This document shows, in pieces, positions 1 through 59,352 of a DNA stretch of 59,352 bases. The DNA is from a virus (lineage: Duplodnaviria; Caudoviricetes): the IMG/VR virus record IMGVR_UViG_3300037041_001560, positions 1 to 59,352 of that record; one strand, written 5' to 3'. The position numbers were made by a program, and so were the translations under genes. The notes below the pieces were generated by a model that was not told the origin of the DNA, ran no database searches, and saw only the letters and a list, made by a program, of their open reading frames with translations. Numbering within the stretch: position 1 is the first letter of the stretch; each line of letters begins with the position of its first letter.

Positions 1-214
1 CGTATGAGCCTGCGATATTAAATTCGAAAAACTCAACAGCCTCAGGCTCTGTCATTTCGTTTCTTAAATTTTTAATTATTGCTGTAACTGAATAAATTAA
101 TCTCATTGATTGTAAATCAACACCAATTACTGCGCTATCATGACCATCTATCTTAATGAACTCATCACCATCAAATGCATCTAGAATATAGTCTAGTACT
201 AGTTTGTTTTTCAT
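1..214 (-). CDS. conserved phage hypothetical protein, 3' end truncated by window edge
   Basis: Manual translation from ATG at 214: MKNKLVLDYILDAFDGDEFIKIDGHDSAVIGVD...EMTEPEAVEFFEFNIAGSY; open to base 1; not in ORF track. Confidence 0.7.
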   Translation of the reverse strand, partial: MKNKLVLDYILDAFDGDEFIKIDGHDSAVIGVDLQSMRLIYSVTAIIKNLRNEMTEPEAVEFFEFNIAGSY

Positions 215-234
215 GTTTTAGGTTTCAGTCAAAA

Positions 235-2082
235 TTAAAAGTTTATATCTGTTTCAGGAAATTCTTTCCATATTTCTTGTGGAGTATAATCGGTTTTTTC
301 TTGCATTTGCGTTTTTTTAGCAAATACTGGGTCACAAGGCATTTCGCTGTTACTATTAATATATCTCTTCTTAGCCCAGTTTAGTGTTAAGGGGAAGTGC
401 CCAAGCTTCCCGCCAGTTCTCTTTCTCTTAAGCTTCTGAACATAAACCTCAACATCTGGGCTATTCTTGTCTTCATGAAACCTTGGCCTATAATAGGCTA
501 AAATTTGGTCAGACTTATTGGCCCACATACTACCGCCATGCAAATCATAACTATCTGGTACGGGAAGTGAACGGTCTTGATTATATGTTGGATTTTTAGG
601 GTGAGCTATTATACAGTAAACTATATTATTCAATAAAGCGAATCTTTTGATATCTTTGAGTATTGCACTAAGATACTGGTCATCCCTTTCATATGCTTTT
701 TGAGTCCTATCTAATTGATTGAAAGGGTCAATCATAACTCCATCAATTCCCTTTTTCAAAATCAGATATCTAAATTTCTCATGGATAGAATTTATGTCAT
801 GCTCGCTTTCTGGATAAACATAATAAATATGCTCAGAAATAAAATTACACGCTGCTGTATATTCATCTACTGTCATATCCTTTAACCACTTCCCGGCATA
901 CATCTCAACGATATCATCATAAAAGTCATTTGGAGGATAATTCTCAGGAGAAAATATCGCCCACTTCCAACCATCCCAGATGGATTTAGTAATCATTAAT
1001 TGAAGCATGAAAAATGATTTGCCATGATTACCATACCCAGTACACAAAGTAATATCTCCCTTTTTCCATCTGAAGAAATCATCCATTTCACCAAACCTTG
1101 TTGTTGGTGCAAGTTGAACTCCTTCTTTAAAAGATTCTAACATGTCAGGGAATATGCTTTCCAAGTAATAAACACCATCTACAGGAATCAAATTAGATTC
1201 AAGTAATATTTTTATTACCTCATCCTTGCCGTATTTAAGCAATACTTCATTTAAGTCTTTACAATCATTTGGATATTCAACTACTCGACACTTCTCAACT
1301 CCAAGTCTTCTAACTAATTCATCTTTCAATTTTCTACCAGCATCATCTGAATCAGTTGCAATGATAAATTCATCTATAGAAGACAACCATTCGCTACAAT
1401 TATCAAGATATTCTAATTGCTGGTTTCCTTTACTTGCACCATTGGGAACTGATAATACAGCCCACCTTCCAAGTTCGTGTTCTACTACTTCCCCATCATC
1501 ATTTGGCTCTGGCTCATAGTCGTTCCCAAAACCACATTCATATGCAACTAACATATCCCACTCGCCTTCAGTTATAATAGCACAATGTCTTCCCTCAATA
1601 GTTTGCATGCCAAAGAATATCAATTCAGCATCTTTAATCAATCTGAAGTTTTTAGCTCCATCTCTATACTTTGCATTTACAATTTGGGAATCTCTGATAT
1701 ATGGGAAAACAATACAACGCTCTTTTTTCTGTGTCGCTGGCATCCATTCTTCCTTTCCATGTATGAAGAATTTTTTTAATGTTTCATGTGAAACACCACG
1801 GCTTTCAGAGTATGAAACAATACGCTCATTCAACTGAATATTTTCGAGCATTGATTTATCCGGCCTTGAATATTTTTTTGACGATTCCCGGCGCTCAAAA
1901 GATTTAACATTCCCACGCCAACCACAATGATGGCAGTTATAAGTTCCCTCAGTTATATTCACTGACAAACAAGGGTCTTTTTTATTTCTGCGGGAATCTG
2001 AGCACTTTGGGCACACTGTTTTTTCCTGTCCACTTCTTCTTCGGATTTTGATATCAAGTTTCGTAAGCTGGTTGTAATACAT
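235..2082 (-). CDS. bifunctional DNA primase-helicase (T7 gp4/Twinkle-like)
   Basis: N-terminal CPKC...CHHC zinc finger, TOPRIM motifs ITEGEWD and DSDDAG, Walker A GYGNHGKS, IDPFN and IIAHP SF4 helicase motifs. Confidence 0.93.
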   Translation of the reverse strand: MYYNQLTKLDIKIRRRSGQEKTVCPKCSDSRRNKKDPCLSVNITEGTYNCHHCGWRGNVKSFERRESSKKYSRPDKSMLENIQLNERIVSYSESRGVSHETLKKFFIHGKEEWMPATQKKERCIVFPYIRDSQIVNAKYRDGAKNFRLIKDAELIFFGMQTIEGRHCAIITEGEWDMLVAYECGFGNDYEPEPNDDGEVVEHELGRWAVLSVPNGASKGNQQLEYLDNCSEWLSSIDEFIIATDSDDAGRKLKDELVRRLGVEKCRVVEYPNDCKDLNEVLLKYGKDEVIKILLESNLIPVDGVYYLESIFPDMLESFKEGVQLAPTTRFGEMDDFFRWKKGDITLCTGYGNHGKSFFMLQLMITKSIWDGWKWAIFSPENYPPNDFYDDIVEMYAGKWLKDMTVDEYTAACNFISEHIYYVYPESEHDINSIHEKFRYLILKKGIDGVMIDPFNQLDRTQKAYERDDQYLSAILKDIKRFALLNNIVYCIIAHPKNPTYNQDRSLPVPDSYDLHGGSMWANKSDQILAYYRPRFHEDKNSPDVEVYVQKLKRKRTGGKLGHFPLTLNWAKKRYINSNSEMPCDPVFAKKTQMQEKTDYTPQEIWKEFPETDINF

Positions 2083-2171
2083 TTCAAATTATTTTTGGTC
2101 AATTGATTTTAAGGCGATTCTAGCCCCTGTTTTTTTTGAGTAAGGTGTTGATACCTTTTTGCATTTTGAAT

Positions 2172-2210
2172 CGAAATTTGGGCCGTTTCCGTGCGTCTGG
2201 TGCGATTCTA
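2172..2210. repeat. 39 bp dispersed repeat, copy 1 (copy 2 at 56713-56751)
   Basis: cgaaatttgggccgtttccgtgcgtctggtgcgattcta vs cgaaatttggggtgtttccgtgcgtctgagagcattcta, 32/39 identical. Confidence 0.85.
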
Positions 2211-2900
2211 GGTTCCTGCATCAACCTCGGAAAGCGGCTTGAGCAGCTCCGGCACGGCTTCGATGTGGTAAGGCCGAATTTCCTTTTTTGCCCATAGTGC
2301 GAATTCTTCTTCGGTCATAGGCTGGCACGTTTCATCGTCGAAAACCACAACTTTCAACTTAGGCAAAACATACATCCCAACTTTTTTTGGTTTGGGAACT
2401 CGTGGTGAAATCCTTTTTTCTTCTTTTTCTTTTTTATTTATTTTTTCTTTTTGTTCTTTTTTAGAAAAGTCCTTAGTGACTAAGTTACTTTCTTTTATTT
2501 CATTTATTTCTTTTCTTTTATTTATAGCATTGCTGTCGCATTCCGAACGCATTGCGTTCGCATTACCCCATCTATAACTAGCTGATTCTCTAGCCTTTAA
2601 AGATTTAGAATTTACCTCATCTAACCTTCTTTGCACTGACTTGGACCCGAAAAAATTTTCCGAAACTTCAAACAAATTGAAGTCCTCAACAACACTCTTA
2701 ACAACGTCGCATTGCGCCCGCAAATCGAACGCAATGCCTTCGTAGTCCGTTCGCAATGCGTTCGCATTATGATACAAATCCTCCACAATTGACCAGTAAA
2801 TTCCGTAGCCAATCATGCCGTGTTTTCTAATCAAAACTTTGATTTTTTCGTCATTTCTGGCGTTATAATCGTGACTGAAGTAAAAGGTTAATTTAGGCAT
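2208..2900 (-). CDS. replication initiator / replisome organizer (DUF4373, Lin1244/Lin1753-like)
   Basis: YFSHDYNARNDEKIKVLIRKHGMIGYGIYWSIVEDLY N-terminus, upstream of helicase; ATG at 2900 preferred over track start 2945. Confidence 0.8.
   Translation of the reverse strand: MPKLTFYFSHDYNARNDEKIKVLIRKHGMIGYGIYWSIVEDLYHNANALRTDYEGIAFDLRAQCDVVKSVVEDFNLFEVSENFFGSKSVQRRLDEVNSKSLKARESASYRWGNANAMRSECDSNAINKRKEINEIKESNLVTKDFSKKEQKEKINKKEKEEKRISPRVPKPKKVGMYVLPKLKVVVFDDETCQPMTEEEFALWAKKEIRPYHIEAVPELLKPLSEVDAGT
2413..2770. other. putative replication origin inside initiator gene
   Basis: Clustered CGCATT/CGCAAT repeats (cgcattgcgttcgcatt, cgcaatgcgttcgcatt) next to a T-rich tract at 2413-2525. Confidence 0.55.
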
Positions 2901-3079
2901 AGGAAAAGGTGGCTTGCCCATGCTGTTGCTAAAAGTTATAACCACCCCAAACGAGCGACTTTAACGCAGCACAGGACAAGCCTAATTTTTTCAGTAAAAT
3001 GATAATGGAATCAATGTTATAACTTTTAGCGGCTCCAAAGATATGTGCTAAAATGTTTTATTTAAAAATATTTTTTTTA

Positions 3080-3517
3080 TCAATAGTAAGTGTATCTTTT
3101 TTCTAAAATATCTTCTACGTTGTCTTCTTCTTTAGCCACAGAAAAATAATACATATTTGTTTTATTGTACACCGCATTCATCATGTATACTATTCCAGAT
3201 GAATCAGTACATGTATACCAAGCATCAATTACTACATTCTTAACTGATGAGTGAAAATATTCATCAGTTTCTATTTCGTTTATTTTGTATGTCTTGCCAT
3301 TAAAGATTATTTCCTTTTCTTTGATGATAATTAAATTTCTCTCATCAGATGAGTCTTTTGGAATAAAATCTTTTTTTACTTTATCATAAGATGCCGTTAT
3401 GCATTTACCGAACAAAGCCACTTTGTAGTCTCTTAAATACAAATCATTAATTACTTGTGCATTAATTGAGATGTGGATGATGATGATTCCAATTAGTGTT
3501 GCGATTGTTTTTTTCAT
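3080..3517 (-). CDS. putative exported protein
   Basis: MKKTIATLIGIIIIHISINAQ resembles a Sec signal peptide; AT-rich. Confidence 0.6.
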   Translation of the reverse strand: MKKTIATLIGIIIIHISINAQVINDLYLRDYKVALFGKCITASYDKVKKDFIPKDSSDERNLIIIKEKEIIFNGKTYKINEIETDEYFHSSVKNVVIDAWYTCTDSSGIVYMMNAVYNKTNMYYFSVAKEEDNVEDILEKRYTYY

Positions 3518-3532
3518 TGTTTTTGTTTTTGA

Positions 3533-3754
3533 TTAATAAAGATATTCAATAGATTTTTCTTGGTGTGTTAAAGCATAGTTAATGTCTATTTTTCTAACAT
3601 CCCATTCATTTTTATCTGGCGTTTTTTCATATTTAGATAGTTGTTTTTTTGATAGTATTCTAAGCATAAATACTTCGTAGCTTACAGTTCCTAATTTTTC
3701 ATCATTATGATATATAGATATATTTTCAACCCCTTGCTTTATTTCAATTTTCAT
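3533..3754 (-). CDS. hypothetical protein
   Basis: ORF; ATG at 3754 overlaps end of upstream gene. Confidence 0.55.
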   Translation of the reverse strand: MKIEIKQGVENISIYHNDEKLGTVSYEVFMLRILSKKQLSKYEKTPDKNEWDVRKIDINYALTHQEKSIEYLY

Positions 3755-4250
3755 AGTTAAAATTTTTAAATGGGTCATTGTCATCTAATATTTTCTGAAA
3801 AAAATCTGGAATTCTAGATGTTTCTTTTATGTCTGGTGAAATCATTATAAATCTATCTGTAGCCTCTTTAAATATTGGCATTTTTCTAGCTGCATCCCAA
3901 TTGCTATCATAAGTGCCATGACAATTGCACCACTTCCCTAAAATCATATAGTTGAGACGATGTGTGGATACTGATGGGAATATAGATTTGGGCAAGACAT
4001 GCGCTATACAAGCGTGCCAATCTTGCTTATTATAATGTGCCAGAGATTCCCCGCAATTCCAGCATTGCTTGTCTTCCCGGGCCATTATTCCTTCATACCA
4101 TTTTTGTAATTCGGAGGGAAGTCCGGCCTCTTTAAATTCTAGTTCTTGGGCAATCTTCTTTGCCGACTTTTTAGGAATACGGTAAGCCTTTTTAGGCTTT
4201 TCCTGTTTCCCATTTAGTTTCTGATTAAATCGTTGTTCTAGGTAACTCAT
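3744..4250 (-). CDS. Zn-binding HNH/NinG-like nuclease-fold protein
   Basis: CWNC...AHVLPKS..PSV...CNCHGTYD pattern. Confidence 0.65.
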   Translation of the reverse strand: MSYLEQRFNQKLNGKQEKPKKAYRIPKKSAKKIAQELEFKEAGLPSELQKWYEGIMAREDKQCWNCGESLAHYNKQDWHACIAHVLPKSIFPSVSTHRLNYMILGKWCNCHGTYDSNWDAARKMPIFKEATDRFIMISPDIKETSRIPDFFQKILDDNDPFKNFNYEN

Positions 4251-4254
4251 ATTG

Positions 4255-4299
4255 CAAACATAAAGTATCTAAACAAACAAACCAAATTTTATTTGTTAA
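4255..4299 (-). promoter_or_regulatory. Bacteroidota-type promoter, copy of repeated early promoter
   Basis: Minus strand TTAACAAATAAAATTTGG..TTGTTTAG..TATGTTTG; matches copies near 54.0, 55.8 and 56.5 kb. Confidence 0.7.
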
Positions 4300-4371
4300 A
4301 AAAATATTTTTTTTATTTTCATTTTGTCCAATTATATTTGCATTCGCATAGCAAATAGAGTTGGTTTACAC

Positions 4372-4403
4372 CCGCCTGTATCTTTATACTGGGCGGATTT
4401 TTT
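4372..4403 (+). terminator. hairpin plus T tract upstream of HTH gene; possible short RNA from promoter TATATTTG at 4333
   Basis: ccgcctgta-tcttta-tactgggcgg followed by atttttt. Confidence 0.55.
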
Positions 4404-4420
4404 AAAAAAAAATTATTAAA

Positions 4421-4645
4421 ATGAGTACAGAATCTATCATTAAAATTGATGTAACGCCTACTGAGCAAGAAAAATCATGGGTGAAATCTTTGGCTTCCGG
4501 TGAAAAGGCTAGCAAAATCGCTGAACAATTCGGCATGAATAGAAACACATTTGCCTACCACTTGCGTTTCCTTCGGGCCAAATTTCAATGCAAAAACACA
4601 AATCAATTGATTTCTTATTTTTTGCGCAATAATTTGATTGATTAA
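4421..4645 (+). CDS. LuxR/GerE-type HTH transcriptional regulator
   Basis: TPTEQE...LASGEKASKIAEQFGMNRNTFAYHLRFLRAKFQCKNTNQLI. Confidence 0.8.
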   Translation: MSTESIIKIDVTPTEQEKSWVKSLASGEKASKIAEQFGMNRNTFAYHLRFLRAKFQCKNTNQLISYFLRNNLID

Positions 4646-4676
4646 ATAGGCCCCATCAAAACCTAAAAAAAGTAAG

Positions 4677-4883
4677 ATGAAAATTAGATTAGAAAAACTG
4701 CAAAAAGAATTGTCTCGCGGCACTTCTAAAGAACAATTTGATGCTCTTAATGAGTTAAAGGGATTTGTATTGAAATCTCTTTTGGAGGAGCAGTCTAAGC
4801 TTCAGGGGACTGTATCTGGTATTCAAAACCTTATCAACGAGGTTGGCGGAAATCTTAATGCCACTTCCCCTTCAGAAAATTAA
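4677..4883 (+). CDS. hypothetical coiled-coil protein
   Basis: 68 aa ORF following HTH gene. Confidence 0.5.
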   Translation: MKIRLEKLQKELSRGTSKEQFDALNELKGFVLKSLLEEQSKLQGTVSGIQNLINEVGGNLNATSPSEN

Positions 4884-5122
4884 GCATTTGCGTTTGTTAT
4901 AAGCGTAGATGCCGTTTCTGAAGAATAATATATTGGGAAAGGCTGTTGTGCTGTTATTATTTCAATTGAAGAAATACAATCAACTCCTTGAAAAGGTATA
5001 GCTGGAGATATTGGTTTAATAATAATTTGGGCTGTGGGGAATCCGACTTGAATACCAGCGTTGGTAGTATAGTTTGGGTTGTTCTGATACCCATAAATAG
5101 ATGCAGTAAGTATTGTAGCCAT
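4880..5122 (-). CDS. small putative virion protein, stand-alone copy of ~80 aa repeat domain
   Basis: Similar to N-terminal repeats of 23027 and 24734 proteins (ASIY...FPT..I...YSSETASTLITNAN). Confidence 0.65.
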   Translation of the reverse strand: MATILTASIYGYQNNPNYTTNAGIQVGFPTAQIIIKPISPAIPFQGVDCISSIEIITAQQPFPIYYSSETASTLITNANA

Positions 5123-5133
5123 TTCACAAAAAT

Positions 5134-5161
5134 AAAAAAATCCGAGCGAACTCGGATTTTT
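5134..5161. terminator. intrinsic terminator
   Basis: aaaaaaatccgag-cgaa-ctcggattttt hairpin with A/T flanks. Confidence 0.75.
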
Positions 5162-5188
5162 AATTCATTCGCCAAAATAGCGCCTAAA

Positions 5189-5446
5189 TTAGGCGTTAGC
5201 GGCGGCGAGGATTGTTGCAACAGGAGTTGGGGTAAAGAACTTAGTCGATACCTGATTCAAACCTGTAGGAAGCAACTCAACTACGGCTGTGCAGGTTACG
5301 TTAGCCTGACCACGAACTTCGGTGGTTGGATAAACGTGAATTCCTTGAACAGGGAACAGATTTTGCTGTCCTCCAGCGGCTTTAATTTCGGTTTGTCCGC
5401 CGGGTCCGTCGATTCCGTAAACAAAAACACTAACTACTTGTGCCAT
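5189..5446 (-). CDS. small putative virion/decoration protein, stand-alone copy of ~80 aa repeat domain
   Basis: MAQVVSVFVYGIDG...FPVQGI...FFTPTPVATILAAANA; ATG at 5446. Confidence 0.7.
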   Translation of the reverse strand: MAQVVSVFVYGIDGPGGQTEIKAAGGQQNLFPVQGIHVYPTTEVRGQANVTCTAVVELLPTGLNQVSTKFFTPTPVATILAAANA

Positions 5447-5509
5447 GTTTAAAAATTTGATTGTGAAGAAAACTCTTCGCAAACGCTTGCGAAATATCAA
5501 TGTAAAATT

Positions 5510-6319
5510 ATGAATATACCATTAAAGTACAAAACGTCGTCTCCTGCTGGTGATTTAATTAGCTTTTTGGCCGGGGTCAAAAAAATGTGGGAAGACACTG
5601 GTCGAAGGGCTATAATATATCAGCGTATAGGCATGCAGGGGATTGGTTATGAGGGAAGTATACATCCATTTCAAAATAGTGAAGGGGAAACGGTTTGTAT
5701 GTCTGAGTATATGTTTGATATGTTAAAGCCACTGATTGAAGAGCAGGAATATGTTGAATCTTTTTTAATTTGGAAAGGGGAAGATTTTGATGTTGATTTT
5801 GATTTGATTAGACTTGAAAGATATACTAATCAGCCTAAGGGTTCATTAAATAGATGGTTTAATTACGTTTTCCCGCAGATGGCCTCAGACCTTTCAAAAC
5901 CTTGGATAGAACTTCCCAAAACATTAAATTTTGCTTTTCCTTGGCAAGGGAAAATTTTAATTAACTTTACTCAACGGTATAGAAATTATCTAATCACATA
6001 TCATTTCCTGAAAAAACATCAAGATGATATAATGTTTTTAGGATTGCCTAAAGAAAAAGACATTTTTTGTAAAACTTGGGATTTGGATATAGAACACTAT
6101 CAACCAGATAATTTTTATCAATTAGCTCAAGCTATTAAAAATTGTAAATTTTTCCTAGGTAATCAAAGTTTTTGTTTTCAGCTAGCAGAATCTTTGAAAA
6201 CCCCTAGAATTTTAGAAACATTCACTATGATGCCTAATGTAATCCCGGTTGGAGAAAAGGCATATGACTTTTATCATCAAGGCGGTTTAGAATATTACTT
6301 TGAAAAATTAAATAAATGA
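5510..6319 (+). CDS. glycosyltransferase, GT9 (heptosyltransferase)-like GT-B fold
   Basis: N-terminal AGDLI, C-terminal LAQAIKNCKFFLGNQSFCFQLAESL. Confidence 0.75.
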   Translation: MNIPLKYKTSSPAGDLISFLAGVKKMWEDTGRRAIIYQRIGMQGIGYEGSIHPFQNSEGETVCMSEYMFDMLKPLIEEQEYVESFLIWKGEDFDVDFDLIRLERYTNQPKGSLNRWFNYVFPQMASDLSKPWIELPKTLNFAFPWQGKILINFTQRYRNYLITYHFLKKHQDDIMFLGLPKEKDIFCKTWDLDIEHYQPDNFYQLAQAIKNCKFFLGNQSFCFQLAESLKTPRILETFTMMPNVIPVGEKAYDFYHQGGLEYYFEKLNK

Positions 6320-6537
6320 TACATCAATTCCCAAGCCCAATACCAGTACATACCCCTCATGGAGAAGGAGAAGCCATTTTACTAATAGATTATGGGATAG
6401 ATATTAATACCGTTTGGCTTGTTAGATTGGAAGGCGGTATTGTTAAGCATTATTTGTCTGATGATATAATCATATATGGCAATCCTATGTATGGTAAATC
6501 ATTTGATGTTAAAATACCAGAAAATTGGAATCAATGA
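6316..6537 (+). CDS. hypothetical protein
   Basis: 73 aa ORF with ATGA overlaps at both ends. Confidence 0.7.
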   Translation: MIHQFPSPIPVHTPHGEGEAILLIDYGIDINTVWLVRLEGGIVKHYLSDDIIIYGNPMYGKSFDVKIPENWNQ

Positions 6538-7973
6538 AATTACAGTTAAATAATATAACACTTATAGCTGTAGATTGTTACAGCTATAAAGGAGCGGTTG
6601 ATGCTCTAAAAAAGAGCTCAGAACACTGTGATTTTGCTTCAGTAAAACTATTGACAGATATTGATATAAAGGTAAAGGGAATAGATGTTGTAAAAATTGA
6701 ATCTATAAAATCAAAAGAACAGTATTCAGAATTTATTGTAAAAAAATTAAATTCCTTTTTTGATACAGAATATGTTCTTGTTTGTCAGCATGATGGGTAT
6801 GTTTTAGATGGGAAATGCTGGGATGATGAATTTTTAAAATATGACTACATAGGTGCGCCTTGGCTATATATTGACGGTAAAAATGTTGGTAATGGTGGTT
6901 TTTCCCTTCGTTCAAAAAAACTCCAAAATGCATTAGCTGAAGATGATTTTATAGCGGCAACTGACCCAGAAGACCAAGCTATAGGAAGGCTATATCGTGA
7001 TTATTTAATTAAAAAGTATGATATCAAATTTGCCCCAGAAGAAGTTGCAGATAAATTTTCTTTTGAATTAAGGCAGCCAGCGCAACCCACATTTGGTTTT
7101 CATGGGAAATTCCATGAGCCATATAAGCCAGTTGTAGTTATAAAGAGAATGGGTGCAATGGGTGATGTAGTAAGACTCGAACCAGTTATGAGATATTTTC
7201 ATGATACTGGGCACATGGTCGTATTACACACAACAAACAATTTTTATAATCTTTTTATAAATCATCATTATAAGATACATAATATTCATTTAGTTGATGG
7301 AAGATTGTTGAAGAATGCAAAACATTACGACTTAGATATGTCGTATGAAAATAACCCACAAGTTCCCCATCTAATATCATATTTCGAGGCTTGCGGCGTT
7401 TGTGAAGATGATTACAAGAAATACCTGACTAAGCAAAAATTGTCATTAGGATTTCAGGTTAATCAGTATACGAAATTATTTAATAAATATGTCGTACTTC
7501 ACATTGATGACAGACCTCAGGCAAGCAGAAATATTTATGGAGTTGATTGGGAAATGGTCGCTTACGAATTAAAGCGTAATGGTTATGATGTAATACAGGT
7601 TGGATTTCAAAATAAAGAAATAATAGGTACTATGCACATGAAGACAATAAATGAAAATTTATTGTCTTATCTAGTTGCTGGTGCAGATATGTTTATAGGT
7701 GTAGATAGCGGTATAAGTCACATAGCAGCTGGGTTCAATGTTCCAAGTATGATATTTTTTGGAAGTGTAAATCCTGATATTATTCATGTTGACCTTGATA
7801 ATATTGTAGTTGTGACTAATCATAGTCAAGAAAACCCTATTTGTGAAAAGCCTTATTGTTGGCATTCAGTAGTTGGTTGTGCAGGAGTTCCATGCTATAT
7901 AAGTGAAAGTAATCCCCCTTGTTCAAATTTTTCAACTAAACAAGTTATTAATTTCATAAAGCTTATGAAATGA
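6534..7973 (+). CDS. DUF5672 (GT-A-like) plus GT9-like glycosyltransferase fusion
   Basis: QHDGYV..YDYIGAPW..VGNGGFSLRSKK..PED N-domain; GAMGDVV and FIGVDSGISHIAAG C-domain. Confidence 0.85.
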   Translation: MKLQLNNITLIAVDCYSYKGAVDALKKSSEHCDFASVKLLTDIDIKVKGIDVVKIESIKSKEQYSEFIVKKLNSFFDTEYVLVCQHDGYVLDGKCWDDEFLKYDYIGAPWLYIDGKNVGNGGFSLRSKKLQNALAEDDFIAATDPEDQAIGRLYRDYLIKKYDIKFAPEEVADKFSFELRQPAQPTFGFHGKFHEPYKPVVVIKRMGAMGDVVRLEPVMRYFHDTGHMVVLHTTNNFYNLFINHHYKIHNIHLVDGRLLKNAKHYDLDMSYENNPQVPHLISYFEACGVCEDDYKKYLTKQKLSLGFQVNQYTKLFNKYVVLHIDDRPQASRNIYGVDWEMVAYELKRNGYDVIQVGFQNKEIIGTMHMKTINENLLSYLVAGADMFIGVDSGISHIAAGFNVPSMIFFGSVNPDIIHVDLDNIVVVTNHSQENPICEKPYCWHSVVGCAGVPCYISESNPPCSNFSTKQVINFIKLMK

Positions 7974-8707
7974 TTTGGGATTGCTTTACATATAATGGGG
8001 AAGAGGACTTACTTAAGATAAGGTGCGAAGAGTTATCTGGTCTTGATGTTACACATATATTAGTAGAAAGCAATTATACATTTACCGGGAAATGGAAGTC
8101 CCTTAGCTATAAAACTAAACTTCCGTATAAGATAGAGCACTTTGTGGCTAATCATTTACCAAATAATGGTAACGCTTGGGAAAATGAAAAGGAACAGCGA
8201 AATCACATATTGTTTGCATTAATTCAGCTCGGAGCTTCTGATAATGATATTGTAATTATATCTGATGCAGATGAAATTATTAGACGTTCTACAATAGAAC
8301 ACTACAATCCTATTAGTTCCCTTACAGCTCTTAAAATGGATACTTATAGGTATTATTTTAATTGTCTTGAAGGGAAGCAGAACTGGGATATGGCTAGGGT
8401 AATGAATTTTTCTTACCTAAAAGATAAGACACCTGACGACGTAAGAAATAGCGGATTTGAGAGGGTTATTCATGATGCTGGGTGGCATTTCAGTTATATG
8501 GGTGGTTATGATAAAATAATTGAGAAAATAGAGTCTTTTTCTCATACTGAATTAAATACAGAAGAATTTAAGTCAAAGATTAGATATAAGCAAGAAAGTT
8601 GCCAATCTTTGTTTGGCGATGACTTTTGGCAACTTGTTCAAGTTGACAACTCATTCCCAATTGAAGTATTGAAAAATATCACAGCATATCAAAAACATAT
8701 AAAGTGA
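7970..8707 (+). CDS. glycosyltransferase family 17 (GlcNAc transferase-like)
   Basis: MIWDCFTYNGEEDLL..R, VESNYTFTGK, WENEKEQRN, ISDADEI, GWHFSYMGG..KIESFSHTE. Confidence 0.88.
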   Translation: MIWDCFTYNGEEDLLKIRCEELSGLDVTHILVESNYTFTGKWKSLSYKTKLPYKIEHFVANHLPNNGNAWENEKEQRNHILFALIQLGASDNDIVIISDADEIIRRSTIEHYNPISSLTALKMDTYRYYFNCLEGKQNWDMARVMNFSYLKDKTPDDVRNSGFERVIHDAGWHFSYMGGYDKIIEKIESFSHTELNTEEFKSKIRYKQESCQSLFGDDFWQLVQVDNSFPIEVLKNITAYQKHIK

Positions 8708-9468
8708 AATTAGCTGGTACAACATTTATTAGAAACGGGGAAACTTATGACTATTGTTATATGGAAACAATAGATTGTTTATTGGAGTTTTGTGACCATG
8801 TATTTGTTGTTGATGCGGGAAGTGATGATGGTACTTGCGAAAAAATAGAGTCTATCACTTCCCCGAACCTAACATTAATAAAGCGGCCTAAAGAAGAATG
8901 GTTTGGGCAAAAGGGAACAGGGAAAACAAAACTTTGCTATTTTACTGATATAGCTATTTCTGCGGCCCAAGAGGCTGGATATGAATATAGTTTTTACTTG
9001 CAATGTGATGAGATACTTCATGAGCGTTCATATGATATTGTAAGGGAGGCTATAAAATCAAACACATCTGGTTACCTGTGCAAAAGAGTTAATCTTTGGG
9101 ATGGCCCGTACACTCAGTTAAAAGTTCCCCAAAACAGAATGCCATGCTCGCCTGAAGTAGTAAGGCTGACTAAAACTGAGTACCGTTCGTATGGGGATGC
9201 TGAAAGTATTGCTGTCCCAATACTCGATAAAAGCTGGGTTGAGCAGATATGTATATACCATATGGGTTTTGTTAGGAAGCGGGAAGTGATGAAAGATAAG
9301 GTTATAAATATGCAGGAAAACGTATTTGAACTTGGCCATCACGACCCCAAGCTAGACTTGGATACCGTATTTCAGCCTAAGTTTTGGTTTAGCGAAGATG
9401 AGTTGGAACTTATTGAAGAGCCACTTCCCCAGATTATAAAAAAATGGGCCTCAGAGCGTGTGTATTAA
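8704..9468 (+). CDS. glycosyltransferase family 2-like
   Basis: FIRNG..YDY, VVDAGSDDGT, YLQCDE, IYHMGFVR. Confidence 0.85.
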   Translation: MKLAGTTFIRNGETYDYCYMETIDCLLEFCDHVFVVDAGSDDGTCEKIESITSPNLTLIKRPKEEWFGQKGTGKTKLCYFTDIAISAAQEAGYEYSFYLQCDEILHERSYDIVREAIKSNTSGYLCKRVNLWDGPYTQLKVPQNRMPCSPEVVRLTKTEYRSYGDAESIAVPILDKSWVEQICIYHMGFVRKREVMKDKVINMQENVFELGHHDPKLDLDTVFQPKFWFSEDELELIEEPLPQIIKKWASERVY

Positions 9469-9488
9469 AAAATATATTAATTTTGGGT

Positions 9489-9800
9489 ATGGCAAAGATT
9501 AGAGTAAAGTCAGCAGCTTGGCAACGTAAGGAGGGTAAAAATCCTGAAGGCGGTTTGAACGCTAAGGGGAGAGCCTCTTATAAAGCCGAGACGGGTGGAA
9601 CTCTTAAAGCACCAGTTAAATCCGGCGACAATCCTAGACGTGCTAGTTTTTTGGCTAGAATGGGAGGTATGCCCGGTCCTGAATATAAAGATGGTAAACC
9701 TACAAGACTTTTATTATCTTTGAAGGCGTGGGGGGCATCCTCCAAAGCTGATGCAAAAGCTAAGGCTAAAAATATTTCAGAACGTAATAAAAACAAATAA
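9489..9800 (+). CDS. small basic phage protein (DUF6321-like)
   Basis: AAWQRKEGKNPEGGLNAKGRASY...RRASFLARMGGM; ATG at 9489. Confidence 0.8.
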   Translation: MAKIRVKSAAWQRKEGKNPEGGLNAKGRASYKAETGGTLKAPVKSGDNPRRASFLARMGGMPGPEYKDGKPTRLLLSLKAWGASSKADAKAKAKNISERNKNK

Positions 9801-9801
9801 A

Positions 9802-10068
9802 ATGGAAAGCTCAAAAAAAATCAAAGTAAAATTTAAGTCCCCTAGTGGAACTGTTGTTAGCGGAATGATGGGTAGTGATATTCCCAAAGCTGCTAAATTA
9901 AAAGAAGATGCTCGCAAACTGCGTGCTGAAAACCTTAGAAAGGAGAGTTTAAAAAAAGAAGCTCGCGAATTAAGAGCTGAAAATCTTCGTAACAAATCTT
10001 CAGAGGCTAGTCCAATTTCTGTTGGCATGCGTATGATGAATAAGTTGTCTAAGAAAGAAAAACCATAA
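9802..10068 (+). CDS. small basic protein with internal repeat
   Basis: LKEDARKLRAENLR / LKKEARELRAENLR; ATG at 9802. Confidence 0.65.
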   Translation: MESSKKIKVKFKSPSGTVVSGMMGSDIPKAAKLKEDARKLRAENLRKESLKKEARELRAENLRNKSSEASPISVGMRMMNKLSKKEKP

Positions 10069-10074
10069 TTTTTT

Positions 10075-10524
10075 ATGACAATTGACCCTGAAAAAAAGAA
10101 AAAACGCATTAAGGTTAAGGTTAAAGCTGGCCAAGCTAGCCCATCTATCCCAGAAGGTTTTGAAAAAGACCCAACTAGGAGTAGGAAGGGTAAAGATGTC
10201 TATATTAAAGAGACAACTACCGTAACGCCAAATGAATCTTCTTTTGGTAGGGAAGCCACTTCTGCTGAAAAAAAATCAATGCAAGAAGGGTCTTTTTATA
10301 GTTCTAATGAGGCTCAATATCGTGATGGAGAATCTGTTAAAACAGATAAAAGCGAATTTATTGTTAAAAAGAAAGAGCCTAAATTTAAAGAAGAAGGTCC
10401 ATCTTTTACAGGTAAAGAAAAAAGAGAAGGTCGTAGAGCTGAAAGGCAAGCGAGATGTGCGGGTAAAAAGTTTAGTGTTGGCTGTAAAGTTGGTTCCGGT
10501 AGAGTTAGTAGAGCACGTTATTGA
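10075..10524 (+). CDS. basic hypothetical protein
   Basis: 149 aa Lys-rich ORF followed by terminator. Confidence 0.65.
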   Translation: MTIDPEKKKKRIKVKVKAGQASPSIPEGFEKDPTRSRKGKDVYIKETTTVTPNESSFGREATSAEKKSMQEGSFYSSNEAQYRDGESVKTDKSEFIVKKKEPKFKEEGPSFTGKEKREGRRAERQARCAGKKFSVGCKVGSGRVSRARY

Positions 10525-10528
10525 CAAA

Positions 10529-10560
10529 TAAAGGTAGCTAGTTAAATCTAGCTACCTTTA
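10529..10560 (+). terminator. perfect 13 bp stem-loop, probable terminator
   Basis: taaaggtagctag-ttaaat-ctagctaccttta. Confidence 0.75.
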
Positions 10561-10584
10561 ATACCTAAAACAAAATAAATTTTT

Positions 10585-11250
10585 ATGTCTGAACTTAAGT
10601 GGGTTCAAGGCAAGGTAATAATCAGCGTAGATTTAGAAAGTAAAAATAGTCACACGTTTTCTGACGGGACTAAAATACGCATTGAACGTCAATGGAATAA
10701 TTTAAATAAAAGGGAAACTCATCCTGTAAATGCTACTGTAATAAGTGGTGAGGGGATTAAATCTGGTAGTCAGATATTAATTCATCCAAATATGACTCAC
10801 GATACTTACAGGGTATTCGATTTTGCCCCATTATCTGGTGAAATTGAGGGGAATGATACGAAATATTATTCTATACCTTCTGAACAATGTTACGCTTGGC
10901 TTGATGGTGATACTTGGAGGCCATTAAAGGGTTTTGATTTTGGATTGAGAGTTTTCATGCCTTATGAAGGAAAATTGTCTGGTATTGAGCCATCACTAGT
11001 TAGTGATGTTCTTTATGTTACGACAGGAGAATTTAGTGGTAAGATAGTTCATACGCTGAAGGCTTGCGACTATGAAATTATATTTCAGGATACTAATGGC
11101 CAAGAAGGTAGATTGATACGATTTAGGCACTTCCCTGACGAAGAAAATGAAAGGGAAGAGATAATAGCTATAGATGATTATTTGACTGATAAGTTGAATA
11201 GAGGTGAATTGCTTGTAGGTTTAACTTCAACTAAAGCCGAAAAAATATGA
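10585..11250 (+). CDS. conserved phage protein, possible GroES-like fold
   Basis: VIISVD..K..H...G...ATVIS...IKSGSQILIHPN pattern; upstream of terminase. Confidence 0.5.
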   Translation: MSELKWVQGKVIISVDLESKNSHTFSDGTKIRIERQWNNLNKRETHPVNATVISGEGIKSGSQILIHPNMTHDTYRVFDFAPLSGEIEGNDTKYYSIPSEQCYAWLDGDTWRPLKGFDFGLRVFMPYEGKLSGIEPSLVSDVLYVTTGEFSGKIVHTLKACDYEIIFQDTNGQEGRLIRFRHFPDEENEREEIIAIDDYLTDKLNRGELLVGLTSTKAEKI

Positions 11251-11585
11251 ATGACGCTGTAAAAAGTATTATTGAAAAAGAGATTGAAGACTTGAAGTCT
11301 AGATTAAAATCATATGAAGAGAATGGTGCTGCTAAACTATTTTATTCTTTGCAGCGAAAAGCTAATGAAATGGCTGATTTGTTGAATGGTAATAGTTTGG
11401 CTAGGATAAATCTAGATGACCCAAAGGATAAAAGTTTTGATAGGATTTTCAAGATTTTAGAAAAAAGCCAAACGGTAAGTGAGTCTATCAGAAGTTTGAG
11501 AGACGCTGCTGGTATTACTGGCAATGAAAAGGCTGACGTAGAAAAGAAACCTTTTTTAGATAGGATAGCTGAAAAACGAGATTAA
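11247..11585 (+). CDS. hypothetical, candidate terminase small subunit
   Basis: Helical 112 aa protein just upstream of TerL; positional inference. Confidence 0.45.
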   Translation: MNDAVKSIIEKEIEDLKSRLKSYEENGAAKLFYSLQRKANEMADLLNGNSLARINLDDPKDKSFDRIFKILEKSQTVSESIRSLRDAAGITGNEKADVEKKPFLDRIAEKRD

Positions 11586-11586
11586 T

Positions 11587-11709
11587 ATGGCAAAGGGAAG
11601 TAATTCATCAACTAAAGTAACTTTTGGCGCTAGAAAAGGCGGCAAAGCTCGTAAAAGTCGAAATAAGCACGATAAAAAAGAACGCAATTATCGTGGGCAG
11701 GGCAGATAA
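11587..11709 (+). CDS. 40 aa basic peptide ending YRGQGR
   Basis: Manual translation MAKGSNSSTKVTFGARKGGKARKSRNKHDKKERNYRGQGR; fills the gap before TerL. Confidence 0.75.
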   Translation: MAKGSNSSTKVTFGARKGGKARKSRNKHDKKERNYRGQGR

Positions 11710-11711
11710 TT

Positions 11712-13775
11712 ATGTCTGATTTTGATATTATATACGGCCACAAAATAAAGTTACCTCCATGTCCATCGGATGAGGAAGTAATTAATTATGGACTCCCAGA
11801 AGAGGACCAAATGTGGGTTCGTGAAGAACTGCCTTCATATTTTGAGAGGGTAGAATATAATAAAGCAGGAGACCTTATACTGACTGAAGCTCAAGAGGAT
11901 TATGCGACTAGGGAATTGTTGAGATGTAAAAATGGAGTTTGGATTTTCATAAAAGGGAAACCATACTACATAACTAAAAAATATTATTTCTATTTACAGT
12001 GGTGGACACTTGAAGATGGCTCTAGACCAGAATACAGAGATTGTGACAGAAGATATTTTATATATTTAGAGCATTGGGAAAATGTACTGTGGTGTCTTGG
12101 TATTATTCGAGGTAAAAAGCGACGTGAAGGTGCTTCTTCCCAAGCAACATCAAATCTAGTATACGACGCTATATTTTATAAGAACTCAAACTGCGGACTT
12201 ATATCTAAGTCAAATGAAGATGGTAGAGCTACATTTACTGAGATGGTTGCATATGGGTATAGGCAGTTACCTGCTTTCTTGAAGCCTAAGCAGATGAATC
12301 GTGAAGATAGCGTGACTGAATTGGTTTTCGCCCAAAAATCGTCTAACGTAAAGGACGGGGTAGCTGCTACACAAAAGGATGATGAAGGTAATAGGTCTAA
12401 AATCAATTATCGAGCTCCAGTACTAAACGCATATGACCGTGGTCGTATGAGTAGGATATTATTGGATGAGTTTGGTAAGTTGGAAAAGGATGTCCCAGCC
12501 TCACAATTATTTGCCATCGTTTCTAAAACTCTTGTAAAGGGGGTAAAGAGGGTTGGATTTGTTGAAATGCCTTCTACAGTCAACAAGATGACTAAGGGTG
12601 GCTCTGAGTTTAAAATGCTCTGGGAAAATGCTGATTTAGGTAAAAGGACTCCTACGGTAAACAGGCTTGTAAGATACTTTAGTCCAGCTTTTGATGGATA
12701 TGAAGGTTTTATTGATGAGTATGGATTTAGTGTGATGGATTCCCCAACAGAAGAACAGGCACAATATCTTATCGAAAAATGGGTTAGAAAAGATGAGGAT
12801 GGGAACACAATAAGTGAACTTTCAGAAGAAGACATTAGGCTTGGAGCAAGAGCCTATATTCAAAAAAGAAGGGAAGGCCGGAAAGGAGATGACTTAGAGG
12901 AAGAGATTCGTATGAATCCATGCAACGAGATTGAGCTGTTTATGTCAGCTAACGCGGATTGCATTTTTAATGTTATGAAGATTAATGAAAGAGTTGAATA
13001 TCTTAAAAATAATAACATATATAAGCGTAAGTTATTGTTTTACAGGGATATAGACCAGAAAGTAAAGTGGAGAGATGCTAAAGAAACTGAAGAGAATTTT
13101 TGCTGGGAATTTGTGGGAGATTTGAATTTAAGGGGAGAAGATAATAAGTCCTATTGGGATGGACCATTTAAAAAACCAGCTAGAACTGATATAGGAGTTA
13201 TCGGATTGGATAGCTATTCAAATAGTCAGGGCGGTAAAAAGTACGGCTCAAAGGCATCTGCTTGGGTTTACTTGAAATATGATTTAAAAGACCCTGTAAA
13301 CACTGGGCTATTTACAGGCCATTTATATGGCAGACCTATAGAAAAGGATGACCTGCATAATCAGGTAATGCTTTGCGCAGAATATTTGGGTTACCAGATT
13401 TACATAGAATTCGTGGCTGATGATTACTATTCTTATTATAAAGATAGAGGTAAGTTGGGATATCTGGCTAAGTTCCCCTTAAATGCAATAGACCCAAACA
13501 GACGAAAAACGGGTTCATTTGATAGGCACTACGGGTTCCCTGTAACTGATTTTGCTATGACTAAGCAAAATGATGCCATGATTAGTTATGTAGAACACTA
13601 TTGCGATAAAATATATTGGATTGAACTTTTGGAGGATTTGAAGGTCTATGACCCTTCAAAACGTACACCAAGCGACCGGACCGTAAGTGCTATGATTGCG
13701 CTGGTTGGTGGTTTGGAGCCAGTGTATAAGCCACCGCCCCCCAAGGAACCACTTGTAAAGGTTTATCCACGATAA
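11712..13775 (+). CDS. terL: terminase large subunit
   Basis: ATPase motifs KKRREGAS and ILLDEFGK, nuclease GLDSY...D motifs; directly upstream of portal. Confidence 0.9.
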   Translation: MSDFDIIYGHKIKLPPCPSDEEVINYGLPEEDQMWVREELPSYFERVEYNKAGDLILTEAQEDYATRELLRCKNGVWIFIKGKPYYITKKYYFYLQWWTLEDGSRPEYRDCDRRYFIYLEHWENVLWCLGIIRGKKRREGASSQATSNLVYDAIFYKNSNCGLISKSNEDGRATFTEMVAYGYRQLPAFLKPKQMNREDSVTELVFAQKSSNVKDGVAATQKDDEGNRSKINYRAPVLNAYDRGRMSRILLDEFGKLEKDVPASQLFAIVSKTLVKGVKRVGFVEMPSTVNKMTKGGSEFKMLWENADLGKRTPTVNRLVRYFSPAFDGYEGFIDEYGFSVMDSPTEEQAQYLIEKWVRKDEDGNTISELSEEDIRLGARAYIQKRREGRKGDDLEEEIRMNPCNEIELFMSANADCIFNVMKINERVEYLKNNNIYKRKLLFYRDIDQKVKWRDAKETEENFCWEFVGDLNLRGEDNKSYWDGPFKKPARTDIGVIGLDSYSNSQGGKKYGSKASAWVYLKYDLKDPVNTGLFTGHLYGRPIEKDDLHNQVMLCAEYLGYQIYIEFVADDYYSYYKDRGKLGYLAKFPLNAIDPNRRKTGSFDRHYGFPVTDFAMTKQNDAMISYVEHYCDKIYWIELLEDLKVYDPSKRTPSDRTVSAMIALVGGLEPVYKPPPPKEPLVKVYPR

Positions 13776-13846
13776 AAAAAATTTTTTGATAAAAAAACTT
13801 ATATTTGTTCTTGAATAGTGGGTTAATTTTTATTAAAAAATTGTAG

Positions 13847-16297
13847 ATGCAGCAGAATTCTGCACAAATACTAAAAGATTTCCAGCTCAATAATTTATCT
13901 ATTAAAGATAAATCTGACTGGGGTTACGGCAAGCAACTTGCCCAATATATTAATACTACAATAACTGGAGGTATATCTAGTTATTTTTGGGTTCGAAATG
14001 CTCGTTGGCGTACTAATCGTGGTTACGCTAATGGTCGTGTGCCCATGAGCAAATTCCAAGATTTGCTTGAATTTAATGGGAAGATAAACTATATAAATAT
14101 TAATTGGCAGTCAATTAATGTTGTTAATCGTGTTGTATCTGGTTTAGTTGGTCGTTGGATGAGTAGAAGCGAAAAGATTAGAGTTACTGCCATAGATTCC
14201 CTGTCAGTAAAACAGAAGAAAGACCAATTAGATGAGATTGAGTTCATGGTTAGTAATAGGGAAGAGCTAGAACAATTGGAGGCTGAAGCTGGTATTCAGA
14301 TTATCCCAAAGCACGAGCAACTCCCGGCTGACAAAGAAGAGCTTTTGATTTGGAAAGAGCAGTTCCAGCGTTTGCCTGAAGAAATAGAGTATGAAATGTC
14401 ATGCAATGACATTCTTGCTGCTAATGGATTTTTTGATGTCATGAAAGAAAAGATGCTTCATGATTCTGCCACTACTGGATTTGTTGCAACATATACTTAT
14501 ATGGATGACCAAGGGGTCGTTCACGTTGAACTGTTGAAGCCTGAAAACTGCTTCTATTCTTATTCTAATTACAATGATTTTCGTGACACTACATGGCGTG
14601 GTGTAATACGCACTTTGAAGATAAGTGAGATACGTCGTAGATATGGTAAAGAATTCGGGGGCAAATTAAGCGAGGAGGAGATTTGGAAGATTGCTCAATT
14701 TGCTAAAGAGTTTCAGTTGTATGATAATATCACTTGGCTTACTGAGTGGAATGTAACTTTCCTTCGTCCTTATGATGAATGGAATATTGACATCTTGGAA
14801 TTTGAGCTCAAGACTGTAGATAGCGACCCATATACTGTAGTTACTACAAAGAAAAACAAGAGTACTATTGTAAAGAAGGGAAGACCTGAGAAGGTTGGAG
14901 AAAATGAGGAAGTTATCGCTGATACTCATTGGAATATATATCGTGGAGTATTTTGTCGCCAACTTAATCTGATGCTTGATTGGGGTATCAAGAAAAATAT
15001 GATTCGCCCCGAAGACCCTAAAGAGGTAGGTAATGCAGAGTTCTCATATAGCTTTTATATGGTTCAGAATTATGATATGACTTCCCTCGCTATCCCAGAA
15101 AAGATTCAAGAACCAGTTGACCAAATGATTATTGCTCGTCTAAAGATGCAGCAATTGGTGGCTAAAATGCGTCCAGTGGGTTCTCTTATTAACTGGGATG
15201 CTCTTCAGAATATCGATTACGGATTGGGAGATGGTAATAAAGCAATTGATGTAAAAAAACTATACGACCAGACTGGTGACCTTTATTATCGCGGCAAAGA
15301 CGCTGAAGGAAACCCAGTGCCTGTACCTGTTACGGAATTGGCTAATTCAGGGTTCCTAAGTCAGCTTCAGGGTCTTATTTTGCTTTACGACAAGCACTAT
15401 TCAATTCTTAAAGATGAATTAGGGGAAGACCCGAACTTGATTTCCCAAGCCATCCAACCACGAGTTGCTGTATCTAATATCGATACTGCTCAACAGGCTG
15501 CTCAATTTGCTACTGACTATTTCTATTGGGCATATACAAACTGTATCGCTGAAACTGCTAAGAAAATTTCATGCCTTCTTAAGAATTCAGTTAAATATGG
15601 TGCTGACGCATATCGTGGTATGAATAAGCAGAAACTTGCAGGTAAGATGTTTTCGACTAGAATTCAACTTCTACCTGACCAAGGGGAACTTATGCGCTTT
15701 GAGGCTTTGCTTAATCAAACTCTGGCAACTAACCCAGATTTTGTAATGTATGTCGACCCATTTCAAATTATGCGTGTAGCTAAGGAGGATGTTAAATTAG
15801 CCGAAGCTTTATTCCGTCGTGCCCAGAAGAAAATGATTGTTACTCAGCAAGAAATGGCTATGCAAAATCAGCAAATGACTTTCCAAGGTCAGGCTGCTGC
15901 TGCTCAGGCTGCTGAAGAAGCAAAGCGTCAAACAAAAGAGCTAGAAGGTCAAATTGATATTAAGCGGGCTCAAATGACAGCCGAAGCACAGAATCGTACT
16001 AGCGTATTGCAAATGGCTACAGCTTTGTATTTGAAGATGCAAGAGACTGGACAGCCAATTCCCGCAGAACTGCAACCACTTATCCAAGCAGTTATGGAGA
16101 ATGTAGGTTTGGCAGCTGTAGTTTCAACAGATGAACAAAAGCAACAAATCGCAGCTCAAATGCAAGCAGCACAACAGCAGGCGATGATGGAACAACAGGT
16201 TATGCAGGAACAAGGTCAAATGCCTGAGGGGGAAATGCCAGTTGAGGAAGGAGTAGAAGCCCCTCTTCCGGAACAACAAGAAATTCCCCAGCAATAA
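13847..16297 (+). CDS. portal protein
   Basis: 816 aa after TerL, INWQSINVVNRVV motif, Gln-rich helical C-terminal barrel. Confidence 0.88.
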   Translation: MQQNSAQILKDFQLNNLSIKDKSDWGYGKQLAQYINTTITGGISSYFWVRNARWRTNRGYANGRVPMSKFQDLLEFNGKINYININWQSINVVNRVVSGLVGRWMSRSEKIRVTAIDSLSVKQKKDQLDEIEFMVSNREELEQLEAEAGIQIIPKHEQLPADKEELLIWKEQFQRLPEEIEYEMSCNDILAANGFFDVMKEKMLHDSATTGFVATYTYMDDQGVVHVELLKPENCFYSYSNYNDFRDTTWRGVIRTLKISEIRRRYGKEFGGKLSEEEIWKIAQFAKEFQLYDNITWLTEWNVTFLRPYDEWNIDILEFELKTVDSDPYTVVTTKKNKSTIVKKGRPEKVGENEEVIADTHWNIYRGVFCRQLNLMLDWGIKKNMIRPEDPKEVGNAEFSYSFYMVQNYDMTSLAIPEKIQEPVDQMIIARLKMQQLVAKMRPVGSLINWDALQNIDYGLGDGNKAIDVKKLYDQTGDLYYRGKDAEGNPVPVPVTELANSGFLSQLQGLILLYDKHYSILKDELGEDPNLISQAIQPRVAVSNIDTAQQAAQFATDYFYWAYTNCIAETAKKISCLLKNSVKYGADAYRGMNKQKLAGKMFSTRIQLLPDQGELMRFEALLNQTLATNPDFVMYVDPFQIMRVAKEDVKLAEALFRRAQKKMIVTQQEMAMQNQQMTFQGQAAAAQAAEEAKRQTKELEGQIDIKRAQMTAEAQNRTSVLQMATALYLKMQETGQPIPAELQPLIQAVMENVGLAAVVSTDEQKQQIAAQMQAAQQQAMMEQQVMQEQGQMPEGEMPVEEGVEAPLPEQQEIPQQ

Positions 16298-16332
16298 TAA
16301 AAAATCTTAAATTTGTATAAAATAATAATAAA

Positions 16333-16602
16333 ATGCCCACACTAGCACTAACAAATCAAGTTGCCTCACAAGCTTTAAGGGGAGAAAATACAAAAGTTAC
16401 TTTGTCTGCCGCCGATGCTGCAAATCTTTCTTCTTTAAGCGTAGGTATGCGATGCCAAGGCAGCACTTTTTCGACTCTTGGGTATATATATAGTATTGAT
16501 TCTGTTGGTAAATCTTTCGAGGTAATTCCTGCGCAACCAGATTTTTATTTTGGTGCTGAGGGTTATCTTAAATCATCTGTAACAGTTACGGTAACTTTAT
16601 AA
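16333..16602 (+). CDS. hypothetical (possible virion) protein
   Basis: ORF after TAAATTTG promoter-like element. Confidence 0.6.
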   Translation: MPTLALTNQVASQALRGENTKVTLSAADAANLSSLSVGMRCQGSTFSTLGYIYSIDSVGKSFEVIPAQPDFYFGAEGYLKSSVTVTVTL

Positions 16603-16612
16603 ATAAAAATAT

Positions 16613-16990
16613 ATGTCAGTACAAATAGTATTAGATGTAACCAATGAGTTTAATTCAGGCTCTGAGTCCGGATTCCCCGGTCTTATTAAATTAGATACTG
16701 GAGGGTATGATTATGCTGTAGTTCAATTTATCAGCCCAACAGATACTGTAACTTTTAGACACACAAATGATTCTGGAGATATTCAGGGTGTGTCTGATGG
16801 AAGTGCAATTTCATCTACTAATGCACAATTGGTTCAGGGAATAAATTTGGCTACTGGTGCAGCAGCAACGTCTACTGGAGCAAGTAGTTTATTTCGATTC
16901 CAATCAAACGGAAGATATTTGTGGCTAGATGGTTCTCTTACACCTGTTAGTGTTACAAAATTATTGGTTCGTCTTTACAAAATTCATTGA
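16613..16990 (+). CDS. hypothetical beta-rich (possible virion) protein
   Basis: 125 aa ORF in head cluster. Confidence 0.6.
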   Translation: MSVQIVLDVTNEFNSGSESGFPGLIKLDTGGYDYAVVQFISPTDTVTFRHTNDSGDIQGVSDGSAISSTNAQLVQGINLATGAAATSTGASSLFRFQSNGRYLWLDGSLTPVSVTKLLVRLYKIH

Positions 16991-16992
16991 TA

Positions 16993-17196
16993 ATGAAAAA
17001 GGTAAGATTGAAGGTTAAAAAGAAAGGGCAAAAGCCAATTGAGTTTAAGGAGGGTGCTTTGCGTTCACAACTTCATGCAAAAAAAGGGGAACCAATTCCC
17101 GCATCTAAAATGAAAGCTGCCGAAGAAGGGGAAATGGGTCCTTTGGCTAAAAAGCGGGCTTTGTTTAAGAAAAATGTTTTAACTGGCAAGAAATGA
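16993..17196 (+). CDS. small basic phage protein
   Basis: MKKVRLKVKKK...KEGALRSQLH.KKGEPIPASKM...LAKKRALF. Confidence 0.7.
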   Translation: MKKVRLKVKKKGQKPIEFKEGALRSQLHAKKGEPIPASKMKAAEEGEMGPLAKKRALFKKNVLTGKK

Positions 17197-17342
17197 AAGA
17201 GATGATTAAACGCGCAGATGGTTCTTACTCCCAAAGAGGTCTTTGGGATAATATTCGTGCGAATAAGGGAAGTGGTAAAGAGCCTACTAAAGAAATGTTG
17301 AAGCAAGAAAAAAAGATTAAACTAAAAGTAAAAAAGAAATAA
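17193..17342 (+). CDS. 49 aa basic phage protein
   Basis: Manual translation MKEMIKRADGSYSQRGLWDNIRANKGSGKEPTKEMLKQEKKIKLKVKKK; ATGA-coupled; not in track. Confidence 0.75.
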   Translation: MKEMIKRADGSYSQRGLWDNIRANKGSGKEPTKEMLKQEKKIKLKVKKK

Positions 17343-17343
17343 A

Positions 17344-17760
17344 ATGGCTACTGTTTTTAAAGTTCGGGAAGATATGGCTAAGTCTAAAATGACTCCAGAG
17401 GATGTTCAGTCTAAACTTTTTTATTTATCTGATGCAGCTCACAAGCTACACTTAGATACAAAATCTTATGCTGAACACAAGGCTTTAGGAAAGCTGTATG
17501 AAGGTCTTATTGGATTTCGTGATGAAATTTCTGAAAAGCTGATGGGATATATGAATGGTAAGCGCATAGGAGGGTTTTCTGTTGGTAAACTTCCTGAATA
17601 TTCTGCTGGGGAATCAATGAAGTTGGCTGATGAGGTTGTTGATTTCGCTAAAGATTTGTGTGATTATGCAGCTGCCAACAAATTCATTGATTTGGAGAAC
17701 GTGGGCCAAAGCTTAAGTGGACTTGGAGCTCAAACCAAATACCTTCTCACTCTTAAGTAA
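17344..17760 (+). CDS. Dps/ferritin-like four-helix protein (DUF5856-like)
   Basis: HKLHLDTKSYAEHKALGKLYEGL...DEISEKLMG...TKYLLTLK. Confidence 0.8.
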   Translation: MATVFKVREDMAKSKMTPEDVQSKLFYLSDAAHKLHLDTKSYAEHKALGKLYEGLIGFRDEISEKLMGYMNGKRIGGFSVGKLPEYSAGESMKLADEVVDFAKDLCDYAAANKFIDLENVGQSLSGLGAQTKYLLTLK

Positions 17761-17785
17761 TTTATTTCTAACCTAAAATATAATC

Positions 17786-18991
17786 ATGTCTGAAACAACA
17801 CAAAATTTGCAGCAAGAATCATCAGAGCAGGTTCAGCAAGCATCTGCTGAGCAAAATCAGCAGCAAGCGTTTAATCCATTTTCTGATAGCAGTTGGGTGA
17901 CACCATCTGAAGATGGTAACATTAATTTCCCTTCTGATGTCACATCTTCCCAGCAATCAACATCAACAGAAGATGAATACGAAGAAGAAATAGTAGAACC
18001 TTCTGAGTGGCTTAAGCGTGAATTTGATTGGGAAAGTGTTGACGCTGCAAAACAAGAACTTGAGGAGCTTCGGAAACTTAGAGAATCTAGTGCAGAAAGT
18101 GAAATTGAATTTGAAAACGAAGAAAGTTTAAATCTCTTTCGTTTATTTAAAGAAGGCAAACAGGATGAAGTATACAATTATTTAGAGACTCGTCGCAAAT
18201 TAAGTAGTTTGATTGACGGGGAAATGAATAAAGATTCTGCTGTTGAAATCGTAAAGATGAACATGCGGAATAATTATCCTGACTTGACTAAAGAAGAAAT
18301 TGAGTTTCAGTTTAATAGAAATTTTGGTGTTCCATCAAAGCCAGTTCAAAAAGATATTGAAACTGACGAGGAATATCAAGAGCGTTTAGATACTTGGCAA
18401 AATCAAGTAAAAGAAGCTGAAACTGAACTAATGATAGAAGCAAAGCTGGCTAAGCCGGATTTGCAGAAATATCGTGATGAGCTAGTTTTTCCAGATATAG
18501 AAGATGGTCGCAATTCTTATGAGCCAACCCAAGAGGAATTGGATGCTCAGGCGAAGTTTGTTGACTATTTCAAAGATTCTGCTAGCGAAGCCTTAATTTC
18601 TTTTGATGGATTTAGCGTTTCGGTTAAGGACGAAGAAGTCGATATACCGCTATCTTACGCTATTTCTCAAGAAGAAAAGGGAATAGTTGCAGAACAACTT
18701 GAACAGTTTGCTAATTCAGGATTTGATGCGAATGTAATCTTGGCTGAAAGGTGGTTGACGCAAGACGGAAACATCAACACAAATCAAATTGTAAAAGATT
18801 TGGCTTTGTTGTTAAGTGAGGGGAAGATGAGTCAGAAGTTTGTGAATGAGGCTGCTTCAAAGCGTCTCGCTGAGCACATTCGTCGGACTAGTAACATTAG
18901 TGTTACTTCCCGGACCCCACAGAATACCTTCAGCCCAGAATCCAAATCTGACAGGGATAAGCAAATTGAATATATCTGGAAGAATAGTTGA
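17786..18991 (+). CDS. capsid scaffolding protein
   Basis: Very acidic helical protein immediately upstream of major capsid. Confidence 0.7.
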   Translation: MSETTQNLQQESSEQVQQASAEQNQQQAFNPFSDSSWVTPSEDGNINFPSDVTSSQQSTSTEDEYEEEIVEPSEWLKREFDWESVDAAKQELEELRKLRESSAESEIEFENEESLNLFRLFKEGKQDEVYNYLETRRKLSSLIDGEMNKDSAVEIVKMNMRNNYPDLTKEEIEFQFNRNFGVPSKPVQKDIETDEEYQERLDTWQNQVKEAETELMIEAKLAKPDLQKYRDELVFPDIEDGRNSYEPTQEELDAQAKFVDYFKDSASEALISFDGFSVSVKDEEVDIPLSYAISQEEKGIVAEQLEQFANSGFDANVILAERWLTQDGNINTNQIVKDLALLLSEGKMSQKFVNEAASKRLAEHIRRTSNISVTSRTPQNTFSPESKSDRDKQIEYIWKNS

Positions 18992-19023
18992 TATATATTC
19001 AATAACAATTAAAATTTAACAAA

Positions 19024-20463
19024 ATGGCTGGTATTCCTACGTCGAATATACTCCAACCGGGTAATATAAGTCTCTCCGGCGGTATAACTAGACAACTCGT
19101 GTCGGACCTACAACTCCTGACACCTCAGTATTACAAGAACTATGTTGAAAAATATGGTTCTGAAGATTTCACTTGGTGGCTCGCTACCTATGCTGGTATG
19201 GAAGAAGTTAAAAACCGTGACTTCTTTTGGTTTGAAAACCGTGGTAAACTTATCACTGGTATTCAGGCTGCTGCCAACGTATCTGGCGCTACAGCAGGTG
19301 CTACTATCACCGTAACTTTGGCTGCTGCTTATCACTACAACAGTGGTACTCAAGCTCCTTTGCGTCCGGGTGAAACTGTTCGTGTAGCCTCTACCAACGT
19401 AGAAGGTCAAATTTTGGCCATCACTGGTACTACAGCGAACGCCTTCACTTTCACAGTTCGTCCTAAAATCTCTACTCAGTCTTTGGCATCTGCTGGTGCA
19501 AGTAATCAGCTTCTTGCTACTGATGTATTGATTTTTGGTGGTATCATGGATGCTGGTGAAGCTTCTACTTCTAATCAACCAATGATTCAGTTGGATGAGA
19601 AGTATACTAACACCATCACTGAAATGCGTGAAACTTTCACAGCAACTGACCTCGCTGAGATGACCGAAGTGTATTACACTGGCGGTTTCTCTGGTGATGT
19701 TCCTGCTGGTGGTGCTCAAGCTGGTACTTCCCTCTTCACACTGAAAGGGCTGGTAAAATCTAACGTACGTTTCAAAGACGACGTTGAGATGAAGCTGATG
19801 CGCGGTAATATCGTAAATAACAGTGGTCTGTCTACTTCAACTTCAGTAGGTTCTGAGGGTATCATCCCTAAAGTACTGGCTGATGGTGAAACAGTAGGTT
19901 ATACTGCTGGTAACCTCGATATCGCAAAAATCCACGAAATCACCCGTATCATGGATGTGAACGGTTGTACTAGTGAGAATATGTGGCTGCAAGACATCTA
20001 TCAGAACCAAAACTTCTCTGATGGTCTGTTTGCTGCATACCCTGCTGGTGCTTGGGTTTGGGGAAGTAACGAAAAATCTGAAGAGGCTGCAATCAGCTAT
20101 GGTTGCAAATCTATCGCTATCGATGGATACCACTTCAAGGTTAAGAAGTATCGTCCTTTCAACTCTGAGTATCTGACTGGTGTTACTCCTACGAATGACT
20201 TCTTCCGTAACTTCGGTATGATTTGCCCTCAGGGTGAAACTCGCGATGCCAAGGATGCAAGCAAAACGTACAAGAACATCTCCATCATGTACCAGCAACC
20301 TCCCAAAGGTGGTACTATCGGAAACGGTATTCGTGTATGGCAATGGGGTGGTGGTTCTCAGAATCCCACAACCGGAACCATGAACGATAACGTGGAAATG
20401 ATTACTTATCGTGGAAGCCGCGTTGTTGCTGCTAACCAGTTTGTAATCGTACAAGCTTCCTAA
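19024..20463 (+). CDS. major capsid protein
   Basis: 479 aa, strongly biased codons, YVEKYG and FFWFENRG motifs of Bacteroidota phage capsids, followed by terminator. Confidence 0.9.
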   Translation: MAGIPTSNILQPGNISLSGGITRQLVSDLQLLTPQYYKNYVEKYGSEDFTWWLATYAGMEEVKNRDFFWFENRGKLITGIQAAANVSGATAGATITVTLAAAYHYNSGTQAPLRPGETVRVASTNVEGQILAITGTTANAFTFTVRPKISTQSLASAGASNQLLATDVLIFGGIMDAGEASTSNQPMIQLDEKYTNTITEMRETFTATDLAEMTEVYYTGGFSGDVPAGGAQAGTSLFTLKGLVKSNVRFKDDVEMKLMRGNIVNNSGLSTSTSVGSEGIIPKVLADGETVGYTAGNLDIAKIHEITRIMDVNGCTSENMWLQDIYQNQNFSDGLFAAYPAGAWVWGSNEKSEEAAISYGCKSIAIDGYHFKVKKYRPFNSEYLTGVTPTNDFFRNFGMICPQGETRDAKDASKTYKNISIMYQQPPKGGTIGNGIRVWQWGGGSQNPTTGTMNDNVEMITYRGSRVVAANQFVIVQAS

Positions 20464-20480
20464 TATTTAGGAACAAACTA

Positions 20481-20510
20481 GGGGGCGGTGAAATATCCGC
20501 CCCCATTTTT
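20481..20510 (+). terminator. intrinsic terminator after capsid gene
   Basis: ggggcgg-tgaaatat-ccgcccc-attttt. Confidence 0.85.
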
Positions 20511-20571
20511 AAATCACACCGCCCATACAAATTGGGGGCATTAGTCCTTAAATGGTATAAAAACAAGTAAA

Positions 20572-21462
20572 ATGGCAAAATTGTCAGATGTTCAGTTTTC
20601 ACTGAGCGGGGAGCCCCAAAATGGTGGGCCATCGGAAGGAGAGAAAATAGTTATCAATGAAATTCGGGAAGTCACGCCTACTGGTGTGAAATTTCACATT
20701 TTTAAGCTTGTATCTAATACAAGAAAAGGTGGAGTACATGTTCCGGGAATTGATGACGTAATCAATCCTAAAACAGGAAAGATGGAACGGATTCGTTTGC
20801 TTACTGGTGTTGACACTATTTGGCTTAAAGAGCAAAAAGATGTCACTGCTGATTATGCAAAAATGAATCAAAGAAATTTGAGCTTTGTTCGTGGTACTAA
20901 GATTTTACGAATTCCAGACTACGACAATACAGCTCTTGAATTTGCTCGGTTGACTCGACACAATATCGGAAGCCCTGCAAATAAAACAGGAAGTCATTTT
21001 GAATTCTATGAGTACAATCCAGAACGCGAACAACAAGAGTTGCTGCGTAAGGAGGAACTTGAGATAAAAATGGCTATCTTAGCACAAGGAATGCAAGCGG
21101 AAAAAATGAAAAAACATGCTGCATTCTTGGGAATCCGACTCATTGATGACCTCGGGTTGCCAAAATCGGAAGAAGGTTTGCGTAGAGAATATATGATTTA
21201 CGCAAAACGGAATCCAGATTATTTTGGGAAAACGGTAGAATCTAAAGAAGTAGAGTTAGCATGGTTAGTGAAACGAGCTATTTTGGATTCTAAGCTTGAG
21301 ATTGGACGGGAAGCTGGTAAGGTTTATTGGGCAAATGGCGGCGGTTTTATCGCAGCAATTCCCCGAAATGAAAACGTAGAAAGCTACCTAGTTAATCTCG
21401 CTCTTACAAATACCGAAGAAGGGCGTGAATTTAAAGATAGATTAACGAAAGTAACATCGTGA
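20572..21462 (+). CDS. conserved post-capsid protein
   Basis: 296 aa in the conserved position after the capsid gene. Confidence 0.6.
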   Translation: MAKLSDVQFSLSGEPQNGGPSEGEKIVINEIREVTPTGVKFHIFKLVSNTRKGGVHVPGIDDVINPKTGKMERIRLLTGVDTIWLKEQKDVTADYAKMNQRNLSFVRGTKILRIPDYDNTALEFARLTRHNIGSPANKTGSHFEFYEYNPEREQQELLRKEELEIKMAILAQGMQAEKMKKHAAFLGIRLIDDLGLPKSEEGLRREYMIYAKRNPDYFGKTVESKEVELAWLVKRAILDSKLEIGREAGKVYWANGGGFIAAIPRNENVESYLVNLALTNTEEGREFKDRLTKVTS

Positions 21463-21468
21463 TGTAAT

Positions 21469-22350
21469 ATGTCGAATAAGTACATATACGTATATCAAAC
21501 CGTTTGCGAACCTAACGGGAAAACATATATCGGAGTACATTCGACAAATAACATTGATGACGGATATATAGGATGTGGCGTTTATAATCAAAAAGACGCT
21601 AAACGTCAGATGTTATTTCACAAAGCTGTAAATAAGAAAGGATATACCTCTTTCCGGAGGTATATCCTTTCTTTTTATGACACCTATGAGGAGGCTTTAG
21701 AAGAGGAGAAATATATTGTTAATGAGGAATGGGTAAAAAATAAATTAAATTACAACACCGCTTTAGGGGGTAGAGGAAACACAACAAAATGGATGGATGA
21801 TGAGCGGAAAGCAAAATGGAAAGAAAACATAAGAACGAAGGTGCTAGAATGGATGGGAAATGGAGGTCTTGAGATTTTACAACAAAAAACCAAAACTCAA
21901 AAAAAGTCAAGAAAATTTGGGGTAAATAATTCTCAATATGGGAAACCATCTCATTTAAGAAGAAAAGTAATAAAATATGATTTAAACAATAATTATATTG
22001 AAACATACGATTCATTACATGACGCTGCTGATAGTGTAAATACTACCCCGGGGAATATAGTTTCTTGTTGTAAAGGCGATTATAAGGTATGCAAAAATCA
22101 TATTTTTAGGTATGAAAAATATAGTGATGACGAATTAAAGGATTTGCAAAAAAAATTAGAAAGGTTTTACTTGCCTAAGTCTTATTGTAGGCCCATTGAT
22201 TGTTACGAAATAAATGGTAAATTTGTAGGGAGATTTATATCTATAAGAGATGCTGCAAAAAAATTAAAAATTACTACAGCATATATAAGTAGAAATTTAT
22301 CTGGTAAAGTAAAAAATTGTAAAGGATATTATTTTAAATACACTAAGTAA
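21469..22350 (+). CDS. GIY-YIG (Seg-like) homing endonuclease with NUMOD1 repeats
   Basis: YVYQTVCEPNGKTYIGVH..DDGYIGCG; KVIKYDLNNNYIETYDSLHDAA; AT-rich. Confidence 0.9.
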   Translation: MSNKYIYVYQTVCEPNGKTYIGVHSTNNIDDGYIGCGVYNQKDAKRQMLFHKAVNKKGYTSFRRYILSFYDTYEEALEEEKYIVNEEWVKNKLNYNTALGGRGNTTKWMDDERKAKWKENIRTKVLEWMGNGGLEILQQKTKTQKKSRKFGVNNSQYGKPSHLRRKVIKYDLNNNYIETYDSLHDAADSVNTTPGNIVSCCKGDYKVCKNHIFRYEKYSDDELKDLQKKLERFYLPKSYCRPIDCYEINGKFVGRFISIRDAAKKLKITTAYISRNLSGKVKNCKGYYFKYTK

Positions 22351-23027
22351 TGGCGTACAATATTGACGATGTATATAATATAGTCCTTTACGCGACAGGG
22401 AAGAATCTACAAAGTGGTTATGTCTCACCTGAAGAATTTAATCTCGTTATCAATCAAGCTGGCCGTAGCTATGCTTCCTACTTGTTAGGGAACTTTCAAC
22501 AATATCAACCGGGAAGACCCCAAGCTAGGGTTGAATTTGGGCAGAACACGGTAGTTCGTCAGCGCTTGACTCCAATTATTTATGGATATAATTTAAGTGT
22601 TGACCCTTCCGGGTTCTCCCCATACCCCGGTGATTATTTACAACAAGACGCTATGTGGAGCTTCTATGGATATAATAGAATCCGGGAAGTGCAGCAACAA
22701 TATTTTTATTCTATTTACAACTCTGTTATTGACCCAGTTGGTGGTTGGCCAGTATATATGCTTGAGTATGATGGATTTCGGTTCTTCCCAAATAATATAA
22801 ACAGAGCTAAATTATCATACGTTAGAAACCCTCCAGATATGATTTGGGGTTATACATTGAACGGGAACGGAATCCCCGTCTACAATCCTGCTTCTAGCAC
22901 ACAACCAGTGTGGGATGACGCTTCAATCCTTGAAATTATTGTGCGAGCTCTTCGTATAATTGGAGTAAATTTGCAATATAACGAAGTGAGCGCATACGCT
23001 AACGAAATAAAACAAGTTGGTCAATAA
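22350..23027 (+). CDS. head-tail adaptor / tail ring protein
   Basis: GYVSPEEFNLVINQA and LSYVRNP motifs; position. Confidence 0.7.
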   Translation: MAYNIDDVYNIVLYATGKNLQSGYVSPEEFNLVINQAGRSYASYLLGNFQQYQPGRPQARVEFGQNTVVRQRLTPIIYGYNLSVDPSGFSPYPGDYLQQDAMWSFYGYNRIREVQQQYFYSIYNSVIDPVGGWPVYMLEYDGFRFFPNNINRAKLSYVRNPPDMIWGYTLNGNGIPVYNPASSTQPVWDDASILEIIVRALRIIGVNLQYNEVSAYANEIKQVGQ

Positions 23028-24691
23028 TGGCAAGCCTTATTCAAGCTACAGTATATCAGATTGATGGCAGTCCTTTAGATTCGCCAATACAAATTTCTTT
23101 TCTTACTAGTGATATAATGATTAAGGAGGCGGTTATTGGCAACATTGCCGAAGTTAATGCCGCTATTTCTTATTACCCAAATACAAATAATAAGCTTCAG
23201 GATAAGGTATTTTATGTTTCTGAAACATTGTCTGATTTGTTAACAGCAGCTAATGTTTGGGACGTAACCCAAGTACAAGCTACTGTTCTTGAAATTAATG
23301 AAGACCCACAAATTCCCGGCGGCGTACAATATACATTTCCCGTGCATAATATTGCCATTTGGGAGGTAACGCCAGAATCAGATGGAGTAAATTCATTTAT
23401 ACAATACAAAAATAAAACATATTCCGTGGCAGAGACTATATCTAATTTAATGGATGCTTCTAATTCTGGTTCAACGCCAGTTGAGGTTACTTTGCCTCCA
23501 GTTTCATCAGATGCTTTTGGTCGGTTAAGAGTTTCTAATCCATTTACATTATTTGATTCTAGCCACAGGTATGATGATAATGATTTATGGTCTTCATTAA
23601 ATTCTACTGGCGCGGCAGAGGTATTTAATGCAAATCAAGGGCTTGTAGATTTGAATGTTACCGCAGCATCTGGTTCTTCTATTGTAAGAGAAACAATAAA
23701 AGTTTTTTCTTACCAGCCCGGAAAGTCGCTTCTTGTAATGAACACGTTTGTAATGAATGCTCCAAAAACGGGACTTACACAGCGTGTTGGATATTATGGG
23801 GCCAGTAATGGTTTTTATTTAGAACAAGCAGGTAGTGCTGTATCTTTTGTAGAAAGAAGCATTGTGACGGGTTCTTTGGTAAATACATCTGTTTTACAAG
23901 CTGATTGGAATGGAGACAAGCTGGACGGAACAGGTGCTTCTGGGTATACTCTTGATTTGACAAAAGCCCAGATTTATTGGATGGATGTTGAGTGGCTTGG
24001 CGTTGGGTCTGTTCGTATGGGATTTGTGATTAATGGTCAGTTTATTATCTGTCATACATTTAACCACGCAAATCTTATCACTAGTACATACATTACAAGC
24101 GCATCATTGCCGCTTCGTTATGAAATATTTAATACCGCTGCAACATCTGGGGCTAGTACTTTAAAGCAAATTTGTTCTACTGTTATATCTGAAGGTGGGT
24201 ATGAACTTAAGGGAATTCAGCAAGCAGTAGCAACAACAATTACAGCTCCTAAGACCTTTGCTGTAGCTGGTACATATTATCCTATGGCGGCCATAAGACT
24301 TAAGTCTACAAGACTTGATGCTATCGTAATTGCAACAGCTATTTCTATTTTAGGTACAGGTAACGGTAAAAATTATCAATGGCGAGTATTGAATGGTGCT
24401 ACAGTCGTAGGAGGAAGTTGGTTGCCAGCTAGTTCTGAATCTTCTGTTGAATATAATCTTACGGGAAGTAGTGCTACGGGAGGAAGAATTTTGGCTAGTG
24501 GATTTATTAATTCATCAAACCAAGGTTCTCCATCAATTAATATTTTAAAAGAAGCTTTGTTTGCTAATCAGTTGGAAAGGAATGGTTTAACAGGTGTAGT
24601 TTATGAGTTTGTTATTGAAATGGCTGTAGGCACAACATCTGGTGGTGAAGGCGCGTTTGTTTCTTTAGACTGGGAAGAAATTAGTAGATAA
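23027..24691 (+). CDS. virion fibre/decoration protein with two N-terminal ~75 aa repeats
   Basis: Tandem repeats then DAFGRLRVSNPFTLFDS beta-rich domain. Confidence 0.7.
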   Translation: MASLIQATVYQIDGSPLDSPIQISFLTSDIMIKEAVIGNIAEVNAAISYYPNTNNKLQDKVFYVSETLSDLLTAANVWDVTQVQATVLEINEDPQIPGGVQYTFPVHNIAIWEVTPESDGVNSFIQYKNKTYSVAETISNLMDASNSGSTPVEVTLPPVSSDAFGRLRVSNPFTLFDSSHRYDDNDLWSSLNSTGAAEVFNANQGLVDLNVTAASGSSIVRETIKVFSYQPGKSLLVMNTFVMNAPKTGLTQRVGYYGASNGFYLEQAGSAVSFVERSIVTGSLVNTSVLQADWNGDKLDGTGASGYTLDLTKAQIYWMDVEWLGVGSVRMGFVINGQFIICHTFNHANLITSTYITSASLPLRYEIFNTAATSGASTLKQICSTVISEGGYELKGIQQAVATTITAPKTFAVAGTYYPMAAIRLKSTRLDAIVIATAISILGTGNGKNYQWRVLNGATVVGGSWLPASSESSVEYNLTGSSATGGRILASGFINSSNQGSPSINILKEALFANQLERNGLTGVVYEFVIEMAVGTTSGGEGAFVSLDWEEISR

Positions 24692-24733
24692 GATAACAAA
24701 ACAATATTTTTGTATTAGATAATATATATTAAA

Positions 24734-25687
24734 ATGGCTAACTTAATACAAGCTTCGGTATATCAGATTGATGGAGCACCACTTCCCCAAGCAATTACAT
24801 TAGATTTCCAAACATCTAATTTGGTTATTCGGGAAGCTTCAATTGTAGGAACATCTGCGGTAAACTCAGCTATCCTATATTATAATCTGCCCAATAACCA
24901 ATTGAGTGTACAAACTTTTTATGTTGGGGAATCAATTGCAGAATTGGTAGGAGCAGCAAATGTTGGTTCTACTACACAATTGCAAGCCACCGTACTTGAA
25001 ATAAATAAAGACCCACAGATTCCCGGCGGTGTACAATACAGCTTCCCGGCTAACGAAATCGTAATCGGAGAGAACATCGACTATGCACTTCCCGACGTAA
25101 AAAGCTATATTCAATTTAAGGGTGTACGATATTCTGTATCTGAAGAGCAAGCTGACCTTCTGGTATCGGGAAATGGAGCCTCTGCATATAAAGTGTATAC
25201 AGCTTTATTGACACAGAGTGGAGAAGATGACCCTCTCACCTTATCTAGTGGGGCAGTTACAAAAGGTGTAACATATCAAATAATAGGAAATTCTGATGGA
25301 GATTTTTCTAATGTTGGTGCTCCAAATAATAATGAAAATACTTGGTTTATTGCTACTAATGATGAAATTCCTAATAGTTATGGAACAGATTGTAATTTGT
25401 ATTATAACACAGGAGCTCCCGTAGTAACAGTGTTAGAGAATACTATTGGGAATATTTGGTTTACGTATTATAATGCTGGTATTTACATAATTAATTCTAA
25501 TAATTTATTTACTATTAATAAAACTTGGACATATCCAAATAACACTCAATCTATACCTACAGATGGTGGTAGTTTTATTAGCTTATATATTGACAATTCA
25601 AATACATTGACGTTGGAAACTTCTAATAATGATATTATTTCTTATGCGAATAATCCATTAAGAATCGAAATTCGTGTATACAATTAA
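24734..25687 (+). CDS. virion fibre/decoration protein, N-terminus paralogous to 23027
   Basis: Shared QATVLEIN.DPQIPGGVQY.FP; distinct C-terminus YKVYTALLTQSG...VLENTIG. Confidence 0.7.
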   Translation: MANLIQASVYQIDGAPLPQAITLDFQTSNLVIREASIVGTSAVNSAILYYNLPNNQLSVQTFYVGESIAELVGAANVGSTTQLQATVLEINKDPQIPGGVQYSFPANEIVIGENIDYALPDVKSYIQFKGVRYSVSEEQADLLVSGNGASAYKVYTALLTQSGEDDPLTLSSGAVTKGVTYQIIGNSDGDFSNVGAPNNNENTWFIATNDEIPNSYGTDCNLYYNTGAPVVTVLENTIGNIWFTYYNAGIYIINSNNLFTINKTWTYPNNTQSIPTDGGSFISLYIDNSNTLTLETSNNDIISYANNPLRIEIRVYN

Positions 25688-25693
25688 TATAAA

Positions 25694-26326
25694 ATGACAA
25701 GAGCAGAGTTCATAGAGCGCACCCTTCGCCAGATTTATGGCGGTTATGTATCGGAGGATTCTTCGATTACACCCATGCTTGTAAATTCATGGTTGAATGA
25801 TGCTATTGCTCTTGCTGCAAAGACAAACTATACTGACAACCTTAAGTTGGATGGTATTGGTTATGTAAATAATTCTTTTTATACGACATTTAAGGGAATT
25901 GCTCCCACATTAGACGAAATAAATCTTTGGAAATTGCAGCTTCCTCAGATTCCTGTTGGAATTGGAGCCAATGAGGGAATTAATACCATTGTGTTTAAGG
26001 ACGGAAACGGAACAATTAGTTTCCCATTAATTCCCCTGACTGCAAACCAAAAGACATATTTCCGCTCTATGCGTCCTATCCCAAATAAGACGCTTTATTA
26101 TAATGAGGGGGAATTCGTGTATGTCGTTACTTCCCTAGCATTAAACAACTACACTGCAAGCGTTACAATGGTCAGCGGAGGAGATTCATCAAACCTGAAC
26201 AGCACCCTAAACGTGCCTTCAGATTATTGGCCAGCTATGGTTGCATATGTGCAGCAGCAGTTGATGCTGATGAAAACGACTACTAAGGATTTGGCCTCGG
26301 ACGGGCAAGATTTAGCTATAAACTAA
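25694..26326 (+). CDS. tail ring / connector protein
   Basis: 210 aa, helical N-terminus, tail cluster position. Confidence 0.55.
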   Translation: MTRAEFIERTLRQIYGGYVSEDSSITPMLVNSWLNDAIALAAKTNYTDNLKLDGIGYVNNSFYTTFKGIAPTLDEINLWKLQLPQIPVGIGANEGINTIVFKDGNGTISFPLIPLTANQKTYFRSMRPIPNKTLYYNEGEFVYVVTSLALNNYTASVTMVSGGDSSNLNSTLNVPSDYWPAMVAYVQQQLMLMKTTTKDLASDGQDLAIN

Positions 26327-27141
26327 TGGCATACGTTTACAGACATATAAGGCTTGATAAAAACCAGCCATTTTATATTGGTATTTCTAAAAATGATAAT
26401 TACGGTAATTGCAAAAGGGCTAAATCTTGTACTGGGAGGAATTTTATTTGGAAAAGAATAGTTGATAAAACTGATTATGAGGTTGAGGTAATTATGGATG
26501 GATTAACTTGGGAAGAAGCTAAACAAAAAGAAATAGAATTTATTAAACTTTACGGTAGGTTAAATAGCGGGACTGGTATTTTGTCGAATATGACTGACGG
26601 AGGAGAAGGCGGTCTTGGGGTTGTTGTTAGCGAAATTACTAGAAAGAAGTTAAGCGAAAATTCTAAAAAAAAGGGGATTAGCAAGGAAACTAGGGAAAAG
26701 ATGGCTTCCAAACTTAGGGGTCGCCCATTACCTGATTGGCAAAAAGAATTGCTTAGAAAAGCGGCAATAGGCAAAGATGTATATTGGTCTAAAAAAAAAG
26801 TTGACCAATATGATTTAAATGGGGAATTTGTACAAACATTTAATAGTATTAATGATGCCGCAAGATGTTTGAATCTTCAACAAGCCAATATAGGTAAGGT
26901 ATTAAAAAAGAAAAGAAGTCATACCGGGGGCTATATTTTTGTTTATAGTGGGAAACCTTTTAGCTTAGGTGAATTAACATTTCGCAGAAAAAATGTAAGG
27001 AAAAAGGTTGTAAATTTGGCCACTGGCGAAGTATATGATACCATGTCTGAAGCTGCTAAAAAAAATGGTATAAAATATGATTTTTTTAAACGTATGATGA
27101 AAAAGAAGAATGGCGAATTTGAATATTTATCTGTAAATTAA
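26326..27141 (+). CDS. GIY-YIG-like homing endonuclease with NUMOD3/NUMOD1 repeats
   Basis: YVYRHIRLDKNQPFYIG, NMTDGGEG, SKETREKMA, VDQYDLNGEFVQTFNSINDAA. Confidence 0.9.
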   Translation: MAYVYRHIRLDKNQPFYIGISKNDNYGNCKRAKSCTGRNFIWKRIVDKTDYEVEVIMDGLTWEEAKQKEIEFIKLYGRLNSGTGILSNMTDGGEGGLGVVVSEITRKKLSENSKKKGISKETREKMASKLRGRPLPDWQKELLRKAAIGKDVYWSKKKVDQYDLNGEFVQTFNSINDAARCLNLQQANIGKVLKKKRSHTGGYIFVYSGKPFSLGELTFRRKNVRKKVVNLATGEVYDTMSEAAKKNGIKYDFFKRMMKKKNGEFEYLSVN

Positions 27142-27152
27142 AATTTAATAAT

Positions 27153-27254
27153 ATGTTTGCTTGGGGAATTATCGTTGGTGTAGTTGTTACTCTTATTTTC
27201 GGGGAAGTCGGAAAGGCTGCCCTGACTTGGGTAAAACAAAAATTTTTTAAATGA
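27153..27254 (+). CDS. 33 aa single-pass membrane peptide
   Basis: Manual translation MFAWGIIVGVVVTLIFGEVGKAALTWVKQKFFK; ATGA overlap with groES. Confidence 0.6.
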   Translation: MFAWGIIVGVVVTLIFGEVGKAALTWVKQKFFK

Positions 27255-27514
27255 AACCAATACGTTCAAACGTCCTTGTAAAACCATTTCCCCCATCAGA
27301 GATTTCTGAAGGTGGAATTTTCGTACCTTTATCGGTAAGAAAGGAAAACAATCGGGTTACAATTATCTCTGTGGGAAATGGGACTAAAGACCGTCCCATG
27401 CAGTTTAAGCCCGGTCAGGTTGCTTTTCGTGTGAAGGACTGGGGAACTCCAGTCGAAATAGAGGGGGAAATGCATTATTTAATGGATGACTCTGCAATTT
27501 TGGCAACTGAATAA
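27251..27514 (+). CDS. groES: GroES co-chaperonin
   Basis: MKPIRSNVLVKP...SEGGIFVP...VISVGNG...GTPVEIEGEMHYLMDDSAILA. Confidence 0.9.
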   Translation: MKPIRSNVLVKPFPPSEISEGGIFVPLSVRKENNRVTIISVGNGTKDRPMQFKPGQVAFRVKDWGTPVEIEGEMHYLMDDSAILATE

Positions 27515-27524
27515 TATTTAACAA

Positions 27525-28295
27525 ATGCCTCTACAGAATAGACAGTGGGTTTCGTTAGATGATGCGATAACGTCATATTTAGACGAATCGGAACAGTCTA
27601 ATTCAAAGTATTTTAAGCTTTGGAATTTGGCCTTTCGAGCAATGACGGAATTAGGATTGGACTTCTTCTATTCTGTTAAATCGGTAAAGCTGCCTGTAAA
27701 TCCAAACCTTACAGTAACACTTCCCGAAGATTATCTTAATTATACAAAGGTGGGAGTTCTTGACAACCAAGGACAAATAATTCCCCTAGACGTAAATAAT
27801 AACCTCACAGTAGCCTTTGACCTACAACCTACTCGTCTATCCCAAGTAGTAGACCCAACTATTATGACGGCCTATAGCCCTCAGGGAATCGTTTGGTGGA
27901 ACTACTGGAATGGATACGGCCTGAGCAACCTCTACGGTTTGCCCTCAGGTTCCCCATTCGTAGGACAATTTAAGATTGACGCGGGAAATGGTGTAATCGT
28001 CCTTGATATCAACTTCAACTTCGAATATATCATGCTCGAGTATGTTGCATCTCCTATGGCCGGAGGGGAATACTTCGTTCCCATCCAGTTTAAGGAGGCT
28101 TTAATCGCTTACTTGCGCTGGAAGGATATCATTTCCCTCCCTACATCAAGAAAAGGCTCCCTAGGTGACAAACGTGACCGTAGGGCTGAATATTACAATG
28201 AACGCCGTTTGGCTATTGCCCGTTACGATGCAGTTAATCTGACTGACTTGTACGAATGGAATCTCAAGGCGCAGCGAATGACTGTAAAAGGTTAA
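27525..28295 (+). CDS. tail tubular / ring protein
   Basis: LPEDYLNYTKVG, IMLEYVA, FKEALIAYLRW motifs. Confidence 0.7.
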   Translation: MPLQNRQWVSLDDAITSYLDESEQSNSKYFKLWNLAFRAMTELGLDFFYSVKSVKLPVNPNLTVTLPEDYLNYTKVGVLDNQGQIIPLDVNNNLTVAFDLQPTRLSQVVDPTIMTAYSPQGIVWWNYWNGYGLSNLYGLPSGSPFVGQFKIDAGNGVIVLDINFNFEYIMLEYVASPMAGGEYFVPIQFKEALIAYLRWKDIISLPTSRKGSLGDKRDRRAEYYNERRLAIARYDAVNLTDLYEWNLKAQRMTVKG

Positions 28296-28298
28296 TAT

Positions 28299-28571
28299 AT
28301 GGCACTTTCCGCAATACTTGGTCCGGGTTTGGTTTCGATATATGGTGCGGGAAGTAATACCAGTACTTTGACTGGGACTATTGTGCCCAATAATACTTTC
28401 TTTTTTGGTGTAGTTGACCAGACTTGGAACGGGATACCGGGAAATGTTTCTGTAGGACAATCTGTTCTTTTCCAAGAAAGCGATGTTTTTGCCAGACTAG
28501 TATATAGTGACCAAACATATACTTTAATTCAAGAAGATAAAGTAATTTTGATAGAAGTTACCCCGCCATGA
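28299..28571 (+). CDS. hypothetical protein
   Basis: 90 aa, coupled to muzzle gene. Confidence 0.6.
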   Translation: MALSAILGPGLVSIYGAGSNTSTLTGTIVPNNTFFFGVVDQTWNGIPGNVSVGQSVLFQESDVFARLVYSDQTYTLIQEDKVILIEVTPP

Positions 28572-31500
28572 TAGAAACTAAAAGATTTTCTGGAGTTTTA
28601 AATACGGATGATAAACCGGAAAACGTCGCTGGCCCACAGCACATCGACGCAAAGAATGTTCGTTTCTATGGTGGACCTAATGGATTGACTGCCGAAAATA
28701 TTAAGGGTAATTACTTAATTAATAATGCTAATTTACCAGCGGGAAGTAATGAGTGTATAGGTTCTTTTTTTGATTCAGTTAAACAAAGAATAATTTGGTT
28801 TAACTGGAACAGCAACGGGGATAATGGTATTTATTCTTTGGATTTAGCTACAGATGTTGTTTCAAAGATTTTTCTTTGCGGCACTGATTCTGCTACTGAT
28901 ATACTCAACTTTTCCCCTGATTATCCTGTACATTCTTGTAACGTAGTTTATAGAACCATTGGAGACGGAGACCTTTTGTATTGGACTGATGGTTATAATA
29001 GACCAAGGTATTTGAATATAAGCGGGAGTTTTGTAGGTACTTATGCTCCATTTACAGAGGAAATGATTAATGCTGCAAAAAGTGCACCATTAAGCGAATT
29101 GTCTGTATCATATGGAAGTGATACGAATATTACTGTAAATAATATATTTAATAGGTTTTTTAGATTTGCTTACAGATTTGTTTACGCTAATTTAGAAAAG
29201 TCTACATTATCCCCAACATCAACTTTGGAATTGCCGCCGGGTGGATTTGGTTATAATTTTAACAATTTTATAAATATATCAGGGGTAGCACAACTTAGTG
29301 ATGGTAGTTTAGGCGATATAGTTGCTGTAGAAATATTAGGTCAACAATCTTTAGGCAATACCTTTGGGGATTATTTTTTTATAGCTAAAATAAATAGTAG
29401 TGATTTTGGTTCAGGGAATTCATTCACTTATCGTTTTTTAAATGATTCTTCTTATTCTCCTATTTCATTAGAGGAAAGCGATTTGCCATTTAGTTATTTG
29501 CCAAATAAAGCAAATACTCTTGAATTATTAAATGGTAATGTTTTAATTTATGGAGGGATTACTGATGGTTATAATAACATCCCTCAAAATGATTTAGATG
29601 TTTTAATATATTCTGGGTTATCTTATGGTGTTAATACGCCAGCTGTATCTGCAAATAAAATATCTAATACTAGTGCTGAAGTAATTGTAGGTGGGAATTG
29701 GACGATTGACCCAATGTTGTCTACTGGTGATGCCGAAGTTTCTATAAGATTAAATTGGTTTAATGGAGTATCCCCGCAAACAACTATATTTAACATTGTA
29801 GTTCCAAATGTAAACGTGGACCTTTTTGATGTTACAAATTACATTTGGTCTCAGCTTAACTCTGTTTTATCTGCAAATTTCACTGTTACCCAGAATGGTT
29901 CGTCTACTTCTGGAGATAATTCAAATACTATAAGTATTACTTGCGTTTCCCCAATTGTAATAAATAGTATTTTAGTTACATATGTAGGATATCAAAATGG
30001 TTTTTCTGGTACAGGATTAACGAGTTTGCCAACTCAAAAGTCTATCCCTTGGTCATCTCAATATAGATGGGGTATAATATATTTTGATGAAGTTGGAAAA
30101 ACGAATGGGGTTATTTCTTATTCTGGTTCACAATCTCCGGCAAACAACTTTAATTATGTATCTAGAGATTTTTTAGATGAAGAATCTCCATCAACCCCGG
30201 GAGTTTCTACTGGTGTTCTGATACCCAATATGATGGCTAGTATTAATCATACTCCACCATCATGGGCTAAAAAATTTCAATGGGTACGAACTAAAAACAG
30301 GTCAATTACTAATTATATTCAATTAGTAACTAATGACTTCCAAAATCCGGGTGATGGCTATTTGTATTTTGGAATTCAAAACTTATTGTACACACAAACT
30401 CAAAATACTGGGTTCATACCTAATTATGAGTTTACTGAAGGAGATAGAATAAAGGTGATGGCTAAATACTTCCCCGGTGGAGCTGAAGTTGGAAGGTATA
30501 AACAGCCTTATGCAATTCAATATGATTTTACTATAGAAGGAATAGAAGAAAGAACAATGAATGCCCCTAACACTTCAACTAGTGGAAGAGGTTCTTATGT
30601 AAAAGTTAAAAATATTTTTGGTCTATCTTACACTGATAGATATCAATTTATTCAATTATACACTCCTGTTCTTAGGACTGGTGATAATTTAGATTTTTAT
30701 TACGAATTTGGTGAATCATTTGACATATTTGAAGTTTCTGGTCAAAAGTATCACGCAGGGAATTTAACTGACCAAGATTCAACTCAACCAGCTACATTTA
30801 TATTTTTTGATGGTGGTAGCTACTATCGTAACAGACTTGTATATAGAAATGCTGGTGTTACTACTCCTTTGGTTGAAACATCTGTAATGAGTGAGAGTTA
30901 TAATGATTATTTCCAAAGCGGGGTTAACTCTGATTCTAGAACGTGGGCAGTTGATGCCAATGCAAGAGAAGAATATAATTCAGTATTAGTTCGTTGGGGT
31001 GGGAAATATCAAAGTGGTACTAATATAAATAACTTAAATATTTTTAGGCCAAATGATTTTGATGAGGTAGATAGGTCTAAGGGCGACATCCAAAGATTTA
31101 AATCAAGAGATAGGATTTTGCGCGTATTCCAAGACCGGGGAACTGGTCAGTATGGAGTATATATGCGCTTTATATCAAATAACCAAGGTCAACAAGAATT
31201 GGTTACTACGAATGAGATTATCACAACAAACAATATCCAATACTATCAAGGCGTTTATGGATTATCAGGATATCCAACAAACTTGGTTAGCACTCAAAAT
31301 TCTGACTATTTTGTAGATGTAGTAACTGGACGTGCTATTAGGCTTGGGGGAAATGGTCTTACAGACTTGGGTCTTGCGTATAAAGGGCAATTCTATCTTA
31401 GCCAATTAGTACTTCCATACAATAAAGACATAGTAAGGTCTGGAGGATTTAAGTCTAAGGTGATGGGCTTTTTCGATTATTTCGATAATCAGTATAATGT

Positions 31501-32368
31501 ATTACTTCAGGGAAGTGTTAGCGACTTTGTAATTAATTCACAGGCTTCAGGGCAAGTAGGTACTTATGAATTATCACTAGCGGGAAATCCCAAAACCGGA
31601 GATGTGATATCATTACAATTGACTGATAGTTTATCTACTACACAAACATATTCGTATACTGCTGTTATAGGTGATACTGCAATAGATATGCTAAATGGTT
31701 TGTTGGCGGATATAAATGGTGGAGTTGATTTCGTTGCTACATTTATTAGCGCTTCCCCATATTCAAACATAGAAGTAGTATCTGCATATCCATTGATAAC
31801 GGTTGAGGGAATTGCTAGCATAACCTATAACACCTCTGGAGACATAAACCCGCATAACTTTAGTTTTAACGAAACAAGAAACGGGTTCTGCTCTTTCTAT
31901 GACTTCAACCCAGAATGGGCCACAGGAGCTAATGACATGGTTTATACTTGGGAAAATGGGCTTCTCTGGAAACATGATAGCAATACTTATTGCAATTTCT
32001 ACGGAGACCAGTATTCGGCCTACTTGACCGCCGTTTTCAACAATAATTTGTTGCTTAAAAAGTCTTGGCATAGCATAAACGAGATTGCAAGCGGTACATG
32101 GGCGGTTCCCCTAATGTATACCAATACCAAATCCTACGGGAACCAAAGACAAGAATCTAGCCTTGTAGACGCAGAATTTACTATTTTGGAAGGGAATCCG
32201 TCATCTGCCGTCAAAAGGGATGCCAATTCCCAAGGCGGAAAAATAAACGGAGATTTCATAAAAGGCAACTATTTAGTTGCTAAATTTGAGAAACAAAATG
32301 CTTCAAATTATATAACTTTGTCAGAGGTTTCTATCCGAACCACGGATAGCCCATTGACAGCAAAATAA
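28568..32368 (+). CDS. tail muzzle / stabilization protein
   Basis: FSGVLNTDD..HIDAKNVR, LLYWTDGYNRPR.LN, FAYRFVY, SFYDFNPE, G.YL C-terminus typical of crAss-like muzzle proteins. Confidence 0.8.
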   Translation: MIETKRFSGVLNTDDKPENVAGPQHIDAKNVRFYGGPNGLTAENIKGNYLINNANLPAGSNECIGSFFDSVKQRIIWFNWNSNGDNGIYSLDLATDVVSKIFLCGTDSATDILNFSPDYPVHSCNVVYRTIGDGDLLYWTDGYNRPRYLNISGSFVGTYAPFTEEMINAAKSAPLSELSVSYGSDTNITVNNIFNRFFRFAYRFVYANLEKSTLSPTSTLELPPGGFGYNFNNFINISGVAQLSDGSLGDIVAVEILGQQSLGNTFGDYFFIAKINSSDFGSGNSFTYRFLNDSSYSPISLEESDLPFSYLPNKANTLELLNGNVLIYGGITDGYNNIPQNDLDVLIYSGLSYGVNTPAVSANKISNTSAEVIVGGNWTIDPMLSTGDAEVSIRLNWFNGVSPQTTIFNIVVPNVNVDLFDVTNYIWSQLNSVLSANFTVTQNGSSTSGDNSNTISITCVSPIVINSILVTYVGYQNGFSGTGLTSLPTQKSIPWSSQYRWGIIYFDEVGKTNGVISYSGSQSPANNFNYVSRDFLDEESPSTPGVSTGVLIPNMMASINHTPPSWAKKFQWVRTKNRSITNYIQLVTNDFQNPGDGYLYFGIQNLLYTQTQNTGFIPNYEFTEGDRIKVMAKYFPGGAEVGRYKQPYAIQYDFTIEGIEERTMNAPNTSTSGRGSYVKVKNIFGLSYTDRYQFIQLYTPVLRTGDNLDFYYEFGESFDIFEVSGQKYHAGNLTDQDSTQPATFIFFDGGSYYRNRLVYRNAGVTTPLVETSVMSESYNDYFQSGVNSDSRTWAVDANAREEYNSVLVRWGGKYQSGTNINNLNIFRPNDFDEVDRSKGDIQRFKSRDRILRVFQDRGTGQYGVYMRFISNNQGQQELVTTNEIITTNNIQYYQGVYGLSGYPTNLVSTQNSDYFVDVVTGRAIRLGGNGLTDLGLAYKGQFYLSQLVLPYNKDIVRSGGFKSKVMGFFDYFDNQYNVLLQGSVSDFVINSQASGQVGTYELSLAGNPKTGDVISLQLTDSLSTTQTYSYTAVIGDTAIDMLNGLLADINGGVDFVATFISASPYSNIEVVSAYPLITVEGIASITYNTSGDINPHNFSFNETRNGFCSFYDFNPEWATGANDMVYTWENGLLWKHDSNTYCNFYGDQYSAYLTAVFNNNLLLKKSWHSINEIASGTWAVPLMYTNTKSYGNQRQESSLVDAEFTILEGNPSSAVKRDANSQGGKINGDFIKGNYLVAKFEKQNASNYITLSEVSIRTTDSPLTAK

Positions 32369-32375
32369 ATATATT

Positions 32376-33023
32376 ATGCCTCCAATACCACCACAAGCAC
32401 TTAAGTCATTAATGGGTAGTGGCGCAGGAATAGCTAGTGGCCTTCAAGCGGGAGTAGGACTTGGCCAAATGATTGGCGGTCTTATTGGTCAAGCAAAAGG
32501 TCGTAAAGAACTTAAAGGGCTGATGGCAAATGCTCCAAAGTATGGGGAAGACACGGGCATTATGGGCTATTACAATCAAGCTCTTCAACGTGCTGGCGTT
32601 TCCCCTGCTCAATCTTCAATGTATAAGCGCCAAATGCAAAATATTGGACGAAGTGCAGCACAAGGATTGCAGGCTGCTCAAGACCGTCGCGGAGGATTGG
32701 CTGCTGCTTCATCTATATCTCGTGGTATGAGTGATGCTGCTCTTGCTGCTGAAGGGGCTGCTGAAGCTCAACAGGAGCGTAGGTTTGGTTTATTGGGAAG
32801 TGCTGCTCAAATGGCTGCTGGAGAACGTCGTCGTGCATTTGATATTAATGTTATGCAGCCTTGGGAAATGAAAAGGCAAATGGCCGCTCAGCGTGCTGCC
32901 GGAGGTGCTCAAACAGCTAATATGGGTATTTCAAACATTTTTAGAGCTGGTAGCACTCTTGCGCAAGCTGATATGTATAGAAATATGAATAGAGGCGGTT
33001 CTGGTGGTTCAGATAACCTATAA
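32376..33023 (+). CDS. internal virion (ejection) protein
   Basis: Ala/Gly/Gln-rich helical protein with hydrophobic N-terminus after muzzle. Confidence 0.7.
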   Translation: MPPIPPQALKSLMGSGAGIASGLQAGVGLGQMIGGLIGQAKGRKELKGLMANAPKYGEDTGIMGYYNQALQRAGVSPAQSSMYKRQMQNIGRSAAQGLQAAQDRRGGLAAASSISRGMSDAALAAEGAAEAQQERRFGLLGSAAQMAAGERRRAFDINVMQPWEMKRQMAAQRAAGGAQTANMGISNIFRAGSTLAQADMYRNMNRGGSGGSDNL

Positions 33024-33040
33024 GAGTAATAAAATTTATA

Positions 33041-34321
33041 ATGGCTACTCCAATTCCCAACATATATACTTTTGGCCAAGTCCAGCTAGATACACAACCA
33101 TTAGCTCAATTACAAGGTAAACTTCTTGCCCAACAAGAAGCAAAGCAAGAAGCTTTGAATAAATATTTCCAAAAGCAAATGGGTGATTTGTCAAGAGAGG
33201 GAATTGCTGAAAATGATGTAGCTGACTGGAACGCTGAATTAGATGGGTTAAAAAATTTTTGGAAAAGTAATTCTAATGAAATAAAAAAAGGCGGGGAAGC
33301 TAAGTTAGGGTTTGATAAAAGATTGCAAGAAATAAAAGACCTTACATATCAATCTAAAGAAAAAAAGAAGGAAAATAGTGAACTTCTTAAAATGGCTACC
33401 ATTCAGGGTAAGCAATTTACAGATACTGATATGAAAGTCATTGATGGGATAGGTAAGCCAATAAGAAGTAAAGAAAGAATAAACCCAGCTACTGGTAAGA
33501 CTTGGAGTTATTTAGACCTGTCAACTCAAGTTCCTCCATTCGATGCAAGCAAAAGAGGTGCTTGGTTTGGTAACATATCTTCTGGTATAGACCCTGAGGT
33601 TGCTAAAGCAGTACCAAAATCTAGGAGAACTCTACCCGGAGGAGACATACAAGAGGATATTGAATATTCTTATGGGGACAAACAACTCCAATTTATGGAG
33701 AAAAAGGCTGTGTCATTTCTTCCCGCTGATAGGGCAGCTACTACTGACTATGAAAGATTACTAACAAATCCAACTGACCCAAGATTTGTAGAATTGAAAA
33801 AAGCTTGGGATGCGGCTCCTTGGCATAAGGGGGACCCAATGGATACTAAAGAAGATTTGGCTGCTGCTGATGTTTTGCGAGAATATTATTTGAGACCACC
33901 TGTAAGAAAGCCAAAAACGTATCAGATACCTCAAAAATCTGGTGGTGCTGGTGGAACTGTTGATGCTGATATTCGCCCTTTTTTGATATTCCCTAAGTAT
34001 AGCTCAGAAATAGTAAATCTTCCCGACAAAAGAAAAGCCATCCCAGCTGCTAGGATATCTTATACTGATTTAACTAAAATTAAAGCCACTCCAGAGTTTG
34101 TAAATGGAGAAGATTACTATATTGTGGAGTCTGATGGTGTATGGAGGGGAGAAGGAGGTCAAAGAATTGTAGACGAAGACTTGGCTGTGCAAGCTGCACC
34201 TTCAGATATTAGAGAATCATATTTGAAAAGAAAAACGTCTGGTGGGAAATCAAGTCAAACTAAAAAAACAACTACTCCTGCTGGAACTAAAAAGAAAACT
34301 GGGGCTAGTGGATTAAATTAA
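33041..34321 (+). CDS. internal virion (ejection) protein
   Basis: 426 aa, position between ejection genes. Confidence 0.6.
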   Translation: MATPIPNIYTFGQVQLDTQPLAQLQGKLLAQQEAKQEALNKYFQKQMGDLSREGIAENDVADWNAELDGLKNFWKSNSNEIKKGGEAKLGFDKRLQEIKDLTYQSKEKKKENSELLKMATIQGKQFTDTDMKVIDGIGKPIRSKERINPATGKTWSYLDLSTQVPPFDASKRGAWFGNISSGIDPEVAKAVPKSRRTLPGGDIQEDIEYSYGDKQLQFMEKKAVSFLPADRAATTDYERLLTNPTDPRFVELKKAWDAAPWHKGDPMDTKEDLAAADVLREYYLRPPVRKPKTYQIPQKSGGAGGTVDADIRPFLIFPKYSSEIVNLPDKRKAIPAARISYTDLTKIKATPEFVNGEDYYIVESDGVWRGEGGQRIVDEDLAVQAAPSDIRESYLKRKTSGGKSSQTKKTTTPAGTKKKTGASGLN

Positions 34322-34326
34322 TACTA

Positions 34327-37300
34327 ATGGCTGAAAATATATATACAGGACAAAACGAAGACCCGAAATATCGTAAAAAAGTATATGATATTTTATCTTC
34401 AAATTTTGAAGACTTCAAATTGTCTGAATCTGATTTTTACAAAAAGTTGGATTCAGATACTGGGTATGCTCCTAAAGTATATAAAGTATTAAAAGACAAT
34501 TTTGCTGATTTTGAGAAGCCAGAAAAAGATTTTATGTCTTTAGTCGGCCCGTCTAAAAAAAAAGACCTTTTTGGAAAAATTACTACTTCCGTTGGCCAAT
34601 TGCAAAAAGAAGCTGGTGAAGCTCTTGGTGGGGTAAAGAAAGGATTGGAAACAGTAGCATCAGCTGCTGCTCAGTATGAAACAAAAGTCCCAAGAACATC
34701 TGGACCTGTTGAGGAAAAAGTAAAGGTAGAAGTAGAGGAGAAGCTTGACCCTAATGATTTGGTGGGAAGTTTCAAGAAGCGTTTAGCCCCTTTGGCTGCG
34801 CCTTCAATTCCCGGAGCAGATGCTACATACGTTCGTCCAAATATGGACGCAATATTCAGTGAGCAAGAAAGAAAGCGACCTGAAGTAGCTAAAAAGCTGG
34901 AGCAAGAAAAGAATTATAAGGATTTAAAGAATGCATTCTTAACAGACGAGAATTTGTCCGTAACTCAGTTGATGAAAGCAACTGGTTTGAGTGCTGAGGC
35001 AATTAAAGGTGCTAGTCGGGAAGATATCATGAAGATGGCTAGACCCGGTAATGAGACGGATAAATTAGCTGCTGAATCTGTTGCTGAGGCTCAAGACATC
35101 AATGCTGCCTTCTCGCAATCAAGAAACCTAGAGGAAGCTGCAATACGTTTGGCTGCTTCTAAAGACCCGCAAATTGCTCGTCAGTTAGAAATAACATCTA
35201 GAAAGGCTCCTGCCAAGAATTTGCAAGAAATTGTTTCTGGAACTAAAGATATTATGGCTGACCCAAAGACTATGTTTGGGGAAGTGACAATAGGGCGTTT
35301 TATTTACCAATTGGCAACAAATCCAATTGCTGTACAGCAGATTGAAAAGAATCCAAATCTAAAAAAGCAGTTTAAGGAAACGCTTCCCCTTCTCATAAAC
35401 AAATACCCTGACTTCGGTAAATCCTACTTGGGAAATGTTATCTCCCAAAAGATGGAAGATATGGGTATGAATAATGCCCTATTGAACATTGTAACAAAAG
35501 AAGAGACTGATAAGGTTGTAGAACAATTATCTAATGAAGGGAAGATGAGCCCCGCAGAAGTTCAGTTCTACAAAGACAATATGCGCGAAGGCGGTATTCG
35601 GAACTTCGCAAAAACAATCGTTGGAGAACAGCTTTACAAGACACCGGGCTTACTAGAGCGAACAGCCGAAAGTGCAGTTGCTGGGGTAAAGGCATTGGGA
35701 AGTGGAGCCGGAGAACTTACGGGTATAAGACAAGGATTAGTTGGCGAACGGGATATGGTTGCGACAGATATTGCAGTTAAAGATGCAGCCGTAAACATAC
35801 GTCCTAGCACAACTATCAATGAAATGACAGCGTATGGGGGAGATTTTTTAGGTCATATGTTATCCCCCGGACTTTTGGGAAAAGGTCTTACTGCGGCCAA
35901 GGTGTTTAGAAATCCAGACAACGCAATTAAGGCTTTGTTTGGTTTGCAAGCTTTTGGGAACTATATGCCTCAAGCCCGTGCTATGTTCCCCGGGGAAAAT
36001 CTGAAGCAAAGAGCATACGCTGGTATATTGTCTGGTTTTGAAATTGCCACAGAAAATATATTTAGAGATAGGAAAGTTATTGATGGTTTGGTAGGTAAAG
36101 TAAAGCCTCAAGTTGCTAAAGTTATTCGGCAGTTTACTGACAAAGAAATTTCTGGTGCTGCTGCTCGAGAAACGGTTGAGGGAGCTATTAGAGGTGCTAT
36201 AAAATCAATCCCCCAGTATACCAAATATTTCGCAAAGGGTGTAGGTGAAAACACATTTGAAGAAACAGTAACACAATTAGGCCAACAGCTTACTGATGGG
36301 GTATTCACTGGCAAGAAATTTAGTGATTGGTTAAATGGGGAAGAGCTGTTTGAAACAGCCCGTATATCTGCTTTAGGAAGTACATTTATTGCAGGTCTAT
36401 CAGCTCGCGCTGATATGATTGCTTCAAAAGGTATTACTGCCAAGATGGTTTACGATATGGCAGAAAAGCCTGATTACTGGATTGCTAAGATTAAGGAAGG
36501 GGCTACTCTTGACCCGGATTTGGCTGCGGATGCTGATGATAAGATTGCGAACCTTGAGTATGCATCTAAAGTTCGTCAGGATTTGGAGTCAACTAATCTT
36601 TCTGAAAAGCAGAAGATTAAATATCTTATTAATGCTTTAGAAGCAAATGTAAAATCCAAGTCTTCCCAAGGCATAACAGACCCAGTACTTAAAAAGAAAG
36701 CAGAACAACAAGCTAAAGAAGTAGAAAAACAACAAGAGGCTATATTAAATGGTGATGACCAAGGGGAAATTGAGGGAGACCTATCTGATGAAGTAGTTGA
36801 ACCTGCTGGGGAAGTTCCACAGCAAACATTATTTGAGCAAATATCTAAAAGAATTGAGGAAATAGATGCTGAAGAAAAAGGTGCTGCCGGGGAAGTCGCA
36901 CCAGAAGTTCCCCAAACAGTAGAACAACTAAGAGCAGCAGAACAAGCAGAATATGCTGCTATGGCTGACCCTAACGACGAAGTAAAAAGACAAGAAATTT
37001 ACGATAGATACGATAAGCTGATTACTCCGTTATTGGAGAAAGAAAAAGAAGTTTCGGAAGCGGCTCCAGTTCCCTCTATCATAGAAGTAAAATCTCCAAA
37101 AGAAGTAAAACAAGGAGATACTATAGTATGGAGAGGGGAAGACTTCATTGTAGAAGAAGTAAATCCAAAAGGTGGATTTAATTTGCGTAATGCAGCAGAC
37201 CGTACAAATACTGTAAAAGACGCAAGAATCACAGATGAAGAGTTCCAAGGTAAGCGTGGGGAAGTAGCGGCTGTGCCTAAAGTTGAAAAGTTTGGAGTAG

Positions 37301-40300
37301 GATTTGCTCCTTTCCGTGAAAAGAATGTATTTACTGAAGAAGAAGATGTAGATATCAGAACTTCCCCAGACTATCAACTTCATCAAGAGAACGTACAGAA
37401 AGTAGCCCAAGGACTAGGAATCAAAATAAACAACAAACTAGATACTTGGGGAGGATATGTAGATAGTGAGACGGGAAATCCAGTCCAAGAAGTTTCCAAT
37501 ATTATGGAAATCGAAGCTACACCTGAGCAAGCTCGGGTAATGGCTGCTATCTTGGGTAAGGCTGCCCCCGAAATGCAGGACTCCGTATTGCTTGGTAACT
37601 ACAATGAGAATGGCGCAGGATTCGAACATATTGTTAAAACTGGTTCTTTTGCCAATGCTAAAGAAGCAATTAAGCTTCTGAAAGACAATGAGTTGCAGTA
37701 TTTTAGCGTTGACAAAAATAGCGGAGATGTCATTATTCTTGACCTTGAAGCAACAGATACACCAAAAATTATTAATTTAGTCAAACAATTAAATGAAAAT
37801 GGAATCCCAGCAAAACACAAGTATGGCAAAGTCAACGCAGAATTCATCGGTAGCGGAGACTATGATGGAATTATTGAAGCAGAGCGGAGCAGAGTTGGAG
37901 CAGAAACAGGGTTCGATATTGATGCCTTTGTCCAAGAAGCAGCGGGAAAGTATGACGCAATCAAAGCAGCAAGAACCCAACCAGTAGTTACTGAAGTTCA
38001 AAAATCTATCGCCGACAAAATTCGTGGACTAAAGATTGATTTGTCTAAGCTAGGAGATGGTGGAGCTCAGTCCAACATAGCAGGACTTCCCGTAGCACTA
38101 TACAACACCGTAGTAGAAGCAGTAGCTCTTGCTGTAGAGGCGGGAGTGGCTGTAAATAAAGCAATTAATGATGCTGTAAAACAATATAAGCTAGATAAGG
38201 CTAAAGATTTTGATAAAGATGTACTTGCAAGGGAAATATTGAAAGGCATTGAAATAACTGAACCTCAAGTAAATCCTGTATATTTTGAAAATCTGAAAAA
38301 ATTTGCAAGTGAATCTTCATTTGACAATAAAATTCAATTTAAAAATTCAATACAGAGTTTATTTGCCAAATACCTTCCAGAACTAAAGGCTAAGTTTGGT
38401 AAAGATTTTGACCCGTCAAATTATGACGAAAGAGCAAGAAAATATTTGGTTGATTTGGTTACTAGGGAATCTTTGAATGCAATCAAAAAGCATCCGGAAG
38501 CAATTGGATGGTATGATGAGAAGACTCAGTCTGCATTAGATGTCATATCGGCTATTCATCCTGAAATCGCCATTGATGCTGAAGCTCGAGGTGCATTTAT
38601 ATTGCCTTTGGCTATTATGTCAAATGGAAACAAAGTAGACTTCAATTTTGAATTGGCTGAAAAGCAATATCAATTCTTTAAAGATAATGGAAGGTTTAAT
38701 CCTGATGGGGAATTTGGCCTTCAGCAATCTGGCATTAAAAAATCTTTGATGCTTATCAATTCGTTACTTGATAACGGATTGACAATGTCAGGTATAAATA
38801 AATTCTTGACATCAAAGTATCGAGCTGGTGATTTGAAAATAAAGATTGATGGTAAGGTTAAGGATTTGGCTTCAGGTGAATTGGCTGATGAGCAAGTTTA
38901 TGGAGCTGTTATTTTAGGTCCAAAGATTGGTAATGGGTTTTATATGAATTTGTGGGGTCAATTCGACCAATTGACCATGGACAGATGGTTTATGCGTACT
39001 TGGGGTCGGATGACAGGCACATTGATTGAGAAAGATGCTGCTGGTATCGCTGAAGGGAAGAAGAGACTTTCTAAGGCTCTTGATGAGATTAAGAAAGATT
39101 CTGAGGCATTGGCTATATTAAAATCATTATTGCCTAAAATATCTAGCTTATCAATTCAGGATTTAGCAAAATCTATTGAGAAAGTTTCGATGGATAAAAA
39201 GAAGAGAGCTGAACTTTCTTCAAATCCAAAAACTGACGAATTAAGGAAGGCTGCCAATTCCCTGTCTAAGAATCTTAGCGGAGAGAAGGAAGCTCCTTCT
39301 ACTGGTAAAGAAAGAAGATTCATAAGGGAAGTGTTTACTGATGTAGTAAATGATTTAAAAAATAAATATGGTATAGAGATATCTATGGCCGACCTTCAGG
39401 CAGCTCTTTGGTATCCTGAAAAAATATTATATGAATCTTTCAAAGGCGGCGAAACATTTGAAGCTGCTGCTGAAGGGTATACATCTGATTCTGCACCTGA
39501 TTATTTAAACGCGGCTAAAAAACTAGCCACAAAACTTGGAGTAAATGAAGAACAAATCAATCAAACCTTATCAAGAGGAAGAGAACGTGCTGAACGAATT
39601 GCAGGAGAAGGATATCCCGAAGGCGGGAGAGCAATTAGCGAATCTTATCAAGACATCCTTGGAAGAGTCAAAGAAGCAATTGGGGAAAAGCCAGCCACAG
39701 AAAAAGTAAGAGCAGCGGCTAAAACAGTTCGTTCTCTTAAGATTAAGCAAGAAGGTCTTCAAGCAAATATTGCGGGAATTCCCATCGCACTTTATAACGC
39801 AGCCTTGGAAACAATCGCTACAGCTTTGGAGGCTGGGGCTAGTTTAACAGATGCTATTCGGGAAGCTATAAGAAAGCACAAACTTAATAAGCAAAAAGAT
39901 TTTGATTCTGATACATTCGTAAAACAATTAGAAAGCGTTACTGGTCAAACAGTAGAAAAAATAGGAGGTAAATATGCCATTCAAATCGAAGCAGCAGGTG
40001 AAGTTCCTGTACAGCCAAAAGCCGGAGTTAGCGAAGAAGTGGAGGGAGGAGTTCCCGGAGCAAAACCTAAAGCAGCTCCCGAAGAAGGTAAAGCTGAAGG
40101 TGAAGAAGAAAAAGTAAGGGTATCTGGTATTAAGAAGGGCTTGGTTTCCCAAGAAATATTATCAAGAGTAAATCTTAATACAGTTGGAGATAAGGAGCTT
40201 TTAGAGTCGGGAAGAGCTATCATTGAAAGTGGGGAAGTGAAGCCAAAGACTGTTGTCAATCGTGTTATTGATGGTGGTCAGGGTGTTCTTACCCCTGCTG

Positions 40301-43300
40301 AGGTAGTCGCTATGATTACTTATAAGGCTGATTTAGATACTAAACAAGAAGACCTTTCTAAAGAAATTGAAAGAAGAACAAAGGCTGGGGAAGACTTGGG
40401 TGACCTTTTGGTTGAATACAAGGACTTGCAGGTCGAAATAGACAATTACGACATTGCAGCTGTTATCACAGCTCAGCAACAGTCATTAGCATTCCGTCTT
40501 CGCAGATATCTTCTTGACAGAGAGTACAACATTACTGTACAAATTAATCGTTACAAGCAAACAAACGGCGGAACAATCCCTGAATCTGTACTCGCTAAGT
40601 TTAAGAAGCTTAATGAAACGATTAAGGATTTGCGTGAGAAGATTAAGGATGCTGAAGCTGTTAAGTATGAAGAAGATTCTAAGGCTGCTATGCAAAACAT
40701 CATCGAAGATGTAGAGCGTGAAAATAAGGCTAACGGTCCTAAATTATATACAGAGCAAGAGCTCGAAGATAAAATTAGAGAAGGAGTTCAGAAGGAAATT
40801 GATGGCATCTATTCAAAGATGCCAGCTGAAAAGAAAAGCAAAGCTCAACGAGTTGTAGATGCTCTCGATAATATTCAACGTAAACTTCGTAGTAAGACAT
40901 ATGATGCAAGCTTAGGAGTTCCCGTAGCTTTCATTGATGCGGGAATTACTGCAATTAAGAATGCTATCAAGCTTGGTATAGAAGTAGAGAAGGCTATTGA
41001 GATTGGAATTAAAACAATCAAGGACAAGCTCAATGGTGCTAAGTGGGATAAGGAGGCTGACTTCCGTAAGGATATGATGGAAGGTTTTAAAGAGGAGGGA
41101 GTTGATGTTAAAAAAACAAAAGAAGTAAAGGCTAGGATTAATGATGATGGCACAATAACAATTCCCAACAAAGACATCCGTGATTTTGTATCTCAGGGAA
41201 TTGAAGACATTGATGATTTGGCTGATGCTATATTAAATAAGTATCAAGCAGAACTTCCCGGCGTATCATCAAGACAAGTAAGAGATGCTATTACTAAGTA
41301 TGGTAAAGAAGTATCCCAAACTAGAGATGATATTTCAATAAAGCTTGGAAGAGCAAAAAGAGTCGGAAGACTGCTTTCAGAACTTGAGGATTTAAGAACT
41401 ATGGATAAGGGTGCTTTCTTGCTGAAGTACCAAAGAGTTAAACCCGCCCAAGACAAGATATCTGAAAGAGAGAAGAATCTTAAATATCTTATTCGTCAAT
41501 TGGGACGGGAAATTATGGGTGATGAGTCACTTCCCGACAACTATGACGAGCAAAAAGCCCTTGATACAGCCAAGAACAGAATTTCTCGTAGAATTGAAGA
41601 GCTAAGAGACAAAATTAAAAGAGGAGATTTTTCTAAAAAGCAAAAACGCAGAGTTCAGGCTGACCAAGAACTTGTTGACCTTCAATCTCAACTCGAAAAA
41701 ACTAAGTCTGAATTTGATTTAGAGCATGAAAAGAATGAGCAAAAGAATAAAAAATGGTATCAAAAAGCTGGTGACTTTGTATTAGAATTATTTAGCGGAA
41801 TACCAAGAACATTGGTTACTGGATTTGACTTTGGTATCGTGTTTACTCAGGGTATAAGAAAAGTATTTACAAATCCTGTCATGTCTGCAAAGGCATTTGT
41901 AGAGGCTGGTAAACAGTTCTTCTCTGAGTCTAGGCAGAAAAAGATGGAGAATGAGCTAAAAGTTTCTGGAGCATATGCATTGATTAAAAATTCAGGTCTA
42001 TCAATAACGGAAGGTGTAGAAAAAGCTTCGGCTCAAGAACAGATATTTATAGTTAATTATGTTAACTTAATTTGGGATGCGTTTGCTCGTGTTATCACTT
42101 TGAATTATAAGCCGGGAACTGAACTTGTAAAAGCAATGAATCCATTCAAAGCTTCCCAAAGATTTTTTGATGGATATTTGAACTACATAAGAATTAATTC
42201 ATTCTTGAATCTGTCAAATGCTATTGATAAAAACGGATATACGCCTGAAACTCATCCGGAAATTTACAAAGCTGCTGCTGAATTTGTAAATACCACTACC
42301 GGTAAGGGTGCTAAGAATATTCCAAAAAGTCTTGGTTTCTTAATGTTCTCTGCATCTAAAGTTGCATCTGAATTAAAACTATATACACCTTATGCATTTT
42401 ATTATTACGCTAAAATGCCTAAAGCCGTAAGGAACAGAGCTATGTTGGAGTTTGGAACATTTGCTTTGAGTTTTAGTACAGCTATGTTGCTTTTAAGAGC
42501 TGCACTTGACCAAGGTCAAGGCGATGATGAGGATGATGAGTTTTGGGATATCAATAGCAGTAATTTCTTGACATTTAAGTTTGGAAATCAGCGGGTGTCG
42601 TTTGCGGCTGGTGCTCGTCCAACTCTTGTGTTTATGGGTCGATTATTTAGTGGCGTGTATGTTGACCAGTATGGTCAAGAATCAAAATTGGGCGAAAGAA
42701 CTGGTAAGCAAATTAATACTAAATTCGACCTTATTGTTAGATTCTTTACTGCCAAAGCGGCTCCAGTTCCCGCAGCTGCTATACAATACCTAGATAAGAA
42801 AGCTGGCGTAGAAGTAGAGGATGATGTATTTAAAAATCTTGTATTGCCAATGTGGTTGCAAGATTCTCAAGAATTGTACGCTCAGAATCCAAAAGAAATA
42901 GGAGCTCTTTATACTCTTCTTTCACTTATCGGGGCAAACATAAGAACCGTGGAAGGTTATACTGAAAGGGAATATAAAATGCCTCAGAAGATTTCTTATA
43001 CAGATGATTATAGTAGGAAGAGGGAAGCTGTATTAACGGATGAGCAAAAAGCTGACTTCCAAAAAATGTTTGACGAAAAGTTCAAAAAGAATATAGAGGA
43101 TATAAAAAATTCTGAATCTTATAAAAATTTAACTAGTGAAAACGATAAAATATTCTTTGATGTGACATTTGGTAAGAAAGCAAAAGACGATGCTGAATCT
43201 GATGCAAAGAAGGAATTGATTAGAAAGTATCGTGGTCCATTTAGTGAATTCCCAATAATAAGAGAAACCCCAGAAGAGAAAGAAATAAATAGAATTCTGA

Positions 43301-43323
43301 ACAGAGGGGAAAAGAAGCCATAA
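34327..43323 (+). CDS. giant ejection / polyvalent protein (2998 aa)
   Basis: Size, position, helical composition, internal repeats and an HhH-like domain. Confidence 0.75.
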   Translation: MAENIYTGQNEDPKYRKKVYDILSSNFEDFKLSESDFYKKLDSDTGYAPKVYKVLKDNFADFEKPEKDFMSLVGPSKKKDLFGKITTSVGQLQKEAGEALGGVKKGLETVASAAAQYETKVPRTSGPVEEKVKVEVEEKLDPNDLVGSFKKRLAPLAAPSIPGADATYVRPNMDAIFSEQERKRPEVAKKLEQEKNYKDLKNAFLTDENLSVTQLMKATGLSAEAIKGASREDIMKMARPGNETDKLAAESVAEAQDINAAFSQSRNLEEAAIRLAASKDPQIARQLEITSRKAPAKNLQEIVSGTKDIMADPKTMFGEVTIGRFIYQLATNPIAVQQIEKNPNLKKQFKETLPLLINKYPDFGKSYLGNVISQKMEDMGMNNALLNIVTKEETDKVVEQLSNEGKMSPAEVQFYKDNMREGGIRNFAKTIVGEQLYKTPGLLERTAESAVAGVKALGSGAGELTGIRQGLVGERDMVATDIAVKDAAVNIRPSTTINEMTAYGGDFLGHMLSPGLLGKGLTAAKVFRNPDNAIKALFGLQAFGNYMPQARAMFPGENLKQRAYAGILSGFEIATENIFRDRKVIDGLVGKVKPQVAKVIRQFTDKEISGAAARETVEGAIRGAIKSIPQYTKYFAKGVGENTFEETVTQLGQQLTDGVFTGKKFSDWLNGEELFETARISALGSTFIAGLSARADMIASKGITAKMVYDMAEKPDYWIAKIKEGATLDPDLAADADDKIANLEYASKVRQDLESTNLSEKQKIKYLINALEANVKSKSSQGITDPVLKKKAEQQAKEVEKQQEAILNGDDQGEIEGDLSDEVVEPAGEVPQQTLFEQISKRIEEIDAEEKGAAGEVAPEVPQTVEQLRAAEQAEYAAMADPNDEVKRQEIYDRYDKLITPLLEKEKEVSEAAPVPSIIEVKSPKEVKQGDTIVWRGEDFIVEEVNPKGGFNLRNAADRTNTVKDARITDEEFQGKRGEVAAVPKVEKFGVGFAPFREKNVFTEEEDVDIRTSPDYQLHQENVQKVAQGLGIKINNKLDTWGGYVDSETGNPVQEVSNIMEIEATPEQARVMAAILGKAAPEMQDSVLLGNYNENGAGFEHIVKTGSFANAKEAIKLLKDNELQYFSVDKNSGDVIILDLEATDTPKIINLVKQLNENGIPAKHKYGKVNAEFIGSGDYDGIIEAERSRVGAETGFDIDAFVQEAAGKYDAIKAARTQPVVTEVQKSIADKIRGLKIDLSKLGDGGAQSNIAGLPVALYNTVVEAVALAVEAGVAVNKAINDAVKQYKLDKAKDFDKDVLAREILKGIEITEPQVNPVYFENLKKFASESSFDNKIQFKNSIQSLFAKYLPELKAKFGKDFDPSNYDERARKYLVDLVTRESLNAIKKHPEAIGWYDEKTQSALDVISAIHPEIAIDAEARGAFILPLAIMSNGNKVDFNFELAEKQYQFFKDNGRFNPDGEFGLQQSGIKKSLMLINSLLDNGLTMSGINKFLTSKYRAGDLKIKIDGKVKDLASGELADEQVYGAVILGPKIGNGFYMNLWGQFDQLTMDRWFMRTWGRMTGTLIEKDAAGIAEGKKRLSKALDEIKKDSEALAILKSLLPKISSLSIQDLAKSIEKVSMDKKKRAELSSNPKTDELRKAANSLSKNLSGEKEAPSTGKERRFIREVFTDVVNDLKNKYGIEISMADLQAALWYPEKILYESFKGGETFEAAAEGYTSDSAPDYLNAAKKLATKLGVNEEQINQTLSRGRERAERIAGEGYPEGGRAISESYQDILGRVKEAIGEKPATEKVRAAAKTVRSLKIKQEGLQANIAGIPIALYNAALETIATALEAGASLTDAIREAIRKHKLNKQKDFDSDTFVKQLESVTGQTVEKIGGKYAIQIEAAGEVPVQPKAGVSEEVEGGVPGAKPKAAPEEGKAEGEEEKVRVSGIKKGLVSQEILSRVNLNTVGDKELLESGRAIIESGEVKPKTVVNRVIDGGQGVLTPAEVVAMITYKADLDTKQEDLSKEIERRTKAGEDLGDLLVEYKDLQVEIDNYDIAAVITAQQQSLAFRLRRYLLDREYNITVQINRYKQTNGGTIPESVLAKFKKLNETIKDLREKIKDAEAVKYEEDSKAAMQNIIEDVERENKANGPKLYTEQELEDKIREGVQKEIDGIYSKMPAEKKSKAQRVVDALDNIQRKLRSKTYDASLGVPVAFIDAGITAIKNAIKLGIEVEKAIEIGIKTIKDKLNGAKWDKEADFRKDMMEGFKEEGVDVKKTKEVKARINDDGTITIPNKDIRDFVSQGIEDIDDLADAILNKYQAELPGVSSRQVRDAITKYGKEVSQTRDDISIKLGRAKRVGRLLSELEDLRTMDKGAFLLKYQRVKPAQDKISEREKNLKYLIRQLGREIMGDESLPDNYDEQKALDTAKNRISRRIEELRDKIKRGDFSKKQKRRVQADQELVDLQSQLEKTKSEFDLEHEKNEQKNKKWYQKAGDFVLELFSGIPRTLVTGFDFGIVFTQGIRKVFTNPVMSAKAFVEAGKQFFSESRQKKMENELKVSGAYALIKNSGLSITEGVEKASAQEQIFIVNYVNLIWDAFARVITLNYKPGTELVKAMNPFKASQRFFDGYLNYIRINSFLNLSNAIDKNGYTPETHPEIYKAAAEFVNTTTGKGAKNIPKSLGFLMFSASKVASELKLYTPYAFYYYAKMPKAVRNRAMLEFGTFALSFSTAMLLLRAALDQGQGDDEDDEFWDINSSNFLTFKFGNQRVSFAAGARPTLVFMGRLFSGVYVDQYGQESKLGERTGKQINTKFDLIVRFFTAKAAPVPAAAIQYLDKKAGVEVEDDVFKNLVLPMWLQDSQELYAQNPKEIGALYTLLSLIGANIRTVEGYTEREYKMPQKISYTDDYSRKREAVLTDEQKADFQKMFDEKFKKNIEDIKNSESYKNLTSENDKIFFDVTFGKKAKDDAESDAKKELIRKYRGPFSEFPIIRETPEEKEINRILNRGEKKP

Positions 43324-43372
43324 GGAAATGATTATAAAAAACCTTAATTTTGATACATAAAATACAGATAAA

Positions 43373-43900
43373 ATGCCATTAGTTCCCAATTTTTCAACTA
43401 GTCAATCAGCGGGGAGCCCTTCTGTTATAACTATAACTGATACGTCCACGGGAAGTGATGTTGCTGTTACCCAGCGCCGAGTCTATCTTTTGGACTGGCA
43501 GGGGAATTATGTCGTTCCTTCAGGTACTACTACTAACTATATCCAATGGCCTATCGCACAAGCGACAATTAATATTGATTGCTTGACTCAAGATATGGCT
43601 TTGGAGGTGACCGTTGAATGGTTGAACGTAAGCAATGTGGCTTTGTATGATAAGACTGAATTGGTAGGATTTACTCTTTACAATGAGACTTTCTACTATG
43701 CCCTGACGCAAGCACAAGCTGCTGCTTCAACTCCCACAACTATCCTACAAGATACGTCATTCCTGCAAAATAAGTCTAATCTTCGTTTGTTTATTGATAG
43801 CGGGAATCAAGCAGTCACGCTGGGATACGATATCGTATCTGCTCAGCAGTGCTATAACTTGGCTACCAACTTAAATACTAACCAAGACCTCTATTACTAA
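43373..43900 (+). CDS. tail hub / fibre adaptor protein
   Basis: ITITDTSTGSD motif; follows TAATTTTG promoter-like element. Confidence 0.55.
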   Translation: MPLVPNFSTSQSAGSPSVITITDTSTGSDVAVTQRRVYLLDWQGNYVVPSGTTTNYIQWPIAQATINIDCLTQDMALEVTVEWLNVSNVALYDKTELVGFTLYNETFYYALTQAQAAASTPTTILQDTSFLQNKSNLRLFIDSGNQAVTLGYDIVSAQQCYNLATNLNTNQDLYY

Positions 43901-44421
43901 TGCCACTAACAGTAGCCCAGATAATTGACATTGCCAAGATATCGCAGTATCTGGCGCAGAATGATGTTCTGAAGGGAAATCTTTTCTCTCCTCCTGTGGC
44001 TAGAACTACGCCGCAGATTCTTTATTTAGAGCGCAAGGCAGTAGAATGGATGTACAATATTGACCCAGCGAACACTTCCCTTGTACAAACCTCTCAATAT
44101 CTATACAGCCTTTGCAGAGGATATAATTTGCAAGCACAACAAATTTCGGGAACTGCTGGTGCAATATCTCCAGTCGTCCCTGCTCAGATTCCAAATCCAT
44201 ATGATTTTGAAGTAACAGCTAGTTCGTTGATTGCAGATGGTCAATCAACTGTTACGTTAAATGCATTTATAGGATTCAACGTATTATTTGTTCGCAACGG
44301 AATACCTCAATCTACTATCAATACTGGGGGAAGCTACTACTCTTGGGTAAAGGCTACTGGTGTATTTACCATTTCCCCGGCAGCGGTATTAGGAGAAAGT
44401 TTTGCCATATACCCAATTTAA
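43900..44421 (+). CDS. tail-associated structural protein
   Basis: TAATG-coupled 173 aa ORF. Confidence 0.55.
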   Translation: MPLTVAQIIDIAKISQYLAQNDVLKGNLFSPPVARTTPQILYLERKAVEWMYNIDPANTSLVQTSQYLYSLCRGYNLQAQQISGTAGAISPVVPAQIPNPYDFEVTASSLIADGQSTVTLNAFIGFNVLFVRNGIPQSTINTGGSYYSWVKATGVFTISPAAVLGESFAIYPI

Positions 44422-45176
44422 TGGATTCATTGTTAAATGATATAAAACATTGGGTTATCTACAAAATAACCAGTCCAACCGAAAGAGTTTATATAGGCAA
44501 AACGTCTAATTGGAATAATAGATATTCTAATTATAAGCACTTTACGGTAGCAAAACAAGTTCATAAACAAAGAATGTTGTATGCATCTTTGCTAAAATAC
44601 GGGTTCGAATCTCATAAATTAGAAAAAATAGATGAATTTGATTCTGATGCAAATTATTGTTCAGGGAAGGAGATGTTTTGGATAAGGTCTTATATGTCAA
44701 ATAACTGTAAATATCCAGAAATTGGTGGGATGAATTTGACTGATGGTGGTGATGGTAATCTTGGATGGAAAAGACCCAAAGAGAGTATTGAAGAAATAAG
44801 AAAAAAAAATACAGGTAAGGTTAGGTCAAAAGAAATTAGAGAAAAAATGTCTAAAAGTAAAATAGGCAATAAAAATGGTTGTGGTAAAAAATTAACAGAA
44901 GAGCATAAAAGAATTTTATCAGAATGTAATAAAAATAAAAAAGGAGATATTAAGTTTAAAAAAACGTGTAAAGATAGGGCTGCAAGAATAAACAATCAAA
45001 ATGGAAAGATAATAATACATTTAGACGAACATAATAATATAATTAATACATTTGATTTTTTATATGAAGCAGCATATTTTTTTGAAGTATCTGAAAGTGC
45101 AATGAGAGATTATATCAATAAAAAAAGAGTGTCTAAAAAAATAAGTGCCATTTTGAAATATAAAAAAGATTTGTGA
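44421..45176 (+). CDS. GIY-YIG homing endonuclease with NUMOD3 repeats
   Basis: VIYKITSPTERVYIGKT, NLTDGGDG, SKEIREKMSKSKIG; ATG at 44421. Confidence 0.9.
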   Translation: MDSLLNDIKHWVIYKITSPTERVYIGKTSNWNNRYSNYKHFTVAKQVHKQRMLYASLLKYGFESHKLEKIDEFDSDANYCSGKEMFWIRSYMSNNCKYPEIGGMNLTDGGDGNLGWKRPKESIEEIRKKNTGKVRSKEIREKMSKSKIGNKNGCGKKLTEEHKRILSECNKNKKGDIKFKKTCKDRAARINNQNGKIIIHLDEHNNIINTFDFLYEAAYFFEVSESAMRDYINKKRVSKKISAILKYKKDL

Positions 45177-47854
45177 TGAAGAAAATATTCTTACTTATTC
45201 TTGGGTTCGTAATGTTTAAGGTGGGGTATTCGCAATACCCCATTCAACAATTTATTGGGGCCGACAGCGCTGTTGTCACCTCTAAGGGTGGTATGCAGGG
45301 TCGTTTTATAAACGTAGTTTTCCCAGATACTACTACTGCCAATTCCCAACGGATACGTCAATATGCCGGGGCTATGATTTATGCCGCAGGGAAGTTGTGG
45401 GTCAGAAACACCACAGCTACTGGATGGAATGAATTGGCTTACAACATTACACCTGTAAATATTTACAATTCAAACGGTTCCCTAACATCAAACAGAACAC
45501 TTGATGGAAATGGATATAGCCTGACATTTGACCAAATTGGCGGGGAATTCGGGGTGGGAGCTGATAGTATTAATTTTGCTCCTGCTTCAGGTAAATTTAG
45601 AATAAGTACCTTAAATCAGGGAATAGGTACTAAAGCTTTACGATATAACCCAGTAACAAAACTTATTACATATTCTGATACAACAAGTTCTGTAAATATT
45701 TATAATTCAGATGGTACTCTTACGGGAAATCGTGAACTTGATGGGGATGGCAATAATCTTACTTTTACAGCAGTAAATAAATTTGAGTTTTCGGGTGATA
45801 GCCTTTATTATTTTCTTGACCCAGCGGGGAACTTAAGGATAAAGCTCGGTAATCAGCAGCTTACTATGCAGGGTGACACGGCTTCCCTTTCTAGAAGAAT
45901 ATCTTACACAGGAAATCTTGGTTCTTCATTTACTAAACATAGCATTGTAGATAAAAATTATGTGGATAGTGTAGCTTCCGTGGCTTCTGGAACTGTTACC
46001 TCTGTGGCTACCAACAACGGAACAGGAATAACAGGAGGGACCATTACAACTACGGGTACTCTTGCCATTGATACTGCCCTTATTTCAACCCGTGCTTGGC
46101 GACAAAAAGGAATTGATAGTGTCACTTCCCTCATCAATGCAAGACCATCAGGCTCAGGAACTACCAACTATATTCCTAAGTGGACAAGTTCAACTGCATT
46201 GGGGAATTCACAGATATTTGATAATGGAACTAACGTAGGAATAGGTATTACTTCGCCAAGTGCAAGACTTCACGTTCAAAATGGTGCATTGACATCTACT
46301 GTTACTTGGAATGCAGCAGATGGTGTAATAATATCAGGAACAAATTTTGGTGGTTTGCAGCTTCAGTCACCAAGTGGAAGTGGCGAAGGTTTTATAGGAT
46401 TTTCAAGTGCATCTGTTAGAAATTTCGGCTTTATACAATATAGCAATTCTACACATAGGATGTCATTTGCGACATCAACAGACGGCTCCTCGTCAGGTAC
46501 TACCAAAATGCAAATAACGCAATCTGGGCGATTACTTTTGGGAACTACGACCGAATCGACTTATTTGCTCGATGTCAACGGAACTGCAAGAGTTCGTGAA
46601 TATCTCTATATGGTGCGTCAAGATGGTGCTGCAACTATTGATGCTTTGAGATATGTAACAGGGGGAACTATTGACATAGGAACTACATTTAGGGTACTCG
46701 GAACAAATTCATGGAACAACACAACATCTTCAACATCATATATTCAAAACGGATATACTACTAAAAACTTTGTTTCAACACCAAGTCAAAACGGTTCCTT
46801 TTCTTCTTTTGATTTTTCAAATTCAGGTCCATTTTCTCCAACAATCCCTAACCCATACACGCAAAAGTTGATAAATGGTGCAATGACTATAAATAGCACT
46901 GCCGCAACAAATAGTTTTCACGGTATTTCTATATCTGCAACAGACAATTCATCATCAATTGCAAACAATGTTTTTGCAGTATATGCTGATGCCACACTTG
47001 GAACAAATACTTCTGCAACTCGTTGGGCAGGGTATTTTGTTGGGAATGGATATTTTAGCGGAAACGTAGGTATAGGTACTACTTCCCCATCTTACAAGTT
47101 AGATGTCAACGGAACTGCAAGATTCAGCGGAACAGAACTGCGTTTGGATAACGGAACAACAGGAACACTTAACATCTATTCAAATACTCCATCGATTCAG
47201 TTTTTTAGTGCAGACCCAACTGGTTATCGGTTTTACAGGTCAGGAACTGGAATGTTTTGGAATTCAGCTGGAAGTATAGCTACACAAATATCAGGCAATG
47301 ATGCATATACTTTGGATGCATCAGTTGGACATATTTGGAGAACTGCTTTAAGTGGTGGTGCTGCAACTGCAAGATTGACAACTGGCGGAAATTTAATCGT
47401 CGGCGGAACAACAGATGCGGGATATCGTGCCGATATTCAGGGAACTTTTAGAAGCAACCACAATGGATACGGTATTGTATTAACAAGCACAACGGGTAAC
47501 AGATTGCGATGGATTGACAATGGCACATTTCGTTGGGCAATAGGTAGCCAAACTATACAAGGAGGAGAACTTGCAAATAGTTTTAATTTTTATAGTGGAA
47601 CAAATAGTGCGACACAAGTTTCAATTGCAGCAGATGGGGCAGTTATGATAGGAGTACCTTTCCCAATTTCATCAAACTATGCACCATCAGCAATTTTACA
47701 AGCAGCAAGCACAACAAGAGGTTTCTTACCTCCTAGAATGACCAATGCACAAATGGTGGCAATCGCATCCCCAGCCGCTGGGTTGGTTGTTTACGATACC
47801 ACAAACAATAAGTTGAATGTTTACGATGGAACGAATTGGGTAACACTTCACTAA
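45176..47854 (+). CDS. tail fibre-like protein with N-terminal signal peptide
   Basis: SGTVTSVAT, GTTNYIPKWT, NVGIGTTSPS.KLDVNG fibre repeats; MKKIFLLILGFVMFKVGYSQ N-terminus. Confidence 0.8.
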   Translation: MKKIFLLILGFVMFKVGYSQYPIQQFIGADSAVVTSKGGMQGRFINVVFPDTTTANSQRIRQYAGAMIYAAGKLWVRNTTATGWNELAYNITPVNIYNSNGSLTSNRTLDGNGYSLTFDQIGGEFGVGADSINFAPASGKFRISTLNQGIGTKALRYNPVTKLITYSDTTSSVNIYNSDGTLTGNRELDGDGNNLTFTAVNKFEFSGDSLYYFLDPAGNLRIKLGNQQLTMQGDTASLSRRISYTGNLGSSFTKHSIVDKNYVDSVASVASGTVTSVATNNGTGITGGTITTTGTLAIDTALISTRAWRQKGIDSVTSLINARPSGSGTTNYIPKWTSSTALGNSQIFDNGTNVGIGITSPSARLHVQNGALTSTVTWNAADGVIISGTNFGGLQLQSPSGSGEGFIGFSSASVRNFGFIQYSNSTHRMSFATSTDGSSSGTTKMQITQSGRLLLGTTTESTYLLDVNGTARVREYLYMVRQDGAATIDALRYVTGGTIDIGTTFRVLGTNSWNNTTSSTSYIQNGYTTKNFVSTPSQNGSFSSFDFSNSGPFSPTIPNPYTQKLINGAMTINSTAATNSFHGISISATDNSSSIANNVFAVYADATLGTNTSATRWAGYFVGNGYFSGNVGIGTTSPSYKLDVNGTARFSGTELRLDNGTTGTLNIYSNTPSIQFFSADPTGYRFYRSGTGMFWNSAGSIATQISGNDAYTLDASVGHIWRTALSGGAATARLTTGGNLIVGGTTDAGYRADIQGTFRSNHNGYGIVLTSTTGNRLRWIDNGTFRWAIGSQTIQGGELANSFNFYSGTNSATQVSIAADGAVMIGVPFPISSNYAPSAILQAASTTRGFLPPRMTNAQMVAIASPAAGLVVYDTTNNKLNVYDGTNWVTLH

Positions 47855-47903
47855 TTAAAATAAAATCCTTAATTTTACACCATAAAACCCTTAATTTAGA
47901 ACC

Positions 47904-48281
47904 ATGAAAAAGTTAATGTTAGTATTGGGAATTGTTTGTTTTGGACTGGTAGGGAAGTCGCAAACCATTGACTCAACTGTAACCAGCATTACGGCTGTAT
48001 ACATTCAGCCTATCAAAGCTCAGTTCACCGATTCCCTTCTTTCAACAAATCTTGGAGTACGGGTTATTTCCGATGACCTCAAGACTACCGCTATTTTGTA
48101 TTGGGAATTGCTTATGTCCAATGGAGCCGTATCCGTAAACGGAAACTATACCATGACTGGAGCGGACTATACTGCTTGGTGCAACGCATCAAACCCAGTT
48201 CCCTGCAACATTTGGCCTTTCACCGTAGTTGGGAAAGCATACAATCTCACCTTTACCTCTGGCCCTGCATCCAAGAAATAA
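47904..48281 (+). CDS. fibre-associated protein with signal peptide
   Basis: MKKLMLVLGIVCFGLVGKSQ; IQPI...DDLKTTAILYWEL...GNYTMTGADYTAW. Confidence 0.65.
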   Translation: MKKLMLVLGIVCFGLVGKSQTIDSTVTSITAVYIQPIKAQFTDSLLSTNLGVRVISDDLKTTAILYWELLMSNGAVSVNGNYTMTGADYTAWCNASNPVPCNIWPFTVVGKAYNLTFTSGPASKK

Positions 48282-48306
48282 AAATTAAAAACTAAACAAT
48301 AAACAA

Positions 48307-48561
48307 ATGAAAATCACAACAAAAATTGGTCTTTTAGTTTGCCTTTTGGCTTTTGTACTAAGTTCTTTTGCCTTCAAAGGGCAAGAAGAACCCAAGACTC
48401 TGAAATTTGAATTTACTTTGGAAGAGGTGAATGTTATTTTCGAAGGACTTGGGGAATTGCCTGCAAAAAAATCAGAAGCTCTTCGCGGTAAGATTTATCA
48501 AACTGCACAAGAACAATTAAAAGCTCAAGAACAACCTCAATCACTTCCCAAGAAAAACTAA
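48307..48561 (+). CDS. fibre chaperone-like protein with signal peptide
   Basis: MKITTKIGLLVCLLAFVLSSFA; FTLEEVNVIFEGLGELP...KI..Q helical motif. Confidence 0.6.
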   Translation: MKITTKIGLLVCLLAFVLSSFAFKGQEEPKTLKFEFTLEEVNVIFEGLGELPAKKSEALRGKIYQTAQEQLKAQEQPQSLPKKN

Positions 48562-48570
48562 TAAATAAAA

Positions 48571-48753
48571 ATGGAAACCCCGGTATCAGTAGGTAACGCA
48601 CACGCAAGTTTATTTGTATCAATTTTTACCGCTGCGGTATCTTTTGCTGATGCCGGGGAAGCCATGAAAAGTTTGGCTGGGCTTATTTCAATTGTGGCTG
48701 GGGTAATGGCAATTCGTTATTATTATCACGCAACTAAAAATGTAAAAAAATGA
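48571..48753 (+). CDS. small membrane protein (holin/antiholin candidate)
   Basis: Two hydrophobic segments, basic C-terminus. Confidence 0.55.
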   Translation: METPVSVGNAHASLFVSIFTAAVSFADAGEAMKSLAGLISIVAGVMAIRYYYHATKNVKK

Positions 48754-49067
48754 ATTACACTAATTTAGTATTGTTTGCCCTCGGATTGTTCGGAATCTTA
48801 ATCCATAACCTGATTAAGGTTGATACAATCAATCGCCAATCTGAAGGTCACTTTAACTTTAAGAAGTTTATTTCTTTGGAGTGGCCATCAATTGCCATCA
48901 GTTTTTCAGTTGTTGGTGTATGCTTGATTGCCAAACACGAAGTGAAGCAACTTGAAGAAGTAGGGAACTGGCTGGGCTTGGCCTTCGTTACAATCGGGTA
49001 CACAGCTCAATCAATTGTATATAAATACTTGGGAAATGCTGAAAAGAAAATAAAAGGAGATGCATAA
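48750..49067 (+). CDS. holin candidate
   Basis: Three hydrophobic segments, in lysis cluster. Confidence 0.6.
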   Translation: MNYTNLVLFALGLFGILIHNLIKVDTINRQSEGHFNFKKFISLEWPSIAISFSVVGVCLIAKHEVKQLEEVGNWLGLAFVTIGYTAQSIVYKYLGNAEKKIKGDA

Positions 49068-49605
49068 TCGTGGGCTGATATACCTCATCATTTCAATAGT
49101 ATGTTTTTTTATTGCAACCAGTTGTAATACAGAAAAACGTCTTCAAAAGGCAGAGGTATTATTAGCTTCAAAGGGCCGTTTACCAGAAGTTTGTGCGGCT
49201 CGATTTCCCCCTAAAGATTCAATTGTATACCGAGATAGCATAAAGTATGATACCCTATATGAGGGTATTTATAGTATTGATACTATCTACGACAAGGATA
49301 CTGTAAAAGTTTACTTGACACTTCCAGCTAAAGTCGTAACAAAAGAAGTCATAAAATATCGAGATATATATCGGGAAAACACGGCTAAAGTAAATGAGTT
49401 AGAAAATAAATTGTCTGCGTGCAATTCCCAATCTGCAAATTACTCAATAGAAATAGTAAAATTACGCGCTGAATCTAGTAAATGGGAGAAGCTAGCTAAA
49501 CAAAGATGGTGGTTCCTTTGGATTTTATTAGTCGTTGCTGGATTAATTACTTTTCGCAAGAGCATAATGAAATTAATTAGCAGATTTATATTGCCTTGGA
49601 CATGA
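49060..49605 (+). CDS. spanin, unimolecular topology
   Basis: Lipobox IATSC, coiled coil, C-terminal TM WWFLWILLVVAGLITF. Confidence 0.7.
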   Translation: MHNRGLIYLIISIVCFFIATSCNTEKRLQKAEVLLASKGRLPEVCAARFPPKDSIVYRDSIKYDTLYEGIYSIDTIYDKDTVKVYLTLPAKVVTKEVIKYRDIYRENTAKVNELENKLSACNSQSANYSIEIVKLRAESSKWEKLAKQRWWFLWILLVVAGLITFRKSIMKLISRFILPWT

Positions 49606-50210
49606 TTGACTTGAGCACATTGGAACATCGACTTCCGAAGCATGTAATGGATGAACTTCCCGACACAATCGCTAAGTTCAATATCAATACCCCACTTCGG
49701 TTAGCACACTTTCTGTCTCAATGCGCACATGAGTCAGGAAGTTTTTCTGTTAATAGGGAAAATCTAAGCTACTCCGCAGACCGACTTCGTGTCGTATTCC
49801 CTAAATACTTCCCCACCCCTGAAGTAGCAAAACAATACGAAAGGAATCAGGTTAAGATTGGTAGCAGAGTATATGCAAACCGCATGGGAAATGGTGACGA
49901 GAAGTCAGAAGACGGATACAAGTTCCGCGGACGTGGGTATATCCAACTTACAGGCAAAGATAATTATACAGCCTTCGGAAAGTTTGTAGCTGAGGACATA
50001 GTAAACAATCCAGAACTAGTTGCATCCAAATATTCTCTCATGTCAGCAGCTTGGTTCTTCGATAAGAATAACCTATGGAAGATGTGTGATGTTGGTGCTG
50101 GGGAAGATGTGGTAAAGAACCTTACCAAACGAATCAATGGCGGTCTGCATGGACTTGATGACAGGTTGAAGAAATTCAAAATGTATCTGAGCTTTGTTCA
50201 GCCAAAGTAG
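49602..50210 (+). CDS. endolysin, glycoside hydrolase family 19
   Basis: RLAHFLSQCAHESG, ENLSYS, FRGRGYIQLTGKDNY, TKRINGGLHGLDDR. Confidence 0.93.
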   Translation: MIDLSTLEHRLPKHVMDELPDTIAKFNINTPLRLAHFLSQCAHESGSFSVNRENLSYSADRLRVVFPKYFPTPEVAKQYERNQVKIGSRVYANRMGNGDEKSEDGYKFRGRGYIQLTGKDNYTAFGKFVAEDIVNNPELVASKYSLMSAAWFFDKNNLWKMCDVGAGEDVVKNLTKRINGGLHGLDDRLKKFKMYLSFVQPK

Positions 50211-50499
50211 TATATGGGTTGTTTCTTTTGCTGTTATATTCAGCATGGTATTCGTGGGCTTGTCGGTTCACTATGTAAACAAACTCTTCGCTTCCCACAC
50301 CAAAGACCTACTGGTCCGTTTTATATTAATCATATTCGCATCACTAGTTGCGGTGTTTATCATTGACAAAGTAGTAGCGTTTAAGATTCCTTTGCTAACT
50401 GATAAGCAAAACGATGAATTGTTCGACCTCATCAAGACCCTGACCTTGATGATTTTTTCGTATTATTTTGGCTCTCAGAAGAATTCCAAGCCAGACTAA
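50194..50499 (+). CDS. membrane protein (start uncertain)
   Basis: Three hydrophobic segments ending IFSYYFGS, holin-like. Confidence 0.6.
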   Translation: MFSQSSIWVVSFAVIFSMVFVGLSVHYVNKLFASHTKDLLVRFILIIFASLVAVFIIDKVVAFKIPLLTDKQNDELFDLIKTLTLMIFSYYFGSQKNSKPD

Positions 50500-50554
50500 T
50501 CCACACGAATTCCCCAAGATTTGTTTGTTAAATTAAGTGTTAATATATTTGTGA

Positions 50555-51487
50555 ATGCCTAAAATATTAATAACGGGTGGGGCTGGTTTCATTGGCTCAC
50601 ACCTTTGTGACAGATTTGTAAAGGAAGGATACGATGTGATTGCGATGGATAATTTATTGACGGGAAGTCTTGATAACATAAGCCACCTCTTCCCCCGTCC
50701 CAACTTCACCTTCCACCACCACGACGTAACCAAGTTCATCCATATACCGGGTGACCTTGACTACATTCTGCACTTCGCCTCCCCCGCTTCCCCCGTAGAC
50801 TACCTAAAGATGCCCATCCAGACCATGAAGGTCGGCTCCTTGGGTACACACAACTGCCTCGGATTGGCTAAAGACAAGGGCGCGAGAATCGTTGTGGCGA
50901 GCACTAGCGAAGTCTATGGAGACCCGCTTGTCCATCCGCAGACCGAAGACTACTGGGGGAACGTCAACCCCATCGGTCCAAGAGGGGTATACGATGAGGC
51001 GAAAAGATTTCAGGAAGCCATGACCATGGCATATCATACATACCACGGGGTGAATACGGGAATTGTTCGCATCTTCAATACCTATGGACCACGGATGCGC
51101 CTAAACGATGGACGGGCACTTCCCGCCTTCATATCCCAAGCCATAAAGGGAGAACCCCTGACCATATTTGGGGACGGCTCACAGACCCGTAGCTTCTGCT
51201 ACGTGGATGATTTGGTGGAGGGAATCTACCGCTTGCTACTCAGCGACCACCACTTCCCCATAAACGTAGGCAATCCGCAAGAGATTACCATCAACGAATT
51301 CGCAAAAGAAATCTTAGCCCTGACGGGAAGTTACAAGGGAGTCGAATACCACCCGCTTCCCACCGATGACCCAAAACAACGGAAGCCCGACATCTCCAAG
51401 GCGAAGGAACTGCTCGGATGGGAACCAAAGGTTTCCCGCCCCCTCGGATTAGCCCTGACCTATCAATACTTTAAGAACAAACATTGA
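50555..51487 (+). CDS. UDP-glucuronate decarboxylase (UDP-xylose synthase-like SDR)
   Basis: [55 protein letters not shown]. Confidence 0.92.
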
Positions 51488-51843
51488 AACATTCATCCTC
51501 ATTTTATTACGACGTAGATTTCGGTGCTGAAGCCGAGGACTGGGTGAAGGACGTGTTCACGGGCGGTTACAAGGTCGAAGTAAAGTGCGACCGAATCGCT
51601 CACAAAACAGGGAACATTTTCATTGAGGTCTATTCCCGGGGTAAGAAGTCGGGAATTTCCACCACTGAAGCCGATTATTGGATTTATGTTATTCAGGAGC
51701 GGGAAGTCATGTATCTGATTCCCGTTGACCACCTGAAGGAACTATGCAAGAAGTTCCATGACCCTGACCGAGGGTTCGTGAAGGGAGGTGATAACAATAC
51801 TTCCCTTGGTGTACTCATCCCCGTAGTGGCGTTAACAAAATAA
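51484..51843 (+). CDS. PD-(D/E)XK nuclease-like phage protein
   Basis: VEVKCD...TGNIFIE...[11 protein letters not shown]. Confidence 0.7.
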
Positions 51844-51844
51844 A

Positions 51845-51870
51845 ACCCCACCCGTAGAAACGGGCGGGGT
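51845..51870. terminator. hairpin between convergent operons
   Basis: accccacccg-tagaaa-cgggcggggt; T tract on minus strand. Confidence 0.75.
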
Positions 51871-51899
51871 AACGAACACACTATGAGAAAAAACCAAAC

Positions 51900-52115
51900 C
51901 TATACAACTTTTGTTTTGTCAGGGTTGTCGCCCTTGTAGTTATCTAATGAGGCAACAATCTTTCCGTCGATGGGGAACTTATCAAGGAATTGCTTTGGAG
52001 AGTAGGACTTCCCCCGATAGATATACTTACGCTCTCCGTTAGTATCGTATACATACCCAGCGTTCTTATGTGCCGTCATGTTTTTGCAATATTCTGAATA
52101 GGTTAATAGTTTCAT
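51900..52115 (-). CDS. hypothetical protein
   Basis: ORF in early cassette. Confidence 0.6.
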   Translation of the reverse strand: MKLLTYSEYCKNMTAHKNAGYVYDTNGERKYIYRGKSYSPKQFLDKFPIDGKIVASLDNYKGDNPDKTKVV

Positions 52116-52312
52116 ATGGTTTTTGTTTTTTTGTAGACGGGAATTCCCAATACATAATACGTCACCATTCTTTTCAATCCCTTGCCAATAATCAGGTTAT
52201 ACCTGACATCCTTTCTTACTAGCTTTAATTTCTTTTTAGGGGGTTTGTAAGTGTTGGGAAGTGATGGTCTCTCCGACCAAAAAGTCATGTCGTCAGGGAA
52301 GTGATTGTCCAT
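52112..52312 (-). CDS. hypothetical protein
   Basis: ORF, ATGA-coupled. Confidence 0.6.
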   Translation of the reverse strand: MDNHFPDDMTFWSERPSLPNTYKPPKKKLKLVRKDVRYNLIIGKGLKRMVTYYVLGIPVYKKTKTI

Positions 52313-52343
52313 AGTTTAGAATTTAAGGGTTATGGGTGGGTTG

Positions 52344-52604
52344 TCAATTCTTAGTTATGGGGGAAGACTTGGTCTCGTAAACTATCACCTCACTATCCGC
52401 AAGTCCCATTTCGATTCTGAATGCCAGTTCCATAGCTTCGTCGTATGCTTTGGGTTGGGCAAAGTAGTCATCATCAGCCGCATCTCGTTTGAATGGGAAG
52501 CAGTCAACGAACACAAGTGTCTCCTCTTCCCCTTGCTTCCTATAATATACCGAGTACCTTGGCTTTTCTCCGATACGTTCAATAAGTTTTACTACCGCTT
52601 TCAT
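52344..52604 (-). CDS. hypothetical protein
   Basis: A/C-rich leader aaacaaaacacATG. Confidence 0.65.
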   Translation of the reverse strand: MKAVVKLIERIGEKPRYSVYYRKQGEEETLVFVDCFPFKRDAADDDYFAQPKAYDEAMELAFRIEMGLADSEVIVYETKSSPITKN

Positions 52605-52634
52605 GTGTTTTGTTTTTTTGATTTTGGGAATTGG

Positions 52635-52859
52635 TTATGGAAGGTCATGTATGATTGCCTTCTTCTGTTTGGGGGTTAAATTATCCGTGATGTCGATGCC
52701 GATGCCAGCTATCACTACCTCTACCGATAGGATGTTGACCTCTTCATCGATGAATGTGTGGATGCCGTGGCACTCCTCGGTTCGGGTGGTACGTTCGTAC
52801 TCATAGGTGACAAGGAGTTCTGCTCCTTCGACGATGTCGGTCTTGAATTTAGTTGTCAT
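52635..52859 (-). CDS. hypothetical protein
   Basis: Leader aaacaaaaacacATG at 52859. Confidence 0.65.
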   Translation of the reverse strand: MTTKFKTDIVEGAELLVTYEYERTTRTEECHGIHTFIDEEVNILSVEVVIAGIGIDITDNLTPKQKKAIIHDLP

Positions 52860-52927
52860 GTGTTTTTGTTTTTTATATAACGGGAATTGGTGATAATTAT
52901 TGTGCAAGGAATTCGTACCAATTTTGC

Positions 52928-53143
52928 TTACGTCTTCCCTCTTCGATTTGTCTTCTCAGTAGCTCTATTTTGTTGCGAAGTGCATATGGATTTGGTACTT
53001 TGCCCGATTCGAGCTTTCTGATTAACGCTTTTAGTTGTTTCTCTTTTTGTGCCATCGTCATTGATTGGGTAGTTTAATAGTTTGTAAATGTGTATCATCC
53101 ATTCATTGTAGGATAGTTGCTCAGGTGGGTAGGTTGTCTTCAT
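52928..53143 (-). CDS. hypothetical protein
   Basis: MKTTYPPEQLSYNEWM; leader aaataaaacaATG. Confidence 0.55.
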   Translation of the reverse strand: MKTTYPPEQLSYNEWMIHIYKLLNYPINDDGTKRETTKSVNQKARIGQSTKSICTSQQNRATEKTNRRGKT

Positions 53144-53147
53144 TGTT

Positions 53148-53717
53148 TTATTTTAGTGATTGTTTAAGTTCGTCAATTGATATGCCTGCCTCATCGCATA
53201 GCCATTGTGTGATGGATTCGACATCGGATTCCCTGCAAATAACATCCGATGAGGTGCTGAATACATTTGATGTTGGGGCGAAGGCGAAGATGATTTCGTA
53301 TGGGCATTCCAATCTGCCTTCCAATACCGCATCAACAAGTCGGTTGAATTTATGCTTCCAAGGTACGTCATCGTAGTCTCCGGTAGACCACCCGCTCGCG
53401 AGGTTTGTATATCCGCTTCCCAATTGGACATCCCAATACCCTCTCCATCCATCGGTGCGAACATATTTGAATTCGGGAACTGCCTCGCAGTCGGCTTCCT
53501 CGAAGTATTCAGTATCTCGGTATCCGAATTCAGAACACCACAGGTACTTGTCTACTTCCCCCCGCAAAGTGGTAATAACTTGGCAAGGGTATTCCCATGC
53601 TGATTGCTCACAAGATTCGCATATCTCTTCGCCCGAACGGGTGATGTAACTGCCGTCGTGGTCGGTGTCAATTTCTGCCTCACATGAGGCACATTTGATG
53701 ATGTTTGTTGGTTCCAT
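53148..53717 (-). CDS. acidic Zn-finger hypothetical protein
   Basis: CASC...CESC; ACACACA leader. Confidence 0.7.
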   Translation of the reverse strand: MEPTNIIKCASCEAEIDTDHDGSYITRSGEEICESCEQSAWEYPCQVITTLRGEVDKYLWCSEFGYRDTEYFEEADCEAVPEFKYVRTDGWRGYWDVQLGSGYTNLASGWSTGDYDDVPWKHKFNRLVDAVLEGRLECPYEIIFAFAPTSNVFSTSSDVICRESDVESITQWLCDEAGISIDELKQSLK

Positions 53718-53747
53718 TGTGTGTGTTTTTTATGGTTTGGGAATTGG

Positions 53748-53966
53748 TTATTTTGTATCAATTGATTTCAGGTAGTCAACAATACATTCGTATTCGTTTC
53801 TGTTGTCATCGTTATAATCCGAGTCGCAATACTTCCCGAATTCAGCACAAATGTCTTCGTATTGTAGGTCGATTTCGTATTCGGGTTTAAATTGCGCATC
53901 GTATAACTTACTAAACAAGAAGAATGAATAGTCGCAATAAGGTCGGGGACGTGGTGTGTTGCTCAT
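53748..53966 (-). CDS. hypothetical protein
   Basis: First ORF downstream of repeated promoter. Confidence 0.65.
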   Translation of the reverse strand: MSNTPRPRPYCDYSFFLFSKLYDAQFKPEYEIDLQYEDICAEFGKYCDSDYNDDNRNEYECIVDYLKSIDTK

Positions 53967-53993
53967 GGTGGTTTGTTTTTGTGGTTATGAATG

Positions 53994-54048
53994 TAAGTTA
54001 CTAAACAAATATAGGTGTACCAAATTTATTTTGTTAGGGAAATGTTAA
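53994..54048 (-). promoter_or_regulatory. repeated early promoter copy
   Basis: ctaaacaa...ccaaatttattttgtta...tgttaa on plus strand. Confidence 0.65.
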
Positions 54049-54096
54049 GGTAGAAAATGATGGGGGTCGGTGCTTCCCTTCCCCCATCCACACACA

Positions 54097-55044
54097 CTAT
54101 GCGAGAGATAAGATGCTGTTGAATGCTTGGTTGTCAATTCCCAACCCTGTACCAACGTACTTAGATTCGAGACGTGCGTTGTCACGCTTGGGTACGGGTA
54201 GCTTGTGGGAAGTGTAGTGTGTCACTCCGCTGAAGAGACCCCACAGGGTGTCACCCTTGCTCCTCATTTCGGTAGCGATTGAGTCTAGCAATTCGCCCGA
54301 GCGGTTGATAGCATATGTGCTATACTTGTCCTTAGCTTGGGAAGTGGTGAGGTTGATATCCACGTCAGTGACTTCCCGAACTATCCGAGCGATGTTATCC
54401 TTGGTCACGGGAACTGATGAGAGGCGGATGAATTGGTCGAAGATAGATTGCTCCTGATTCGCGATGCCGACCACCTGACGAACCGATGCTTCGACCTTGT
54501 CATGGAGGGAAGCCGTGTGCTTTGCCGATTGCTGAAGTTCCCGACCCGCTGAGGCGAAGGTGTTCCGGCAGCAGATGGTGAAATTCACCGCGCCCCATTT
54601 CAGCGCGGTCGTGCCATCGTGACCATTGATGCCCGTCACGAAGCCCTTAACGGATGTCCCGTTCTTGCCAATTCCCTTGATTTCATTGCCCGTGTTGAGT
54701 TGGAGGTAGACCTTCCCACCGCCATTGAACGTACCGCCCGAATGGATGCTATAGCCTGTCTTCTCCGAGATACGGATGAGGAGTTCAGCCAATTCGCTAT
54801 TTTGGAAGGGAACGTACCCGTCCTTACAGGTTGCGAAGACTTTGGAGTTGTCTTCCCGAACTATACCGAAGAATCCTGTCGGCTCTCCGTTGGGCAGGAG
54901 GAGTTCCTGCTTCGATACTTCCCACCGCAACCCATAGCGGTCGAGTAGGTCGGCTACCGCTTCGCGGTTCTCAGGGTTGGATACTTGCGTTCCGCTGAAC
55001 GCGTTGGCTAAGATGTTGTCTGCGAATGTGTGTGTGTTGTTCAT
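54097..55044 (-). CDS. DUF932 (phage/plasmid TIGR03299-like) protein
   Basis: GLRWEV, Y.PFQN, GG.KVYLQL, NGHDGT, ICCRNT, GDTLWGLFSGVTHYTSH. Confidence 0.85.
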   Translation of the reverse strand: MNNTHTFADNILANAFSGTQVSNPENREAVADLLDRYGLRWEVSKQELLLPNGEPTGFFGIVREDNSKVFATCKDGYVPFQNSELAELLIRISEKTGYSIHSGGTFNGGGKVYLQLNTGNEIKGIGKNGTSVKGFVTGINGHDGTTALKWGAVNFTICCRNTFASAGRELQQSAKHTASLHDKVEASVRQVVGIANQEQSIFDQFIRLSSVPVTKDNIARIVREVTDVDINLTTSQAKDKYSTYAINRSGELLDSIATEMRSKGDTLWGLFSGVTHYTSHKLPVPKRDNARLESKYVGTGLGIDNQAFNSILSLA

Positions 55045-55092
55045 GGTGTGTTTGTTTTATGTATTAACGAATGATTGGTGTAGGTTATTGTG

Positions 55093-55416
55093 TTAGGGAA
55101 GTGTTAATGCTAATTGAGAGCGGTTAGACTTTTGTTTAGTGTGGGGGGGGGTATAGTACCGACCGAACTTGCCATACTTTCCGTACAAATATTCGTCGGC
55201 GGGTTCGGGTTTGCCCGCTTCCTCCCATCTACGGCAGCCCCCATTTTTCCATTCAATGTAAGTGTAGCCCCTGTAGTTGTCAGTCCGGTGTAGTATTATT
55301 TCGGCGATGTCGCATAGTCCCTCCCGATATCCTTCGGTGACGTGTGGCCCTTCTGACTGAAGAAGATAGTTTATTTTGTCGATGAGTTCAGCGACCTTGA
55401 TTGTTTTACGTTCCAT
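55093..55416 (-). CDS. hypothetical protein
   Basis: ACACACA leader. Confidence 0.7.
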   Translation of the reverse strand: MERKTIKVAELIDKINYLLQSEGPHVTEGYREGLCDIAEIILHRTDNYRGYTYIEWKNGGCRRWEEAGKPEPADEYLYGKYGKFGRYYTPPHTKQKSNRSQLALTLP

Positions 55417-55501
55417 TGTGTGTGTGTTTTATGGTTAGGGAAGTGTTAAAGGATGAGGAGGGGGTGACCGATGGGGTCAATTCCCCCTCTTCCCATCACT
55501 A

Positions 55502-55780
55502 TCATTGGCAGCATAGTTCCCACGGCTGAAGTTCTCTCAATTTAGCGGGAGTCAGGCTGAAGTATTCGAGAATGAATTGAGCCAATTTACGGCGGGCGGT
55601 CGGCTTGCTGAGGTCGTTCGTACCGATGGCATTAACAACGTGCCGAGGTTCGCAACACATTGCACGGCGGACGAACTTAACGTCCTGACCGAGGTAGAAG
55701 GACTTCCCCTCCGCGACAAGGGTCCAATCGTGTCCGAATCCGTAAGCATTGGGGGTGGAGATGATAATAGGCTTTTTCAT
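55502..55780 (-). CDS. hypothetical protein
   Basis: ACACACA leader, follows promoter. Confidence 0.7.
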   Translation of the reverse strand: MKKPIIISTPNAYGFGHDWTLVAEGKSFYLGQDVKFVRRAMCCEPRHVVNAIGTNDLSKPTARRKLAQFILEYFSLTPAKLRELQPWELCCQ

Positions 55781-55801
55781 TGTGTGTGTGTTTTATGAAT
55801 T

Positions 55802-55857
55802 CAAAGATAAGATACTAAACAAGTGAAACCAAATTTATTTTGTTAAATAGTTGTTAA
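55802..55857 (-). promoter_or_regulatory. repeated early promoter copy
   Basis: Minus strand TTAACAA..TTAACAAAATAAATTTGG..TTGTTTAG..TATCTTTG. Confidence 0.75.
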
Positions 55858-55952
55858 AGCGAATTCCCGTCTGCTATCATGTTGACCAATTTAAGGGCAA
55901 CGAGGAGGGCTACAAGTAGCCACCAAGGGGAGAGGTCTTTTTGCTTTTTCAT
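55854..55952 (-). CDS. 32 aa membrane peptide
   Basis: Manual translation MKKQKDLSPWWLLVALLVALKLVNMIADGNSL; A/C-rich leader. Confidence 0.55.
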   Translation of the reverse strand: MKKQKDLSPWWLLVALLVALKLVNMIADGNSL

Positions 55953-55971
55953 GGTGTGGTGTTTTAGTGTT

Positions 55972-56127
55972 TTACAATACAGGGAAGTTCGACCGAAGGA
56001 TGACGGGTCGGGAGTTCTTTGTCCGCTTGTCGGTCATTATGCCGATGATGATGGCGGCAAGCATAACCACGGCGATGAATGTTGATGCGCCGATGGTGAA
56101 GGCTCTAAATGTTTCAATGTGTGGCAT
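55972..56127 (-). CDS. 51 aa membrane peptide
   Basis: Manual translation MPHIETFRAFTIGASTFIAVVMLAAIIIGIMTDKR...; shared leader. Confidence 0.6.
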   Translation of the reverse strand: MPHIETFRAFTIGASTFIAVVMLAAIIIGIMTDKRTKNSRPVILRSNFPVL

Positions 56128-56194
56128 GGTGTTGTGTGTTTTATGGTTAAGACAAAGGGAGGGAAGTGTTTGCCCTCTCCGTGTTTCGGCTATT

Positions 56195-56422
56195 TTAAGC
56201 CTCTTCAGTTAACCTCTCCGAAATTACCCTTTCGGTCAGGGTCTGAGTGCGCTGCTCTTTGTCACTCAATTTGCACTCTCGAATTTCAGTTTCGTATTGA
56301 GTTCCGTTTGCATATTCGACCGCTTCCCTCAGATGTTTAAAGTCTCCGATGTTGTACTTCCGTCCGGTGTACGGGCAAATTCTCAATACAAAGTAAAACG
56401 TCATAATGTGTGTACCTAGCAT
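56195..56422 (-). CDS. hypothetical protein, first gene of early cassette
   Basis: Leader taaccataaacacacataccATG. Confidence 0.65.
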   Translation of the reverse strand: MLGTHIMTFYFVLRICPYTGRKYNIGDFKHLREAVEYANGTQYETEIRECKLSDKEQRTQTLTERVISERLTEEA

Positions 56423-56459
56423 GGTATGTGTGTTTATGGTTAAGACACGGATTCAAGTT

Positions 56460-56512
56460 TAACCCGAAGGTCAGAGGCTTGGTCATTCAAAGAGCGGCGG
56501 GGTATCATCCCC
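56460..56512 (-). promoter_or_regulatory. boxB/boxA-like antitermination leader
   Basis: GGGG-atgata-CCCC hairpin, CGCTCTTTGAA, then C-UUCG-G hairpin. Confidence 0.55.
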
Positions 56513-56524
56513 TCATCAACAATA

Positions 56525-56581
56525 CAAAGATAAGAAACTAAACAACACGAATCCAAATATATTTTGTTAAAATATTGTTAA
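56525..56581 (-). promoter_or_regulatory. repeated early promoter copy
   Basis: Minus strand TTAACAA..TTAACAAAATATATTTGG..TTGTTTAG..TATCTTTG. Confidence 0.75.
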
Positions 56582-56712
56582 CGAAACTGCACAAAATGGG
56601 AGGTATTTTTAATTGCTTGGGAATCAACGACATGTGAAGTAAAAAAATGCCATTTCCTCAAGGTTCGATTATCTACTAAACAATAAGGGTATGGTGCCAC
56701 AAAAAAGATACG

Positions 56713-56751
56713 CGAAATTTGGGGTGTTTCCGTGCGTCTGAGAGCATTCTA
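56713..56751. repeat. 39 bp dispersed repeat, copy 2
   Basis: 32/39 identical to 2172-2210. Confidence 0.85.
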
Positions 56752-56843
56752 ATTTTCCAAACATTATTTACCCAATCTTATGTTAACACTTCCCCCCTCT
56801 CATATCATCACATACTACATATATATAGAGAGAGAGACAACCT

Positions 56844-56878
56844 CCCGCCCCATGCCCCCGCCCCCGCCCCCGCCCCCC
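56844..56878. repeat. (GCCCCC)x4 tandem repeat, G-quadruplex-capable on minus strand
   Basis: cccgccccatgcccccgcccccgcccccgcccccc. Confidence 0.85.
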
Positions 56879-57180
56879 TGACCCTTGGCATCCTGACCCG
56901 CGACCCCGCCCAATGGGTCACCACTTCCCCACCCATACATACTACAGCATAGGTCACACAATCGCATAGCAGATAGCAAGCAGACCGCCCTTGCCCTCAC
57001 CCATACCCACCGCAACCCGTCGGCAATCAACGAACAATCGTTCGCAATCCTTGGCAAATTAAGATTGTTGCACCCACCCGGTTAAAGTTTTGTTAAAACC
57101 CAATTCGACCGACCCCCCGATTTTTTCGGGGGTCTCCAACAACACCGTGCCCGCACTCAAAAATTCATTATCTTTACAAT

Positions 57181-57247
57181 GCAGTTGTTTTCATTGTTTA
57201 ATGTTTTAGGTAAATGGGGCCGCCTGTTTCTACAGGGGGCTCTTTTT
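57181..57247 (+). ncRNA. candidate small RNA
   Basis: TATCTTTA promoter-like element at 57169, U-rich 5' part, hairpin cctg-tttcta-cagg and T tract. Confidence 0.4.
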
Positions 57248-57328
57248 GTCTCCACGAAATATTGTGCAAAAATATTTGGATGGTAGTACTTCCCCACCAT
57301 ATATTTGCGTTACCTAAATCATTAACAT

Positions 57329-58021
57329 ATGAACTTGAAAGAACTACTCAAGAAAGGAGAACCCATTTTTAAGAAGATTGATACGCTGATTGAGGCCAAG
57401 GAGTATGATAAAGCGTTGGCTTTAATAGACAGCTCAGAACCGCCATCAGAATGGGTTATAGAGCTTCCCTCTAAATCAGTACCCGGCACTACTTACAAGA
57501 CGCTCCCTATTGATATTATGGAGGCTGCAATGCGTCGCATCTTCAAGGATGCGCATATTTCTGAAATAAAGGCTCCCATTATTTCCCAAGACAAAGGAAA
57601 ATTCGCAGTAACCGTCTGTATTAGCTACTCATATAGGTCGTTACACGAGCTAGAGTGCGATAAAGAGATTTATGGCATAGCTACCGTGGTTTCCCCGGAC
57701 ATATCAATGCTAGAACTCGCTTCTCCTAAGGCATCTACAATGGCTGTAAAGAATGCAATCAAGCAATTGGGTGGATTATTTGGAAAATATCTAAACCGAG
57801 CCGCAGAAGATGTCGATTTACCACTTGAATCAGCAGAAGTAGTGCTTACTCCAGAAGAATTGGCCGAAGATTTGACCTTAAAAATCAAGAAATGCGTCAA
57901 TTATGACGAGCTTAGGACCTACAGACTAGTGATATATGATAAAAAAATGCCATTTGAACTGCAAAATCTGTATGAAACACGTTTAAGAGAGCTTGCAAAC
58001 ACCGCAAAATCTATTGGATAA
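57329..58021 (+). CDS. Rad52/Sak-like single-strand annealing protein
   Basis: LPI...LRRIF-like, VTV, AVKNAIKQLGGLFGKYLNR; upstream of exonuclease. Confidence 0.65.
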   Translation: MNLKELLKKGEPIFKKIDTLIEAKEYDKALALIDSSEPPSEWVIELPSKSVPGTTYKTLPIDIMEAAMRRIFKDAHISEIKAPIISQDKGKFAVTVCISYSYRSLHELECDKEIYGIATVVSPDISMLELASPKASTMAVKNAIKQLGGLFGKYLNRAAEDVDLPLESAEVVLTPEELAEDLTLKIKKCVNYDELRTYRLVIYDKKMPFELQNLYETRLRELANTAKSIG

Positions 58022-58032
58022 CCTAAAAAACA

Positions 58033-58899
58033 ATGAAAATGGAAAATAATAACTTTTACAACTGGGATAATGCCTTCGTTAGGTGCAGCTGCATTGGTAA
58101 AATTATGGCGAATGGTCGCGGAGCTGTGTTAACAGAAAAGCAAGCAATCGAAATCGAGCGATTAACTCTTCTCGAAAAGAGAACTGATAAGCAAGAAGAA
58201 ACACTTCAACATTTACTTGAGAAAAAGAATGCAATTCCCTCATTATCAGACACTTGCAAGTCTTATCTAAAGGAAATGTACATGTATTATAAGTACGGAA
58301 AAGAGTCAGTTGGTGGTTCTGAACGTAGTAGATACACGATAAAGGGACGTTCAGTTGAGGACGAATCAATAATGCTATTGAGTCGAATTGATAATGCCGT
58401 TTATTCCAAGAATCAGGACCGATTCCAGAATGATTATCTGACCGGAGAACCAGATATTATTATCAGTTCCCAAAATGGTAACATAGAAAAGGTGATTGAC
58501 ATCAAATCTTCATGGGATGGAGCTAGTTTGCTGAGTAACATTGGTTCCCCACTCAACCCATTATACTTTTATCAAGTACAAGGATATATGGCTTTGACTG
58601 GTGCAAAAGAAGCTGAAGTAGTTTATGTTCTTGTTAATATGCCACAAGAAATCATAAATGGAGAGAAGAGCCGTATATTTAGGACTATGAATCCTGCAAC
58701 AGAAGAAAATGCAGATTATAAAAGGGTTATTGCCAGACTTGAAAACAATATGACCTTTGACGAAATACCAATCAATGAAAGAATAGTAAGATTCAAGGTT
58801 GAAAGAGACGAGGAACTAATAAACAACATTTACGACAGAGTAAAACAATGCCGTGAATGGCTTTCTGAATTCGAAAAAATACATTTAGGATATGCCTAA
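58033..58899 (+). CDS. YqaJ/lambda-type exonuclease
   Basis: RCSCIGKIM, KGRSVEDESI, LTGEPDI, DIKSSW, YFYQVQGYMALTG. Confidence 0.88.
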   Translation: MKMENNNFYNWDNAFVRCSCIGKIMANGRGAVLTEKQAIEIERLTLLEKRTDKQEETLQHLLEKKNAIPSLSDTCKSYLKEMYMYYKYGKESVGGSERSRYTIKGRSVEDESIMLLSRIDNAVYSKNQDRFQNDYLTGEPDIIISSQNGNIEKVIDIKSSWDGASLLSNIGSPLNPLYFYQVQGYMALTGAKEAEVVYVLVNMPQEIINGEKSRIFRTMNPATEENADYKRVIARLENNMTFDEIPINERIVRFKVERDEELINNIYDRVKQCREWLSEFEKIHLGYA

Positions 58900-59350
58900 G
58901 AAATACTTCTTTAACATCACACCTCAAACAAACATCCGGGCCACTCAAAATGACCGGATTTTTTTTCGTATACCCAAGGAGAAACTCTTCCCTTCTGGTC
59001 TAAGAAGAAGAAATCAACTGGAGAGGTATAACGAATACAAAGCTGACCTTAGAAATATTGCCAAGAAAAAAGGATTCACGTTTCCAGAACAAGGACTTGA
59101 GATAAATTTCTACATTCCAACTCCCAAGAGCTGGACCAAATACAAGAAAAAAGAACTGAATGGTGAGCTCCATCAACAACGTCCAGACCTTTCAAATTTG
59201 CTCAAAGCTGTAGAAGATGCGCTCTTAGAGGAAGATAAAAAAATCGCGCACTACCACTCGATTTCTAAGAGATGGGTGAACAGTTCCCACGGATACATTG
59301 AGTTCATAGTCCACTCCCCCACATTTCCAAGTAAAGACAACTTGATGTAG
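58892..59350 (+). CDS. rusA: RusA-like Holliday junction resolvase
   Basis: FYIPTPKSW, HQQRPDLSNLLKAVEDAL.EEDKKI, KRW. Confidence 0.88.
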   Translation: MPKKYFFNITPQTNIRATQNDRIFFRIPKEKLFPSGLRRRNQLERYNEYKADLRNIAKKKGFTFPEQGLEINFYIPTPKSWTKYKKKELNGELHQQRPDLSNLLKAVEDALLEEDKKIAHYHSISKRWVNSSHGYIEFIVHSPTFPSKDNLM

Positions 59351-59352
59351 TA

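Follow-up and report, generated by a model that had tools for sequence, protein, structure and literature searches.

An 892-amino-acid (aa) protein encoded in the window, by which we mean the whole stretch of 59,352 nucleotides analysed, appears to be the precursor of a receptor-binding tail fibre and to carry a host-type Sec signal peptide. The phage itself is a crAss-like podophage of Bacteroidota. We consider it very probable, from the sequence comparisons given below, that this fibre and the product of the next gene, p125, are exported, and about evenly balanced whether the fibre belongs to the virion and is added to it at lysis or later. If true, the host-recognition parts of this phage mature outside the cytoplasm, unlike those of textbook tailed phages. 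A literature search found no paper describing export leaders on such a tail fibre and its helper.

Re-translation reproduced the positions and sequences that a preliminary description of this DNA had given for the three open reading frames (ORFs) of the module, namely those of the fibre, p125 and p84 (Table 1). The fibre begins with MKKIFLLILGFVMFKVGYS, then Q, and p125 with MKKLMLVLGIVCFGLVGKS, then Q. In the fibre, two Lys residues of the n-region are followed by an 11-residue uncharged core and by G-Y-S before the Gln at +1; the leader of p125 likewise has two n-region Lys residues, and the two leaders share a hydrophobic core of 11-13 residues without charge, G.S at -3/-1 and Gln at +1. 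The fibre ATG shares one base with the stop codon of the upstream homing-endonuclease ORF, and the public gene call for this fibre (P0001, 880 aa) begins at Met13, which is also the called start in seven of 120 listed homologues. Such calls hide the leader in part of the database. They would also suit an annotation artefact, in which translation truly begins at Met13 or further downstream and the "leader" is not translated or is part of the endonuclease overlap. We regard this as highly improbable, since Met13 lies inside the hydrophobic core, residues 2, 3, 5 and 7 do not vary among the 10 relatives aligned, and no listed homologue starts at or after Gln20. Moreover, two related loci (L001 and L002) lack the upstream endonuclease, have Val at position 13, and still encode the complete leader, immediately 3' of the p173 stop codon. 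The next Met in these two fibres is at about residue 40, within the conserved mature domain, which excludes the downstream start that the preliminary description had allowed for.

Table 1. Features of the fibre module, its neighbours and one distant leader-like gene
Feature	Position	Strand	Basis or remark
145-aa gene with leader-like N-terminus	3080-3517	-	leader heuristic
p175, leaderless, conserved	43373..43900	+	two genes before fibre in lineage
p173, leaderless, conserved	43900..44421	+	directly before fibre gene or endonuclease insert
GIY-YIG homing endonuclease, between p173 and fibre	44421..45176	+	phrog_314, E=1e-15
Tail-fibre-like precursor, 892 aa, 0 Cys	45176..47854	+	ORF; ATG at 45176
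Fibre signal peptide, residues 1-19, predicted cut before Gln20	45176..45232	+	KK n-region, core, G-Y-S before Q
Mature N-terminal third of fibre, residues 20-330	45233..46165	+	lineage-specific domain and 9 of 10 motifs
Fibre C-terminal region, residues 628-892, conserved tip	47057..47851	+	co-occurs with p125 family
p125, 125 aa, leader residues 1-19, predicted cut before Gln20	47904..48281	+	ORF, homologues
p84, 84 aa, hydrophobic N-terminus, charged helical tail	48307..48561	+	ORF, homologues
Two small membrane proteins, 60 and 105 aa, holin-like by position	48571..49067	+	translations
Unimolecular-spanin-like protein, lipoprotein leader (ATS before C), C-terminal span	49060..49605	+	sequence
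Endolysin, GH19 type	49596..50210	+	phrog_181, E=3.7e-68; Pfam Glyco_hydro_19, E=1.6e-8

Leaders were called with an in-house heuristic on six-frame ORFs, combined with conservation among homologues. The heuristic flagged 33 ORFs in the six frames of the window; since most of these were short antisense or alternative-frame ORFs, and a cytoplasmic epimerase was among them, it is not specific by itself. The only long genes of the window that it credited with leader-like N-termini were those of the fibre, p125, p84, a 145-aa protein and the lysis-cassette membrane proteins. Conservation is, at the level of sequence, the stronger evidence. Fibre homologues numbered 831 at E<=0.001, and N-termini were examined in the 120 listed. 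Comparison of these homologues bears out the N-terminal extension noted before: the leader is kept in all 10 aligned relatives, with no charged core residue in any and with K2, K3, F5, L7, Q20, Y21 and P22 invariant, and 65 of the 120 listed homologues are leader-bearing. Gln follows a small-x-small site in every one of these 65, whose N-terminal regions form three separate groups when clustered at >=30% identity. Judged by this conservation, the fibre leader is real and obeys the Q-rule of Bacteroidota signal-peptidase-I substrates, as set out in the available parts of PMC5837995 and PMC10653852.

According to the accessible part of a review (PMC12871550), in the text of which the word "phage" does not occur, Bacteroidota carry out O-glycosylation in the periplasm at the motif D-(S/T)-(A/I/L/V/M/T). 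A signal for this motif had not been part of the preliminary description. The fibre has 10 motifs where 3.6 are expected, a count reached by none of 1000 shuffles. Nine of them (at 30, 51, 130, 168, 208, 234, 264, 299 and 314) fall in the first 314 residues and a single one in the C-terminal 560; all 10 relatives retain the motif at 30, and eight of them retain that at 299. Among the leader-bearing homologues, which are related and not independent sequences, 687 motifs stand against 265 expected (2.6x), with 474 against 96 (4.95x) in the first 350 residues and 1.31x in the remainder, while 30 leaderless fibre homologues have 35 against 93 (0.38x). Each of the three leader-bearing clusters is enriched (2.3-3.05x), and no observed count of a representative was reached in 500 shuffles. 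Control motifs were unenriched (E[ST]h 0.56, N[ST]h 0.83, reversed 1.16, D[ST]non-h 0.55), as were 26 leaderless proteins of the window (20 motifs against about 30.8 expected, summed). The spanin-like protein, a periplasmic control, has five motifs against 0.39 expected (0/1000 shuffles), p125 has two against 0.46 (two being reached by 74/1000 shuffles), and p84 has none. We think it likely that the fibre is glycosylated, and the host secretion signal together with the many sugar-attachment motifs makes it probable that maturation of the host-recognition parts takes place outside the cytoplasm. In leader layout, Gln at +1 and motif enrichment, the fibre resembles the Sec/signal-peptidase-I and O-glycosylation substrates of Bacteroidota as portrayed in the available parts of these sources; those, however, are host envelope proteins, whereas here a viral fibre and its helper are concerned.

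The helper follows the fibre in this respect. Homologues of p125 number 2243 at E<=0.001, none of them named; among the best 120 of these, 118 are leader-like and 115 have the motif in residues 16-50, where p125 itself has a motif-bearing linker (Q-T-I-D-S-T). Leaders are present on both partners in eight fibre-helper pairs (the window, L001, L025, L031, L033, L034, L035 and L036) and absent from both in six (L051, L054, L055, L056, L086 and L116), with no mixed pair among the 14. Leaderless p125 homologues start precisely at the conserved core and, lacking a leader, represent a cytoplasmic form of the helper. A different family, of leaderless 109-119-aa proteins, comes after leader-bearing fibres in L003, L021 and L122; thus, export does not extend to the product of every gene beside a fibre gene. 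The export of fibre and p125 proposed in the preliminary description is upheld jointly by the conserved leaders, the Q-rule, the enrichment of the motif and the co-variation of fibre and helper leaders.

What p125 tracks is the C-terminal region of the fibre. Fibre C-termini homologous to that of the window occur in L001, L034, L036, L054 and L056, and partly homologous ones in L035 and L082, and in all seven loci a p125 homologue is the next gene downstream. AlphaFold2 (AF2) models p125 as a small beta-sheet with two helices (mean pLDDT 79.5; blocks of 84-96 over residues 31-120). No likeness to known fibre chaperones was detected, nor any sequence or fold likeness to named families, the structural look-alikes being unnamed phage proteins only. 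In lambda Stf/Tfa and T4 gp37/gp38, a fibre is followed by an assembly chaperone or tip protein that acts in the cytoplasm. As in these pairs, the small gene directly follows the fibre gene and travels with the fibre C-terminus across phage types; unlike them, p125 is leader-bearing and without likeness to a named family.

The same observations bear on the reading that the N-terminus is not, or inefficiently, used for export and that the fibre folds in the cytoplasm. On this reading, the hydrophobic segment would hold the protein at the membrane for a time, or would lie as a buried helix where the fibre joins the tail, and it would be retained or removed by another protease. This would preserve the textbook assembly route, and an AF2 model of the fibre, albeit a poor one, shows residues 2-17 as an isolated helix. 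In addition, according to the accessible part of PMC10367356, its authors interpreted capsid proteins of Porphyromonas gingivalis phages that have predicted leaders as substrates of the prohead protease. Nonetheless, a buried helix leaves unexplained why all 65 leader-bearing homologues, from three N-terminal clusters, have Gln at +1, why a motif used only outside the cytoplasm is enriched, and why helper and fibre leaders are gained or lost together. We therefore hold a cytoplasmic fibre to be improbable.

Whether the exported protein belongs to the particle is a separate matter. The N-terminus of the fibre, with a lineage-specific domain at about residues 20-95, does not vary within the lineage and keeps its synteny with p175 and p173 in nine of nine loci, while the middle and C-terminus are mosaic, so that complete ORFs range from 654 to 2324 aa. 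A constant N-terminus with a swapped remainder is, as far as sequence can tell, the pattern of a part docking on a given tail. The C-terminal tip, which has weak, sub-threshold matches to Mtd_N and DUF2793, is also present in a cyanophage and in uncultured phages, and a leaderless homologue (P0031) has a middle in common with proteins of cultured phages that are annotated as tail fibres. The fibre-plus-helper module recurs in unrelated siphovirus-like phages, where the leader-bearing fibre comes immediately after the tape-measure and distal-tail genes; this recurrence also lends support to export.

On another reading, which we find rather unlikely, the protein is a fibre-like binder exported to the envelope of the infected cell and absent from the particle, other proteins binding the receptor. 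It could mask or destroy receptors, so that superinfection is excluded or progeny do not stick to debris, or could aid exit. Export is well supported, the fibre gene adjoins the lysis cassette, and the window encodes other large virion proteins (a 1266-aa muzzle-like and a 554-aa structural protein). One locus (L116) has a short leader-bearing protein in addition to a fibre and a helper that both lack leaders. Two exported proteins whose genes neighbour those of the tail, T5 Llp and lambda Lom, count in the same direction, as do the Q-rule proteins of P. gingivalis phages, proposed as envelope modifiers in the available text of PMC10367356. Against it stand the docking pattern, the usual receptor-binding-protein slot occupied in siphovirus-like phages, and the lack of any second fibre-like gene in the window (best other match E = 0.1), in agreement with the earlier remark that this is the only long fibre of its type. 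Moreover, the fibre carries neither a lipobox nor a T9SS C-terminal domain that would take it beyond the periplasm, and no family of this kind was matched.

A further argument for a virion part comes from the cultured Cellulophaga phage phi18:3 (Pachyviridae). Its gp085, gp086 and gp087 (547-785 aa) have Q-rule leaders like the fibre of the window and occupy the same slot, directly before lysis-region membrane proteins and a glycosyl hydrolase, and the GenBank record lists them as structural "based on experimental MS/MS". By its portal, the phage is distantly related (22.6% identity over 52% of the query), and these three proteins have no detectable sequence likeness to the fibre, which had no Cellulophaga protein among its listed matches. 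They also differ in motif count, which is below chance in phi18:3 (one each against 3.0-3.7 expected); glycosylation is thus not a general companion of such leaders. Because leaderless helpers sit beside leaderless fibres and the phi18:3 proteins in this slot are recorded as virion proteins, periplasmic folding and joining at lysis fits better than the receptor blocker that the preliminary description had offered beside it.

Our favoured reading is that both fibre and helper pass into the periplasm, where they are processed and probably glycosylated, and that the fibre joins the particle after holin opening; as a whole we place it midway between doubtful and probable. Sec would export both proteins, signal peptidase I would cut before Gln20, and a host glutaminyl cyclase would cyclise the new N-terminus to pyroglutamate. 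The fibre and the p125 linker would be modified by the general O-glycosylation system of the host, and trimerisation of the fibre would take place in the periplasm, where p125 would serve the C-terminal region of the fibre as chaperone or tip partner. Since assembly of tailed-phage particles takes place in the cytoplasm, export of the fibre poses a topology problem, solved only by the proposed post-holin step. Fibreless particles would be built in the cytoplasm and, in what is the most speculative step, would meet fibres, within the dying cell or the lysate, only after the holin has made large holes in the inner membrane, which the leaderless endolysin needs as well; the lineage-specific domain would then dock on the tail.

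Not all related phages of Bacteroidota have such leaders, which are absent from Elemovirus fibres and from gp29 of Polaribacter phage P12002L. The P. gingivalis phages likewise have genes with leaders exposing Gln; however, unlike the fibre of the window, the products of these five genes were read as host-surface modifiers, to go by the accessible part of PMC10367356. The term "tail fiber" does not occur in the text of that paper. A cellular likeness is provided by the mosaic adhesive trimer (MAT) fibres of Bdellovibrio bacteriovorus, which, in the available part of PMC10769870, are phage-tail-fibre-like trimers with a signal peptide followed directly by a conserved beta-rich domain and then by mosaic distal parts. 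They show that Sec-route production of such fibres is possible. The likeness is one of architecture, and MAT fibres are found on the predatory bacterium's own surface and are not parts of virions.

The third protein of the module, p84, begins with MKITTKIGLLVCLLAFVLSSFA. The preliminary description had assigned Sec-type leaders to all three proteins; this stands for the fibre and p125, whose leaders are canonical, while the 17-residue hydrophobic stretch of p84 could either be cut off as a leader or stay on as a signal anchor, since its homologues read SFTT/QEPKT, with Phe at -3. Homologues of 63-85 aa occur in L001, L003, L006, L009, L024, L027, L031, L033-L036 and L116, mostly adjoining, on the 5' side, a small single-span membrane protein. 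By gene order, then, p84 tracks this membrane protein and p125 the fibre C-terminus, and the label "chaperone-like" given to the third protein finds no support. p84 had no Pfam, PHROG or NCBIfam match.

Gene order and family matches agree that the module lies directly before the lysis cassette, as had been stated. The 60- and 105-aa membrane proteins have hydrophobic segments, weak family matches and 95-97% identity to L001, and the spanin-like protein has homologues in six related loci. The endolysin has a hydrophilic N-terminus without a leader or membrane segment and thus needs holin holes to reach the wall. Upstream, p175 (61-100% identity) and p173 (61-95%) are syntenic in nine of nine related loci, and neither has a Pfam, PHROG or NCBIfam match. 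p175, a possible tail or adaptor part, had no match in cultured phages and has weak Ig/PKD-like look-alikes in the ESM Atlas; its scores, like those of the p173 look-alikes, which are leads only, are below 0.9. The endonuclease narrowly misses the Pfam cut-off for GIY-YIG (E=2.9e-4). Its insertion is not at the p173/fibre junction in L001, L002, L005, L015, L020, L021 and L025 and is present in L010 and L019, as two ORFs in the latter; in L001, a GIY-YIG-like gene lies 3' of the fibre instead.

The three ORFs of the tail-fibre module and their N-termini, re-read from the sequence, were exactly as the preliminary description had given them. The ATG of the 892-aa fibre overlaps by one base the stop codon of a GIY-YIG homing-endonuclease gene, and the N-terminus that follows has the build of a Sec/signal-peptidase-I leader, namely an n-region with KK, an uncharged 11-residue hydrophobic core, and a cleavage site, G-Y-S↓Q, in which positions -3 and -1 are small and Gln stands at +1, the Bacteroidota habit here called the Q-rule. 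Our own hydrophobicity rule is unspecific, as it also picks up numerous short ORFs in other frames and a cytoplasmic enzyme; by itself it proves little, and the case for the leader therefore rests on conservation. The gene order (giant protein, the conserved leaderless proteins p175 and p173, sometimes an endonuclease, fibre) is kept in nine related contigs. Comparison with homologues bore out the proposed N-terminal extension: the leader is kept in 10/10 aligned fibres, which have in common M(I)KK(I/L)F.L, a variable hydrophobic core, and S(Y/F)(S/A)↓Q(G)YP. K2, K3, F5, L7, Q20, Y21 and P22 are invariant, and a charged residue occurs in the core of 0/10 relatives.

The public protein set starts the window's fibre at Met13, inside the leader (P0001, 880 aa), and a Met13-equivalent start is found in 7 of the 120 homologues listed. 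A true start downstream of the hydrophobic segment, the circumstance that could have undone the claim of a leader, is excluded by two relatives that have neither Met13 nor the gene overlap but retain the leader; a wrongly assigned start is thus a poor fit to the data and scarcely credible. Gene callers that pick an internal Met hide the leader, as with the window's fibre, so that leaders of this type are partly hidden in protein databases.

At E<=0.001, the fibre has 831 homologues in the database. Among the 120 listed, 65 have a leader, with Gln after a small-x-small site in 65/65, while 15 lack an initial Met and 33 are leaderless, including three (P0059, P0070 and P0080) that look like cut-off members of leader-bearing groups. 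The leader-bearing N-terminal regions of the homologues listed form three separate groups when clustered at >=30% identity, and their mature starts, compared by eye, are of at least five kinds; leaderless homologues have classical fibre starts. The leader is not universal, being absent from Elemovirus fibres and from gp29 of Polaribacter phage P12002L. Siphovirus-like contigs of ~23-34 kb (L035 and L039) also have leader-bearing fibres. In both, the tape-measure and distal-tail genes are directly followed by the leader-bearing fibre and then by a small leader-bearing protein; next in L039 come a spanin-like lipoprotein and, in the place of the endolysin, one more small gene. Another siphovirus-like locus (L116, 4058-9176) has a 381-aa leader-bearing protein with a fibre-type N-terminus, a homologue of p84 (the third protein of the module) and a small membrane protein, and further on a leaderless 834-aa fibre with a leaderless helper resembling p125, the 125-aa protein after the window's fibre. 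Judging from this gene content, both routes may coexist in one phage.

The available text of one study gives D-(S/T)-(hydrophobic) as the site at which Bacteroidota attach glycans, in the periplasm, to proteins located outside the cytoplasm (PMC12871550), and the same motif is given in the available part of another (PMC8550257). Occurrences of D[ST][AILVMT] were counted in window proteins and compared with shuffles of each. The fibre has 10 motifs vs 3.6 expected, a number reached in 0/1000 shuffles. A spanin-like lipoprotein, which must be periplasmic and was used in the count as such, has 5 vs 0.39 expected (0/1000 shuffles), all in its periplasmic part; it is of the unimolecular kind, and its homologues come after the fibre module in six related loci. 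For p125 the figures are 2 vs 0.46 (74/1000 shuffles), and p84 has no such motif; the 26 leaderless window proteins tested have 20 motifs vs ~30.8 expected when summed. The same pattern recurs in homologues, where counts come from related sequences and are not independent: 687 motifs vs 265 expected (2.6x) in the 65 leader-bearing proteins, and 35 vs 93 (0.38x) in 30 leaderless ones. In the leader-bearing set, the first 350 residues hold 474 vs 96 expected and the rest 212 vs 162, and each of the three N-terminal clusters alone is enriched 2.3-3.05x. Control motifs were not enriched in this set, whether Asp was replaced with Glu (0.56) or Asn (0.83), the order was reversed (1.16), or the third place was non-hydrophobic (0.55). 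Of the 10 sites in the window's fibre, 9 lie no further along than residue 314; relatives retain the one at residue 30 in 10/10 cases and that at 299 in 8/10. Motif enrichment can be taken as an independent sign of export, and the non-cytoplasmic location of the fibre itself is predicted from its leader only. That the hydrophobic N-terminus is not exported at all fits these data poorly, and we regard it as improbable.

Further evidence came from p125, which is encoded directly after the fibre and has an n-region with KK, a 13-residue core, and a cleavage site, G-K-S↓Q. Its family is large and unnamed (2243 proteins at E<=0.001); of the best 120 homologues, 118 have a leader and 115 have the motif just after it. 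The gene is co-inherited with the fibre's C-terminal region: fibre residues 628-892 are shared in L001, L034, L036, L054 and L056, each then followed by a p125-family gene, and the last 56-79 residues in L035 and L082, with the family again following, while L025 and L033 have no detectable C-terminal likeness to the window's fibre. A form in which the leader is followed by a short linker, Q-T-(I)-D-(S/T)-T, comes after leader-bearing fibres (the window, L001, L025, L031, L033, L034, L035 and L036), and a form without leader or linker, starting exactly at the conserved core, comes after leaderless fibres (L051, L054, L055, L056, L086 and L116). Mixed pairs number 0/14, leaving out L024, where both ORFs are extended upstream and ambiguous, and L016 and L081/L082, which are truncated by contig ends. 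Unmixed pairs would have a hypergeometric chance of ~1 in 3000 under independence, an assumption that does not hold here. A protein with its site of action at the envelope, for instance an exclusion factor, would have no cytoplasmic form, whereas one acting on the fibre must share its compartment; this argues that p125 acts on the fibre, and we read it as a putative fibre chaperone or tip partner.

AF2 gave p125 a confident model, its mean pLDDT being 79.5 and its blocks across residues 31-120 reaching 84-96. Foldseek gave no match to it in the PDB at E<=0.001; the best Z in a wide VIA search was 4.3 (phiKZ gp37), within the noise range, and its BFVD matches are unnamed phage proteins only. 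When mature p125 was modelled with fibre residues 628-892 in triplicate, the predicted complex scored 0.00, which says nothing for or against binding. A lipoprotein was rejected for p125, since the predicted cut falls before Gln, not Cys, and Cys12 is not kept in homologues. A superinfection-exclusion lipoprotein of the T5 Llp or Cor type was likewise rejected for p125 and p84: p125 has no lipobox with Cys at +1, and the leader is wholly absent in 8/16 aligned family members, whereas export of every member would be expected of the Llp/Cor type. A leaderless 109-119-aa family (starts MAI(I/V)Y..) lies just after the fibre in L003, L021, L122 and L092; it follows leader-bearing and leaderless fibres alike, and is an exception to the rule that everything after an exported fibre is exported.

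For p84, previously described as chaperone-like, nothing was found in support of that role; the protein tracks a downstream single-span membrane protein, just before which its homologues usually sit. These homologues, of 63-85 aa, lie beside leader-bearing fibres in both phage types. The hydrophobic stretch of p84 is longer than those of the fibre and p125 and has no clean cleavage site, and its homologues have ..SFTT before Gln, hence Phe at -3 if cut there. The N-terminus of p84 may be either a leader or a membrane anchor.

The fibre's place in the tail module, its lineage-fixed N-terminus and its mosaic distal part are all features of a tail fibre. Within the lineage, its N-terminal domain is constant and keeps synteny with p175 and p173, while the remainder is mosaic, complete ORFs ranging from 654 to 2324 aa; in sipho-like phages, the fibre gene holds the receptor-binding-protein slot. 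It had been described as the only long fibre of its type, and indeed no second fibre-like gene occurs in the window. The link to annotated tail fibres goes via a leaderless homologue, P0031, which shares its middle with those of cultured Roseobacter, Pelagibacter and Achromobacter phages. The fibre's direct matches in cultured phages cover the last 55-102 residues only and are to unnamed proteins, and its C-terminal tip is also found in phages of cyanobacteria. Matches to Mtd_N and DUF2793 were below threshold. PF26696, listed as a family of fibre homologues, gave no match in Pfam scans even at E<=10, and neither Pfam nor NCBIfam gave a T9SS C-terminal domain family, with E allowed to rise to 10. 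The AF2 model of fibre residues 1-330, from a 10-row alignment, had a mean pLDDT of 45, too poor for a fold search.

A cultured parallel is provided by Cellulophaga phage phi18:3, a distant relative. Its gp085, gp086 and gp087 (547, 785 and 559 aa) have leaders ending ..GYS↓Q, ..VSA↓Q and ..LNA↓Q, and are encoded directly before lysis-region membrane proteins and a glycosyl hydrolase. In the GenBank record, each is given as 'structural protein, based on experimental MS/MS proteomics analysis'. These proteins are analogous, but not homologous, to the window's fibre, and are not motif-rich (1 each vs 3.0-3.7 expected), so export and glycosylation should be kept apart. By analogy, they offer the strongest sign available that proteins with leaders in such a genome position reach particles, and point indirectly to the window's fibre as a part of its own particle. 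The main rival explanation accepts an exported fibre-like protein, but one that never joins the particle and acts instead on receptors or exit; we consider it rather unlikely.

In the textbook view, tailed-phage particles are assembled entirely in the cytoplasm. What the genes show here, namely leaders that obey the Q-rule, an excess of the motif and a helper whose leader comes and goes with that of the fibre, suggests a different route. From what is known of the host phylum (the available texts of PMC5837995, PMC10653852 and PMC12871550), Sec would export the fibre and its helper, cleavage would occur before Gln20, the mature N-terminus would become pyroglutamate, and the host would add O-glycans. 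Going further, the fibre would fold in the periplasm, and cytoplasm-built particles would gain their fibres once the holin had opened the inner membrane. The endolysin has no leader or membrane segment and thus depends on large holin lesions too, which would allow particles to mix with periplasmic fibres then or in the lysate. Many Bacteroidota phages may carry out their last virion assembly step outside the cytoplasm, with fibres and helpers Sec-exported, pyroglutamate-capped, species-specifically O-glycosylated, folded in the periplasm, and joined by fibreless particles only at the holin break. The host-recognition organ of such phages would wear a host-made glycan coat, and cassettes of leader, fibre and leader-bearing helper would move between podo-like and sipho-like phages. 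We put this forward tentatively, as quite possible rather than probable.

In the available text on Bdellovibrio MAT fibres, phage-like trimeric fibres are made behind a signal peptide and a conserved beta-rich domain (PMC10769870); phage-like trimeric fibres can thus be produced behind a signal peptide. In a study of Bacteroides phages, DGR target proteins are without signal peptides (PMC6199706), and in the available part of a study of P. gingivalis phages, Q-rule leaders appear on genes of unknown function only (PMC10367356). Searches of open-access papers and preprints turned up none that describes tail fibres exported by Sec in tailed phages, an absence that is no proof. If true, a fibre maturing in the periplasm would represent a new assembly route and give a new role to holin timing. 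If the host glycosylates the fibre, Bacteroidota phages, including the abundant crAss-like group of the gut, would bear host-specific sugars on the part that sets host range, with possible effects on stability, resistance to proteases and immune recognition. Fibres of this type would misfold or miss modifications if expressed in the E. coli cytoplasm. The combination of leader and motif could also mark a Bacteroidota host for uncultured phages.

Features of the virus record discussed in the text (arrow, predicted cleavage)
Feature	Position	Strand	Remarks
Primase-helicase and replication protein		-
145-aa early protein	3080-3517	-	Leader ending ..INA↓Q
Large terminase	11712-13775
Portal	13847-16297
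Homing endonuclease	21469-22350	+	phrog_314
554-aa virion protein	23027-24691	+
Homing endonuclease	26326-27141	+	phrog_314
Muzzle-like protein, 1266 aa	28568-32368	+	Pfam crAss_MUZ (E=3.3e-13) and crAss_MUZ_C (E=5.7e-5), one at each end
Giant protein, 2998 aa			After virion proteins, before fibre module and lysis cassette
p175	43373-43900
p173	43900-44421
Homing endonuclease	44421-45176	+	phrog_314
Fibre, 892 aa	45176-47854	+
p125	47904-48281
p84, 84 aa	48307-48561
Spanin-like protein	49060-49605	+	Lipoprotein leader ..ATS↓C and C-terminal membrane span in one chain
Small membrane protein	50194-50499
Epimerase/dehydratase	50555-51487	+	Pfam GDP_Man_Dehyd (E=3.6e-50) and Epimerase (E=1.6e-48)

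The window, of 59,352 bases, is an entire virus record; it is classed as linear and ~83% complete, and no tRNA genes were found in it. With a muzzle match at both ends of one protein, this 59-kb phage groups with the crAss-like phages in its tail architecture. For the terminase and portal, despite this crAss-like protein, the nearest cultured counterparts come from podophages infecting Flavobacterium (Elemovirus) and Cellulophaga (phi38:1 and Pachyviridae such as phi18:3), at only 21-27% identity. In Pfam, PHROGs and NCBIfam, p175, p173, p125 and p84 had no match; p175 had none among cultured phages either, and ESM Atlas look-alikes of p173 and p175 scored <0.9 and are leads only. The 554-aa virion protein matches 'virion structural proteins' of T4-like cyanophages and Puniceispirillum phage HMO-2011 with 59-64% identity over ~70-76% of its length, and no other gene of the window is nearly as close to cultured phages; this points to a probable transfer across host phyla.

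The three homing-endonuclease genes, two of which have HNH matches as well, break up the row of structural genes; the one before the fibre is missing or elsewhere in relatives, lying after the fibre in L001 and as two ORFs in L019. The 145-aa protein of the early/replication region, with a clean leader but no family match and no glycosylation motif, may be an exported early protein, for example an exclusion factor. Prophage or host genes were rejected as an explanation of the right-hand, higher-GC end, which has RusA, DUF932 and a PD-(D/E)XK protein, the record being a virus contig. An epimerase/dehydratase for nucleotide sugars, separated from the endolysin by one small membrane-protein gene, lies in a region with a G+C content of 0.46 vs ~0.37. 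A sugar-nucleotide enzyme thus adjoins a module that may depend on host glycosylation.
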